A stretch of DNA of 64,000 bases, the filler included, from Dimargaris cristalligena (Eukaryota), in the NCBI GenBank assembly GCA_003614675.1. It is 3 parts of 3 records of this genome, joined end to end, with 100 filler letters (N's around TTAATTAATTAA, not from the genome) between each part and the next. Parts side by side here need not be neighbours in the genome. Positions count along the whole stretch, not along the records: positions 22,576 to 45,010 come from ML002633.1; 2 more parts are not named here. One strand, written 5' to 3'. Shown one piece after another: positions 1 to 64,000 of the stretch (positions are counted from its first letter, which is position 1; every line of letters begins with the position of its first letter). The notes under the pieces are model-generated. The model worked only from the letters and a program-made list of their open reading frames with translations, did not search any database and was not told the origin of the DNA. Position numbers and translations under genes: made by a program.

Positions 1-1157
1 TTTCAAGTATAAATACTCCCCCTTGCTGCCACCTCTTGGAACAGAAGTCTATCATTACCTTTCCCTTCTTATCATCTATCTTTTCAAATAAAGTTCAGTT
101 TTCAAGGATTTGATTTTAGTTCTTTACAGTAGCTTCCCTAATATAATTATGATAGATCATATAATATAAGATATTATTATTAACATCTTAAAGTTGAGTA
201 CCTGTGGTAATTGAGGCAGGGAATGCCAAATCTGAAAAGTGCATAGTCCAGTGGCTGTATAATGGTGCCATAAAATGATTGCCACTTACTTATTATGATA
301 TTGCTTAGCCAGTTTCCAGGGCCATTGATTACTTATGTAAATAATGCTTGTGTAACAGCTAATCATATATGAGATAGCAATATTAATTAACTACAGAAAA
401 ATAACCTGGTGAAGTTGGTATTAAACACAGCTTGGAGCAGCTGGGCCCAAATTCCTAGAATAACACATTTTATGCCCTTAATATAGAAGGACATTTCTGA
501 TGCTCACCAAGATGTGTTTTTATTATCATATGGATATAATTTGATGGGAAAAAAGGGGGGCTTCAAATAATAGGTATAGGGCAATGCTGGCAGGTGATTC
601 TTTTACAGTCAGGAATACATATCACATTAATTGAGCTATTTGATATACAACCAGATTGAACACCTTCCACATCAAATTCAAAGAATTACCCAAATACATG
701 CTCTAGCAGTGTGATGTTCTCTGCTATTTTGGTGAATATTGATTTTTACTCACCCTTTCCTCCATTCCCTTGATTGCATTGGGCATATTGCCATAATCAA
801 ACCAATGTTGGCATTATAACTTCATTTCTTTGTAAACAGCAATTGCTCATCTAGAGTAACTAGCCACAAGTAGTACATGCTGCTCTCTTTTGGATTAGAA
901 CAATGAGTAAAGGCCATATGAAAAATAAAATAAAAAATAGGTAGCCTATGTTGAACATCTTTAATGAAGGTACTTTGACCTAAAGTTGAGGCAGCTCATT
1001 TACATCTGTATTCCTAAAGAGCTAAAATTACACTGACAAATGTATGACTGGGGTGTATTATCTAGACCTTCAGAGGTGGAAATATCAATTATTAGGCATG
1101 CTTTCAAGGAAATTAGGAAATTGTCATTTAATAATTATTTTTTTTGATAAAGAGAGA
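1..1157. repeat. CpG-free AT-rich tract, probable decayed repeat or transposon remnant
   Basis: By eye there is no CG dinucleotide from 1 to 1157, although C and G are common (many TG/CA). There are no long ORFs. The family is not recognised. Confidence 0.45.
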
Positions 1158-1730
1158 CGGTAAGCCCTGGCCCAGTCAACTAATTCCAGTCAAGGCTTAT
1201 TTGACCAGATTAGGATGATATGAAAGTGACCAAAAAAGCCGCGGGTGAATTAACAGTGCTCTCTTATACTAAAATAATGTTTTCTAAAAATATTTCTAAT
1301 TATATAATTACTGTTTCAAACCTGCTACCTCCTTTAACCTACTGTCCCCATTACATTCAAAAAAATATAAGTAAAAGGCCTTAAGGTGAAAGAATAATGG
1401 AAACGGATATGGTATGTTCTCTCTTTCTCTCTCTTTCCGCCTCCCTTTCTCGACCTGTAATTTAGAAAGAAAGAGCGAATACAATCAATATGTATACAAA
1501 TGTTATACAAACGAAAGGACAGTGGTGAATATAGAAATCGAGAAATGAAGAGAGAGAATGAGGAGAAGGCTGTAGAGAGGACACGGTTATGGAAGCAGAC
1601 ATGGTAATGAAGTATCCGTAATACCCAATAAAATGAAAATAGGAAAGCCAAGTGAGATACTCTCCCCTTATAAAAGTGGACGAGTATACAGAGTATTAAA
1701 AGTATTTTTTTATATATTTATTAAATCCCT

Positions 1731-4700
1731 TCATTCATTCGGTGGCGGTACGCTAACGGAGCTGGGTGACGAACATTCACTGGTATTATTGCTATGGTTG
1801 GGCGACCGACTTTGAATCGAGGTGAGGAGTTGTAGTTTCCGGCGAATATCAGGCGACCGGGTCAGGGCCTGGAGCGCTGTAGGTGTGAGGGAGTCCAAAA
1901 AATGCCGCGTTTGCGGGTTGACTGAGGAAAACTGGGCAATGTTTAACCCGTCAATTGTCGGCGGTGGTGGTGGTGATGACGGTGACGGGGATGTTGCCGA
2001 TATAGCCGATGTCAATGTTAATTCCGGCGGAGCAACTGGGGCACCTTCAGTGGTGGAAACCGGGGCTACACTGGGCGTTTCGGGGGGGATGAGGTTCACC
2101 ACCTCTTCCTGGTCCGTACTCGAAATAATATCTTTAGTGAAAGAAGGGACCGGAAGTGAACTATCTACTACTGCATCATTGACCTGGGTAACCTCAGACT
2201 TAATGACCGGTTGAGAAACAGGCGACACTGGTACCGGCTCATCAGTTTGGTCAGTAAGCTCTGATTTAGGTGTGAGCAGCGATGGGGTCGGTTCGCCACA
2301 ACCACCTCTGCTGTCTCCATCCGAAACTACCGGTGCAGTCGACGACTGCGGTTGTAGTGGAGGCGGCGATGACGATGATAATGACGACAAAAAAGGTAAG
2401 GCAAGCGATGATTTGGGTAACGCAATAGGTGTGGAAGTCACTACTACAGTCGATGCGGCCGACATCGATAGGGGTGATGACGATTGCGTAGCGGAACAGT
2501 CGTTAACTGAGGACCCGTTGGAGCGGTGGGCTGGTTGTGCCTTCGACTTATTAGATGCGGCGGTCTTTGCCTTCTTTTCGGACTTTTTCGTGGCCGCAGG
2601 GGTAATATTGGTCTTTGAGCTAGTCGGTTCAGGAGTATGTCCGTTCATCAGCACCCGTAGGGTAGCATGAGTAGCCGGGGTAACCGCCGTGGATGGAGCA
2701 AAGAGGAGCAAATCCATAATCCCGTCCCGTAGTTGTTGGCGCTGGGTTCCGGTCATGGTCTTCATCGTATCCACCTTATAAGGCATCGTTACGTCACCGG
2801 CCATAGAAGTGGAAGTCGTAATAGCATCCCACTGGGAGCAATAATCGTCTGCGATGGTAAAATTGGTCAGCAGAGAATCGGTGAGGGTACCGGGGTGAAG
2901 TTCTTGAGCGAATTCGCCTAATTTTTCACGCATTGCGTTCGCCCGCTCTGTGCTGAGTCGGTTGGATTTGCTGGTGGACGTTGGTCGTCGAGCGAGGGCT
3001 TCGGATACGATCCGACCCACTTGATTAGCATCACCGGTGACCAAGTCGCGCAAATCAATGGGTGATCCAATGGCCGATTGAAATACCCGAAGCAGGGTCC
3101 GCCGCATGGGTACTAATAGCTGACGCTGTAATTCCCGACCCACTTCCTGGATTGTACTGCGAGCAGTAGACGAGGATTCGGCCGAGTCATGGTTGGGGCC
3201 GGCGACTGATTCCAGCCACCTTAGAGTGGTTAACGGAAGGCCGTCGGACAAAAATCGGCCGGGGGGTAATAGGGATGCTGGTACAGACCGTTGTATTTTG
3301 GCAATGCCGGAGGCCGGGGTGGCAGCAGATGTCCACGGCGAATCCTTATAGGCGGCCGGTAAAGCAGACGGAGATTCCACCAATTGCAGGGCGGGGGGAC
3401 CCGCGGCCGGTGTGTCGACGGTCTGCAGGGCATTATACAGTGCCTGGTGGACCGTTTCCACGGTCGAATGGGCCCCCTGGGTCAGTTCGTCCACGGTTTG
3501 CCGTACCCGATCCTGGACTGCCGCTCCGCAACCCCCGACGAAAGTCAACAAACTATTGGAGTAAGCGGCCCCGAAGTCGTTTCCGTAGGTGCAGGCCAGG
3601 AACCGTTGGGCGGGTTCGGCGGGTAAGAGTGACTGACTGCCAAGTTTACCGGGAAGTTCGGTTCGGGGGTAGGGTCCGAAGTCTAGCAGACCCGCCGGGG
3701 CGTACGTATATTCCACATTGGGCTTAGACCGTTTAGCAGCCCCGGTACCAGCTCCGGTGGTGGAAGGCACGTCGGTGACCGAGGTGGTCCAGGCGCAGAA
3801 GAGGGTCGACTCATCTTGGTCGTACTCCCAGTCCCAGGCCGCGTTATAGACTTCGCGGGCGCACTCCGTATCCCGGGACCCATCGTCCGCTAGGGGGATT
3901 TTAACGAGAGTATCGCGATATTTGCGCTTGGTACCGGCGACGGCACCCCCTCCCGTAGTGACTACCGTTGCACTAGCGGTAACCCCCGTAGGACCGGGGG
4001 TGGTAGGTATCGACAGGCGATGGCTTACGGATAGTAACGGACTGGTCAATGGTAGACTCGAATTCGACCGGGACATGATCAGGGGGGACACCATACCCCC
4101 CAGGGCTGGGGAGTCGAGGCCCCCAGAATAGACGGGAGTCCCAATCTCGCTACCCGATTGGCTATTACGACGCGACAGGAGGGGAGGGGTCGCTGTGACC
4201 TGTTCATAAAGGGAGTTCATTGCAGCCAACGGGTCGATTTGGCCACCTTGGTTATCCTCGACTTGTTGGGCCAACAGCTGGGCTAATTGAGCCTGCACTT
4301 CCTTGACCTTGCGGGCGTAATGGCCATCCAAGAGGGGAAGGGGGGATTGGAACTCGCTGGTGACGGTGGGAGTCGGCATAGTGTCCAGCGGAGTGGATGA
4401 GGAAGGCATTGCTTCCACTACAGGGGTCGACGATGAGGGCAGGGGAGTAGCCAGGGCGGAAGGACCAGCATTATCGGTTACCATAATATCCGGATCCATG
4501 GCCCCCGGAGTGGGTAGTTCTGGGTCCGGATCCTTAATCTCCACTTCCTCCAATTCCTCCGGGGGTGCATTGGCCATGGCGTAGTTAATTCGACGGGTCA
4601 TCCGTTCAATGGACAACAGGCCGAATTCCTCCAATTTGCGGGCGGTCCGGTAATACAGCGTGGTAGGCGAGTTGTACGTGGTGGCATTACGAATAACTAA

Positions 4701-6212
4701 TTCAAAATCGGCACGGAATTCACCGATGTTACGGTACACTCGGTTATCAATCTTTTTCCGCATGGTGCCGAAGTCCATGGGACGTTTAATGACGGTGAGA
4801 TAATCGGGAATGGCGGTGGTATCGACGGGTTTGATGAAAAACGCGTAAGCGTCCCGTTTGACGATTTTATCGAGGACTTTGGTAAGGGCGGTTTTAAGGT
4901 TCCGGCCGATGGGGGTGTAGCCCTTGGCCAGTTTGGGCTTGCCGGAGCCGGGTTTACGGCCGGGTGTTTTCCGGTTGTGGCGTGGGTCGGTGGGGGTCGG
5001 CGTATCCTCGGGGTGGGAGGAGATGGGGGAGGTGGGCGGGTCGTCCATTAGGCCCGGACTCGATGGGTGGGAGTATGAGGTTGGACTACTGCTGCTGGCG
5101 CCGAGGGATAGGAAACTGGACTGGCGTATCCGGGGGGCGGAGGGGGGCACGGACGAGGAAAGGGGGCTGTGGGGATCGTGATGGTGGTGACCCGAGGGGG
5201 AGGAGTAGGAGAATCCAGTTGCTGACAATAGGGGAAGGGAAGTAGGGGGGTAGCTCCCATCGAACCCCGGTGTAGAAACCGCCGGACTGTCCCAAACGTT
5301 TCGGATAGGGGTGGCGACCGGTGGCTTACCAATAATCCGGATTCGTTTAAAGGATGATGCTACGGAGTCGTCGGAATTAGCGGAGGGGAACCGACCCAGG
5401 GAGAGTTTGATCAGCGGGGATGCCGAGCTATTAGCCGTGACCGGCGACCCGGTAACGCCCACGGAGCCCACTTCCGACGCCTGATTATCGGCCGCTGCCG
5501 CCGCCGCTACAGCCAACCGGTGTTCGTTTTCCCGCTTACGCTTCTTCTTCTTCTTTTTCCCCGGTTTGGAGGAATGCGTTGACTCGCGTCGGGATTCACC
5601 GTCGAACGAAGGTGGTTTATTATGAAAGGGGGGCGGACTCGGCGAGCCGGGTGGTTGCGGGGTGGCGGGCGACGGTGATACCAGGGGTTTAAGTTTGATG
5701 ACGGTTGGGGTGCACCGGGCGGGCGGAGGCGTGGGGGTCGAACTTGCGAACGAATTAAGCTTGAGTTTTATTTTAGGCATAGGGGTCGTAGTAGCGGATG
5801 CGGAGGGTGCTGGAGTAAGGGCCGCGGAGTCGGACCCACCCCGGTCGTCCGCCTCGTCAATATCACTGAAGGAAAATTCGATGCTGTCATCGGAGTCGTG
5901 CTCGCGGATGGAGGCTGTGGCGCGGGTTCGACTGCGGCCGCCCTTGTAGGAGTCGTTGGTGGGGGTCGGGGGGTTAGGGTTATTATTGAGCTTTAGGGAA
6001 ATCTTGAGCTTAGTGGCAGACAGCTGGGGGGCTAAGTGGTGGGGACGCGCGTAGATGGAATTAAAGCAGGCAGTGGATAGTGGAATAGAGCAGGTGATTA
6101 GAACCTGTGGCGATGGAGTCTTAAGGACTTTGGCTAGGAGCAATGCATGGGAGGGCAAAGGAGGAGGGGCCTGGGGCAGGTCTAGCCATGACAGGCATGC
6201 ATGGCAGCTCAA
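1731..6212 (-). CDS. BRD7/BRD9-like bromodomain protein (true start uncertain, probably in upstream exon(s))
   Basis: 1493-aa ORF with a bromodomain (DAYAFFIKPVD...PDYLTVIKRPMDFGTM...NATTYN..TLYY) and a basic KKKKKKRKR stretch. The segment LDFGPY...TYGNDFGAAYSNSLLTFV...VDELTQGAH resembles the BRD7/9 C-terminal (DUF3512) region. The first ~60 codons look intronic; minus-strand GTGAGT donors lie near 6653 and 6971. Confidence 0.82.
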   Translation of the reverse strand: MSCHACLSWLDLPQAPPPLPSHALLLAKVLKTPSPQVLITCSIPLSTACFNSIYARPHHLAPQLSATKLKISLKLNNNPNPPTPTNDSYKGGRSRTRATASIREHDSDDSIEFSFSDIDEADDRGGSDSAALTPAPSASATTTPMPKIKLKLNSFASSTPTPPPARCTPTVIKLKPLVSPSPATPQPPGSPSPPPFHNKPPSFDGESRRESTHSSKPGKKKKKKRKRENEHRLAVAAAAAADNQASEVGSVGVTGSPVTANSSASPLIKLSLGRFPSANSDDSVASSFKRIRIIGKPPVATPIRNVWDSPAVSTPGFDGSYPPTSLPLLSATGFSYSSPSGHHHHDPHSPLSSSVPPSAPRIRQSSFLSLGASSSSPTSYSHPSSPGLMDDPPTSPISSHPEDTPTPTDPRHNRKTPGRKPGSGKPKLAKGYTPIGRNLKTALTKVLDKIVKRDAYAFFIKPVDTTAIPDYLTVIKRPMDFGTMRKKIDNRVYRNIGEFRADFELVIRNATTYNSPTTLYYRTARKLEEFGLLSIERMTRRINYAMANAPPEELEEVEIKDPDPELPTPGAMDPDIMVTDNAGPSALATPLPSSSTPVVEAMPSSSTPLDTMPTPTVTSEFQSPLPLLDGHYARKVKEVQAQLAQLLAQQVEDNQGGQIDPLAAMNSLYEQVTATPPLLSRRNSQSGSEIGTPVYSGGLDSPALGGMVSPLIMSRSNSSLPLTSPLLSVSHRLSIPTTPGPTGVTASATVVTTGGGAVAGTKRKYRDTLVKIPLADDGSRDTECAREVYNAAWDWEYDQDESTLFCAWTTSVTDVPSTTGAGTGAAKRSKPNVEYTYAPAGLLDFGPYPRTELPGKLGSQSLLPAEPAQRFLACTYGNDFGAAYSNSLLTFVGGCGAAVQDRVRQTVDELTQGAHSTVETVHQALYNALQTVDTPAAGPPALQLVESPSALPAAYKDSPWTSAATPASGIAKIQRSVPASLLPPGRFLSDGLPLTTLRWLESVAGPNHDSAESSSTARSTIQEVGRELQRQLLVPMRRTLLRVFQSAIGSPIDLRDLVTGDANQVGRIVSEALARRPTSTSKSNRLSTERANAMREKLGEFAQELHPGTLTDSLLTNFTIADDYCSQWDAITTSTSMAGDVTMPYKVDTMKTMTGTQRQQLRDGIMDLLLFAPSTAVTPATHATLRVLMNGHTPEPTSSKTNITPAATKKSEKKAKTAASNKSKAQPAHRSNGSSVNDCSATQSSSPLSMSAASTVVVTSTPIALPKSSLALPFLSSLSSSSPPPLQPQSSTAPVVSDGDSRGGCGEPTPSLLTPKSELTDQTDEPVPVSPVSQPVIKSEVTQVNDAVVDSSLPVPSFTKDIISSTDQEEVVNLIPPETPSVAPVSTTEGAPVAPPELTLTSAISATSPSPSSPPPPPTIDGLNIAQFSSVNPQTRHFLDSLTPTALQALTRSPDIRRKLQLLTSIQSRSPNHSNNTSECSSPSSVSVPPPNE

Positions 6213-7418
6213 TACTTACTAGCTGAGGAAGAGTTCGACTCGGAAGACCTATACGATAAGTGCTGGGTAGTTCTATGTGAGCCCATAGTCCTGGCAGTAC
6301 TCTAAAGGGACTCTCTACTAGAATAGGTAACGGGGTGGAGCACACACCGGCACAGGCGTAAATAATAGATACCAGGAGCCCAAAAAGTCCACCTAGGTTA
6401 AGTTCCAAAAGATGGACGGTGCTGCAGGTGAAAAGAGGGACCGCGCGTGGTGATTGTGAAATAGGAATGGGGGGGAGGGATTGGCACGGCACAATACAAC
6501 AGAAGGGATAATTAGAGACCGTTGGAGTAGATCAGGTGGGTTTCGGATTGGGACAATGGGCGTGGACTTGGCGGGGAGATCTTCTTTGGAAAGGCTAAAA
6601 GTCCGTGCAATATACCACCACCACTCTACTTCTACTACTTTAGCACTACTCACCTCTAGAAATAGAACCGCTTAATAATATGTGTGAGGAGGAGTGGTTG
6701 TTGTTGGTTAGATAATTTAGTTGTGTTAGTTTGGGATAATTGTAATTGAATAATAAGTGCTGCGACAGTGTGAGGAAGGTGCCAGCAAAATATACACACA
6801 GATTACTTGCTACCACATCAATACTAAACGAACACAGATTGGGTGAAAAAAATAATGTCAAACGAGGGAATTGATAGTATATAGCGAGCGCTAGATGGAT
6901 GGGGTAAGGGGGGGGGGGCACAATACTCTGCCTCTTAACTAGGGTAGGGTAGGGTGACGAGCGCGACTCACACACCACCAACCACGGGAATCATCATTCA
7001 TAGTAGTATATACCCCCCTCCCAATAACCCTCAATGATTATGTTCCCGTGACTTGCTTGCCCTCTCCCACCTAAAGCCATGGGATTTTAATTGCTCCCCC
7101 CAGCGTAGAAATCCCCCCGGATCAACACCAGGCACCTTAAACTAGTCTCATTGGCTGGCCACATAGCTCTCCCCCCACAACTACTCTCTCCCCCAAAGAT
7201 AGAGCGACCCGCACGACTGAACCTGGTCGAATGGACCGAATGCAAAGTAGGCCCACCAGGGCTCGAATCAAGCCGTCTCGAGAGGACTGGAAGAAGCCAA
7301 CCGCTTTACATTACTTAGAGAGAAGAGTACCCCGGAGTTCCTTAGACACCTTGGCCAGCTTCAGTCCAAGCTCATTCCTCATATCCCCCGTACCACCTAT
7401 AATACCTCACCGCTTATA

Positions 7419-9422
7419 ATGCTGCCCCGAATCACCGCTGTCCATTCTCGGCGTTTGGCTGGGTCCCTAACCCGCCGTTCAGGGCCCGCCTCGATTCCGG
7501 TAACATTACAGTGCCGTAGTCTATCCACCGACGAGTCGGCCGCCGCCCCGAGTAAGTCATATCACATAACTCATAGAAACCCCTCACCAGGATAGTATTC
7601 GCCATACCAAACCCGACCCTGCCTACCCCCCCCCCCCAGTGCCGGAAGGAGTGTTAGTCAGAATTCCATAGCACCGTCGAATGCACCATATTTATACCAT
7701 TTATCATGACTATACACCCCCTCTAATACCCTATTTTCATTGATCCAAACCAACCCCGCTCCGCAATTGATTTGATCTAGAAACAAAACCCGCCCTTAGT
7801 CGCTTTTGGAAGCAAGTCACTTTGGAATCTACTGATGGTAAGGCCAAGCGAAGTATGTCCATGCAATAATCCGAGGCTGCTTTATTCATTCCCCTATCCC
7901 GCACCCATATGTAGCTACTAATCAGCCGCTTATATATATATATATATCACATACCCCTCCTCATACATTACTACGTTTAATTTCATCTAATCTTATTGCC
8001 TAGACGGTAAATTCCAGGTCAAGCTGGACAAGCGCCCCATCAAGACTCCCGATGGCCAAAAAATCGAAATCGCGGCCGATCGTAAAATCTTAGGTCTACT
8101 GCTGGTGGCCGAATGGGATAGTCAGACCAAAGTGATCAAGCCACATTCCCTACCCTTGGTAAATACCCCACTTTTTGTATCCGTTTGACACCTCTACTTG
8201 AGTACGGCCGGTCTAATCATTTTTAAGACCGTTTTCATCGTTCATTACACCAAGCCAAACTCATTCTTGATATGGTTACATGTATTTTACCTCCTGTGGT
8301 TTGCATTAAATTATCTAGACGTCCTTGGTTGCCCGTTCCATGGATGGTCTCAGCAGTAATCAGCAGCGCCAAGATGTGATCAAGCATCTGTCTCGCTACC
8401 TCCACACCGATGCCATATGGTAAGCTGACACTCTACGCCAGAGATATATATATTATACCCGCATCACCTCTACAAAGCGCCCAGTCACGGCTTCTCCCCT
8501 TCCCCCGGAACAATTCTATCCCTTGGGTATGGTTCCATAGTGACTAGCCTCCCCCATTACGGCTCTACATTTTATAACATTTAATCCTAAGCCATACAAT
8601 GCCTATTTTCATGTTCCCAATGTGCTATTTGTTATATATAATAGTTTCCAGCAGACCTACCCCCAGCCCCTGGTTGACTTACAAGATAAGGCCTGGAGTC
8701 CCATTATCGAATGGATCCAAACGGAATACAAGGTCAAAATCAATGTCACCGACGAACTGTTCGGTATGAGCCAAACCCCCGAAACCGAAGCCCAATTGCT
8801 GGCCGTGGTGTCCGAATTCCATCCCCTTAAACTAGCCGGTAAGTATAGTATACAATATAGATTATAATAAGGCCCTGGAATACAAGTATTGCTCTAACTA
8901 GCCAATGTACATAGCGATGAAGATATAATGCATAAACTCCCCCCCCTCCCTACTATTGCCACCGACTCAATTTATATTGTGGAAACCACGTATCCCCTTT
9001 TATGACTTACGATCATTCACACTCTCATATTCACGGTCAACAATCGGTCTATTTGTAGCTTTCGAACGGGCGGTCATGCACTCGAAGTCGTTTTTGCTGG
9101 GCCTGGCATTGGTCAACCGACTTGTATCGGTAGAGCAGGCCGTGGAGGCTTCCCAGGTGGAGCTGTTGGCCCAGATTAAACAATGGGGTCTCGTCGAAGA
9201 CAGTAAGTCACTCTCCTTATATATATATATTTCTATTGGTTGTCGATTTTTTTTTGGCTGTGCTACCCATCGACAGGATAATCGGACCTCCATCTAATCC
9301 CTTCCTTCTTTCCTGCTCTGATCTCCTTACTACAATTTCATATTTCAGCCCACGATGTGAATGAAGAAGACTTGAAACGGATGCTCGGGGCTGCGGTATG
9401 CACTCAAATTCTAGATAACTAA
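7419..9422 (+). CDS. ATP12: Mitochondrial F1-ATPase assembly factor Atp12/ATPAF2, 7 exons
   Basis: Exons 7419-7551, 7781-7837, 8004-8158, 8319-8419, 8645-8838, 9059-9202 and 9349-9422 join in frame with GT..AG introns. The product has an Arg-rich presequence and the motifs RFWKQV, LDKRPIKTP, AEWDSQ, LPLTSLVARSMD, YLHTD and QIKQWGLVEDTHDV. Confidence 0.92.
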
Positions 9423-9708
9423 ACCCAACCATCATTAACATTATTGGTCGGTTAAATCTATGACATCGAGTTAATTTTTGTTGGATCGGGAATTCATTGT
9501 ATGAAAAATGATAAAATAAATTTCGCTTTTTTTTGATGAAAAAAATGACAGGGTAGCTCCCTTCTTAGTGGAGAAAGGGACCTCCGTAATTTTAAATGTA
9601 CGACAATATGAATGCGATGATAGTAAATTCATTTAAAGACTAAAAAAGGAAAAGAAAAAGAATGGAAACCATACAGCAACATGGTCAGTATAGGATCTAT
9701 TCCCCCGC

Positions 9709-11466
9709 TTATTGCTGTTGGCGACGGACCTTGGCCTGGCGGTAGTAGTTGATCAAGCCATTCGTGGAGGTATCGTGCGAGTTCACAGCGGCCAGAGATT
9801 CGGCAGTATCCTGGGAGCTGGTCTGCAATTCTGGTAGAATCTTCTTAGCCAACTGCTTGCCCAACTCTACGCCCCATTGGTCGAACGAGTTGATGTTCCA
9901 AATAATACCCTGGACAAAAATCTTGTGCTCGTACAAGGCAATCAGCGACCCGAGGGCAAAGGGGTGCAGTACTGGGTCAATGAGCAGCGAGTTGGTGGGG
10001 CGGTTACCCTTGAATACCTTGTGGGGCAGAATGTTCTGCACTTCCGCGTCGCTCCACTTCGCCGACGTGGGATCACTCTTCAGCTCACTGTAGACTTGTT
10101 CGGCGGATTTACCGCGCATGAGCGCCTCGGGCTGGGCGAAGAAGTTGGACAGCAGAATGTCGTGGTGGACGTTATTGGAGATGGGGTTGAGGGAGTGGGT
10201 GGTGGCGATAAAATCAGCGGGGATCATTTTGGTGCCCTGGTGGATGAGCTGGTAGAAGGCGTGTTGGCCGTTGGTGCCTGGTTCACCCCAGATAATGGGA
10301 CCGGTTTGGTAATTCACCTCCTTCGCATCGCGGGTCACGAATTTGCCGTTGGACTCCATATCGCCCTGCTGGAAATAGGCGGCGAAGCGGCTCAGGTACT
10401 GATCGTACGGGAGAAGGGCCTGGGTCTGGGCACCCCAGAAGTCATTGTACCAAACACCGACGAGCGCCAACAGGACGGGGAGGTTCTCCTCCAGAGGGGT
10501 CGAGCGGAAATGACGGTCCATGGCGTGGGCACCGGCTAAAAGGGACTCGAATTGATCGAAGCCCACGTAGATGGCGATGGACAGGCCAATGGCCGACCAC
10601 AGGGAGTAGCGGCCACCCACCCAATCCCAGAACTGGAACATGTTTTCGGGGGAAATACCAAACTCCGTTACCTTGGCGGTATTGGTGGATAGGGCCACGA
10701 AGTGCTTGGCAATGTGGGACTCGTCTTTAGCTTCATCCAGGAACCAGGCCCGGGCGGACTGGGCGTTGGTGATAGTTTCCTGGGTGGTGAAGGTCTTGGA
10801 TGCGATGATGAACAGGGTGGAGGCCTGCTGGCACGACCGGAGAGTCTCAGCCAAGTGAGTACCGTCCACATTGGACACGAAGTGGACGCGCAGTTTCTCC
10901 GGATTGGCGTACTTGGCCAGGGCCTGGGTCACCATCACGGGGCCCAAGTCCGACCCACCGATACCGATATTGACTACATCGGTGATACGCTCACCGGTAT
11001 AACCGCGCCATTCGCCGGACCGAATGGCGTCGGAGGTCTCGCGCATGTGCTGGAGTACGGCGTGGACGTCAGGGGTCACGTTATGGCCCTCGGAGTACAT
11101 GGGGGTGTCGGTCAAGTTGCGCAGGGCTACATGCAGCACGGAACGGTGTTCGGTGAAATTGATGGGCTCACCGGCAAACATTTTTTCGCGCCACTCCTCG
11201 ACCTTAGCCTCGCGGGCCAGGTCCAGCAGCAGGGACATGGTTTCGGGGACAATCAGGTTCTTGGAGAAGTCCAGGAGGAAATTGGTTTCATGGGGGTTGG
11301 TGTTGGTGGGGCTGTGGGGGGGCTTGAAGTCCAGGTGGAGTTCGCGCGAGAAGGTGCTGAAGCGCTCAGGGTCCTTGGCGAACAGATCAGTGAGCTGGTA
11401 ATGCTTGGCCGCTTCATAATGGGCCTGCAGCTTCTTCCAGGCAGCGAGGTCGGAGGAGAGCACCAT
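9709..11466 (-). CDS. PGI1: Glucose-6-phosphate isomerase (intronless)
   Basis: 585-aa ORF with the motifs [40 protein letters not shown] and [10 protein letters not shown]. Confidence 0.99.
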
Positions 11467-12136
11467 GGTGATGAAGTGAGCGGGGGGGGTAGAGATATAG
11501 TAGTAAGCAGGTAGGCGGGAGTGGGGGGGGGACTACTAGAGTTCAGTTCGGTAGCAAAAGGTAGGAGGGTAGGGTAAGGGATATATAAAACGCCAGAGCC
11601 GGTGAAACGGTTAGGGTAGAGGGAGTGGGGGACCTGGGGCTAGATATATGGGGGGGAGAAGATTGGAGTATATGCGCATACATGTGTGTATGCTATGCAG
11701 TATATATAGGAGGTCTATTTGTGGGGGAGGATTGGCCCCTTGGATTCGAGATGATTAATCGCCTCACACAACGGGCAAAGTCGCCGGCGTTGCTTAGTCA
11801 ATGACGCATCCCTCTCCCACTTGCTCTAGCGGGTTTCACACGCAACCGTTGTTCCTTCACTCCCACTCGCCCGCCGCTGTTTGCACATTCGTAGCCAGAG
11901 ACTTCGACGCTTGAAACCTACAGGGATGGGCGGCGTGCCAGGTGTATTGGCTCTCAAATCAAGTAGGTATGGAATGATGGATATCCCTCCCCCCCTTTAC
12001 CCTAGAAATCATCCCTTCCCGGGGTGGCCGTGGCGGAGCATTGGGTTGGATCATCTTACAATAATTGGATCGCTTATTATTATAAGCCTTTGGTGATTGG
12101 CGCTTCCTCTTCATAATACTTTAGTTTAGTTTTAGC

Positions 12137-12321
12137 AGCCCGGCGCCCTCACGGTAGAGTATCTGTTCCTTCGGCCTTGGGATAACAGGTCCACCTTTTC
12201 CTGGCGGCGGTGCTGGGTATACTCCAGTGAGCGGGGGCGAGCTCACCACTTCCACTAAATTTCGGGAAATCGAGGGGCGCACCGCTGCGGAATCGGACCT
12301 TGGCTCTGGTTAGGTTGGGTT
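12137..12321. ncRNA. Candidate structured non-coding RNA (family unknown)
   Basis: GC-rich intergenic island with nested complementary segments: 12187-12192/12295-12300, 12204-12213/12279-12288 and 12227-12232/12241-12246. Not folded computationally. Confidence 0.3.
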
Positions 12322-13163
12322 TGTGTGTGATCGTGTGTAACCCTAAGGGTTAGATCACACAAGGTACACCTTCCCCCCTCCCCTCCTTAATTTGCCTAAC
12401 GGGTTAATCCGAAAGGGCTCAGCAGAAGTTAAGCCATTCCCGAGCATGGGCTTGTCTAGCCCAGTTTGATATAATATATCCAGCCCATCGACGTATAAAT
12501 CGATAGTGGGTGATGCAGGCTACCAGAGAGATTAGACTGGGAACAACGCATCTTCATATTCATAAACATGGCCACGCCCACAGCTACATTCCCAGGATAA
12601 TGTTAAATCAACAGCCCCTGCTCTTTATGATTATCCATCACAACCCCCCTCCACGTATAAGATTAGATTAGGGGTATGTATTTGGCAAAATAAATAGCCA
12701 CCGTGCCCAGAAATACCCGTAGATTATAAATCGGCCCATACCCCCAATCCATGTAGGTCAAGATTAGCCAGGTGAGGACTTAGGCCGGTCACTGACTAAG
12801 CCGGTTAAGTCTTTACCAAGCATGTTGCTTGAAATTCAGGGTTTTATTCTTTTTGGGAAGTCAAGCTAAAGGGTCATAATAAAGAATGAAGACATTTCAG
12901 CATGTTATACGATTAAATAAGCGCTGCCTCCTAAGCGGGAAATTACGCACCCCTAATAGCCCCCGCGAACGATTCATCGCGGTTTGCTATTCGCACCAAG
13001 GAAACATTCGGTTCCAAGTGGAACGGGCGGTGGGTGTAGCCCGGCCCGTAAGGCACTCATTTTCCCGCTCGTGAACAATATAAGAGGGGGGAGGGATTTA
13101 AAAAAATAATACGGAAATAATAAGAAACTGAAACTGAACGGACAACAGGAAACCAATAATAAT

Positions 13164-15107
13164 CTACGGAAGCGCAAGCTGATTCATCATCAGTTCCGTT
13201 TCAACGACCTGCAGAGCCTGTTTCAGACCCAGGTGCTGACGGGCGGCCTCGAGCCAGTCCCGGGACACCTGTTTCGACCAACCCGTCAACTGGTTCAGTT
13301 CACGGGTCGCACTGTCCAAATCTCCTTGGTCGAGATAGTATTCCGTCCGGGCCAGGATGGCCTCGGTATCTTCACCACCCACCAAACCCTGCTTCTTGAA
13401 CATGAGTTTAGACAGAGCCATGGAGAGGGTATGGGAGAGCATACCACCGTCCTCGGGCACGAGCGCGGTGCGACGGATCTGTTCCCGGACCAAACGGAAC
13501 CGGTTCCGCAGAGCGGGAAGGGTTTGGATGCCTTCGTCAGCGACCTGGTCCTGCACGGACGCCAGTGCGGCCACGGAGGCCTGGTAGTCGTGACCCGTAC
13601 CGCTCCGGGAGGCCTCGGCCGCATCGCGGGTCAGGCGTTGCAACGTAACGAGTTCCAGATCGACGGGATGCTGGTCCACGCCCTGGTCCACCACCTGGCG
13701 CATCGCCAGGAGGGCCTGATTAATGTGCGCCGCCTCGGTTTGGGCGCGCAGCACCCCGGCCATGGACCGACTGATGCCCTCCAGTTCCTTCAGCAAATCC
13801 TGCACCTGTTCCAAATTCGCCAACCGGCCACCCCGTTCCTGGTCAACCCGGAACCGGATCAGGCGGTTGAACTGGCGGTACAGCGCCCCGCGTTGGCTTT
13901 CCAAGGCGGCGCCCAGTTGGTTCTGGTACGATTGGCGCCAGTTTTGTTTTTCGCCCGCCAGTTTATCGTGGTATTCCTGGGCCTGGGCCCGCAGGGCGTC
14001 TTCGACTAGCTGGCCGTTGTGCTGCAGGATGGCTTCAAAACGTTGACCCTGTTCCTGGAGGGCCGCTTCGACCGCGGTATCGGCTGCGGCTTGGTCGGCG
14101 GGCTGCAGTTCACTGAGGAAGTTTTCGAGCTCCGCCAGTTTGTTGCTCACGGCCAGGACAGCGTCACGGCTTTTCTGGCTACTGGCCCCACCGCTTTGGG
14201 AGTTCAGTACGTCGACAATTTGGCCAATCGAGGCCGCGAGGTGGGCCAAGGCCGGGGGCGCATCGGTACTTACGGGGAGTTCGTAGTGCAGGTTGAGGGT
14301 CTCCAAGGGGTTGGCGGTGACCTGGGTAGTGGGGGCAGTGGTCGTTTGAGTTAATTCGGGTTCCACAGGGGCAGCAGAGTCCGTCTGGGCCACTAACTGA
14401 TCGGTAGAGGTAAAGGGCTGTTCAGCCTTGGTCGGGGCACCCGTCGAAGCATTGGAGGTGGGCTTGAGCACGGGCGGGAACTCGGTTTCCCCGGAGGGAG
14501 TCTTAACCGGCAGGCTCGGGGGCGAAACCGTAGTAGGAGGGGTATTCGTAGAGGTGTTAGTGGTAGCGGTAGTAGTAGTCGCTTTATCTTTAGCCGCCCC
14601 GGGAGTGGGGAAGGGGTAGTTGGAGTTGGCCACCAATTCCTCCGCTTTGTGGTTTGCCTGTTCGTAAAGCCCGTGGAGCGATTCGTACGCCTGGCCACTC
14701 AAATCGGCCAACGCAAACAGGTAGTTACCGTCCCGCTTTCGGATGGCCTCCAGCGTAGTATTGCCGTAGGGGAAGTAGTCCCGGAAGGTGCGTTCGAATT
14801 CGGCGTCCTGGGAGGCGTAAATGGCCGAACCCGTGTAGGCCACCCCGGCGGTTAAGGTAGTGTAGAAGAGACGCTTGAACGTGGATCCCTTCTTCTTGGG
14901 GGGAGGAGTGGGGATGGCCTTTGCACCGGCCGTGTTGGTGTTGGTGCTGGCGCTAGTGGCAGCGGTAGCAGTCGCTGTATTAGCGGGACCGGCGGCCGGG
15001 GCTTCGGTCGAGAGAAGGCGGCGCCGAAGGGCCGTCCGGAGATTCTGCGAGGCGGAAATCCGGGCGGAATAGGGCAGCCGGGAGACGGCAGCAGCGGTCC
15101 GAAGCAT
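13164..15107 (-). CDS. MIC60: MICOS complex subunit Mic60 / mitofilin (intronless)
   Basis: Mitochondrial presequence, then a TM segment after KKKGSTFKR, a coiled coil, and a mitofilin C-terminus (ERGGRLANL...LVPEDGGMLSH...GEDTEAILARTEYYL...ELNQLTGW...DWLEAARQHL). Confidence 0.95.
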   Translation of the reverse strand: MLRTAAAVSRLPYSARISASQNLRTALRRRLLSTEAPAAGPANTATATAATSASTNTNTAGAKAIPTPPPKKKGSTFKRLFYTTLTAGVAYTGSAIYASQDAEFERTFRDYFPYGNTTLEAIRKRDGNYLFALADLSGQAYESLHGLYEQANHKAEELVANSNYPFPTPGAAKDKATTTTATTNTSTNTPPTTVSPPSLPVKTPSGETEFPPVLKPTSNASTGAPTKAEQPFTSTDQLVAQTDSAAPVEPELTQTTTAPTTQVTANPLETLNLHYELPVSTDAPPALAHLAASIGQIVDVLNSQSGGASSQKSRDAVLAVSNKLAELENFLSELQPADQAAADTAVEAALQEQGQRFEAILQHNGQLVEDALRAQAQEYHDKLAGEKQNWRQSYQNQLGAALESQRGALYRQFNRLIRFRVDQERGGRLANLEQVQDLLKELEGISRSMAGVLRAQTEAAHINQALLAMRQVVDQGVDQHPVDLELVTLQRLTRDAAEASRSGTGHDYQASVAALASVQDQVADEGIQTLPALRNRFRLVREQIRRTALVPEDGGMLSHTLSMALSKLMFKKQGLVGGEDTEAILARTEYYLDQGDLDSATRELNQLTGWSKQVSRDWLEAARQHLGLKQALQVVETELMMNQLALP

Positions 15108-15762
15108 GGTGTTGTTATTACTATTGAATCAAGTGAACACTAGAGACACAGCTGAGATCAATGTCACTGGGAATCGGCGACTAGGGAGGGAGGCGTGGAT
15201 GACGATGCCGGCACAGTAAAGAGCAGGGCGAAGCGGAAGTGTAATGTGAAGGGCCTGAGACAGGGTCAAAAGGACCACAGATCGGCTATAATATAAAAAA
15301 ACCTGACAAGTAAAAGCAACTCCAGTTCTGGTTAACAAGACCCAATTCATAACTTCACAAGTGCATGGAATCCCACTTTCCTCCCTAAGCCTTTCCCTTT
15401 GAGGGCCTCGGACTACTATGTCACCTGCGCTACTCACACGCCAATTTAGTCTGGCATTATGGCATACTCCCCTCCTCCCTATAAAATAGTCAGCAGGTGG
15501 ATTGGGCCAGCAGGTCCCCACTACTTCCCTAAAATAACCCACCCCAGCCAGTAGCAGCAACCCTCGCCCATTCTGGCTGATTTTACCCCAACAGTCATTT
15601 TTGAGACCATCAGGGCAGATAAATATCCCACCTTTTATCTCCCCCATTAAAATCAATCCGATGAAATTGTCCACTAATAAACTGTATTGTAACTCAGGAA
15701 GAAAGTCAATAGGCAACGGTGCCATTAAAAATATGTGGTTACATCGTTGTCACACGCACTGT

Positions 15763-18661
15763 TCATTCTAGTATCAATTGATTCAGCTGTCGGTTAATAT
15801 CCGGTTTTGGTTTCCCATTACTTGAATCTTGGCCGGCCGTGGCTGTTCGATAGTGCTCCGATACGAGTTTCATTAGGCCTTGCCGATCCAGCTTCGGATG
15901 GAGGGACTTGATGCGGCCGTAGTTATCCTATAGGTCATATAGGGAAGCCCATTAGGTAGTACGAATGGTAATTAGTTTTTTGATTAAAAGTAGTAATAGT
16001 GGTGATAATAAATGTGGGCGATTATGATAATCCCTAGTCCTAGTCTTGCCAATGTGAGTCGGCGGGATATTCGCCTGTGCTTTAAGGTGCATTGTTGTCC
16101 ATTGAACGGATAGTGTAAACCTGGTAGATGTATATCTGACAAACCTTGACGAACTGTTGGTAGGGATTCAGGGTTTTGTTGCTAATATCCTGGCCCTGGC
16201 GTCCCATTAGTAATAATTTGCTATTGGATGAGTAATGATAGATATACGTAATAAATAATGGTTGATTCGATACGTTAACCATGTAAATTTGGCATAATAG
16301 TAGAGGTGTAGAGGGCACGGGTGGAATCACCATATTCCCCCCATCTGTTTCTACGGCTCCTCTGCCTTGTAATACCTTGGCCTACCCACATCCCTAGGGT
16401 ACCATTACAATAGCATGTTGGGTATGCGAATACAATGGTCCTTACCTTTTACAGCGACCGCATACTTTCTTGGTCATATCGATGGACTTGGAATGACGGC
16501 CATACCTAAGGAATATTAATATATCGAATAAATCAGCAAATAATTAGCAGGAGGCCACTCGAAAGACGTCGGCAGATTGCCACAGGGGAAATACCAACAT
16601 CGACGCTAGACATTTGTTCGGCATCGGTGGTACGGGATGGTAAATAAAGGCAGATCAGCAGGTATAGGCGACTTCGGGTTTAACTTACACTGTGGCACAG
16701 CTTGTATTACTACAGGTATACTTGTATTTGTAGTCAATGTCATACGAATGGCGGGTAGTGATGGGGATATTGGGATAGGCCTGCATCGCCCGCTGGGCCC
16801 TGGCGGTATTATTTCGACCAATATTTATTCACGATCATGTTAACATAAGAAGTAGTCGACCCCGGCGATCGGGGAGAGTGAGCTATAAAGTCATACGTTT
16901 TAGCTTACATTCTTTATCAAACAACTGGGGTATTATTTTAACCGTAAATAGCCATACTCTATGTGGCCCCAATAAGGAAACTCCACATCTTTATAATCGA
17001 CACTTACCACTTTTTAAACATAGGACCATGGCCCTCCTCTTTTCCATCGATTATCCAGACGGCGCAATGGCACAGCTCATGTAGAAGAGTCTCCTGTAGT
17101 CGCTCTGAATTGTGGGGGTTGTCCGGAGCGGATCAGTAGTGTTATTAACCCATTCGCCAAAACCATAGAGCATACCCATTAGTAGCAATTTAATCTGTAG
17201 ACTGGCCTGCTCATCTTAGATTTGCCTAGTTGGGATATTCCGAGTATGAACAGGTAACTTACCGACCCGGTTGATGACTTTGGTCGCCAATTCAACCCGA
17301 CATTTGCGCTCTTCGTTTTTGACCTTCCTATGTTTTGGATGATGACAGCCAATAGTTACATTAAGGGTATCTTAGAGCTATTCCATCATATTATTTGAAC
17401 ACGCATTCGTCCAAAGGGGAAAATAACCTAGCTCGTAATTAACCACGATAACCTACCAACCAGTATAGGCTCGTCCCGCCGTCTTATTCAAGGAGACGGA
17501 CCACTCGACCAACATATTCTCGGGAAGCCGGTTGTTAAAAACGCGCCTATTAAACTCGTGGAATAATTCGATACCCAGCGCGGGGCCGTATTTTTTAAAA
17601 TTCCGGACAGCCAAAACTGCCAATGAGCCGGTAGGTGTCAACTTGTGCGATATTGATTGTTCGGCCAACGGCGGTATGTCATCGTTGGGGCGGTGGGTCA
17701 CTGATTTGGGGGTTCGCTTGGCACCAGGGCGCTTGGGGCTGGCTTTTATAATTAGTTTATGGCATACCGGGTGCCCTTTTCTATATAACGTTTATGATGG
17801 TTACAAAATGGGTAGTAGAGCATATCGAATACTGCGCTGTCAGTGGGGTAGTTAAAGTCGACTCGGATCTAGCAGGGCCGCCCGACTCCGCTTGCACTAA
17901 AAAAACGGCACTCGGTCAAAAATAGGGCCCAGCCGAATAAAGCTACCGAGTTGGTATTGTCGACGAATTAAGCAGTTATTCCTATTCTTCCCCAATAGGC
18001 ATCCTATAACAGTACTATTAGTTAACTAGCTATGTAACCTGGCTTACACTATGGGGGGTTTAGGTTTTCGGGGAGGGGCTACCTTGGGGGTTGGCTTAGT
18101 AAGCTTGGCATCTGTCGAGGATTGGTAGCAGTGCGGCAGTCGGGGTTAGTGCAATTTAAAACTTCGTCAAAAATTCTAACACTCAAATATGCTTCAGTTT
18201 TTACAATATCAAGATTTCCGTTACCACTGCCTATACCAAGGCAATCAGGGCCTTGGTCAGGACTAGGCGCACTAACCTGGCTCAGGAAGGCCGGCCTCAT
18301 CCTCGCTACTCGAAATGATAATAATCGCCGCTTCATCCCGGGGTTTGGTCCTGTGGGGTAATTTGATGATAGGTTTGGCGGGTTCATAGTCAGACGCTGA
18401 GTCGTCCGAATCGCAACTATCAAGCACACGCCGGGCCTGTGGCCGGGTTCGGGTTCGGGTTTGCGTTCGTCGAGGTACAGGGGGAGACGGGCCATCCGAG
18501 TCGGAGGTCCAATCGATGGACGAAGGTAAGGTCGTGCGTATTGCACGGGTTACTTGGGCTACAGGAGGAAGGGGTGACATCGTCGTTGCGGAGCCATGGG
18601 AATCGGCGGTAAACCATTCTTCGGTGCTGCTTGCTCCCAAAGGTGACGGGGGTCGGGCCAT
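15763..18661 (-). CDS. SprT-family metalloprotease, GCNA/ACRC-like (disordered N-terminus, SprT, Cys motif, HMG-like C-terminus), multi-exon
   Basis: Pieces read on the minus strand: an S/D/P-rich N-terminus from the ATG at 18661; FNRRVFNNRLP...WSVSLNKTAGRA (~17460-17560); VELATKVI (~17290); LLHELCHCAVWIIDG..GHGPMFKKW with HExxH (~17010-17100); RHSKSID...VCGRC (~16450-16500); NPYQQFVK; and a last exon DNYGRIK...LILE* ending at 15763. Not all junctions were resolved. Confidence 0.85.
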
Positions 18662-19589
18662 GTCAATGGGCAATGCGCAATGAGGAAATGGGAAACCAGA
18701 GTGGGTTAGAGGAGGGTTGAGTAGCGCTGGGTGGACTAAGGTGGGTCACAAGGGACTCAAGTAGCACTGTTCGGGCTAGGTAAGTCACAGAAAGAGAGAG
18801 GAGAGAGTAAATAAAGGCCCAAAGCTTGTCGGAGTACAAATTTATATTTTGATTTGTACGCAGTCTAGCATTACAAGATACCCGTGGGTTTGAGTTAGGG
18901 GATGGATTATGTGGAACAGATGCTGTCGATCCCGTGACCCGTAGCAATTACACACAAGAGGCGGACAAGTCTCGAACTACTCACATAGAGGAAGAGTGCA
19001 ACTTTCGCCGGCAGTGACGACTCCTTTTGCTGGTGAAGTCCAGTCACTGTCTAACCCCAGGCATTAAAAAGGATTGCGAGTTAATCTGGGGATCAGATAT
19101 TCGAGTGGGTTACCCATTCTATTTTATTAAATGTATCCACTAGGAGAAAGGGGCAAGTCAACTTAATGAAAAGATGGAGTATATTTGGACACTGGAACTC
19201 TGCGTGACCACTGTATATGAAAATGGCAATTGTATTAAGCCGGCCAGTTCTTGGGATAGTATCCCAGAATACAATACAGCAATTATGGATACAACAATGG
19301 GAGAAGAAGTATTCAGTAGTTGGGGGTTCATTACTGCTACCTGTGGGTCTCTTACACATAAGTCTTTTCGTTATCCCTACTAAATACGTCATATCCAGCA
19401 ATGAATCCGCAAGTTTACCCTAGGCGCCATTGTATGTGAGTGACAAAGAAACTGTGCCTAACCCTTCATTGGCCTATCATAGCGTTTTTCCTCATTCCTT
19501 TACCTTGTTGTTAGTTTCATTCAGCTAGTTATTCCCTTCCCGCCCTTCACCCTAATTTCCATCCCAATCCCTCCGCTCGTTCACTCTAC

Positions 19590-21588
19590 ATGGTCACTAC
19601 CAGCAGCCCGCCTACTGGCGCCATTGCGCGGCCTTCTCGAATAATTCGCCAAATTCGACGTCGGCGCCGTCGCTCTAAAGCGCTCGGTAAAGCCACTGCA
19701 GCCACCATTGACCCGGAGACAACGGCGAGTAATACTCCCCCGATGGCAGAGACTCCTCACCTCACGCCATCGTCACGCGGCGCACCCCAGTATTACCTGA
19801 CTGGGTCATGTAGTTTCCATAATTTGCGCGTTTTGGCTCGGCGGAATTCCACTGGGTTTATAAATAGTGACTCTCGGAAACGGATATGGTAAGCACTACG
19901 AGCTGAACGTGCCAATGTGTAATAATGGTCCGGGAATAGGTTATGATTATCCATCCACCAAATATCATATCATTACAAATAGGCGCTTTTTCTAGTGCGT
20001 GTGCGTATATACTCACAATCCATATTTTCATTTTGCTATTGACTTATTTTGCCTTGGCCGGTCCATCTAACTACCACTAGGTCAACGTTGTTATTAATTG
20101 ACCGGATTGATGTGCCCCGACACCAAGGTAAGTATTATCAACACGTATACTGTTGCACGTATTCGAATCAAACCAACTAAACGGCGTTCGCTGTAGTCAC
20201 ATATTGACGCGTAGCTCATACCATTAACCATGCTCGCACTATGGCAATGATATTTAACCGGTACCAGTTTCAGTATTGGCCCATCCCGATGAGGCTCAGC
20301 TCAAGCTAGATGTGGGCCGCACCCATTTTCCGCTAGCACCATGTAAGTCGGCAATTCACTTTAAAATCGAGTTTTATGGCTATTGCTCATTTATCGACTC
20401 AGGTTCTGGTGTCTGAACACCCATCCGAGATATTGCCACAACTAATGTTCGATCGCCATTTCAAATTTCTCACTATTCGGGTTCATACGCTGTATGTCGC
20501 CTGGTTTAGACCAACAGGACCAACTCACCCAAATCACTCATACGCTCCTCCGGCGGAATTCCTGGCTCCATTACTACCAGGGCCTTAATGACATTTGCAC
20601 CGTGTTTCTACTCGTGCTCGGCCCCGAATTGGCCCCCGCGGCCGCTGAAAACGCATCTCTCATATATTTCCGTGATTTTATGAGCCACGATTTCCAAAAT
20701 GTGCATATTTTCCTCGGCTGCATCTACACCCTCATCCAGCAGGAGGATTCCGCCCTCTATGAATTGATTTTAGAAACCGAACTACCGCCCTACTTTGCCA
20801 CTAGCTGGATTCTAACTTGGTTCAGTCATGACTTGCGGGATATCCAGCTCGCCAGTCGTTTATTCGATTTCTTTTTGACCACCAACCCCCTTATGCCCAT
20901 TTACTTTGCCACTGCCTTGGTATTGCACCATCGCTCGGCGTTATTGGCCCTGGAGCGCGAGTTCCCCATGTTGCATCAGTACTTGGGTAAAGTAGCCGGT
21001 AATTTGGATATACCTACTATCAACGTCCTCATTGCGGAAACATACCGTCTATGGCGTAAGCATTCGGCCCGGCGGCTGTTTAAATCCGGATTCCATCGGT
21101 ATTCATGTATATCGACTTACCCGGCCCTCGAAAAATGGCTGATTCAACGAGCTGACGATGGTGATGACGTTGTCCGGAGTGATCATGGCGAACATTTGGA
21201 CTTGGCCAATTGCTTGCCGGACCTGGCCGAACCGCCTCCGAGTTTATTCGACACAGGTAACGGTGACCCAAATGACAGTACCGATACTGAAAAACCCACT
21301 CCATCTGTGAAGGGAGGCAAAAACTCTTGCGCAACGCATCCATTAGATAGACCGGCGAACCACTATGAACAGCTCACTTCCACCTGGCCCCAACCGACCT
21401 CTAATGATCCTAGCCCCGGGTCTATGCGTCGGATATGGGTTCAAACGGTCGATCGACTCCGTAATTTTAACCTTTATTATAAGCCGCATTACCATTCGCC
21501 TCAGGTCTCGCAGCAGGCTATTATGGCCATGGCGGTGTATGCAGCCGGGGCGCTGTTTTTATACCTGCAAAGCTTTCCGCCCATATAA
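19590..21588 (+). CDS. TBC-domain Rab GAP, TBC1D20/Gyp8-like, multi-exon
   Basis: Motifs GFINSDSRKRIW, DEAQLKLDVGRT (R finger), LHYYQGLNDIC (Q finger), PYFATSWILTWFSHD and RLFDFFL, plus a C-terminal hydrophobic anchor. GTAAG donors lie near 19889, 20128 and 20343. Confidence 0.9.
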
Positions 21589-22475
21589 CCCCCCCCCTCC
21601 GTGGGGTTCGTTTATTTGGGATACCTAGCTATGCCACTACAACATCCTCGTTCTATCTAACTTTCGTTCACTGAATTCTAACTCGATCTGTCCTATATTT
21701 GGCCCACTTGGATTTAAATACTAATGTACTGTTATGGCTTTTAATCAGAGCCGATTCAATACAGGGTGAGTTCAGTCCAATCGTATATAGCTTTGTTTTG
21801 AATACCAATGAAGCTAATGCTAATATACTATTTACCTTGTAAAATTTGATCCAAGTAATGAGAGTTTTGTTTTATAGTTGCACAAAATATACACAATTGG
21901 CCTTGGAAAATCTTACTGTCTGGTACTTTAGCGGACTTACTATAAATACTATATTAATATGTCTAATGGTATAAGAATATACAGTAAAACTTCAATCTCA
22001 ATTCCTACTACAAAGACAACCGGACCTCAAAAAAAAGAAGAAAAAAAGTTATAGCATTAACTATTCCCAAGTGGTTACCCACCTCAGTACTAAATTAACT
22101 AATTGGAGCTTATCTTTGCAGATCTAACGGGATACAGAGTGCATCCCAATATTTGGCCACAACTGAAATGTTACGATGTTGGGCAATGTAAATAGTAATA
22201 AAATAAAAATATAATAGAAATAATACCCTCGGGTACTCGAAAATAACTAAAACAAAATCAAACTTCCGCAGAAGTGCTATCTGGTGAATTCTTCAGCCTC
22301 GACTAAAAAGTTGTGTTTATTAATAAGATATTCTACCGAGTATTTATACTAAAACTCGGGGATTATAAATTGGTAGACGTTTTTAAAGACTAAAGGATTA
22401 AACTCAGGCTAAATAGTTTCGTTTGTATAACCAAAACAAAAGGAAAGACAAGGGTCTTCGAATAATATCATTGGT

Positions 22476-22575
22476 NNNNNNNNNNNNNNNNNNNNNNNNN
22501 NNNNNNNNNNNNNNNNNNNTTAATTAATTAANNNNNNNNNNNNNNNNNNNNNNNNNNNNNNNNNNNNNNNNNNNN
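22476..22575. other. Artificial assembly spacer N44-TTAATTAATTAA-N44
   Basis: Exactly 100 nt, with a 12-mer giving stop codons in all six frames. Identical to 45011-45110. Confidence 0.97.
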
Positions 22576-23056
22576 AGAGGGGGCGGTCGCAGAAGTGGCG
22601 GACCTGGAGATGGGTAGGGGGGGGAGTGGGTGTAACCGAATGGACAGGGGCCACTGGGGCGGCGCCACCCGCGGCCGAGAACACATCATGGCTGCCGGTC
22701 GAAGGAGTCACGGCTGCAGGAGTTGACGTGTTCGATGAGGGTGCAGACTCGGTGTATGCGCGATTCAACATGGCAAAAGGACTAACATGTTGACGGTGTG
22801 CGGATAACGGCTGGGCTGAGGTGAAGGACTGTATATATTGGGGAGACAGTGGCGGGGTCTTTCCCGTTGGCGGGGAGCCATCAGACTCGCAGGGAGAGTC
22901 AGATTGGTGGGATTTGCGGGCATCCTTCCGTCCCTTGGTGGTCGTAATTCGCAGACCAGAAGATAAACCACCCTTCTTGGATTTCTTGGTGGGGCCTTCG
23001 GGTTGGGATTGACCAACATGAGTAGATGATTGGTTTAATTTCTTCAAGAAAAACAT
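22576..23056 (-). CDS. 5' part of a gene truncated by the gap; S/P/T-rich N-terminus, product unknown
   Basis: Open frame from the ATG at 23056 (MFFLKKLNQSS...) running into the N spacer, with coding-like composition. No recognisable domain. Confidence 0.55.
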
Positions 23057-24300
23057 GCTGTTCAGGCCGGTGGGTGAGGGGGGTAGGACCAGGGGGGTTG
23101 CGGAGCCCAAACAATACCGACTAAAATTTAATCGGTGACGTGGGACAAGTCGGGGAGTAAAAAAAAAAACAAGGGGATTCGGCTACTGTGGTTAATATAT
23201 ACTATATAAAAAATAAGCTAAATGCACTAGATAAGGAGTTAAACAGCGCGCACGAGTAGACCTTGCTGCACTTTAATTAAGCTGTGCACAGGTTATGTAT
23301 ACGCCAGGGGTCGACTCGAGGCAGCTAGAAGGGGCAGTGGGCCGTGGAGTAGGGGACAGTTACAGTGTTTTGGTTGTCAAGTGGGCGCACTTGGGCAGGC
23401 ACGTCTCCGGCTACCCAGGTAGACCACTGAGGGAGAGGGGGTATAAACTTCGAGCGAGAAGGGACACACGCACGCACACACATACAAAGGTGGAAATGCA
23501 GCGACCGCGGAGCAAAGGGGGGGAGGAGGGGCGCCGTGTGGGATGGGTTGACTTGCCAAAAGCGGATGGGTGTGGCGGGGCCAAGGTGGCGGAGAAGGAG
23601 CGGGGAGTCACGCAGGCGGGCACTGATTTAGGGATTCGGGTATAGCAAGAGGAAACTGAGGGCCTTGAACGGAGCAATAAGCAAGAGATGGACTAACAAA
23701 GGAAACAGCAAAGGTTTAGGAGTCTAACTAGATAGCTATGGGGAACGCAGGGAAAGTGGGTGGTTGGTGTTAATAGAGTTTACGGGACAAAGGGAGGGAA
23801 AGGGGAGTGAGTGGGTGGGTGGGATATAATAGCTGGGAGACACTGGTAGGGAGGGCAGGAGAGTAAGCCTACGTGGCCCCGTCGGAGTTGGGTTGAAGAG
23901 ACCAACTCCCAGGAAACAAAATGAACCGAGATACTGAATAACGAGTATTACCGGGGAAGGGGGCCGCGCAATACGGTCAGGGGTTTATAAAAGACGGAGT
24001 TAACCAAAGTGAATAGAACACACACACAGATAAAGGACGACGATATCAAACAGTCAGCGATAATAGGTAAAGGCGAAGTGCACTACTATAGGGGAAGATT
24101 GACGATTATGTATTTTTAGATAGGAAGGAGAAGTACGGATTTAAAAAAAATCAATAAATCAACCACAAAGAACAGAGAACAGAACAGAACCAAATAAAGA
24201 AGATAAAGTGGAAGAGAAAGAAGGGGGAAATTATCAAAAGGGTTGCGGGGGTAGAGGCCCAGTCCGGGGCATTTATAGTAGAGGGAGGTTTGAAGGGACC

Positions 24301-24385
24301 GCATATAGCATATAGTCTATAGTCAGTAGCATATAGCATATAGTCGGTAACATATAGCATATAGTCGGTAGTCCATAGCATATAG
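24301..24385. repeat. Degenerate minisatellite, ~21-bp unit GCATATAGCATATAGTCGGTA, about 4 copies
   Basis: Tandem units are visible directly in the sequence. Confidence 0.8.
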
Positions 24386-24596
24386 AGATAATCGAGGGTC
24401 ACTCAGCAACTAAAGAGTGAAGCGACAAAGGCCAGGGAACCCGACAGTGGTTATGCATCTGAAGTGAGCGGTATAAGCGGAAAATGAAAAGACAGGGGAT
24501 GGGTGGGGCTTCTCCCCGTTGGCTAAGGGGGAGGGGAGTTGGAGTTAGAGCTTGTGTTTTTAATACTTTGAATAAATAGATAAATACCTATCAGTA

Positions 24597-24630
<34 letters not shown>

Positions 24631-25695
24631 TGTAGGCCCACCATAACCATTAGCCAAGGCCAGTGCCAACTGCCAAGGTGCAGCCTATTCAAGCCATTTT
24701 TTTTGGTCAAAGGCCAGGACCGCCGATCACGGCAATCCACCTTCAGTAACGATGGGAAGTCGAATCATGAACCGCCGCCCCCCTCCTTACTCTCCCATCG
24801 CATTAGCCAAGTATATGTAATCACAAATGACGAATCTAGTAGTTCTTGTTCATCCTCCTCTACACTTTCGGTATGCCCCCTTTCTTTCTGACTCTGCTGT
24901 GCCATTCCTTAATTTAAATGACGGATGCTGTATTTACCATTCAACGCACGGCTCATGACAAATAGCCCCTAAACCAATAACTAAGGAAGGTTGTTTAAAG
25001 ACATCGGAGGAAAGAAATGGGGGGGGGGGTGGCTGAATACCACCTCCACCACCACATACCGAATTGGTGTAGATTCTCTCTCACCTACCCGTCCGAACCA
25101 GTCTCATAAACCACTGGTAAGGTTGCACGGGGGGGGCTGTGATGGCTCCCTTGACGCTTGATTGGCCCCCTAAGGAGGATGCCAGAGAACAGCGGCGTAG
25201 GATGAATTGAAGGGAAGGGAAGGGGAGGGGGGGGTTTGTGAAAAGGTTTCTCACCAGTCCGTCGCTGGACCCGTATGGTGGTGGGTGGGGTCTAGAAAGA
25301 GGTGCTGGAATAGGTTGGGATGGATGATATTGTACAGTATTGTATTGTGGTGAATTCGATTGGACTTCTAGCATACGTATTGCCACAATTAATGAATTTC
25401 CAAGCCGGCTTACAATATGCCTTGGCATGAGCCTGGTACATGGGGGAAAGAGGGGTATTGTCGATTTGGGGCGTGCTTAAGTGTTTAGATGTATAGTGTA
25501 TTATGGAGGCCCATAGCAGGCTGGTTATTCCGACCCATCGGTGAAACCTCTCCCCTAACTGCAGCAAAACCAGTCTAAATAGTGTAACCGATCCGAACGG
25601 AGGCCCCTCCCTATTCCAGCTTGCATTGGGTCGAAAAAAAATAGGACCCGGACCAGGAATTGGTTGTATCTCCGTGGTTGACACCACTGTGAAGG

Positions 25696-25717
25696 GTGTG
25701 TGTGTGTGTGTGTGTGT
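25696..25717. repeat. (GT)n microsatellite
   Basis: Direct observation. A second GT tract lies near 25974-25992. Confidence 0.85.
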
Positions 25718-27415
25718 AGGCCAGCCACTCGGGCTCAAAAAATCAATACACCATGTTGGTGATACTATTCTTAAACGAATGAACTGTAAAACCATACAAA
25801 AAAAACTACAGCCACCCTGCCCAACACGCGTACCGTCCCCATTGGGGAGGGGGAGGCTTTTCTCAGGGAAAACGAGTACAAATAGGTAGGTCGATAAATA
25901 ATTGGGCATAGCGGTAGAGAAACCCCAAGAGTCGGGGAATGAATCTACCCGGGTAATTCAGTGCGCGCGCGCGTGTGTGTGTGTGTGTGTGTATGCCAAT
26001 GTGTAGGTGTATGTGGGTGCGGGTGTGTGTCCCCGTATGTGTAACTGTGTGCGCCGTCATCGGGATGGACAAGAGTACCAAGTAAGAGTGTGAAGACGAC
26101 TATCGCGATTCCACCCATCACTGATTACTACTATAAAACAAGTCTATAAGGTTATTCCGCCGGAAATTTAAGGTTGTCAACCTCATAAAGCTAAAAAATG
26201 TATATATTAATATTGGAACTCGCACCATCATCATACGTAAGCGGTCGAAGGAAATTCTAGACTTATGTTGTTCAATGATCCTATTTAGTGATGGCTGACC
26301 AAATAAATCATCACGCTTGGATCTTCAAATTTATCACACCAGGCCCATGGGATCCTCTCGCCTGATATCAATCAGTAGCTACTAGTACGCCAAATCCATC
26401 ACTTCAAATATTTGATGGTGTATAGATGTCTCTCGTTTAATTTTAATACATGAGCAATTGCCTATTTTGTACAATGGGCAAGTGGAAACCTGAGAGTGGG
26501 GGGGGACCCAAGCATACTTGTAACCTTATCTTAAACAATGGCGTTGTGGTTTGATCTTCATGACCACCTTGTTTTGCCATCCTTTTGATTCAGGTGCATC
26601 ATCTCGATTTCAGCCCCCCCTCCTCCCAAGACGGGATACCCCCCACCGTTCCTCCTTTACCCAGCCACCTATTCTAATTAATCAACTCGCTATTATTTGA
26701 TTTGGGCTACCTAGTAATAAGCGGTGGATAGTTCCATACTGGCTTAGTTGTTGTTGTTTTGTTGTTCAGGGTGCGTCAAATTTTAATGTCATTATGCGGT
26801 ATGCTGCAAAGTTTAAAAAGGAAGATCCCGGCAGGGGACGCTGTTTAATGGAAAGGTATGGAAAAGAAGAGATAGAGGCAGAATGGGGGTGCGTGGGTGT
26901 GGGTGAGTATGTGTTATTTAAAAATAAGATCAAGGGTGGCGAATTTGAAGATGAGGAGATTTGAGAGAAAGATATTACACGAACATGACGGTTCGTAACA
27001 ATGACGATTCCGTTAAATTGAGAGGATATGTTGATGTGGAAAGAGTGAGAAAAACGAGAAACCCCTAGTTAAAATAAAGTAGGGCAAATCACACGAAATA
27101 GTACGGAAAAATTGCGAAATATAATTTCTCTGATCGCACATGGAGACTGCCATGCGCAGGCGATGGGAGAGACGGGGAGAAAGAGAGGTGGAAATAGAGA
27201 AAAAGTGAAATAAAGAGTGAGTTAGTGAACAGAAGTAAAATACGTCGGGGGAGGGAGAGGGGGAAAGAAGGAGTTGGAGAGAGAAAAGGAGAGGAATAAA
27301 GAAAGGGAGGGGTGGGTGGTAGGAACGATTAGTTCCAGGCGGAGTTGGGCGAGGGGGGGTTGGGGGAAGAGGCATAGTAGTAGTGGCAGTTGGGTATGGC
27401 AGCAGCCTCTAATAG

Positions 27416-28933
27416 TCAATCCGATTTCACATAGTCAAACGGCGACGAGGGGTTTCCACCCGTGGTGGAGAGATCCCCGTCCGGGACCGTGGTGCCGGAA
27501 AAGACGGCCGCGGCCGCAGCCGCTGCGGCGGCCGAAGCCTCGGCCGAGTGGGCTCCCCCCCCCATACCACCCCCGGCAATGATACTCGGGGGACTGATAC
27601 CGCCCTGGTGACTCAGCGGGCTAGCGGGTATCGAACCAGAATCCCGGCGGGAGTAACTCGCGCTCGTCGGGCTCGAGTAGCCGTAGGGGTTATAGCGATT
27701 CGAGGCCCGGTCGTACACGGTGGCTAGGGCATTGCGGTAGGGCACGGTATGGCTCGTGGGGCTGGAGGAGACCAGGAGTTGGGGTGAGGCGTGGTAGCCG
27801 CGGGAAGAGACGGCAGCCGCAGCCGCGGGGTAGAAGAAATCGGCGGATTGGGTGGGTGAAGCCACCGCCGACGAGGTATGGCCAAACGTGTTAGTGGTAG
27901 TGCTGTTGGGGGTTTGCGTGGGCGTAATCTGACCTCCTCCACTCATATTCCCCGCGATAACCGAATGGGAGGTGGAAGACAGGCCAGTCGCGGCCGATAC
28001 CGTCACGGTGGACGACGGCGTGGCCGAGGACACCAGGGACATGGTGGGGTACACATTAGGAGGGGTGATATGCACTGAGGGGTCCTCAACGAACAAGGGG
28101 TACAGGGCCTCGTAAATTTTATACTGGGTGGCCAGTTGCTGGGCCCGGGTGAACGTGATCCACACCCCCTTGAGATGCATGGCCCCGACCTTGACCACCA
28201 CCCGGCCCTTTTCGTTCTTGAGGATGCCGTCCCGTTTTCCCCGCGACATGCCCACGACATTGAGTAGTTTGGTGCCGTTGATCATATTGTTATCCTGGCG
28301 CCGGGCCACCGAGTACCCCCGGGCATCGACCTGATAGCAGAGGGTCCCCTCGTCTTCCCACAGGGTCGTGGACAGCTTACCCTTGTGGTAGGCGGAATGA
28401 CCGTAGGGGTCGGTGCTGCTACCCTGCAAATGGCTGCCAGGGTGGCCGTGGAACATGGTCCAGTACGAGCTGGCCCCCGCCGGGGATGCCGGAATAGACG
28501 GCAGGGAACCCGCCGCCGTCATTAGCGAAGCCGAGGCCGCCGAGTGGGGCCAATGCATGGCGGCGGTGGCGGCCGTCGGGCCCCCGTGCCAAGAACCGGG
28601 ACTATGGGTTGTATATTGGGTCGGGAGGCGATGACTAGCGGGTAAATGGGCCAGCGAAGAGTGGTGCGGATGTCCGTGGTGCTGTTGCTGCTGTTGGTGT
28701 TGCTGCTGCTGTTGATGATGAGCGGCTACCGCGGCGGCGGTTACATGATGGTGATGATGGTGGGATACGGCTGACGGATGACCGGTGGCTGTGGCGTAAT
28801 TGGGGACCAGTCCTTGGGGGGTTTGCTGTTGGCTGGAGGCTGTGGAAGGGGAGGTGTAAGATGGGAACGCAGTATAAGCATTGATCATAGACGACGACAT
28901 GTTGGTGGTCGTCGGGGTGATGGAATTGTCCAT
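27416..28933 (-). CDS. APSES transcription factor, StuA/Efg1/Sok2/Phd1 class
   Basis: APSES domain [53 protein letters not shown]...[14 protein letters not shown], flanked by polyH/polyQ and S/A-rich regions. Confidence 0.95.
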
Positions 28934-29750
28934 ACAACAACCACAGGCAACGGGCTATCTAATTTCTTAAAAATAAAAATGGGAGGGAGGGTTAGGGGGG
29001 ACGGCGATGACGACGACGGCAACAACGACGATGCCGACGCGAATGATATGGGAAAGAGTGAGGGAGTTGAGGTGGTCAATAGGAGGAGAGACGCGCGCAG
29101 AAGGCGGGGCGGTGTCGGCAGCAGTGAAGGCTGACCGAAGATATATGTGAGGGAATAACCAACGGGGTTTGGAGGGGCACGCTACCCAAAAATCGAAGAA
29201 ACGGAGTGGGGAAGAGGGGGCAAGACCTGAGAAATACCCAAGAGCAATATGAAGAGGGGGGTGTGGTGGATGGGTATGGGTATATCGGTATCGGTCGGTG
29301 GGTATGTGTGTGTGAGTGAGTGGATGGGTGTGGGTGTGTGTATTGGTATGTTTGGGGAGAGGCGGTGGGTGGAGGACAAACTAGGAATAATAACGAAGTG
29401 AGAATGCGTCCACTAATACAAGAGAAGGAGAGACACAGCAAGGCCTCGAAGGATTTAGTACGGGTTAGGGTAAAAGATATGGGGAGAGAGAGAAAAAGAA
29501 GGGGCCGGAGACGGGGACGGACAAGCGAAGCGATGTGGAAGCTGTGCGTTTGCTGCGAGTGTAGCTAATCGATAGACAATATGTGTGTTGCATACCTCGG
29601 CACCTGCGGGATCCCCTCTGCTTATATAGGTCTATATCACCTTGACGCAGCAGTTGTAGTGAGGGAACCAGGCAAAGGGGGTTGCTACCTCGAGAAGGGG
29701 GTCACTGAATTGGGTTTGCCCCTGGTCTCGGGGAAACAGTCGCCCTCCCT

Positions 29751-29850
29751 CTTTCTCCATCCACCTCCCCCTTTCTCCATCCACTTCCCTCTTTCTCCAT
29801 CCACCTCCCCCTTTCTCCATCCACTTCCCTCTTTCTCTATCCACCTCCCC
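29751..29850. repeat. 20-bp pyrimidine-rich tandem repeat (CTTTCTCCATCCACYTCCCY) x5 upstream of the APSES gene
   Basis: Five units are read directly, with two alternating variants. Confidence 0.9.
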
Positions 29851-32800
29851 CCTTCCCTCTCTACGCCGTGGCGGAGGTTTCCACCACTGGCTGTGGCATA
29901 TCTCTCCCCTCATTACACACCCCTTCCCGCAGTTGATTTAGGTCAAAGAGGAGACCGGAGTGCCCAACTGTCAACCATATTGGCCTGGGATTATTCTTGA
30001 TCCTTCTTTACGGAGCTTACCAACCCCAACAGCTTGGCTATCTCGTTCATTGGGTGGGGTTCTTTATTAGTACACCTTTTTATAACTTAAAAAGTAAAAA
30101 AGGAAGAAAAACGCCAGCGATTACCTCCTCATGGTGGCATCTTCGCCCATTATTCCACAGTCCGATTTACCGACCCAAGGATCGATATCGAGATTCTACT
30201 TCGACAATCAGCCCTTCGGGCCAGAAAAAGGAACAGTGCGAGAGATTCCAAAGGTGCTCAGTTTGGCCCAGGGGTGGGGCCCTGGTAGCTAGCGGTGACT
30301 GTTGTCCATACCGCCACTTTTGGTGGGTTTTCTGGCCCAAGGTGTCACCGGGGATGGCTGGGAAGTCCCGAGCTGTGTAGCTGAGTGTATGAAAGGGGAG
30401 AGCGGTATGGTACGGTGTGACGGATTAGGTTGGACTGGGCTGGGACCCGTACCACTGGAATCGTCAAATGAACCCAGGTCCTGAGTTTACCCATTGTTTA
30501 AAACAACACGACAGTATCATCACTATCTGTGTCCTATATAGTGTATATATATATATATATATATGTATATGTATATGTAGGTGCTCTGTATCGGGAGACT
30601 AACCACCCCCATTACCACCTTCATTGACTGAGAGTAGTTGGCGAGGTGGAGGAAGCTCGCGGCGATTTTTACTCAATCAAGAAAGTGCCGACTCTGCTTC
30701 ACCGCCGTCCTTGTGAGAAACTATAGCAAACTAGGGCGTCGATTGAGACCGGCCGATATTCGTTTCCCTACCACGGACCCCGCCCCCTCCCCTGGCCCGC
30801 CAATGGCATGCCACTAGAGGGTTTGGGAGGTAGGCAGGCCAGCTCGCCTCGATTCCACTCGCACGTTTACCCCTCTTTATCCTCGCCTCCCTCCGCCACT
30901 CCTCCGATCTCTGTGGCCCTGTGCCCATTCCACCGGGGGTTAATGAGGGTTCTCGGGGCTGACCTGTTATCATGGCGGGGGAGAGAGGGGGTTTAGGGTT
31001 TAGTTAGGGTTTGCGCAAATGAGATTCCTCCATAGGAATTTTTAATCTATTTCTCCTCATGCAGTGCCCTGGTAAGTTCTATAGATTGTTTTTCGTCTTT
31101 CAACGTGAGCCCTGTCCCCCTCTGTATTTTTTCTTCGTCTTTCTTTTGTTTCCTTGTATATCTCACTCATTCCTCCGTCCTCTCTACTCTATTATCCCCC
31201 CCTCCTCCACTATACAGCCGGTGTGAACTTGTATGGTTTTTTTTTAGTATACCCCTCCTTATATTACTTTAATGTTATCTCGAGTGAGAAAAATTGGAAG
31301 TAAGTGGAAGACATGTGTTTGGCGTAAGCAATGGCAGGAAAGAAGAAAGGGGTTCATCGGAAACCAGCTATGGTAATTTTTGGCGTATGGAGAGTCTCTC
31401 TGACTCGTTTCTAATTGGTGGACGGACCTATCCGGATCCACAAACTCCAAGCCTTCCCCTTTCTGACTGGAAAACCTACAGTAATATACACACACTGCCA
31501 TTTTAGTTGGAATCTAAAAATATACATAGACAAACCAGCAACTGCCGCGAAGCAACCGATATGGAGCACGATTGAGTGTGTATGGTTGGTCACCATGGTG
31601 ATGAATGGTCAAGCAAGCAATAATGATGACAGCATTCCGAATGGAGAAGGTGGTCTTCACCGCCTTCTTGCTCTCGTTCTTCTCCTTCTCCTTATTCGTG
31701 GTGTCAAATGGGGATGAGGGGCATCGGCCTAATAATGCCAATGGAGGAGGGATTAGGTGGTCGTCAATTACTATTATTACTATTGAAAGGAGGAGGTGAT
31801 GTGGGGCCATTATAAGGGATGTTGGTCTATGTTACCGCTGTGATTCAGTGGGCTTATCTACGATGGAGGTGAGAAAATCACAGGTATATGAGCCGTATAG
31901 GAGGGAACCCAGAAGAAAGGCCGCGTTGGTCTGTAAGAGCCGTCCATGTAGGTGGCCTAGTCAGAAGGTTAGGCTTAAGTAACGGCGGTTCTAAGCCAAC
32001 ATAGGGAGGGGGGGTGGAGATGGATAGATGCCAACTGCAGCAGTGGAGAGTGTGCAACAATGGGGTGTATGGACGTGTAGTATAGCAAATGAGGCCAGTA
32101 ATGACGCTACCGTACTGAGAACCTATGCAACCTCCTGCATCCAAGGTTTCCATATATTTCTCCATAGCGATGGCCTTGGTGAATTAACCGGTTTCTCGCT
32201 CTCTCCTTGTCGAGGACACTATAAGCTAAAAATGAAAAATGGGATAATAGGAATAGAGAATAGAGAATAGAGAATAGAGTATAGGAGGGACAAGCACGGC
32301 ATGGGTGGTCCATTTGGGATGGGCAATTCATTGGGGAGGAGTGTTTCACTTTAAGTTCTTGGTTAATAATGGACCAAACGCCACTCAACTAGATAAAGCC
32401 CCAAATTTATTTGAGTTGAGTGGAAGTGAAGGAAAGGGAGAAAGGGTTTTCTCATTGAATAGCCAGAAATCGACGATAATAAAGCGGAATAAGGTTTCAT
32501 AAGTTCCTGGAGAAATTAGAGTCCGCGGGAGAGTAAAAGTAGAGAGGAGTTTATTACCAATGAATCGGTAGTGAGATTCGGATAACCGCCGACTGTACAA
32601 TTCCAACAATAATACACGGTGGTCGAATTAAGCCGCCCATGGACAATTTCCGCCATGGCCTCTGGTTCAGCCATCATTTCCCCAACCAGTTGAATAGAAA
32701 GTAGATGTGTGTTTGTGTGTATTGGGGGGAGGAAGGGTGGGCGGTCTAGAAGGAAATTGGGTCACATTGCCCCGACCCGCCCCCAAGTGCACTAAATTTT

Positions 32801-35428
32801 AGTTCACATTCAGCCGCCATGACGGCGGCGTATACAAAGAATACACCCGGCTGATTTCAAACAGCCTAAAATACAGTTCCCTCGTCTTCTTGGGAATATC
32901 CCCGGTATTCCTGTATACTCCCCCCCCCCACCTTCTCAACCGCCAAGTTTGCTAATAATTGTCTGGCTGCAGTATCGTTAGGGCGATTGTGTGCACCTCA
33001 GCACCATCGGATGTTTTAGAGGGAAGGGGGGAGAGGAGAGGGGGTGGAAGGGGGGGGGGGTGCTGGAACTATGCTTTTTAATTTTTCATTTCAATAGCTT
33101 GTATACAACAACTTCAATTCAGGGATCTCAATATTGACTCTATTTTACATTCACCCTTGACGATACCGGGTCGTTTCCGCGCTTATTTCTCACTCCTGCG
33201 TTACAGCAGCCCTTCCCCCCGTCTAGTTTGTGGACCGATTGCCACTCCAGGGTTAAAGAAGCGCAGCATGTATTAGGTTCAATACACTGTGCATACCTGT
33301 GCACCCGCCTTAATACCCACCACCAAATCAGGTATGGGGCGATAATACATGGCATGTGTATCACGACCAGTCGGACTAGGCCGCCCTCAGGGGGCAACGC
33401 TGCAATTCGACTTGTTTGGATGGTTTATTGATGGGCGTCCGTGTATATAGCATGGTGTATGTAGCCGGAAGTCCATATGGGCAGCTGGAAGGCATAAGAG
33501 CACCAAATTGACACATTTACGAGGACTAGCCCCGTGTGGCGGGCGTAGATGAAGAGAGCCAGGAGTAATGTATGACTAAATAAAAATATATAGAAAGAGT
33601 TGGTGGAGGCTTCTGCGGAAGGGACTGGGTGACCACCACCACTACCAGACGCACATGTGTGTTTCTGCCCAACGATTCTTGGTATTGGGGTTGATGTTGG
33701 TAGGTGATCTCGGGCATTGGCAGGAGGAAGATCTAACCAAATACTGGCTTTGGGGGGTATCTAGAAGGAAAGCCCCTGTTCTGTAAGTTATTATTACCAT
33801 GGTCATTGGTGTTCAGGCGTGTGCGGGGGGGGGGGGAAGGAGATGTACATCAATTCAAATCCCAAAAGGGGAGATCCCAGGGGCAGTTAGTACAATCCAA
33901 AGGGCGTATCACACGTCGTAATGGACGGGGGTTAGAGGGAGGTGGAAAAGGGCAGTAATAATAGAATGTAACGACGGTCAAGGCACAGAGTCCAGTCCAG
34001 ACAGAAATGATCACCAGCGAGAAGAAGTCGGTGATCAAGCGGCCGTGAGTGTCGAGGATCTAGATTCAGCCGCGGAATATAAAAAACCGCCCCTACTTTC
34101 CCAGCGTGGGAACCAACTGGTTGGTTTACATTCAGTCATTGCCGAATATAGAACCAAGGACCCTCTCTAGGCGACCCACTCCGCTGGTATGACCCATACG
34201 TAATGGGGTGTAGTGGTGAGTCGGGTTCCGCTAGGTGAGGAAGAGACGGGAGAGAGAGGTGCCCACAACCACCAGTCAGCAGCCTCGTTGTACTGAGTGA
34301 CCAGTAAATCCCCTCTTTGCTATCACCCCCATTTTAATACTCCACCTCCTCGTCGACGTCTCGGGTCTGTCATATTGGGGGTATCCCCCGCCTCGTCTCA
34401 GACTAGATCCGCCAAGTGGCCCAGTGGTGGAGAGATGCACTGTGCTACAACAGACCCGCCCAAAAATAAACTAGGCACATTGAAATAAAAATGCGAAGGT
34501 GGACACCATGGGTGGGCAAAGCAGGGTACAATGCACGAGCAACATTACACTGTAGAGTATATCGGTGGGAGTGACAGGGTATGGCGAGTGTGAGGAGGAC
34601 CGTCATGGTTATGTAGTGTTGAGCATAACGATGACACGGCCAATCCAGGTCCGGACGGTTATCCGACACCACTGAATGGGTGCCCGGTTAGCTGTGGCTT
34701 CTCCCCATTTTCCTTATTCAGCGCCGATTCGCATTGGGAATCGCGATAAGGCCAGGAAACCCCTATTTGGTAGCCTTCCTCCCCCCACCACTTGCCGAAG
34801 ATCCAGACAAATGCCACCCACCCGTACCTAGAGTTCCTCCACCCCACCCTACCCCACCTTGATTTGTCTGGTTAAAAGAAGCGAGGATGGGGAGGGGAGG
34901 GGGGATGGAGTCGCCCAAGGCCAAATATAGGCAAAAGAGGCGAGATCATGGACATTAACGGCCCCCACCTTCATTAGTATACGATACCCGGATAAGTGCC
35001 GGGTGTGAACTTTTCCCCCTAACAATGGCTTAGACCTCACCCCCGTTTTCGGCATTTTAAACCACCCCCATTTCTCATTTCTGTGTAGAGAGGGGGGACT
35101 GATAATCCACATTGGATCCGGATACGCCACTACACACAAGTTAGAACATAATAGCGGGGGGAAGAGTGACATTTACAAGTCCAAGTACAAGTCCGACCAC
35201 CACTTCAACTGTTCAACTTCTTCGGTCGACTCACTCCCTTCCGTTCACTCCATGACGCCAAGCCCACTGGGTTAGAGACAAATACGGACAGTACCCAGAA
35301 AATAAAATAAAAATAAAGTAAATCCCCCCTTTCCACCTCATTGGCACTAAAACCCTAATAGCAATACCACGCCATTGCAAAAAAAACATAATAAAAAATG
35401 GTCCCTGTTAGTAAATAGGAGGGCTTAC

Positions 35429-38400
35429 CTTCTTTGATTTCCCGCTGTTCCCGCCGAATTCCGGCCACAAACTCCGAGAAAATTTTAAGATACGGCCGGA
35501 GTGAGGTCTGCTGGGGATGGTTGCCATTCTCTTGAAGCTCAGCTAACAGTTGGGTCACTGTGGGCACCGTCAGGGGGTCAAACTCATCGAATTGCTCAGG
35601 GGCAATAGGCACGCAAACACGACCTGTATAGATGGTGGAAATGTACCGCCCCACCCCCCCCCCCAAAATATGGATATATAAGAATACAATAGGGTTAATA
35701 ATAATAAGAAGAAGAAAAAAGAACCCCGCCCCCAGAATCGCACCCATGTGTTTAGCAAGCAAGCAATAACCAGCGAGACCAACGAACAAAGAGCCGCAGA
35801 ACATATTCATGCCCATTGTATACCGTATAATACATAGTTAGGGTGATGGATCCCCCATTAGGCGATGCATGACCATAGTGAGAAGAAACCAGCCGGGGTT
35901 GAGGGGGGGGACACACGGTGGGATAGCAATGTAGGATAGTATAGCTCATCGCGATTAGCACAACCACGAAGGGAGAGGGATATTAGAGAGAGCCTGGAGA
36001 ATGAGGCGCGCACCGTAGATGATGGCCACACAATAGGCCAATAGACTGTACTGCATATTAAAGTAGACTGAGAGGGGTGGGCTGAAGTTCTCTATACAGT
36101 CCACACTTGAAGAGACCAGACCGTAGCAAGAATAGGTAGAAGTGGGCTTGAGGGATTGCGCGACTGGGAGAGGGAGGCGGTCGGGGTGGCGGCCTACCCG
36201 GTTCCATTGCCAAAATGGGACGTGTATTAGAAACCAACTGTGTGTGCGTGTGTGTGAGTGAGTGGGTGGGTGAGTGAGCGAGTGTGTCTAATGTGTAGGT
36301 GGTGTGGGAGACCAAAGTGACTTGACAATACAGACGGCCATCGAGATCCACGGAGGGACTTCCTCTCTCAGTACTAAAAAAATAAGTAATTGTAGAGTAC
36401 AGCCGGACGAAGGGCCAATATAGAAAAGAGACGGCCATTTGATATCGTGCGATTACTCAAAAAGTGGGTATGGCTTAATTCCATTACTCACCTGCCCTTC
36501 TATTTAGAAGGAAGGCATTACCGAGCCCTATACTACTAATGATGATAATAATAATAATACTAATAATAATAAAAATCGGTAAATCATGGTCGGTATTGCC
36601 TTGGCCCCCAGGGTTAAGCGTGGCGACATGGACACCTCCGGAAAATGTCGGATCTGGGCCACTTTGGACCAAGAACCACCTAGATATCGGATATCGATGT
36701 ATTATCCCACTCCCGCCATCCTCTACTCCTCGAACATCAGCCGCCCCGCCATTTGGGCCATCCAATACTCACATTCTCCGGATAAGCCCAGTCCCGTCAA
36801 TTGTCCATCAGGGTCAAGGGATGAGTGAAAAATAGATCCACGAAAGCTCATTGTACGGAACTGATTGGCGGAGGATCTCGATTTCCCGGGGCGTAAGAAC
36901 CAGTGAGTCTCAGGAGGACAGTGCAAACGGGGAACCGCGCAATTTCAAATAATCCCCCTAAAAAAAAGAGAGCAAAGCTAACTAGGGACGAAAATACACA
37001 CATACAGCACACCCACACACACACATGCCCATTCACACACATACACGCCCATCAACACACCGACAATCATCATGAATTGGGTCATTTCCATATAGGGTCC
37101 AGATCCATCGGCCAACCGGATCCATATGACTGGAGGTAACGATCCAGCCGCCCCTCTCTGCCCTCTACTCTAGCATAAAGGGGGAGGTTTAAATGAGACA
37201 TATCTATAAAAAAACCCCCCGGCCGGTGACCGACACTCGCCAAGCCCACTCAGCCCTCATTTCCCACCATTGTTAGCGGATCCCGAAATTAAACCGAGGC
37301 CCAGTTGCACTGGCGTCTTTAGCAACCAACTTCAAGGGCACACACAAAACGGCAGGTTCCCACTCTTAGCCGCGGCTGCATCATTAAGCTGCAAAATAGT
37401 ACGAAAAATCAAACGAAAAAGATTAGGGGAACAAAGCGATCTACACCCTCCCTCCGCCTCTTTTCCTTGTCCTCGTCCCCGGTCTCCTCCTCTTCGTAGA
37501 GTAAAAGTGGAGGATAAAGGTTTCAAGATGGAATAACATGGAGAGAAAGAGGAAACATCGAGGTGAGGGGTGCGTGAGGGGGTGTGACGTTCTCCATACC
37601 CAGTTTGGTCAAATCGAGCCAGGTGGTACGAACCAGGGTAAATTGGATGAGCCTGGAAACCCACGAATCCCCCCCCCACATCGAGATCCCGTAGCTCCCA
37701 ATACCCGGAAACCCAGTAAAGGGGGGTGGGCGATGTTTCAATACAAAAGTATAATATATAGAAAGCCGATTCGCAATATAAACAGCCGAATTATCCGGAT
37801 CGGCAGTCTATATCGCCCCCCTTTTTTGCTCTACTCTTTCCCAGTCTCTCTCCCATGACCAAGAATGCGCCGGACCATCAGATAGTGCATCTCTTTTTAA
37901 ATAAAAGGGGTGGTGGTACAACTTGTATTAACCGGCTAACCTACCTGTTTTGGGGTGGATGCAGAATGGGCTCTTGAGCAAGTGGTTGATCCCGGTGGTA
38001 ACCTTGTCATCCAGTCGGGGGTAAGTATATTGGAATTCGATGTCGCGTTTGACACAGTCCACCAAGTATTTCTTGTTCTTTTTCTATTACATGGTCATCG
38101 TGATATAGTCGGCCGGCCGGTTAGTCGGTCGGAGGTAGTTGTAATTCATGCAATACCGTGCCATGCCGTACCGTATCCGTATTCGCATTCGTACAGGTAT
38201 ATACAGTTACCACCATCAGTCATCGCGGAGGTGATGGGAAATAGACCGGGGATTCCGCAAAAAATGTACCAAATCGGCCATATATAATAATAACAGTAAT
38301 TAGTTATAGTGTGTTTGGGTCGCAAATTGAAACGACTGGGGTTGTTTTTAGTGTGGTATGCAACGCCAGCTCAACCTCGCATGTGGTTATGGGTAGAGCC

Positions 38401-41199
38401 GGGGTAGGCGAAATTTCATGTTGAAAGCCAATCTATAGTTTCATGTATTTAGATAAAATCCGATTTTTGAATAAAGTACTACAGTGAGGGGAGGGGGGGT
38501 TAGGGGAAAAATAATAGACCAGGGCAAGTGGGATCAGCCATCCGGTTTCAGGGGCCGCGGATCCCATCGGACATTGTAGTTCGTCCCCAGTATCATCATC
38601 CTCCCCTCCCATCAACCCTCTCTATATCCAATGGAAGGGCTGCCGCCTCGGGCGCACATCCCCCCCGCCCCGGAGGAATAGGTGCAGAGAATATAGGGCG
38701 GACTAGCCAATCCGTTGGGTCGTCAATGCGACCTTCGACTGAGTCGTAATATTCAAGCTGCCGCATGGGACAGCGACGACCCGAGCGGTGATGCCCACCA
38801 TCTGCACAGAAGCGGTCATTTTAAAAATGAGTGACAGCAACAAGGCTGCGCACACCTCTGCTCGCTGCCACTACCACTGGCTGCTACTGCCACTCCCCCC
38901 CTCTTCCATTTGCTAAGGTCTCGACCAGGAGGGCCCATCTGTAATTCTTTTAGGGTTATAAGAAAAAAAGAACGACCCCACACCGCCGTACCGGGTGCAG
39001 AATTAGTGCCCCCCCCCACCGTACACACAACCACATACACACACACACACATAGCCTAGACACGCCGGCATCCCCCTGTACCCTGCCTTCCGAGCTGCCC
39101 CTCGATGCCCACGTTACGTTCAGGAGACTGGTCACACTTGGGCAAGGTAGAACGAGGCAGGTACGGGAGCATTCGGAAAGCCATCGTCGGCACAGTCGCA
39201 GGGATGTTTATGATGACCGTTGGCAGACCGAATAGACAAGCGTGGGGGAGGGGGAGCGGCGACAACAGCAGCAGCTTGATAGGACCCCTCCCACTCACCA
39301 CCCGTAGCGCCGCCCGCACCACCGGTACAAGTCTTGGCTAATGATCCAGCCCCTATATTTCCCTTCTCCACCATAGGTCAACTGACATTTTCCCCAATCT
39401 CTAGCACCACTCCACCTTCTCCCCTCTATTCCCCCTCATTCCTCATCGTACCCATACCCCATTTGCCTACCGGACGTCATGCCAGTGGTCAGCCGCAATC
39501 AAATGATCGGGTTATTGGGAACTAGTAAGCAGTATCCGAACGAGTATGCAGACTGCAAATGTAGGTCGCTTGCTAAACCAACACGTCCCGCATCCCATGT
39601 ACCCAATGCATGCACGGCTGACCCACCCACTACTGTGTTTTTAAGCATGACATGGAAGTAGCTGGGTCGAATACATAGTCCGGTCGAATGGGACGGTGGC
39701 GTATCACACAGATAGTGCAAATGAGAGGGAGAGAGAGCTGGAGTGAAGAGAGGGGTAGGGAACCAGGCAACCGAACACTCTGAATAGCACCATACACTTT
39801 ACATTGTCCTTCCCTGTACCGAACCATACTCTACCCTTCTAAACGACCATTCACTACCGATGTAACAAAATTAAATTAAATGACGATAGCCTGACTTACC
39901 TGGGTTGTCGTTTTGGTCAAGACCGCCTCCAAAATACCCCATTTCACGGCGGACGGTTGATCGAGGTTTTCGGACCACGCGGCATGCAGTACTTTCCGCA
40001 CCTCTACCATCATTACGGCAATAGCGTGTCGTTGCCAATGACGGGAAGTGGGTTAGTAATGGAATAGCCCAAACAAGGGGATTGTATCAATTGCAATGGG
40101 CATGTGTGGGGGGCATACGTTGGTTAATTGAGATTGGGTGGTCAATTAATGACAGGGTGCAGTCGTAGGAAGACACCCCATTAGGGTGTGTAGGTTGGGG
40201 AGGGCCGAACGATAGGAAGTTGGATAAGAAATATAGATTAATTCGAATAGTTCTGCCCAATAAGGAAGGTTTTTCATTAGGGAATTGGAGGACATGTCCC
40301 CTGCTATTACCCAGACCGATAAATTAAAGTGAGTCGTTATGTAAAATGACACCCTTTACCCCCGCACAGAATGAGGTAAGTTAGGTAAATCATCCTACAC
40401 ACGGCCAACAAAAACTGTCATTTTGGTGTCTGTAATAGTAGGTAGCATGACGCCAAAGGGGGGAAAAGGAGGGGGGTAATTCCAATGGCCAAATTTCCCA
40501 GGTGGCCCAAGGTCTTTGGTATTCTACAATAGACCTATCCCTATTAGATACTACAGGTAAGAAGGAGGAGACGAAGTTACATAAGTGAATAAGAAAATCG
40601 CGGGGCCTTTAGAGACCCCGTGGCCGAAACGGCAGGCCCCTTTCGGCTGCTATTCATATTACAGGGGCACCTAATTACACGGAGGGGTATAAACGGGAGG
40701 CGCTTTTCAAAATACGAGGGTTTCCGTGGTTATAATACTTCGACCGTATAAAATATTAGAATAATAATTTTTAAAAACCCAGTGTCGTCTAGGAAACCTC
40801 TTGCGGCCGTTAAGCCAATCCCAAGTATGAAAAGACGGGGTTGGGATTGGTTTAGGAAAAAAGTAAGGGCATAGAGGGGTTCAACGCAACTCCCTTCCCC
40901 CCCATCACCCCTTCTCCACCCCTCTGCCATCCATTTGCCTCCATAAGCAGCCTCTCTACTTAAATGGTAGAGTTGCTGTTGGTGTTGAACGTGAGTTTCG
41001 TAATTCTCACCGACCAGCTTATCATTCATATCAACAAATGATAAGCAATTTAACCATAAGTAATAGTCGAACAAATAGAAAGCATGCAATCTCCCTCCCC
41101 ACCCTACTTTCCAGTTGAACACAGTGTAATCAATTTGGAACGCTGGAGCTAGTGGTTTGCTATTCCACATAAAATAAAATAAAATAAAAACAATAGTAT

Positions 41200-41237
<38 letters not shown>

Positions 41238-42311
41238 CCCTCAAGAAAGACCAGAAGGGTCTATGTGTAGAATACAGGTAGTCGAAAGGGCCCTGTTTAT
41301 CCGGCCGAGTCCCATTTAACCCCGATTTACCCCCCAATCACACACGGAGGGAAGAGAATATCCCGGTTTGGAAGATTCAAAATTACCCAGACACCTACTT
41401 TACTTGGAACCAATTTTTTGTTTCCAAGTTCCTAATCCCAACTCCCTCTAGCCCTCCCTAGCCAATGCCATCCGATATGTGGAGCTATTTCTAGCCTCAA
41501 ACTTACCTTCGTCCGGAATAATTCTCAGGATCCTTTGCCACTGTTCGGGTTCGCGCAGGACCTCTTGCTGGTTGAGCACCAAGTCCGCGAAGTGCTGGCG
41601 CACGATACCGTACGACCGGATCAAATGGGGGTGCAATTGGGCCGGCAGATTGACTTTGCGTTCCTGGTTGGAGCCCCCGCGGATCACTTCGAGGTACCCG
41701 ACAATGGCGCGCCGGCCGTCGTTGCCCAGCTGGCGAGCCTGTTCATCACTGACCCAACAATGGACGCCGCGCCGCCCACTGTACACCCACATGATATGGC
41801 GGAACCCGAAATCTTCGACCAAGGCGGCGTGAATGATATGCATCGCTACGGTCATGAACCGCCAGCACCGCCGGCAAATGTCGCCGCCCTGGCAACAGGT
41901 GCGAATCTCGTCGTAGTCGGTCATATCGATATCGAGCACCAGATCTTTTTCGGTCGGTTGGAAGGCCCCCGGCAGAACCGATTTCTTGTCCCGCGGGCGC
42001 GTCGTGTACACGGCGCCAATATCAATTTTGCTGGGGCAGAGTCGGAGGAATTCGCTTTTCATGGTGTCCCGGTCGCGGAAGGACTGGTACCGGATGTAGA
42101 TGTCGTCGCCGATGGTGAAACTGAACTCGCGGTTCTGGAATACCTTGGTAGGTTCAGGGGCCCCGTAATTGAGCCAATCGTAGTAAGTTTGGAAGGGGAA
42201 AAGCTTGTCGTAGAAGGCGCGGAGAAGGACAGGAAAATCGGGACTGCCGACGTCAAAGACCGGCGGAGGGGCAGCCTCGTCGGTGGACATGGGATGGGCT
42301 ACGGCGGACAT
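35429..42311 (-). CDS. PRI1: DNA primase small (catalytic) subunit, at least 4 exons with very long introns; terminal exon unresolved
   Basis: Exons are 42311-41507 ([42 protein letters not shown]), 40003-39900 ([10 protein letters not shown]...KW), 38083-37945 ([24 protein letters not shown]) and 35623-35429 (RVCVPI...FDPLTVPTV...TSLRPY). Splice phases 1, 0, 1 match, with GTAAGT/GTAGGT donors and AG acceptors. A GTAAGC donor follows 35429; unspliced, the frame stops at 35355. Confidence 0.93.
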
Positions 42312-43120
42312 GGTTAGTGCGAGTGGGTGGGGTGGGAATGGGGCGACTTGGATAAACGTCGGTGTAGTCACTGAAACCAGAAGTCCAATCGGAATGGCTC
42401 GAACAGGACGAAGGGATAGAGTGTGATTGGGAATAGGAATGTGAAGGGCGAAATGGTCAATTTCTAAATGGGCTTTTGTTTAGTTTGGCTTTATGAGCAG
42501 GGTAAACAAACCTGAGTTTGGGAATATACCCCCGAAGCTGTTCATTGGTTAGTGGAAGAACCCGCCTAGATAATTTTCCCATCATAAATTTCCCAGACCC
42601 AACCAAGGTAAATTACCCTAAACTGTAGCCCCAGCTGAGCCGAGCGGAAGTGGGGCAGTTGTTGAGACACTGCTTAACTAAATAAGCGGCCTATTAAAAA
42701 GGGCAACGAAGCCAGAAAAGCGAGCGACTAAGTTGACCTGGCCCACTAATTCACCCGATTACTCGGGAATTAAATTGGAAATACCCTGGTGGTAATATAT
42801 CCAACAGCGAGCAGCAAACTGACCCCGAAGCCCTAAGCGAATGCAGGTGAATCTTCCTTCTGGATAATCGCTTTAAATGGCATGTATTGGAGTTCTGGGT
42901 AAAGGGAATACACTAGAGTTGAAAAAAAACCCGGGCAAATAGTAAAAGCATGGATAATACTTGAGAAGGTCCCACCTGTATTCTTGGTATGTCATATTGG
43001 CCACCCCTTTATATACCTAATATTTTAGTTGGCTCCCTATTCCCTTGATCTCTACATCCCGAGAACCTCTTTCGATTCAAACACTCTATTTTTTCCTGTC
43101 ATTCCAACCCCGTCCCCAAC

Positions 43121-44123
43121 ATGGCCCAGCCGCGACTTCCCAACATTTTGATTACCGGCACCCCGGGTACGGGCAAAACAACCCTGAGTGAACTGGCAAG
43201 CCTCAAGACCGGCATGGAGCACATTAACGTCACCGACCTGGTCAAAGCCCGGGGCTTTCATTCGGGCCTTGACACCGAGTTTGACACTTTAATCTTGGAC
43301 GAGGACCTTGTAAGTCAAAGCCTTGCGCACGCCCCTGTGGAGTGTCCACCGTTACCATTCTTGAATATACCCGAATAGGTCGGCGCTGTACCGTACTATT
43401 TTTAAGAACACTCCTGTAGAGGTTGGAGAACAGGTCGTCTTTAAAACCGAGCTTCGCGCTTCCCAGTTAGTGGGCGCGACCCTACAGTGCACTTTGCTCC
43501 GAATTTGCTATAATAGTGTACTGCTATTCCTAATCGACTAACCAACCATTCCTTATATTCACCACTGTCTTGCGCTGCACCTGTTCCCAATCCTTGCCGC
43601 TTGCCTAGCTCCTAGACGAGATGGAAATCATGGTTCAGCCCGGTGGCAAGATTGTCGACTTCCATACCTGCGGTATTTTTCCCGAAAGATGGTTTGATCT
43701 AGTCATCGTGCTGACTACCGACAATACCACTCTTTACGACCGGCTGGCCGCTCGGTAAGTTTATATTAGAATTTTATACTGAATAATCAAATCCATAAAT
43801 TTCTTTTCCAGCGGGGCGTACTATTGGTAGTATTGGCCAGTTATTTATCGGTTAAGTTGGAACTCATCTTTGAACCTAGTATACCTACTGGCCCCAACCC
43901 TATCCCTTGAATTTGCGTTTACTATATCTACAGCGACTATTCTGCCAAGAAGATTCAGGAGAACGTCGACTGCGAAATTATGCAAGTAGTCCTTGATGAG
44001 GCCCGTGAGTCCTACAAAAATGACATCTTGGTCAACCTTGACAGCAGCACCCCCGACCAGATGGAGCAAAACGTTCTCCGGATAGCCCAGTGGCTGGAAA
44101 GCTACATGGCCGGTCGGCAATAA
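43121..44123 (+). CDS. FAP7: Adenylate kinase 6 / Fap7 (40S biogenesis ATPase), 3 exons
   Basis: Exons 43121-43309, 43609-43754 and 43934-44123 join in frame. Motifs: PNILITGTPGTGKTT, IVDFH, FPERWFDLVIVL and KKIQENVDCEIMQV. Confidence 0.95.
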
Positions 44124-45010
44124 CTGCCGTGCAAAATAACCGACTCGCAGATGCATATATTATGGGGACAATCCCTAAATGCAGTAACAGCAGGAAACGT
44201 ACAATAGGAGGGCCACCGAAGTATGTCTAAACTGCTTGACAGTCAACGTAAGTCCGCCTTGGTTGATTGGACCTACATTTTACAGTGAATGATATTGGAT
44301 CCCATCCCCCCCATCAACCCCGATTTACGAAATGAATAAACCCATTTCATCCACCATCGTATTAATTGAATTACAACAACCAGTATAATTTTGGAGTGGA
44401 TTTAGTATGCCTGTGGTTACTCCATACCCACCCTTTACACTTGCTCAATGCAGCGGTGTGTTCGGAATTGGGGGAGGTTCGTCGACTTTGGGAGAATTTA
44501 AATGAGACATGTTGCCGGGAACCAGTTAACCCATTTATTATGGCGACTGCTATTCCTGATGAAGCTCCGCCTTTATGAAACTGTGCTTGTCGATTGGCCC
44601 ACTTTCGCTTATATTCAATAATACACATGGACAGAACTCTTACATGCAGAGCGTTGTGGCAACAGGTAGAACAGCCAGTGATATAATGTAGTCAGACCTA
44701 TTTTGTTACCACTGCTCCCCCCGCCTACATGTTAGTGAATCTAGGTATACTTAAAAAGTTGGTATGGGCCCTTGTTAATAGGCCGCAGTTCCCAGTTGTT
44801 ATATTCCCTCATACCATACCTTGCTTCCCAGCCGCTATAGTTTCTACTGCTTTTTTTTTAAAAAAAAACGTCTACTCACCTTTAACTAGTATTATTGTAA
44901 TTTCCGTTCAGTACTGCCCTTATTCCGACCTAGACCTTGTTGTGGTCGCACCTAATACCACAAGGTAATATAGCCTGATAACCTTATTAGGGCTGGCTGG
45001 AGCAGTCTCA

Positions 45011-45110
45011 NNNNNNNNNNNNNNNNNNNNNNNNNNNNNNNNNNNNNNNNNNNNTTAATTAATTAANNNNNNNNNNNNNNNNNNNNNNNNNNNNNNNNNN
45101 NNNNNNNNNN
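45011..45110. other. Artificial assembly spacer N44-TTAATTAATTAA-N44
   Basis: Same 100-nt construct as 22476-22575. Confidence 0.97.
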
Positions 45111-46015
45111 TATTATTACATAAAAGCTTCTCCTATAAAATCTAATCTATTAACTAATTAATTTTACAAGGCCGTCGAAGAGTGAAGGAAAAGTAGCCAC
45201 GGTCCTTAAGTTTGATTTACATATATATATAAATATTATTTCATTCTTTCTTAAAAAGCGAAACGAATTACCAATTTTTATAATAGTTATTTGATTTAAG
45301 TAAACCCTATGTTCCGCTCGAAGCGTCAGTTCACTGAGAGCCCAGAGGTGTCTCCTCCGCCCTCTCCATCCCGTCCCCGCTCTCCACTTGAACGGTTGTT
45401 TCCGGCCTCCTCCTCACGGTCCGGTGCCCTTCAACCCGATAGGGCCACGCTGAACCCTCCCGGATCCCCGGGCCGTGTTACTACAATAGCATCGCCCTAG
45501 CAAAGTTAAACAAAGGGGGAACCGGTCCGCGACCTGTCGGTTAGGTCGGCTGGGCAGAATAAATAGCTTGGCGCGATGCTCCGGGTCACCCATACAACCC
45601 ACGGACTACTGTTCCCTCTGAGTAGCCCTTTACTGATTAATGGCTTGGCGCCTCAGTTCCGGCCTTAAAATAAATATGTGAATGTGAAAAATATCGGAAC
45701 GTTAACCGAGGAGCCCGAATCTTGCCTCTGGGCCCCCATTATACCTTAAGCCTTGCGCTTCGGGTACTCCTACGGGAGAACTTGATGGTGCACCGCTAGT
45801 TATAGCCATATTTCTCCTCGTTCCTGGATAATTTTCCAAGATGTCTCAGGGCGCCCAATTTCAGTTTACTTATATAAATGTGCACTTACCCGTCCCTGCT
45901 GAACGGCTAATCATCACTTCTTCTATTATTCAATCGCTCGTATATCTCCCACCCTCGCTATTTTTTTGATTTTCTTGATTTTCCACGCAGCTAGCAGCTC
46001 AGCCCTCGACCAAAT

Positions 46016-48065
46016 ATGCGAGCCGCTCTAATTTTGGTGAGTGTATTATCAAGACTCTTTAACTATCATATTAAGGCGAGACATTTAATTTATTCTAACT
46101 GTAATCGTACCCCCCCCCCCCATACTGCTATAATGCTGATGAAATATATTTCTGACCCGAAGCACACATAATATTGTATATATATATATATTGCATATAA
46201 TCCCAGCCCACGGCCACGGCTTTAGTCATTGGGTGGGCCAGCGAAGTCCATGCAATGCCCTATCCACCCACTGATGGAACGCAGGGACAATCAAGCTGGT
46301 TCTCTGCAGCACCATGGAAGGTATGGGGAAACGTGCCACCCTCCGATATTGAAAACCAGCGTGATGGAAACCCTGAAGTTGACCCGGCTTTAGATGAACA
46401 ATACAACAACGGGGCCGCCTGCGATATTAGTGAACTTGAGAGATCCTGGGCCGAACATGACGATGTCCCGACCAAAGAGGTTAAACGCTATAAATATCTT
46501 CGCAAGTAAGTTGCACTATTCGAAATCCCATATTTCTATACCCAGCGGTTGGTTCAGTCGGAATCCATTGGGCTAATGCACCCCGGGCGACACGGCCTTC
46601 CTTGCACAGCTAGTTCCCAAATTTCCCAATCAGGGGGATTAATATGATTATAAATGCCAGCCTATTATAGAATTATGCCCTATCCTATCTTACTAACATT
46701 GGCTACTTATTATTTTTTTAATTGCCCATATCTGTATTTTTGTTTACCCATCAGTTACGCATTTGCCGCCTATCAGCTAATGGAAACATTAGCCGAGGAA
46801 GTTGGAAATGATGGTTATATAAATACCGAGTCCGTTAATATCTTTGAAAGTCCATCGACGGTCGCCTGCCATGGGTTCGTGGCTGAAGACAACGAGGGTG
46901 AAAATATTTATGTTTCATTCCGCGGCTCTACCCCCAAAGCCAAGGTTACGTTTGTTTACGATGCCATGGGCTGGTCAACTACTTGGCCGGGTTACGAAAA
47001 TATTTTTATCCATAAAGGATTTCTCTCGGTCTACAGTCAGTGCATTGAATCCTATACCGCGGCCCTCGATAGGACGATGGCGCACTCCAGAGCAAAGAAT
47101 ATTTACTTTTTAGGGCATTCCCTAGGTGGCGGTAAGTAATTACGGCTGTCGTTTTCCCATTTAAACCATCAGCGCGTTAAAATTGTACTTCCCTGCACTG
47201 ATAATCGGCAGTATGTGGCTGAAAATTACCACAGTGTGGCCTATTATCCAAGTAGCAGCGCCCACGACTCAGCTAGCATTTAATTACTAAGTTTATGGAG
47301 AATATATAACACCCTATGTTTAGTAAATTCATCCCCACTATTGGCATATCTGATTATTAACCCGAACTACTTAAAATGTGCATCACACTTGTGTTTTTTA
47401 TTGTCACAGCCATTGCTAATCTGGCAGCGTTTGACTACTCGTCCGTATACAAAGGCAAGAAAATTCTGGCGCATCATCTGGTTACTTTTGGAAGCCCCCC
47501 AGTCGGCAATAGGGAATTTGTGAAACAGTACAATAGTCGACTAATTCCAAGCACCTTAGTGACCTCTGGATTCGACCTGGTCCCAAATTTCCACCTACGG
47601 GGCACCTATTTCCACGTTAAAAATGAAATCTACATCCTTCCAGGAGGAAAACGTACCATCAAATGTGTGTATGACGACGAAACGTTTGCCAACGATCCTG
47701 CATGTTCTCCCGACCAGTCGTTAATGAACTGTAGCATCGCGGATCACAGTAATTACTGGGGATTAACAGGGTATGTTCCCGCCCCTGGAATATCCAAGAG
47801 CTCAAACCCTAAATTGAAGGGTAAGTTGGTTAAGCAACCCACAAATGCCCAATTAGAAGTGCTAGAGTCGATAGGCAATACTGCAGAGCTCAACGACAAA
47901 ACTCTGGAGTCGGTTCTCGGTGATGATGAGGGGGGATCTGATGACGACTACTACGACGCACAAGACTACGGCGAGTTTCCGGAACCGAACCTCGATGATG
48001 ATGGGATTACAAGTATACCTTATCCGGACCTGATCGGACAAAGTGACCGAACTGTACTTATTTAG
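46016..48065 (+). CDS. Secreted class-3 lipase (alpha/beta hydrolase), 4 exons
   Basis: Exons 46016-46036, 46207-46505, 46755-47131 and 47410-48065. The product has a signal-like MRAALILPTATALVIGWASEVHA and the motifs IYVSFRGS, IHKGF, GHSLGGA (nucleophile elbow), TFGSPPVGN, DLVP and DHSNYWG. Confidence 0.92.
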
Positions 48066-50138
48066 GCCAATATATTTTAATATAGTATGATAGTAGGTTT
48101 TTGGGAATAAATATATTTATATAGGAGAAAATCACCATATATGTATGTGTTGTTGGACTTGGGGATGCAGATAGAGATTACCGTCTCCCTTCGGCACGAC
48201 TTTATTTTGCCAGGGCTGGTTCCCTACCGGCAGAAGACTGGATGTCCACTGAGCCGGAATAGACAGTCCCGGTAGTGGAGGCAACCATTGTATTGGACTA
48301 TCTGAGAAGGGACACATGGGTATCGCTTCGTTGAATAAAGATAAGGGCAGTGACACTGTATAATATTATACAAGTATATTAGGCGTATACTTGCCAAAGT
48401 ATAACAGATATAAAAAAATAAACATCAATAATATCTGAAGGGTAGGACAATTGCGCACTCTCTAGGGGGGAATTTTACCCTGGAACCTATACTAGTCCAC
48501 ATTTTAGGATTTTGGAATTGGCATTATTGTGGGGTCAGGAGGTGCAAGAAAGGAGGGAATACAATGTCGGACTAAAGTATATATATATATATACAATTTG
48601 GGCCAGGAATACAACATAGGCAGTTAGGCATTCCTTCTTTCCAATAGCCCTCTAAGAAAAAATGATACCCAATTAATCCATATGCAAAGCGGTACATGGG
48701 AAGCGTACATTTGGGAGCGGGGTAGCTATCGAGTATAGATCCCTTTCCACGATAGCCAATGTGCATGACAGCTGTCCACAGTTATAGTTAACTAGGTGAG
48801 GTATCTATCGTTAACCAGTAATTATAATCCCCGCGCACCATACATTGTGCTTTACGGGACTGAACATCCATGCAGTCTTTTTTCTCTGGCTATTCTGTTG
48901 AGCTTCCGATGATTATTATTAGTACTATGGCTTGGACAACCCGCTTTCTTATCCAAAACATAAAAAACTATTTTCCATTAGATTCCCCTGAAACCGTTGG
49001 AATATATCCTATCATCACCCATGTCCGTTCATACATGTAACCCCTTTAATGTCCCGCCCTTAGGTTCACCTCTCTTGTGTATTGGCTCCCCTCTGACTAC
49101 TAACAAGTCCTGGTCCGTGGCTATCACAGGTCTAGTAAATCCTGGTACAATGGACTTGAGTAGTTAGCCGGAGCGACGGGTAACAGAAACTAGGGCAAGT
49201 GGGAGACAAAGGGCCTCAACAATCTAAACTTCATCTAGTCCTATAAAAACAGACAGGTGTACTTTAATAGTGGACACTAGTTTGTATACATACGGGAGAG
49301 GTTCAACCGAGCTGTATAACGAAAAATCCGTTGGATGAAGCAAATATTACAGGTTAAAAATAAACCTCCCATACAGTTATCATTAAAACCTTATACAGCT
49401 GGGCCGAATTTCACCCATATATATATATAGAGAGAGAGAGTTCGATGTAGAAAACTAAATTCCAACACCCGCCCTTCCCATTGGAGAGACTGCAATTGCG
49501 ATTGTTGTATTGGGATTGTACATCCAAAAGCCAGAAATTCCTAACCGTGACTATTCAGGACCAATATTTTATCCTAGAATATAGATAGCCAGGATTTTAT
49601 TTTGGCAAGAAAGCAGTGGCTAGCAAGTACCGGCTATTTAGAAACCCGAATAAATATAGTGACAGTATCTAACAATTGAATGAAATAGTATATTGGTGGG
49701 GAATTGGTTAGGAGGTTTGAACTAGGAGGGATGCACGTATGCTGCCCCATTTCAAATAGCAGCAATAACGAATTGGGTGGGTTTGCTTGGGACAATAAAT
49801 AGCCATTCGGTATGTAGATGGGTTGGCAAGGCAAGTCAGCAGAGCAGCCGGTTATCCTTTGGAATCCGGGAATTCGACAATATAAACCCAAGACTTCAAC
49901 CCGGGGCCAGCTTACTCTAAGCCCAAAGCACTGCTAAATGGAATTAATATGAGTAGTCCAATGGGGGTCAGTATGACGCATGTTGTTACCAACCAAGGAA
50001 TTGAGATACAAATATATATTATTATTATTATTATTATTATTACAATATCAAGACAAAAAGATTCCGGGTGATTAACCTTACCCAGCGGTTGAACCATCAG
50101 GTAATGTCAGGATTTAGCCTATTCCAACTCTCCGATTA

Positions 50139-52376
50139 CTAGATAAGGTGCCCAATATCCAGAGAGCGTCTTGTAAACGGCGAATTACGTAATATCCGAA
50201 TCTCGTCGGCGATTTTGAGGGTTGCCTTCCATAGACCACTAAAACTATCCAAAACCTGAATGATTTCATCTATGAAACGAGTGGCATGTTGCCTATCGGC
50301 ACTCACAACTGCGGTGTAATAGACAGACCCCATGCCGTGGATGCGTTCATTGCACACCACGGCAGCAGGATAGAAAGACGCAATAAGTATGGCACTGCTG
50401 ATGAAGGCAGGCGGGATAGCCGAATCGATTAGCAATCCGCGAAGCCGGACAGCGTAGGTCCAGCACCGCTCGTGGCATTCAGACAGAGTGCGGCCAGTCA
50501 AATCCCCCGCCGTGTGAAGGACACTGGCCAGCGCCATACCGGGAAAGGGGCCCGTACTGTCGGGAGAATGGCCGTCGAAATGGTTAAGGTAGATGATCAG
50601 CATGGCACATTGTACTCGGACCTGAAAGAAGTAAGTGCTGGCTTCCACCTGGGTAGGAAGATCAGACGTGCCTTCCGCTTCCTGCCAATCTGTGCGGGCC
50701 AGTGCAGTATACCAGTTGTACCATTGTTCCAGTTCGCGATTGAGGCCAGGCAGACTATTTAACCAGGCTGCGGGGTCAGTGGCCTGGAGCGCCCGGAGCT
50801 TGGCTACCCGATGACCAAGAATATCTATATCAACACTTATTACAATAACATTGTTTTTAAGGCGAGTATAGTTGACTACGGTGGGGTACCCTTTTCTAGT
50901 AAAGATGTCCGATTCCGGGTTAGCCAGCTGGATATTCAGCTGGGACTCAACATCGCAGTCAGGTCGGGGTAGATTAACGCAGCAGGCATCCAGGTCAATC
51001 AGTGGCCGATGCCTATATAGGAGTGCGGCCAGCATATCCTCTTTGATATTAGCCCACCATATGATACGGTAATATTCGCGCAGTATTTCGTCTTTTAAGT
51101 ATGGTATGTCCTCGGTGTCTCTATTTCCGGCCATAGCATAGGCCGACCGCGGAAGTGGATTGGGGTGGTCCATGATATAGACTCGGGCTGATTGCAGTTT
51201 ACGAATCGCAGCGGTAGTAAGATTCTGGTGGAGCGCGAACAGACCCAGGTCCAGGGAAAACTTGAGCAGGATACCTATGATAAGATATGTGTCTGGGTCG
51301 GGGTCGACCAGGCAGAGGGGGATCATGGACAGGAGCCGGGAATAGTAGGCAAGGCTAACGGTGAGGGGCGGGACAAGGTCAAAAACGGGGTGATCTGAAA
51401 ACGGAGCTACCGACAACATGGCGGCCAATTGGAAGGACTGGGGGATGAGACCACGGTCCAGCCGAAATAACATTCGCAAAGTGTTCAGGGGGCTGCACCC
51501 TTTGTGAGCAAAGGTACCGAAATAGGCGATGGAGTGACGAATCACACTGGAATGGTAGAGTAGGTCCGAGGGAAGGACCAGGGTGCGAAGTGCGAGGGGG
51601 GGCTCCGACGCATATTGAGGGCCGTTGTCTGGAATATTAGCACCATCCTGGTTGGCGAGATGGTATATTTGGTCCAAGTAGGATACTCCTCGCGGCGGAA
51701 TCCACCGGTTGCGCATCAACTTGAATAACAACCGCGACGTAATCTGGCTAATACTGTCGTCTACTGGGTAGGTCGGGACAGACTGGCTATTACTATTCCC
51801 CTTCCATGCTGTAGATACAGGCAAATCGGTCTTGCCCATGGCTGGTGGCGTTGTTGGTGTCACAATGGCTAATGGTACCATAGTATTTGCCGTTTCCTGG
51901 AGCTGTTTGGTTCGTGTGAAATGGTTTGTTGGATATCGACCTCGAATCGATGGGGAGTCGGGGATACGCGAGACCAGTGGTTGTTTCGCCAAGGTCACTG
52001 TTCGACCTGCTGTTTGACGTCGATTCACAAGCGAGGTGCAGTCAGTGGCTGGGGCGAGTAGTCTACAACGTGACTGAGAAGCAGAAGCGGGGAGTACCTT
52101 GGCGGCCATGGGTCGGGGTTGGGTAGAGCATGAGTCACCTTTCGCTAATGGTTCAAGCTCCGGGGGGCGTGCCAGGGCTTTTCGTAGACGTGCAGGAGTG
52201 AGCTGGTACTCGCAGCTGGTGGCCCATTTCTGACAGGCAGCGCAGCAGGGCAGTTGTCGGTTACAGCCAGACCTGCGCTTACGGCAAGCGAGACAAGAGT
52301 ATAGGGAATGGCTGGGGGTGACCTGGACTCGTAAGTCGGAGACAACCGCGGCGAATGCGGGGACAACGGGACACAT
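50139..52376 (-). CDS. Zn(II)2Cys6 transcription factor, paralogue A (intronless)
   Basis: CLACRKRRSGCNRQLPCCAACQKWATSC fits C-x2-C-x6-C-x6-C-x2-C-x6-C. A fungal TF middle-homology-like region follows. Confidence 0.9.
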   Translation of the reverse strand: MCPVVPAFAAVVSDLRVQVTPSHSLYSCLACRKRRSGCNRQLPCCAACQKWATSCEYQLTPARLRKALARPPELEPLAKGDSCSTQPRPMAAKVLPASASQSRCRLLAPATDCTSLVNRRQTAGRTVTLAKQPLVSRIPDSPSIRGRYPTNHFTRTKQLQETANTMVPLAIVTPTTPPAMGKTDLPVSTAWKGNSNSQSVPTYPVDDSISQITSRLLFKLMRNRWIPPRGVSYLDQIYHLANQDGANIPDNGPQYASEPPLALRTLVLPSDLLYHSSVIRHSIAYFGTFAHKGCSPLNTLRMLFRLDRGLIPQSFQLAAMLSVAPFSDHPVFDLVPPLTVSLAYYSRLLSMIPLCLVDPDPDTYLIIGILLKFSLDLGLFALHQNLTTAAIRKLQSARVYIMDHPNPLPRSAYAMAGNRDTEDIPYLKDEILREYYRIIWWANIKEDMLAALLYRHRPLIDLDACCVNLPRPDCDVESQLNIQLANPESDIFTRKGYPTVVNYTRLKNNVIVISVDIDILGHRVAKLRALQATDPAAWLNSLPGLNRELEQWYNWYTALARTDWQEAEGTSDLPTQVEASTYFFQVRVQCAMLIIYLNHFDGHSPDSTGPFPGMALASVLHTAGDLTGRTLSECHERCWTYAVRLRGLLIDSAIPPAFISSAILIASFYPAAVVCNERIHGMGSVYYTAVVSADRQHATRFIDEIIQVLDSFSGLWKATLKIADEIRILRNSPFTRRSLDIGHLI

Positions 52377-53293
52377 GTAGGATGTTAACTAGCTGGCAGG
52401 GTAAAGCAAATGGGGGTTAAAACCCCGGGTGAAAAATACAATAAATAACGGGAAGAGAGTAAAAGGCCTGGTGTTGCAGAATATAGAGGTGGCTGATGTG
52501 TGGGGATTTACTATATTAAATAATGATTTCTTGGCAGAAATGCTACCTGTTCAGGCCAGTATGTAGGGGATTGGAAACCTCGGTGAAACAGGTGAAATGA
52601 TCATAATAAATTGGACTTTAAACTTGAACGAAATCCACGGTTAGCCACTTGCCATCACTGATATATTTGAAGTGTGTCGGATTATTACTGCTTTGTAACT
52701 ATTTAGATACAGGGATATGTCGTCGGGTATAATAAGCGCCAATTCCGAATATGCAATATCATTTGCATCAATATATACAGAAGGAATACTCTAGGGATAC
52801 ATCATTGGTAAAGGGAAGGTTATTATTATAGTGAGTATTTGTGAATGACTCCTTGCGAAAAATGGGGCATATATATTTTAGCCACTAGGCGCATTTATAA
52901 GCACCAAAGAATGTCCCATTTTCTAATTATCGGATTCTGTTAAATAGACGTGCCAGTCGCTAAACAACCCTAATCAGCCCGACCAAACCAGGATACTTAC
53001 AATTAGTGTAAACCAGGTATTGTACGAAGCACCAGGCCGGCAACACTGCTTAATTAGACGAATATAAATTACTTTTAGCGATATTATTCATTTGGAATAA
53101 TTTATTAAAATACATACAGTTTAAATGCCAATTTAAATCGGGCCAAGTAGTACTGTTTGGAGTGGGGTTCCGTCAGCTACATAACCAGCCCAAAATAATA
53201 GCCTGTTGACAGGCAGGGTGATAGTCGGCGGAGAGCTCAGCCGACTCGCATATGAAATGTCTGGCATCCTCTAATGGACATCGTCTTTATACT

Positions 53294-55600
53294 CTATAAA
53301 AGGTGCTCTACACTCACACTGCGTCTAGAAAAGGGAGTATCCAGCATATTCTGGACCGCGTCGGCCAATTTAAGATTAATCCTCCAGAGTTGACCGAAAC
53401 TCGCCAAGACTTGGATCATCTCATCGATCAAAAGGGTGGCCAATTTCTGGTCAGCAGGATCAACTGGGCTGGGGTAAGTGGTTCCCATGCCGTGGATCCG
53501 CTCGTTACACACCACGGCGGCGGGATATAAGGAAGAGGAAAATAGGGTATTACTGATAAAGGCAGGTGGAGTGGAGGACTTGATTATTAATTCGCGGATC
53601 CGGACAGTGTAGATCCAGCACCGCTCGTGGCATTCAGTGAGAGTACGACCCATGGAATCGCCGTTAGCCTGGAGGGCATCATTCAAGGCCAGGCCGGGAT
53701 AAGGCTGCGCACTGTCCGGGGAGTGGCCGTCAAAATGGTTAAGGTAGATAACTAGCATGGCACACATGATTCGGACCCGGATGCAGAAGGAATCGGACTC
53801 GCTCTGGGAGGGCAGTGCAGATGTATAGGGGGAAGCACGCCAGTCGTTTTCATTCAATGCAGTGAAGCGGTTGTACCACAGGTCGAGTTCACTATTGAGT
53901 CCAGGGAGGGCCTGAAGCCAGGCCGTGGGATCTGTCGCCTGGCGCGCGCGGAGTTGGGCAATTCGGTGGCCTATAATGATTACCTCGGCTTTGACAATGA
54001 TAATATTATTTTTGATTCGGGAGTTATTGACCATAGTTGGGTAGTCCTTGCCACTATATATATCGGAGTAGGGGTTCGCCAATTCAGCTTCTAAACGGGC
54101 TTCGATATCTTGGTCATGACCAGGCAAATTGACATAGCAGACATTCAGGTCAATCAATGGCCTGTGTCCAAAGGTCAGTGCGGATATCATGTCCTTACTT
54201 AAGTGAGCCCACCATACCGTTCGGTAGTATTCGCGCATTAATTCGTTGCGTATGGTAGGGGTGTCTACTATAGTGTCGGTGTCCGTGTTAGAGTAAGTCG
54301 GTCGCGGGGGTGGGTTGGGGTGATCGATCAGATAGGACCGGACACTATGCTGCTTGCGAATTGAGGCAGCAAGTAGGCTCTGGTGAAGGGTAAGAAGGCC
54401 CAGGTCTAAGGCTGCATCAGTTAGTATACATACTACGGCAAACATGTCCGGGCTAGAGTCGGCCAGGCAACGCGGCAACATAGCAATAAGCCGAGAGTGA
54501 TACTCACTGCTGGCCATTTGGGGTGAGGCGTGTTCGAAGGCGGGGTGATTGGAAAAGGGGGCAACCGTCATCATAACAGTCAGCTGGTAGGCTTCGGGAA
54601 TCAGTTGGCTATCCAGCCGATGGAGAATCCGAAGCCGGTGTAGGGGGCTGCTACCTCGGTAATTGAACGAGCAAAAATCATCTATCGAGTGGCGCACTAC
54701 GCTGGAATGGTACAATAAATCGTCGGGGGAAAATAGTGAACGGGGACTGGGAGGGTTCCTAACAGAGTCCGCCAATGTGCCGTGCAAGGAGACGGTACAC
54801 TCACCCGACGCTTCGCCGTTTGCTGCTGGGTTTGCTAGTGACGATGTGTGGCCAAGATAGAAATTCCTCTGGGACTGAGAATCCGGTAAGTTACGTATTA
54901 GCCTGAATAGCAACCGAGCAGTCCGCTGAGTAAACGTGTCCTTCACTGGACTATTTACGTTAAGTTGCTCGATGCCCGCCACGAGCCAATTTGGTAGCAG
55001 GTTCCACCTGGTTGGGTCTAGCGTAAAGAAGGATGGCGAACTCAGTATAGCACCCGGCACTATATTATCAGAAATACCGTCTTTCAGAAAATCCGGGGTC
55101 CTTGTGGGGAAATCCAATAGCTGGCCCCCAGGCATATATAAGGGGCCCTCTATACCGAGTTGGTCCCTCGCCAAGTCGATATATGCAGTCTGGGTTAGGT
55201 TGACAGCTCGACTCAGGTCCTGAAACGGTGTACCCTCTACAGTGGACGCGAGGGTGGCCCAATGGGTATCCACCGCACTATCGAAGGGTAAGGGCTGAGA
55301 AAGTGGATCTGTCGTCGGTGAAATGGACGGCAATCCGGGTGTGGAGCCGTTCCAAGCACTGTTAAGGTGGATATTCTCGAACAATTGGGCGTGGGCTTTA
55401 CGCAGACGAGCGGGAGTGACTTGGTATCGACAATCGGAGTTCCATTGCTGACATGTGGTGCAGTGAGGCAGCAACCGGTCGCAGCGGACCTTGCGCTTGC
55501 GACAGCGAAGACACGAGTAATGGGAGCGCTCCGAGGATGAACTGCCCTTCAGGGTGGTGGGAGGAAGGGTTAAACTAAGTCTTGTAGCGGCAGGCCTCAT
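53294..55600 (-). CDS. Zn(II)2Cys6 transcription factor, paralogue B (intronless)
   Basis: Zinc cluster CLRCRKRKVRCDRLLPHCTTCQQWNSDC; first ATG at 55600. The C-terminal ~480 aa are colinear with paralogue A. Confidence 0.9.
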   Translation of the reverse strand: MRPAATRLSLTLPPTTLKGSSSSERSHYSCLRCRKRKVRCDRLLPHCTTCQQWNSDCRYQVTPARLRKAHAQLFENIHLNSAWNGSTPGLPSISPTTDPLSQPLPFDSAVDTHWATLASTVEGTPFQDLSRAVNLTQTAYIDLARDQLGIEGPLYMPGGQLLDFPTRTPDFLKDGISDNIVPGAILSSPSFFTLDPTRWNLLPNWLVAGIEQLNVNSPVKDTFTQRTARLLFRLIRNLPDSQSQRNFYLGHTSSLANPAANGEASGECTVSLHGTLADSVRNPPSPRSLFSPDDLLYHSSVVRHSIDDFCSFNYRGSSPLHRLRILHRLDSQLIPEAYQLTVMMTVAPFSNHPAFEHASPQMASSEYHSRLIAMLPRCLADSSPDMFAVVCILTDAALDLGLLTLHQSLLAASIRKQHSVRSYLIDHPNPPPRPTYSNTDTDTIVDTPTIRNELMREYYRTVWWAHLSKDMISALTFGHRPLIDLNVCYVNLPGHDQDIEARLEAELANPYSDIYSGKDYPTMVNNSRIKNNIIIVKAEVIIIGHRIAQLRARQATDPTAWLQALPGLNSELDLWYNRFTALNENDWRASPYTSALPSQSESDSFCIRVRIMCAMLVIYLNHFDGHSPDSAQPYPGLALNDALQANGDSMGRTLTECHERCWIYTVRIRELIIKSSTPPAFISNTLFSSSLYPAAVVCNERIHGMGTTYPSPVDPADQKLATLLIDEMIQVLASFGQLWRINLKLADAVQNMLDTPFSRRSVSVEHLL

Positions 55601-56967
55601 GTGGTAGCTATTTGTTAGGAAGGGTGGGCGGATGTGCAACAAGAGAAATAGAAAAGCTACGGAAAAAGGTATTGGAAGAGCGAGTCTTATCGGTGGGAAT
55701 GGACACAGTAGTTCAGGAAAAGCGTGGCCGCTGGCAGCGAATTCGTCATTTTAGGAGCATATTAAAGGGCAAAGTAGGAAGAAATAATAGTAATATTTAT
55801 ATTAAAGAAAAAGGTATGATATAACCATAAGGCCTAAAAATGCCGCTTTAAGGGAATGGCTTAGAGACCACAGTGTATGGATGCGAAGGCAAATGTGAAT
55901 GTTAATAGTGAGTATGTGCGGGCGTAAATAACTGAGGAATAGTAATTTATTATTGGAATTGATAAATAGGGCACAAGATACATCTAATCAGTGATTGTAC
56001 AGTAACAGGAAGCGAGTAGAATGATGGTCATCTGAGGGCCTCTTTTAGGGTAGACTGGTGTTTATATTGGGCAATTGATGGGCCCGAGATAGTACTTATG
56101 TGTGTAGTAGCCTGAGGTAGTTACTAGTTTGCCCATAGGACTGGTATGCCAAGAGGAAGCCGTGGTTGCAGTGTTCTTGAGGGGCCGAGCAGAACCTTTT
56201 GGTAACGTACCAAGTGTTACTACGGCAAGGTTGATCTTGGTTGGCACCCTTGTAGTATCACCGGGGGATTCAGTAGCCATGGGTAGAGTAGAGGGGTATG
56301 TGGTGTTCTAGTTGGACCATCGGGTTCATGGGACATATGGTTAGAACCGGGTGCCTTTGGTAGTATTAGTTGGCGAGCGTACGTAGGTATAGTAATTAGT
56401 AAATAGATTTATTAACGATACTCAAGATAAGTAATGTTAAATATGGATACTAGTGGGTGAACATATTAAGTAACAGTGATGGCCAGGTTAATCATCCCTG
56501 ACTGACCTATGTATCGAATTGCAGTCTAGTAACTGGATAGTATATCTTCTCTCTTTCCACAGATGGCACTACATAATCCCCCAAAGGAATAGGTACTTTG
56601 ATTAAATAATAATCTGATGTAGCAAGGCCGTTAAGCACTCAAATACCAAATCAAAACCTATATTGACAGGCTTCCTAAAAATGCAGTGCCGTGAAATGGT
56701 CGATGATCAACTTTAAATAGTCAGTTATCAGTTCAGTCGATGGTTATTATGATAAACTTGATTATTATCAACCATTTCAAATGATATGTCGATTCTTGAG
56801 AGGATTTCCACGCCCTCGGGATGTTTACGCCCCAACTAGTGTTTTCACAATTACTAGAATGACCACGCGCTATTCCGCTTGTATGGCGAATAATTGAGAT
56901 GTAGAATTCAATTTAGCATATTTACACCGTATTCTTATTTATTATTTAAACTGTTTCAATCACCACC

Positions 56968-57168
56968 ATGTCCCGCCCCAACTTGGTTTCTGCTAATACG
57001 GCCAACGCCCCTCTCGTTGTCAGCCAGGGTGCGCCCCCTTTGCCGCCAGAGCACCCTGAAAAAGAGCCCGCAACCCCCAATCGTATCCCCAAACCTAGCG
57101 CCGTAAGATTGGATCCTGGCGGCAATACAAATACTCATCAAAAGGTCGATAATATCTATCAGCGATAA
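56968..57168 (+). CDS. Possible 66-aa small protein
   Basis: ATG in a CACCACCATG context, in a GC-rich island within AT-rich flanks. No domain recognised. Confidence 0.3.
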   Translation: MSRPNLVSANTANAPLVVSQGAPPLPPEHPEKEPATPNRIPKPSAVRLDPGGNTNTHQKVDNIYQR

Positions 57169-57711
57169 TGTTGGATTTCGGATAATGTTTTATTTGGGCT
57201 ACGAGGACTGATTGCATCGTTTGTACCACTGTCTCGTTCTAATACACTCGTTGAATTCAGAACCCTACTGAAATCACTTTTCTTAGTTTGATAGTTTTTC
57301 CTGTGCACTAATAGATTTGGCAGAGTAACTTATATATACCATGCTACACTATCGCTATAATATGCGTACGGCAGATACAAATGAGTTATTAATCAAATGA
57401 TTTAAATATAAAGAGTCCAAAAAAGAACCAGTAATCGACTAAAGGCTTACAAAATAAAGTGTAAGTGAAATATAGGCAGGGCGATATAAACATGACTGGG
57501 CGCAAATTGCTTAGGTAGCACATATGCACATAAAATGCATTTTAAAATAGGCCAATACCAGAAACGGAATTGGCACGGAGAAGTGGTTAATTTTTTTAAA
57601 AATGTAAAGACATATTAGTTAGCTAGGAAATACAACGTATTGAAGTTGATGGAGCCCTTGATAAGTGGGGCACGAGAATACTTTTCTAATACGACTTAAA
57701 ACATTGTTCAT

Positions 57712-58405
57712 TTAAGCGCAGAATGAGGAACTGATCCCGCACCAGCCCCATTGGCTGCAGCACTGGCCGGACGGGCACGCTTTAGTGGCGCTGCAAGAGC
57801 CTTCGGGTGAGCCATCAGTGGGATTGGTAGGCTGAGGGTTGATTTCGCCACTGCCTGAGCAAGAACCACTCTGGCAGCCAGTACCGCAGAAGACGTCGCC
57901 TACACCACAGTAACCCCACTGACTACAGCATTGGCCATCAGGGCAAGTCGTATCAAAGTCGCAAGTGCCATCGGTGGAGACGCCCGTGGAATCAATAGGC
58001 AGGGGGTTGCTTCCATCACTTGCCGAACACGGACCGTTCAGGCAACCGGTCCCGCAGAAGGTGTCCCCGAAACCACACCAACCCCACTGGCTACAACACT
58101 GACCATCCACACAGGTATGAGTCGCATCGCATCCTACAATCATGTAAATATGCCAATATCCATGCAAATTACACCTGGGTATTTCAGTTAGTTTCACATT
58201 ACGGTGCGTGGCACTCTAATGGTTTAAAATCAGATAGCAATAGTCCACATGGTTAGGAAAGAAGGTCACTAAACATTATTCACGGCTGTCTGAATATAAT
58301 AATGAATGTAAATTACATACCACCACCGGGAAGCGAGCCTTGAGCCGACACTAGAAGGGGGGCCGCGAGAGCCATGAGAGTCAGAGCAATAACGAAGCGA
58401 ACCAT
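57712..58405 (-). CDS. Secreted chitin-binding protein with three hevein/CBM18 repeats, 2 exons
   Basis: Exon 58405-58321 encodes the signal peptide [21 protein letters not shown] and ends at a GTATGT donor. Exon 58133-57712 continues in phase with three GQCCSQWG(W/Y)CG motifs. A minus-strand TATAAAA lies near 58570. Confidence 0.92.
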
Positions 58406-58998
58406 TGTAGTAGCTGAGGAAAAATAGAGATAGACAGGGCCTGTAGAGAATGGAAATGTCGAAGCTCTTGGTAGAGATGGTCGGGGGTTGAGCCAAGATA
58501 TGAATGCAGTTGAGAGATGAAGTGGTGGGGCTGATGATAATGCAATGAGAGGGGGGCGACCTCTGGCTTTTATATGTTGACCCCATCCACGGCCCAGGTG
58601 GTTATGGTAGGTGTGGTCAGTTAGGCAGTTACCACCTGGATGCCATTAAGTAGACACTTGTCATATAGCCGAAGTCACTCCAGTGCGTGCAGTACCTTAT
58701 TGCAATTTCCCTGAGGCTACTTCTATTCATGTGACGGGTGAATGGGAGAGAACGGTTGTCAGCCTCGGCGTCAACAGCCCCTTGCACAGACTCATAAATA
58801 TGACGGGGTCCGTTGGATCATAGGGTTTCATCGTCCTGATTGGCTACGTATCAGCGTAAAAATCCTTCAACCGATTGAGAATGGGAGTTGGTCGTAATCT
58901 TATGCCCCTTACTCGTGGGATCCACGGTAAAATCCAAATTTGATATTATATTGTGCGCTAGGCATGCGGGAGTAAAGTGTCACACAGGCAATGACAAT

Positions 58999-60508
58999 TG
59001 ACGTGTCTGTCTGCGGTTAATATTATTACTATTATTTCACCGTCCGAGTCATCACTGCTTTGCAGTTTTCCAGGGTATCCCAGCTTTAGTAAACCACGCC
59101 AGAATTGCGTCGCGGTTTTAGTAGCCATTACGCTCCTTTATAAAGGGCACCCTCGGTTGACGAGGAAAAATAATAATCAACATTCCCAACCAGAACTCGC
59201 ACCATTGCACTTCCAATTGCTTTACTTCCCCATTGATCTATGTTTACCATTACTGCATACTCCGAATATGCCTTTGGCTAAACAAAACAATTGGCACTGA
59301 ATGGCGTGGGTTTCTCTGGGGAACACTTATATCGTTAACGCCAGTTCATGCCTCCATCCCCATGTCATTTGCCGAGACAGGTGCAGAAGAGGGCGATTGA
59401 CTTGGTTTGGTGGCGGGCAATGTCTATAATCATCGGCCAATCTCATCGAAACTATGACTAGCAAGAACGGCCGTGTATCAATTATACACGGGATTTTAAG
59501 CCGAGGTACCCTACAGTTGGTGGGAATTCCCGGAAACCTGCCTTTTGGCCAATGTTCAAAAATGTCCCGGTTCACTATTAGCGAAACACTAGCTAATAAA
59601 CCGTACAGTCGTGATTACCAGTAGGTTACCGCAAGTATTGTTCCCCTCCCCCTTTTGTCGTCCAACTAGTACTATGATGTAGCTGGTACGCTTGAACAAT
59701 AGCCCCTTCGAATGTTTTTCTCCCCACCTCCGCCTCCCTGCACAGACCCAGGGCCTCTTGATACCCCCTGATGGGCAGGTTATAATATAACTACTACATG
59801 TTCTAATTTATGCACATATGTAGGGTCTAGAAGGTGAAACTGTACGACTAGTGGCTAGAGTCGGGGTTTCTTAAACGGTGCGGAGGACTTGACTAGACAC
59901 AGTTCCTCGTTCTACTGTAGACCTTTTGTTATACACGCAGGTCTGTCGATCCCCCCGAATCAATTAGTACTTAGATTGGGGTTGCCGAGTCTTAACAGCC
60001 ATGTACATATAAAGTGTGTAAAATATATCTGAATGGAACTGCTATACCCCATACAAAATGCGTGAAATCTGCAGTACTCTGCAATAAACCCTCGGGAACA
60101 TGAAGAAATCCAACCCCAGACCTATAATTTCTTTCAAACTAAACCTCGACCAGCCCATTTCAATGGGCCCTGTAACATTATAATAGTTACTAATAAAAGC
60201 CCGATTCGTTGATTGACGGCGGTGCTGTTTGGACAAAGGTTTATTAAGAGTATGCAGTAATAATATATATATATAAAAGGGGAAGTAAAGTAATTGGAAG
60301 TGCGATGGTGCGACTTCAGGTTGGTAATGGTAATGATTACGACTCCTCGCCAATCAAGGACGTCATTTATAAAAGCCTGGCACGGTTATTAAAACTTAGA
60401 TGCAATTATGGCGCGGTTTACTAAAGTTGGGATACCCCGGAAGAATGTGAAGCAATGATGACTCGGGAGGTCCAATAAGAATAATAGAAACGCAGATAGA
60501 CACGTCAG
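58999..60508. repeat. Diverged inverted repeat with arms at ~58999-59290 and ~60225-60508
   Basis: The reverse complement of the right arm aligns by eye with the left arm, e.g. TGACGTGTCT, CCGAGTCATCA, GGGTATCCCARCTTTAGTAAACC and CGCACCATYGCACTTCCAATT. Confidence 0.88.
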
Positions 60509-62989
60509 TATATTGTACCTTAGACATGGGGAAGTAGAAAGCCATAATACCAATCATGACATGAACTATACCCTGCATTTTAAGTACTCCCTCCCCAGCC
60601 CGCCATGAAGGCGGTCCTTCTTTGGTTCAGGTAAACACTATTACTCTCATCCTAACTGCTGTACTTTAAAACATTTCCTTTGTTAACTATTTTAATACAG
60701 AGTCAGAGTCCACATGGGTAAGTTACCTAAACATCTGGCTTCAGGTGCCATATCATTTCTTACCTTATCAATAAGAAATAGCCAAGGGGGATATCGATAT
60801 ATGAGTGCCTAGGGCATCGGTACTAACTGATGGAAATTGTATAATGATTTATTGGATAAACTAGGGGGAGGACTATACTAAGGAATAAGCGGGGAAAACC
60901 TTGATAAAGTATTTATACGCGGGGTAATACCAAAGCCATCCAGAAATGTTACTGACGACATCGAAAAGTATATGTTGGTATTTGGAAGCCTTTGATGAGA
61001 ATAGGAGGAGAACCCTGTGATTAACAACGAAGGTGTCGCAGAGAAGCACTTTAAATGTACGCCGGGAAAGAATAATCGGTCAGCATAATACCAAGTACTA
61101 TCGTGGAAAAGTGGTTAAGGCAAAGTGGTGTTTTATTAGGTTGACGATTGAGGTAAATCTAAATTTAGACATGTATTACTCCGTGCAATCAAACGAACTG
61201 TGCACCATACCTTTTAGGGAATTTTCTGACTAAACAAAATCCATCGATTCACAGTTCGAAATGATGAGGTTTTAACGGTATTAAAGTCCTTGCATTGAAG
61301 CGTTTTAATGGGGAGATTCATGCACACAGGACTTTGTAGATACCACCATATCATATGGAAATCGAGAGTGTTACAAAGTATGGGTCGGACCCGCGATACT
61401 GTTAATTTCTAGGACGGGGAGTAAGTCCGGAACATCCACGAGTAGGTGCAATAGGTAAATATAGGGGGTATGTCATGGTTATGAGTCCACCGCCACCAGC
61501 AAGGCTGTAAATTCGATATTGAAAGAGCTAATATTCTTAGGAAACTGGATGCGGGACCACCTACCTACCTGCCCACTAAACAAATATGGTATTTGCCGTT
61601 TAAAGCATGCATCAATATATTTCAATCGAATATAGTCTTTTAGGTGTGTACTTGTACACCAAGTTGAGCCCTTCTTCGCTCTTGCACTGTAATAGGTTAC
61701 TCTATACAACAAACTGACAGTAAGAATTGGACAATCACCCAGCTTGTCTTACATATCCACCACCGCATTTCTACAACTAGCCAGACAATTATTATTGGAT
61801 AAGTAACGATACCCCACCTGGAGGTTTAAAGATGGTGTTTGTGGATTACGTTACGGTTATCCTGTTAGAAATTGCTATTCCAGTTGACTAGCATTCTCCA
61901 AGTAAAGTCCTATGATTTATTTTGAGTTGACTAATACAGGGAATTGGTTTAAAAGTTGGTTTCCCCAGGATACTAAAAGAATTCGAAATGTTGTATGGGC
62001 CCATTTGTCAGTGCCATTCATTCAGGCTACCTGTAACGGGCCCCGCCCCCTGTTTTTGAGAGCCCAATCAGTGGGCCGGGTTATATCTATATGAATAGTA
62101 AAATAGGGCGGATGGGGGGAGTGTGTGGGAGGGTTTGCCCGTGGTAGCGGGAAAGGAGCAGTGATTTCCGATTACTTGATGGTAACGGTGGTTGGTGGTG
62201 TTGAACGGAAATGAAGGTTATGTTGCCGGGAGAGGAAATTGGACATCGCAGCAGCCAGAAAGAGCAGCGGGGGAAGCGATAAAAAGGGCAAGACGCGTCC
62301 CCGGGGAACATTTGGCGACACCATCTTGGTTGAGGAGGGAAAAGGCCCGGGAAGGGGGGGGGGCATCACTGCCGCACTATTGGGTCGATTATTTTATTGA
62401 CCTAAGTGCATTCTTAATATACATCGGGAGGGATATATAATTCATAAGGCAATTTAAGACAAGATATGTTGGTTAGAAACCATTATGCATTAGAAAGGAA
62501 CATCTGCATTTTAACAGCAAACCCATCGGAAGGCTATACACGGCTGTAGTTGCAATGAGAGAAAGAGTCAATATAACTACTCGGAAGCAAATAGCCACCG
62601 CCCCAGTCCTCCTTTCACCCACCCTTTCACTAACTGTTATATCGGCATTAATCATTCCAACCACCATACGGCAGCGTAATGGTCACCAATGTAGCAGTAT
62701 ATAAAGGGTGAATGGCGATACTAAAAATGCTGGTATTACCAATGTGTATATATGATATAATCAACTTACTTTTTGTAATACCCAGTGTATGGGTTTTATA
62801 ATCGGGGCCCTGGGATCGGCCGTAGGGTAATCCCTACTGGGCCGATCCTTGCCCTTAATATTTAGCTTGGTGATGAAATACATTTTTATCGAGGTAATGA
62901 TTTTAATTAGAAATTAATTGAACACTATAGGGGGATAATGTGGCAGTTTTTATAACCTCGAGGAACCCACACCCTGGCCCAGTAATAAA

Positions 62990-63620
62990 GGTGTATTGGT
63001 AGGAGAACAAGAAGGTTCTATTGTATGGTCACATAGTGAAATTACATCAAAATTTCCCACTGTGGAAAAGATAGTCGGTATTGGCAATGTAATAACATAA
63101 GCATGTCACCTGCCACTGACTTGGGCCAATGGTCTGTAATGGGGATATCCCTGGCCTCCCCAGATAAAGATGCTCCATTACCAGCAAAAATGAATCTGGT
63201 GGGGGCATTGATGAATTTGATTTTTAAGAAAGCTAACATATTAAGATTGTTTAGCTGACCTTCCCTTGTATTGTAACCTCCCTTTTAATTCAAATCAATC
63301 ACAAAGGTCGCTTACATGACAGTTCTACACATCTGGATGGCAGGCACCCATCAATTCCCTGAATGCAATGGTACCTTTGCCAATAATGGTACTCCTCTGC
63401 CCATATGTAGAGGCATTCATTTCAAAGATAATAGGAACATTCCCTGTGGTAGACAAGTATAGTATGACTGTTGTCATTTGTTTCCTGCTTAGATAAAAGT
63501 AAGGTACATCATCACTGTCCTCTCCAATCATTGCTAATACAACCTTCTGTTCACACTTACTGACCCTTTTATCATGTACACTTCATCCACATTGTCCAGT
63601 TAGATATATTCCTATTCTTT
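62990..63620 (-). mobile_element. Degenerate pogo/Fot1-like DDE transposase remnant
   Basis: Broken minus-strand frames give NVDEV (cf. N-x-D-E-T), RKQMTTVILYLSTTGNVPIIFE (cf. R-V-T-V..C.SA.G..LPP.IIF), AFLKIKFI and IFIWGGQGYPH (cf. LILDGH.SH), in the expected order. The region is strongly CpG-depleted. Confidence 0.55.
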
Positions 63621-64000
63621 ATCACCCCATTTCTTGCCAATGTCTAAATACATTAATAGCACTACTGCTCATTCAAGGCATAGCTCTGTCCAGGTAGATT
63701 AAGGGTTGCTGTGGATATTATAAATGCATAATAAAGCCAATGGCTACTTTTTGTCACAGATATTAGATTATTCCTTTCTATACATATAGCTACTAACCCT
63801 AAGAGATAATATGTGTATAGCTAGGTGTGGTGAACTTACCATATTTTTTACTTACTTTTATTTTTAATCCATTTTTCGCACTTATCGGAAGTACACCCCT
63901 GATGAGTGAATGAGCCCCTACCCCTGACGAGTATAGTCAGTTTTCCCTCCATTTTCATTATTATATTGTTTTTCCTATTATTATATTTTATACCCTTGAC

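Follow-up and report, generated by a model that had tools for sequence, protein, structure and literature searches.

The locus considered here belongs to Dimargaris cristalligena (Zoopagomycota), a mycoparasitic fungus that is a zoopagomycete and not a dikaryon, which corrects an earlier note on the same DNA. The window, i.e., the whole 64-kb stretch analysed, holds about 13 Pfam-supported genes and several deserts of 5–6 kb, one of which (58.2–64 kb) is devoid of Pfam-bearing ORFs. Two neighbouring genes near its middle are of concern (Table 1): PRI1, for the small subunit of DNA primase, and a gene for an APSES transcription factor. The earlier note had PRI1 facing the APSES gene; both are in fact on the minus strand, in tandem, with 6.27 kb between the 3' end of PRI1, the upstream gene, and the APSES ATG. 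Its claim of some 12 kb of non-coding DNA 5' of that ATG holds for the distance (12.6 kb) but not for the three small exons said to interrupt it, which are four (104, 139, 195 and 62 nt).

Table 1. Features of the PRI1-APSES locus and comparison introns of the window
Feature	Position	Strand	Description
PRI1 gene	42311-35205	-	DNA primase small (catalytic) subunit, five exons
PRI1 exon 1	41507..42311	-	805 nt, ATG at 42311
PRI1 intron 1	41506-40004	-	1503 nt, GTAAGT...TAG, TACTAAC 47 nt ahead of acceptor
(TA)n tract	41205-41236		inside PRI1 intron 1
PRI1 exon 2	39900..40003	-	104 nt
PRI1 intron 2	39899-38084	-	1816 nt, GTAAGT...TAG, GACTAAC 38 nt ahead of acceptor
PRI1 exon 3	37945..38083	-	139 nt, bears PRLD motif
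PRI1 intron 3	37944-35624	-	2321 nt, GTAGGT...CAG
PRI1 exon 4	35429..35623	-	195 nt
PRI1 intron 4	35428-35267	-	162 nt in GenBank-type model; 74 nt with an alternative acceptor
PRI1 exon 5 with stop codon	35205..35266	-	62 nt, modelled after KAJ1977855.1
Non-coding stretch, PRI1 3' end to APSES ATG	28934..35204	.	6.27 kb
20-nt tandem repeat	29744-29849		within PRI1-APSES spacer
APSES (StuA/Efg1-like) transcription factor	27416..28933	-	single exon, 505 aa plus stop, ATG 28933
Non-coding stretch between RabGAP (gyp8) and APSES 3' ends	21586..27415	.	5.8 kb
5S rRNA gene	22046-22164	-	inside gyp8-APSES stretch
GC-richer non-coding block	approx. 22000..40000	.	includes PRI1 introns 2 and 3 as well as the two APSES flanks
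FAP7 introns			about 297 and 178 nt
ATP12 introns			at most 155 and 214 nt (upper bounds, Pfam-matched exon spacing)
Lipase intron			at most 280 nt (upper bound, Pfam-matched exon spacing)
SprT-like introns			at most about 350 and 500 nt (upper bounds, Pfam-matched exon spacing)

The APSES gene encodes a KilA-N/APSES domain (PF04383, E 1.6e-7), which is also found in all but one of the 120 matches listed; several of these listed relatives bear the name “stuA” or “ascospore maturation 1” (65–87% domain identity), while others are called “HTH APSES-type”. Judged by these similarities, the gene belongs to the StuA/Efg1/Asm-1 type of APSES transcription factors, with a putative role in development. 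The 6.27-kb spacer upstream of it gives no Pfam match in ORFs of at least 70 aa and has a mean hexamer coding score of -39. An Rfam match to mir-1277 within this spacer (30532-30598) is a chance hit: it scores 29 bits, below the gathering score of 81, has an E of 0.097 and overlaps a (TA)n tract.

PRI1 exons and the splicing of their product

When considered from the protein side, PRI1 is a full-length orthologue of the Pri1/PRIM1 family, with the primase domain PF01896 (E 1.3e-35 in the Pfam search) and the DIDMTD and PRLD motifs. Over 268 aa, exon 1 is 100% identical to both RKP36556.1 and KAJ1977855.1; it also aligns with residues 7–249 of human PRIM1 (4rr2_A, E about 4e-86), in which the DIDMTD motif is identical. 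Exon 3, with 83–89% identity to relatives, aligns with human PRIM1 291–327 (E 1.4e-9), the Asp of its PRLD motif being matched to residue 306 of 4rr2_A; this Asp and the DxD of exon 1 presumably constitute the acidic active-site residues. Exon 4 aligns with residues 329–360 and beyond (E 1.7e-8 to 1e-5) and reaches 80% identity to relatives, the maximum being with T. parasiticus P0242. Exon 2 is recognized by tblastn with the primases of T. parasiticus and D. xerosporica (E 1e-4 and 6e-4, respectively), and since it finds no match in PDB it is regarded as a variable segment. The least certain exon is the fifth, taken over from KAJ1977855.1; the PRI1 proteins of relatives terminate soon after exon 4.

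Exons 1, 3 and 4, searched singly, are collinear with human PRIM1, and tblastn with four full-length Dimargaritales primases returns four exon blocks that abut one another along the protein, which leaves no room for a further coding exon within the introns. Splicing of the five exons yields 434 aa, of which 433 are the same in the GenBank model KAJ1977855.1; the single mismatch, L/P at residue 282, fits position 39964 in exon 2, where the window differs (A>G) from all four DNA runs (4/4). The gene is single-copy, with one D. cristalligena primase cluster among the 120 matches listed of 3293 with E≤0.001. In domain, motifs and PRIM1 collinearity it is the same as other eukaryotic PRI1/PRIM1 genes, from which it differs in that introns make up 82% of its 7107-nt span (5802 nt in total). 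Because exon 3 carries PRLD and exon 4 the next conserved segment, splicing would be needed for a working primase.

The introns appear to be of the U2 type, as judged by their GT-AG ends, their branch-like motifs and the recovery of the orthologous protein when the exons are joined in frame. The three long ones (1503, 1816 and 2321 nt) exist as first described, with exact coordinates, canonical GT-AG ends and a splice product that fits KAJ1977855.1, and the other introns of the window are indeed short: seven of them do not exceed about 0.5 kb, and the long PRI1 introns are roughly 3 to 15 times as long. The proposed lengthening toward the APSES gene does not survive, since a fourth intron (162 or 74 nt), missed earlier and the closest to APSES, breaks the trend.

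Content and integrity of the long introns

An assembly or annotation artefact, in which exons from different loci or a pseudogene had been combined, is extremely unlikely. Contigs from four runs of two studies span the second and third introns and the greater part of the first; single contigs bridge intron 2 in X1, X2 and X4 and intron 3 in X1 and X4, and contigs of both studies cover 35606-41159, although these runs may themselves be the source of the window DNA and are therefore not fully independent support. A weak point is an 83-nt segment of intron 1 (41160-41242), at which all listed short-read contigs break and which is bridged by the window alone. Against an artefact also stand the exons themselves, which are ordered, in frame and conserved, the single primase cluster among the matches listed and the same structure in the independent GenBank model KAJ1977855.1. 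X2 depth is flat (150.4–156.5) across 30588-41159, i.e., at the single-copy level at ≥90% likeness. Between X2 and the window there are nine substitutions in 16 kb (five intergenic, three intronic and one in the APSES coding sequence), too few to infer constraint.

With respect to their content, transposon-derived sequence was sought in the introns as domains, terminal repeats and multi-copy DNA, and none was found. As the earlier note had it, there is no transposon ORF: none of 69 ORFs of at least 70 aa in 29079-41260 matched any Pfam family at E≤0.01. Self-blastn of the window revealed no shared repeat except a (TA)n match, and no Rfam family was detected in the PRI1 introns at E≤0.1. Insertions are a common source of kb-scale additions to fungal introns, and for this reason the extra DNA might be viewed as the decayed, unrecognisable remnant of old transposons or other insertions; the lack of transposon domains in the 69 ORFs, of repeats within the window and of any rise in the single-copy X2 depth nevertheless makes this doubtful. 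An APSES-like stretch on the minus strand of intron 2 (39016-39132, 25–40 residues) could be taken as a relic of local duplication and thus favour such an origin, and in tblastn (E 0.47–0.91) none of 60 mononucleotide shuffles reached its score. However, tested with a domain profile of 120 sequences it is not significant (E 0.16), one of 30 block shuffles scoring higher, and it is not retained.

Long introns may also host independent transcripts, such as lncRNAs, a distal APSES promoter or 5' leader exon, or small unannotated genes. In favour of this, stuA of Aspergillus is known to have complex transcription units with long leaders. Mean hexamer coding scores of introns 1–3 are -50, -31 and -41, while held-out coding sequence scores +30 and +33; a few 180-nt intronic windows are positive (38670-38849, 18.0; 36586-36765, 12.3) and so attain the low end of coding-like scores, whose held-out minimum is 8.9. 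These positive windows score on both strands inside a GC-rich patch, which suggests that a composition effect lies behind them, and no Pfam or Rfam match in the introns accompanies them. As regards a distal APSES exon, the Dispira parvispora APSES protein aligns from its own residue 1 at the ATG (28933), and tblastn with the APSES proteins of seven relatives gave no further match in the 6.27-kb spacer and no upstream exon. Taken together, transcripts of this kind are improbable.

A compositional block around the APSES gene

The earlier note held that the introns resemble the DNA flanking the APSES gene, and this is the case for introns 2 and 3 but not for intron 1. In seven of the nine two-kb windows of 22000-40000, the non-coding GC content is at least 0.48, a value reached in none of the 15 measurable windows elsewhere, and 40001-42000, which holds most of intron 1, has a non-coding GC of 0.436, as in ordinary intergenic DNA. 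The 4-mer correlation of introns 2 and 3 with both APSES flanks is 0.84, compared with 0.65–0.71 for other intergenic DNA, and after GC normalisation the corresponding values are 0.90–0.91 and 0.86. A mutational domain would account for such a likeness, and so would a shared domain of function or chromatin.

The functional alternative would make the PRI1 introns, at least the second and third, part of a cis-regulatory landscape of about 19 kb belonging to the APSES gene, with PRI1 as a linked bystander that carries enhancers. The APSES gene sits in the middle of the block, whose GC-richer non-coding DNA runs on into introns 3 and 2, and the non-coding DNA on either side of the gene is extensive, with 6.27 kb upstream and 5.8 kb downstream. 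The downstream desert separates two 3' ends, which means that long non-coding tracts need no promoter-proximal role here. Regulatory motifs lean mildly against this landscape: WCGCGWNM, taken here to be the StuA-type consensus, is found at 13 sites in the window where 27.5 would be expected, none of them in the PRI1 introns. ACGCGT, assumed to be the MCB consensus, occurs four times against 7.1 expected, and scans for the two motifs disclosed no cluster in the window. The shortness of intron 4, the closest to the APSES gene, argues in the same direction.

Long regulatory regions at fungal master regulators are not without example: in the Wor1 circuit of Candida albicans, the intergenic regions bound by regulators exceed the typical length about 5-fold (excerpts of PMC2924316). 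CNE-like elements are also reported near morphogenesis genes in some fungi (excerpts of the review PMC5728398). Among the Candida master regulators is EFG1, of the same APSES family and likewise flanked by long non-coding DNA; these long regions, however, are intergenic and were shown to be bound by regulators (PMC2924316, in part), whereas here the regulatory space may or may not include the introns of a neighbour. With metazoan genomic regulatory blocks, as outlined in part of PMC5728398, the locus shares a transcription factor of developmental type in a gene-poor stretch beside a housekeeping gene with large introns. Those blocks are defined by arrays of conserved non-coding elements and by conserved target-bystander synteny and extend over hundreds of kb, while the present candidate arrangement spans about 20 kb and lacks its long introns in Dispira parvispora. 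No mention of the PRI1-APSES locus was found in the titles, abstracts and excerpts of the listed literature on fungal genomic regulatory blocks and Dimargaris introns, and “transcriptom” does not occur in the main text of the genome paper (PMC6784888).

Comparison with relatives bears on both intron length and linkage. Dispira parvispora has a complete PRI1 of 439 aa on a contig of just 3706 nt, where the introns together amount to at most 2386 nt (5802 nt here). The long introns thus appear not to be conserved across the whole order, which leans mildly against a regulatory block. On the other hand, four of eight Dimargaritales PRI1 models end exactly at the long-intron junctions, namely RKP36556.1 of D. 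cristalligena and those of D. verticillata, one T. parasiticus and D. xerosporica. This hints that other Dimargaris and Tieghemiomyces species may share the long introns, and the three models from other assemblies are compatible with their conservation. Two metagenome primase loci, having just 47–48% identity, are not Dimargaritales relatives and were left out. PRI1, the best APSES matches and gyp8 fall on separate contigs in all five relatives (5/5), and equally so in the D. cristalligena short-read assemblies, where the genes do adjoin; contig separation is therefore uninformative on synteny.

The genomic background has to be considered as well. In the excerpted text of PMC8042348, D. cristalligena ranks lowest in gene density (242 genes/Mb) and highest in intron length among the species compared, so that low gene density and long introns are shared by the locus and its genome, and this leans mildly against a special role of the PRI1 introns. 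The largest species median in that set is 197 nt, though, and the long PRI1 introns, at 8–12 times this value, are far above it (same excerpts). All in all, the evidence leans mildly against the regulatory-block reading, for which the support is circumstantial: that the introns serve as APSES regulatory space is unlikely, and that an early-diverging fungus has here a small genomic regulatory block, with a domain of about 19 kb and an APSES landscape reaching into PRI1 introns 2 and 3, is very unlikely.

Probable intron inflation and its consequences

The long introns are probably ordinary U2-type introns of the essential PRI1 gene, inflated to 1.5–2.3 kb in this lineage. Their positions would be common to the order Dimargaritales, and the inflation may have come about as unique non-coding DNA with many homopolymers and microsatellites built up, a surplus that would have to be removed for the enzyme to work. 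Since introns 2 and 3 lie within the GC-richer block that also surrounds the APSES gene, the inflation looks regional rather than specific to PRI1, and it might stem from a bias in insertion or slippage, or from non-coding DNA being only weakly selected against. The extra DNA would then be largely non-functional for the APSES gene. Lineage-specific inflation is favoured by the presence of other deserts in the window, e.g., at 21.6–27.4 kb, between two 3' ends, and at 58.2–64 kb. It is disfavoured by the fact that the long introns exceed the other introns of the window and all belong to one gene beside the APSES desert, a pattern that is therefore not a random sample of the genome, and by their persistence across species, hinted at by the four of eight model ends, which neutral bloat does not require.

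Such introns break automated gene models in the D. cristalligena genome. RKP36556.1 is cut off after exon 1 because PRI1 is mostly intron, and the public protein (UniProt A0A4P9ZSK6, 274 aa) consequently lacks the PRLD motif of exon 3. Gene catalogues and completeness scores of the Dimargaritales are likely to under-call long-intron genes of this kind. The evidence reaches a shared compositional domain and no further; the locus nonetheless is a cheap and concrete test case for a fungal developmental regulator that uses the introns of its neighbour as regulatory space. If true, the block would be an instance of animal-style long-range regulatory architecture in an organism that is neither metazoan nor plant.

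The primase gene and its introns

When spliced according to our model, PRI1 encodes a protein of 434 aa, identical at 433 positions to GenBank KAJ1977855.1; the exon-intron map is therefore not new, since this public automated annotation has the same one. The sole mismatch, at residue 282, corresponds to base 39964, an A in the window and a G in all four DNA runs (Leu to Pro in the primase), so that the window may carry a base error or a variant private to its assembly. Exon 1 (41508-42311, minus strand) matches 'DNA primase p49 subunit [Dimargaris cristalligena]' at 100% identity, followed among the matches listed by Tieghemiomyces parasiticus (77%), Dimargaris xerosporica (72%) and Dispira parvispora (67%); judged from these protein matches, the source organism is not a dikaryon but a mycoparasite of the zoopagomycete order Dimargaritales. 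Against human PRIM1, exon 1 aligns with residues 7-249, exon 3 with 291-327, including the PRLD motif, and exon 4 with 329-360. Exon 2, which has no match in the PDB, is a variable linker matched by the closest relatives (tblastn, E 1e-4). Eight Dimargaritales primase models match the same exon blocks of the window (tblastn), and in the four full-length ones the protein coordinates continue without gaps (e.g. 14-262, 263-297, 298-347 and 344-410 in one T. parasiticus copy, P0242); thus, the introns conceal no coding exon. PRI1 is a normal, essential primase with inflated introns, its coding part occupying 1305 nt of a 7107-nt span.

The positions and lengths of the three introns described in the earlier note (1503, 1816 and 2321 nt) are borne out, with canonical donors (GTAAGT, GTAAGT and GTAGGT, respectively) and AG acceptors, preceded in introns 1 and 2 by TACTAAC and GACTAAC. 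Chance does not account for this arrangement, and the exon-intron observation is correct. That the introns simply lengthen toward the APSES gene does not hold, since a fourth intron, missing from the note and only 162 nt long (74 nt with an alternative acceptor), lies nearest to it. That other introns of the window are short holds for FAP7 (about 297 and 178 nt), ATP12 (at most 155 and 214 nt) and the lipase gene (at most 280 nt); two SprT-like introns measure at most about 350 and 500 nt, all values other than those of FAP7 being bounds from the spacing of Pfam-matched exons. The long PRI1 introns are unusual within the window. According to an excerpt of PMC8042348, gene density is lowest (242 genes/Mb) and intron length greatest in D. 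cristalligena among the species of its comparison set, where species medians range from 29 to 197 nt; the long PRI1 introns are 8-12 times this largest value, which is a median and not the tail of a distribution. Neutral or regional bloat in a gene-sparse genome is the explanation that we consider probable.

Features of the window and primase models of Dimargaritales
Feature	Position	Strand	Remarks
PRI1 exon 1	42311-41507	minus	splice model
PRI1 exon 2	40003-39900	minus	splice model
PRI1 exon 3	38083-37945	minus	splice model
PRI1 exon 4	35623-35429	minus	splice model
PRI1 exon 5	35266-35205	minus	splice model
APSES gene	27419-28933	minus	505 aa; APSES/KilA-N domain PF04383, E 1.6e-7
5S rRNA gene	22046-22164	minus	complete; Rfam RF00001, 80.6 bits, E 5e-16
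Zn2Cys6 transcription-factor genes	50142-52388 and 53297-55750	minus	tandem, 0.9 kb apart
ORF with three chitin-binding repeats	57715-58215	minus	PF00187, CBM18-type
RKP36556.1 / UniProt A0A4P9ZSK6			older public model, 274 aa; breaks off after exon 1, its last six residues being unrelated; lacks exons 2-5 and PRLD motif
D. xerosporica primase model			295 aa, partial; ends after exon 2
D. verticillata primase model			378 aa; ends after exon 3
T. parasiticus primase, one copy			350 aa; ends after exon 3

Assembly support and intron content

The Logan contigs over the PRI1 region come from four runs, which belong to two studies; these runs are possibly the window's own source DNA, and their support is not fully independent. 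Single contigs cross the introns in runs X1 (35606-41159), X4 (35691-41144) and X2 (30588-36527 and 36582-41159), the depth of X2 being flat at 150-157, as single-copy DNA would give. Every contig listed breaks at 41160-41242, an A/T-rich tract of intron 1 that includes a (TA)n run (41205-41236) and is supported by the window sequence alone. An artefact as the source of the long introns is highly improbable.

None of the 69 ORFs of at least 70 aa between 29079 and 41260 matched Pfam (E<=0.01), in agreement with the earlier note, which saw no transposon ORF in the introns, nor did any of 20 such ORFs between 21347 and 27434. Self-blastn returned only a (TA)n match, and the tandem repeats in the introns are short microsatellites; derivation of the intron DNA from decayed insertions is unlikely. 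Rfam (E<=0.1) gave no match in the introns, its only matches being the 5S rRNA gene (22046-22164) and one over another (TA)n tract (30532-30598), dismissed as chance. A hexamer coding score trained on the window's genes averaged -50, -31 and -41 for introns 1-3, versus +30 and +33 for coding sequence kept out of the training, and the few positive windows lie within a GC-rich patch where both strands score. Hidden transcripts in the long introns are improbable. In intron 2, a stretch of 25-40 residues resembling the APSES core was not significant (profile E 0.16; 1 of 30 shuffles higher). The PRI1 introns contain nothing recognisable.

The APSES gene and its compositional surroundings

As the earlier note had it, the APSES gene follows PRI1 in tandem, its ATG lying 6.27 kb downstream of the PRI1 stop codon. 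Its relatives, among the matches listed, are named HTH APSES-type, stuA or ascospore maturation 1; residue 1 of the D. parvispora protein aligns exactly at ATG 28933, upstream of which the APSES proteins of seven relatives gave no further coding match. About 0.8 kb upstream of the ATG lie 5.3 tandem copies of a pyrimidine-rich unit of 20 nt (29744-29849, 89% matches). The non-coding DNA that separates the RabGAP and APSES genes, outside the introns, holds a solitary 5S rRNA gene, whose isolation suggests that 5S genes are dispersed in D. cristalligena.

In strand-symmetric 4-mer frequencies, the PRI1 introns are closer to each APSES flank (correlation 0.84) than to other intergenic DNA (0.65-0.71), and the correlation between the flanks is 0.87; after base-composition normalisation the values are 0.91 and 0.90 for the flanks, 0.86 for other intergenic DNA, and 0.96 between the flanks. 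Non-coding GC is at least 0.48 in seven of nine two-kb windows at 22-40 kb and in none of the 15 measurable windows elsewhere, the 40-42 kb window, with most of intron 1, reaching 0.436. Introns 3 and 2 therefore lie within a compositional block that measures about 19 kb and has the APSES gene close to its centre. The resemblance to APSES-flanking DNA claimed earlier is thereby confirmed and made more precise: it stands in composition for introns 2 and 3, not for the 40-42 kb interval with most of intron 1. Such a block fits regional mutational bias and shared function equally. A genomic regulatory block, as described in an excerpt of PMC5728398, requires both arrays of conserved non-coding elements and a synteny of target and bystander that is itself conserved. 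Response motifs of the StuA type are rarer in the window than expected, and the PRI1 introns have none. That these introns serve as regulatory space for the APSES gene is improbable.

Elsewhere in the window, the Zn2Cys6 genes have short flanks (0.9-2 kb), and thus not all its regulator genes lie in deserts. In the 5.8-kb stretch at 58.2-64 kb, which has no Pfam-bearing ORF, an inverted repeat (59024-59337 / 60173-60486; 314-nt arms, 73% complementary, 835 nt between) may derive from a foldback or mobile element that has decayed. A CBM18 expansion is described as unique to D. cristalligena in an excerpt of Ahrendt et al. 2018 (PMC6784888). The record joins (22476-22575 and 45011-45110) consist of pairs of 44-N runs with 12 bases between (176 N in total).

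Comparison with relatives

In Dispira parvispora, a contig of 3706 nt holds the complete PRI1 (439 aa), and all introns of the gene together take up at most 2386 nt, versus 5802 nt in D. cristalligena. Four of the eight Dimargaritales primase models stop exactly at long-intron junctions; since gene predictors and short-read assemblies stop at long introns, these ends hint at an inflation common to Dimargaris and Tieghemiomyces. PRI1, the best APSES matches and RabGAP lie on separate contigs in five of five relatives, and likewise in short-read assemblies of D. cristalligena, where they are adjacent; contig separation is therefore without power on synteny. A metagenome scan returned primases of 47-48% identity at best. 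The primase (P0002/P0242) and one APSES protein (P0127/P0245) of T. parasiticus each occur in two near-identical copies on different contigs, which fits a duplicated or non-haploid assembly.

None of the papers listed by our literature search concerns the PRI1-APSES locus, which is a fresh example of known phenomena, namely long spliceosomal introns and the gene-poor surroundings of a fungal regulator. Most clearly and immediately, it is useful as a caution about truncated gene models in Dimargaritales, and it offers a well-defined place for a comparative test.
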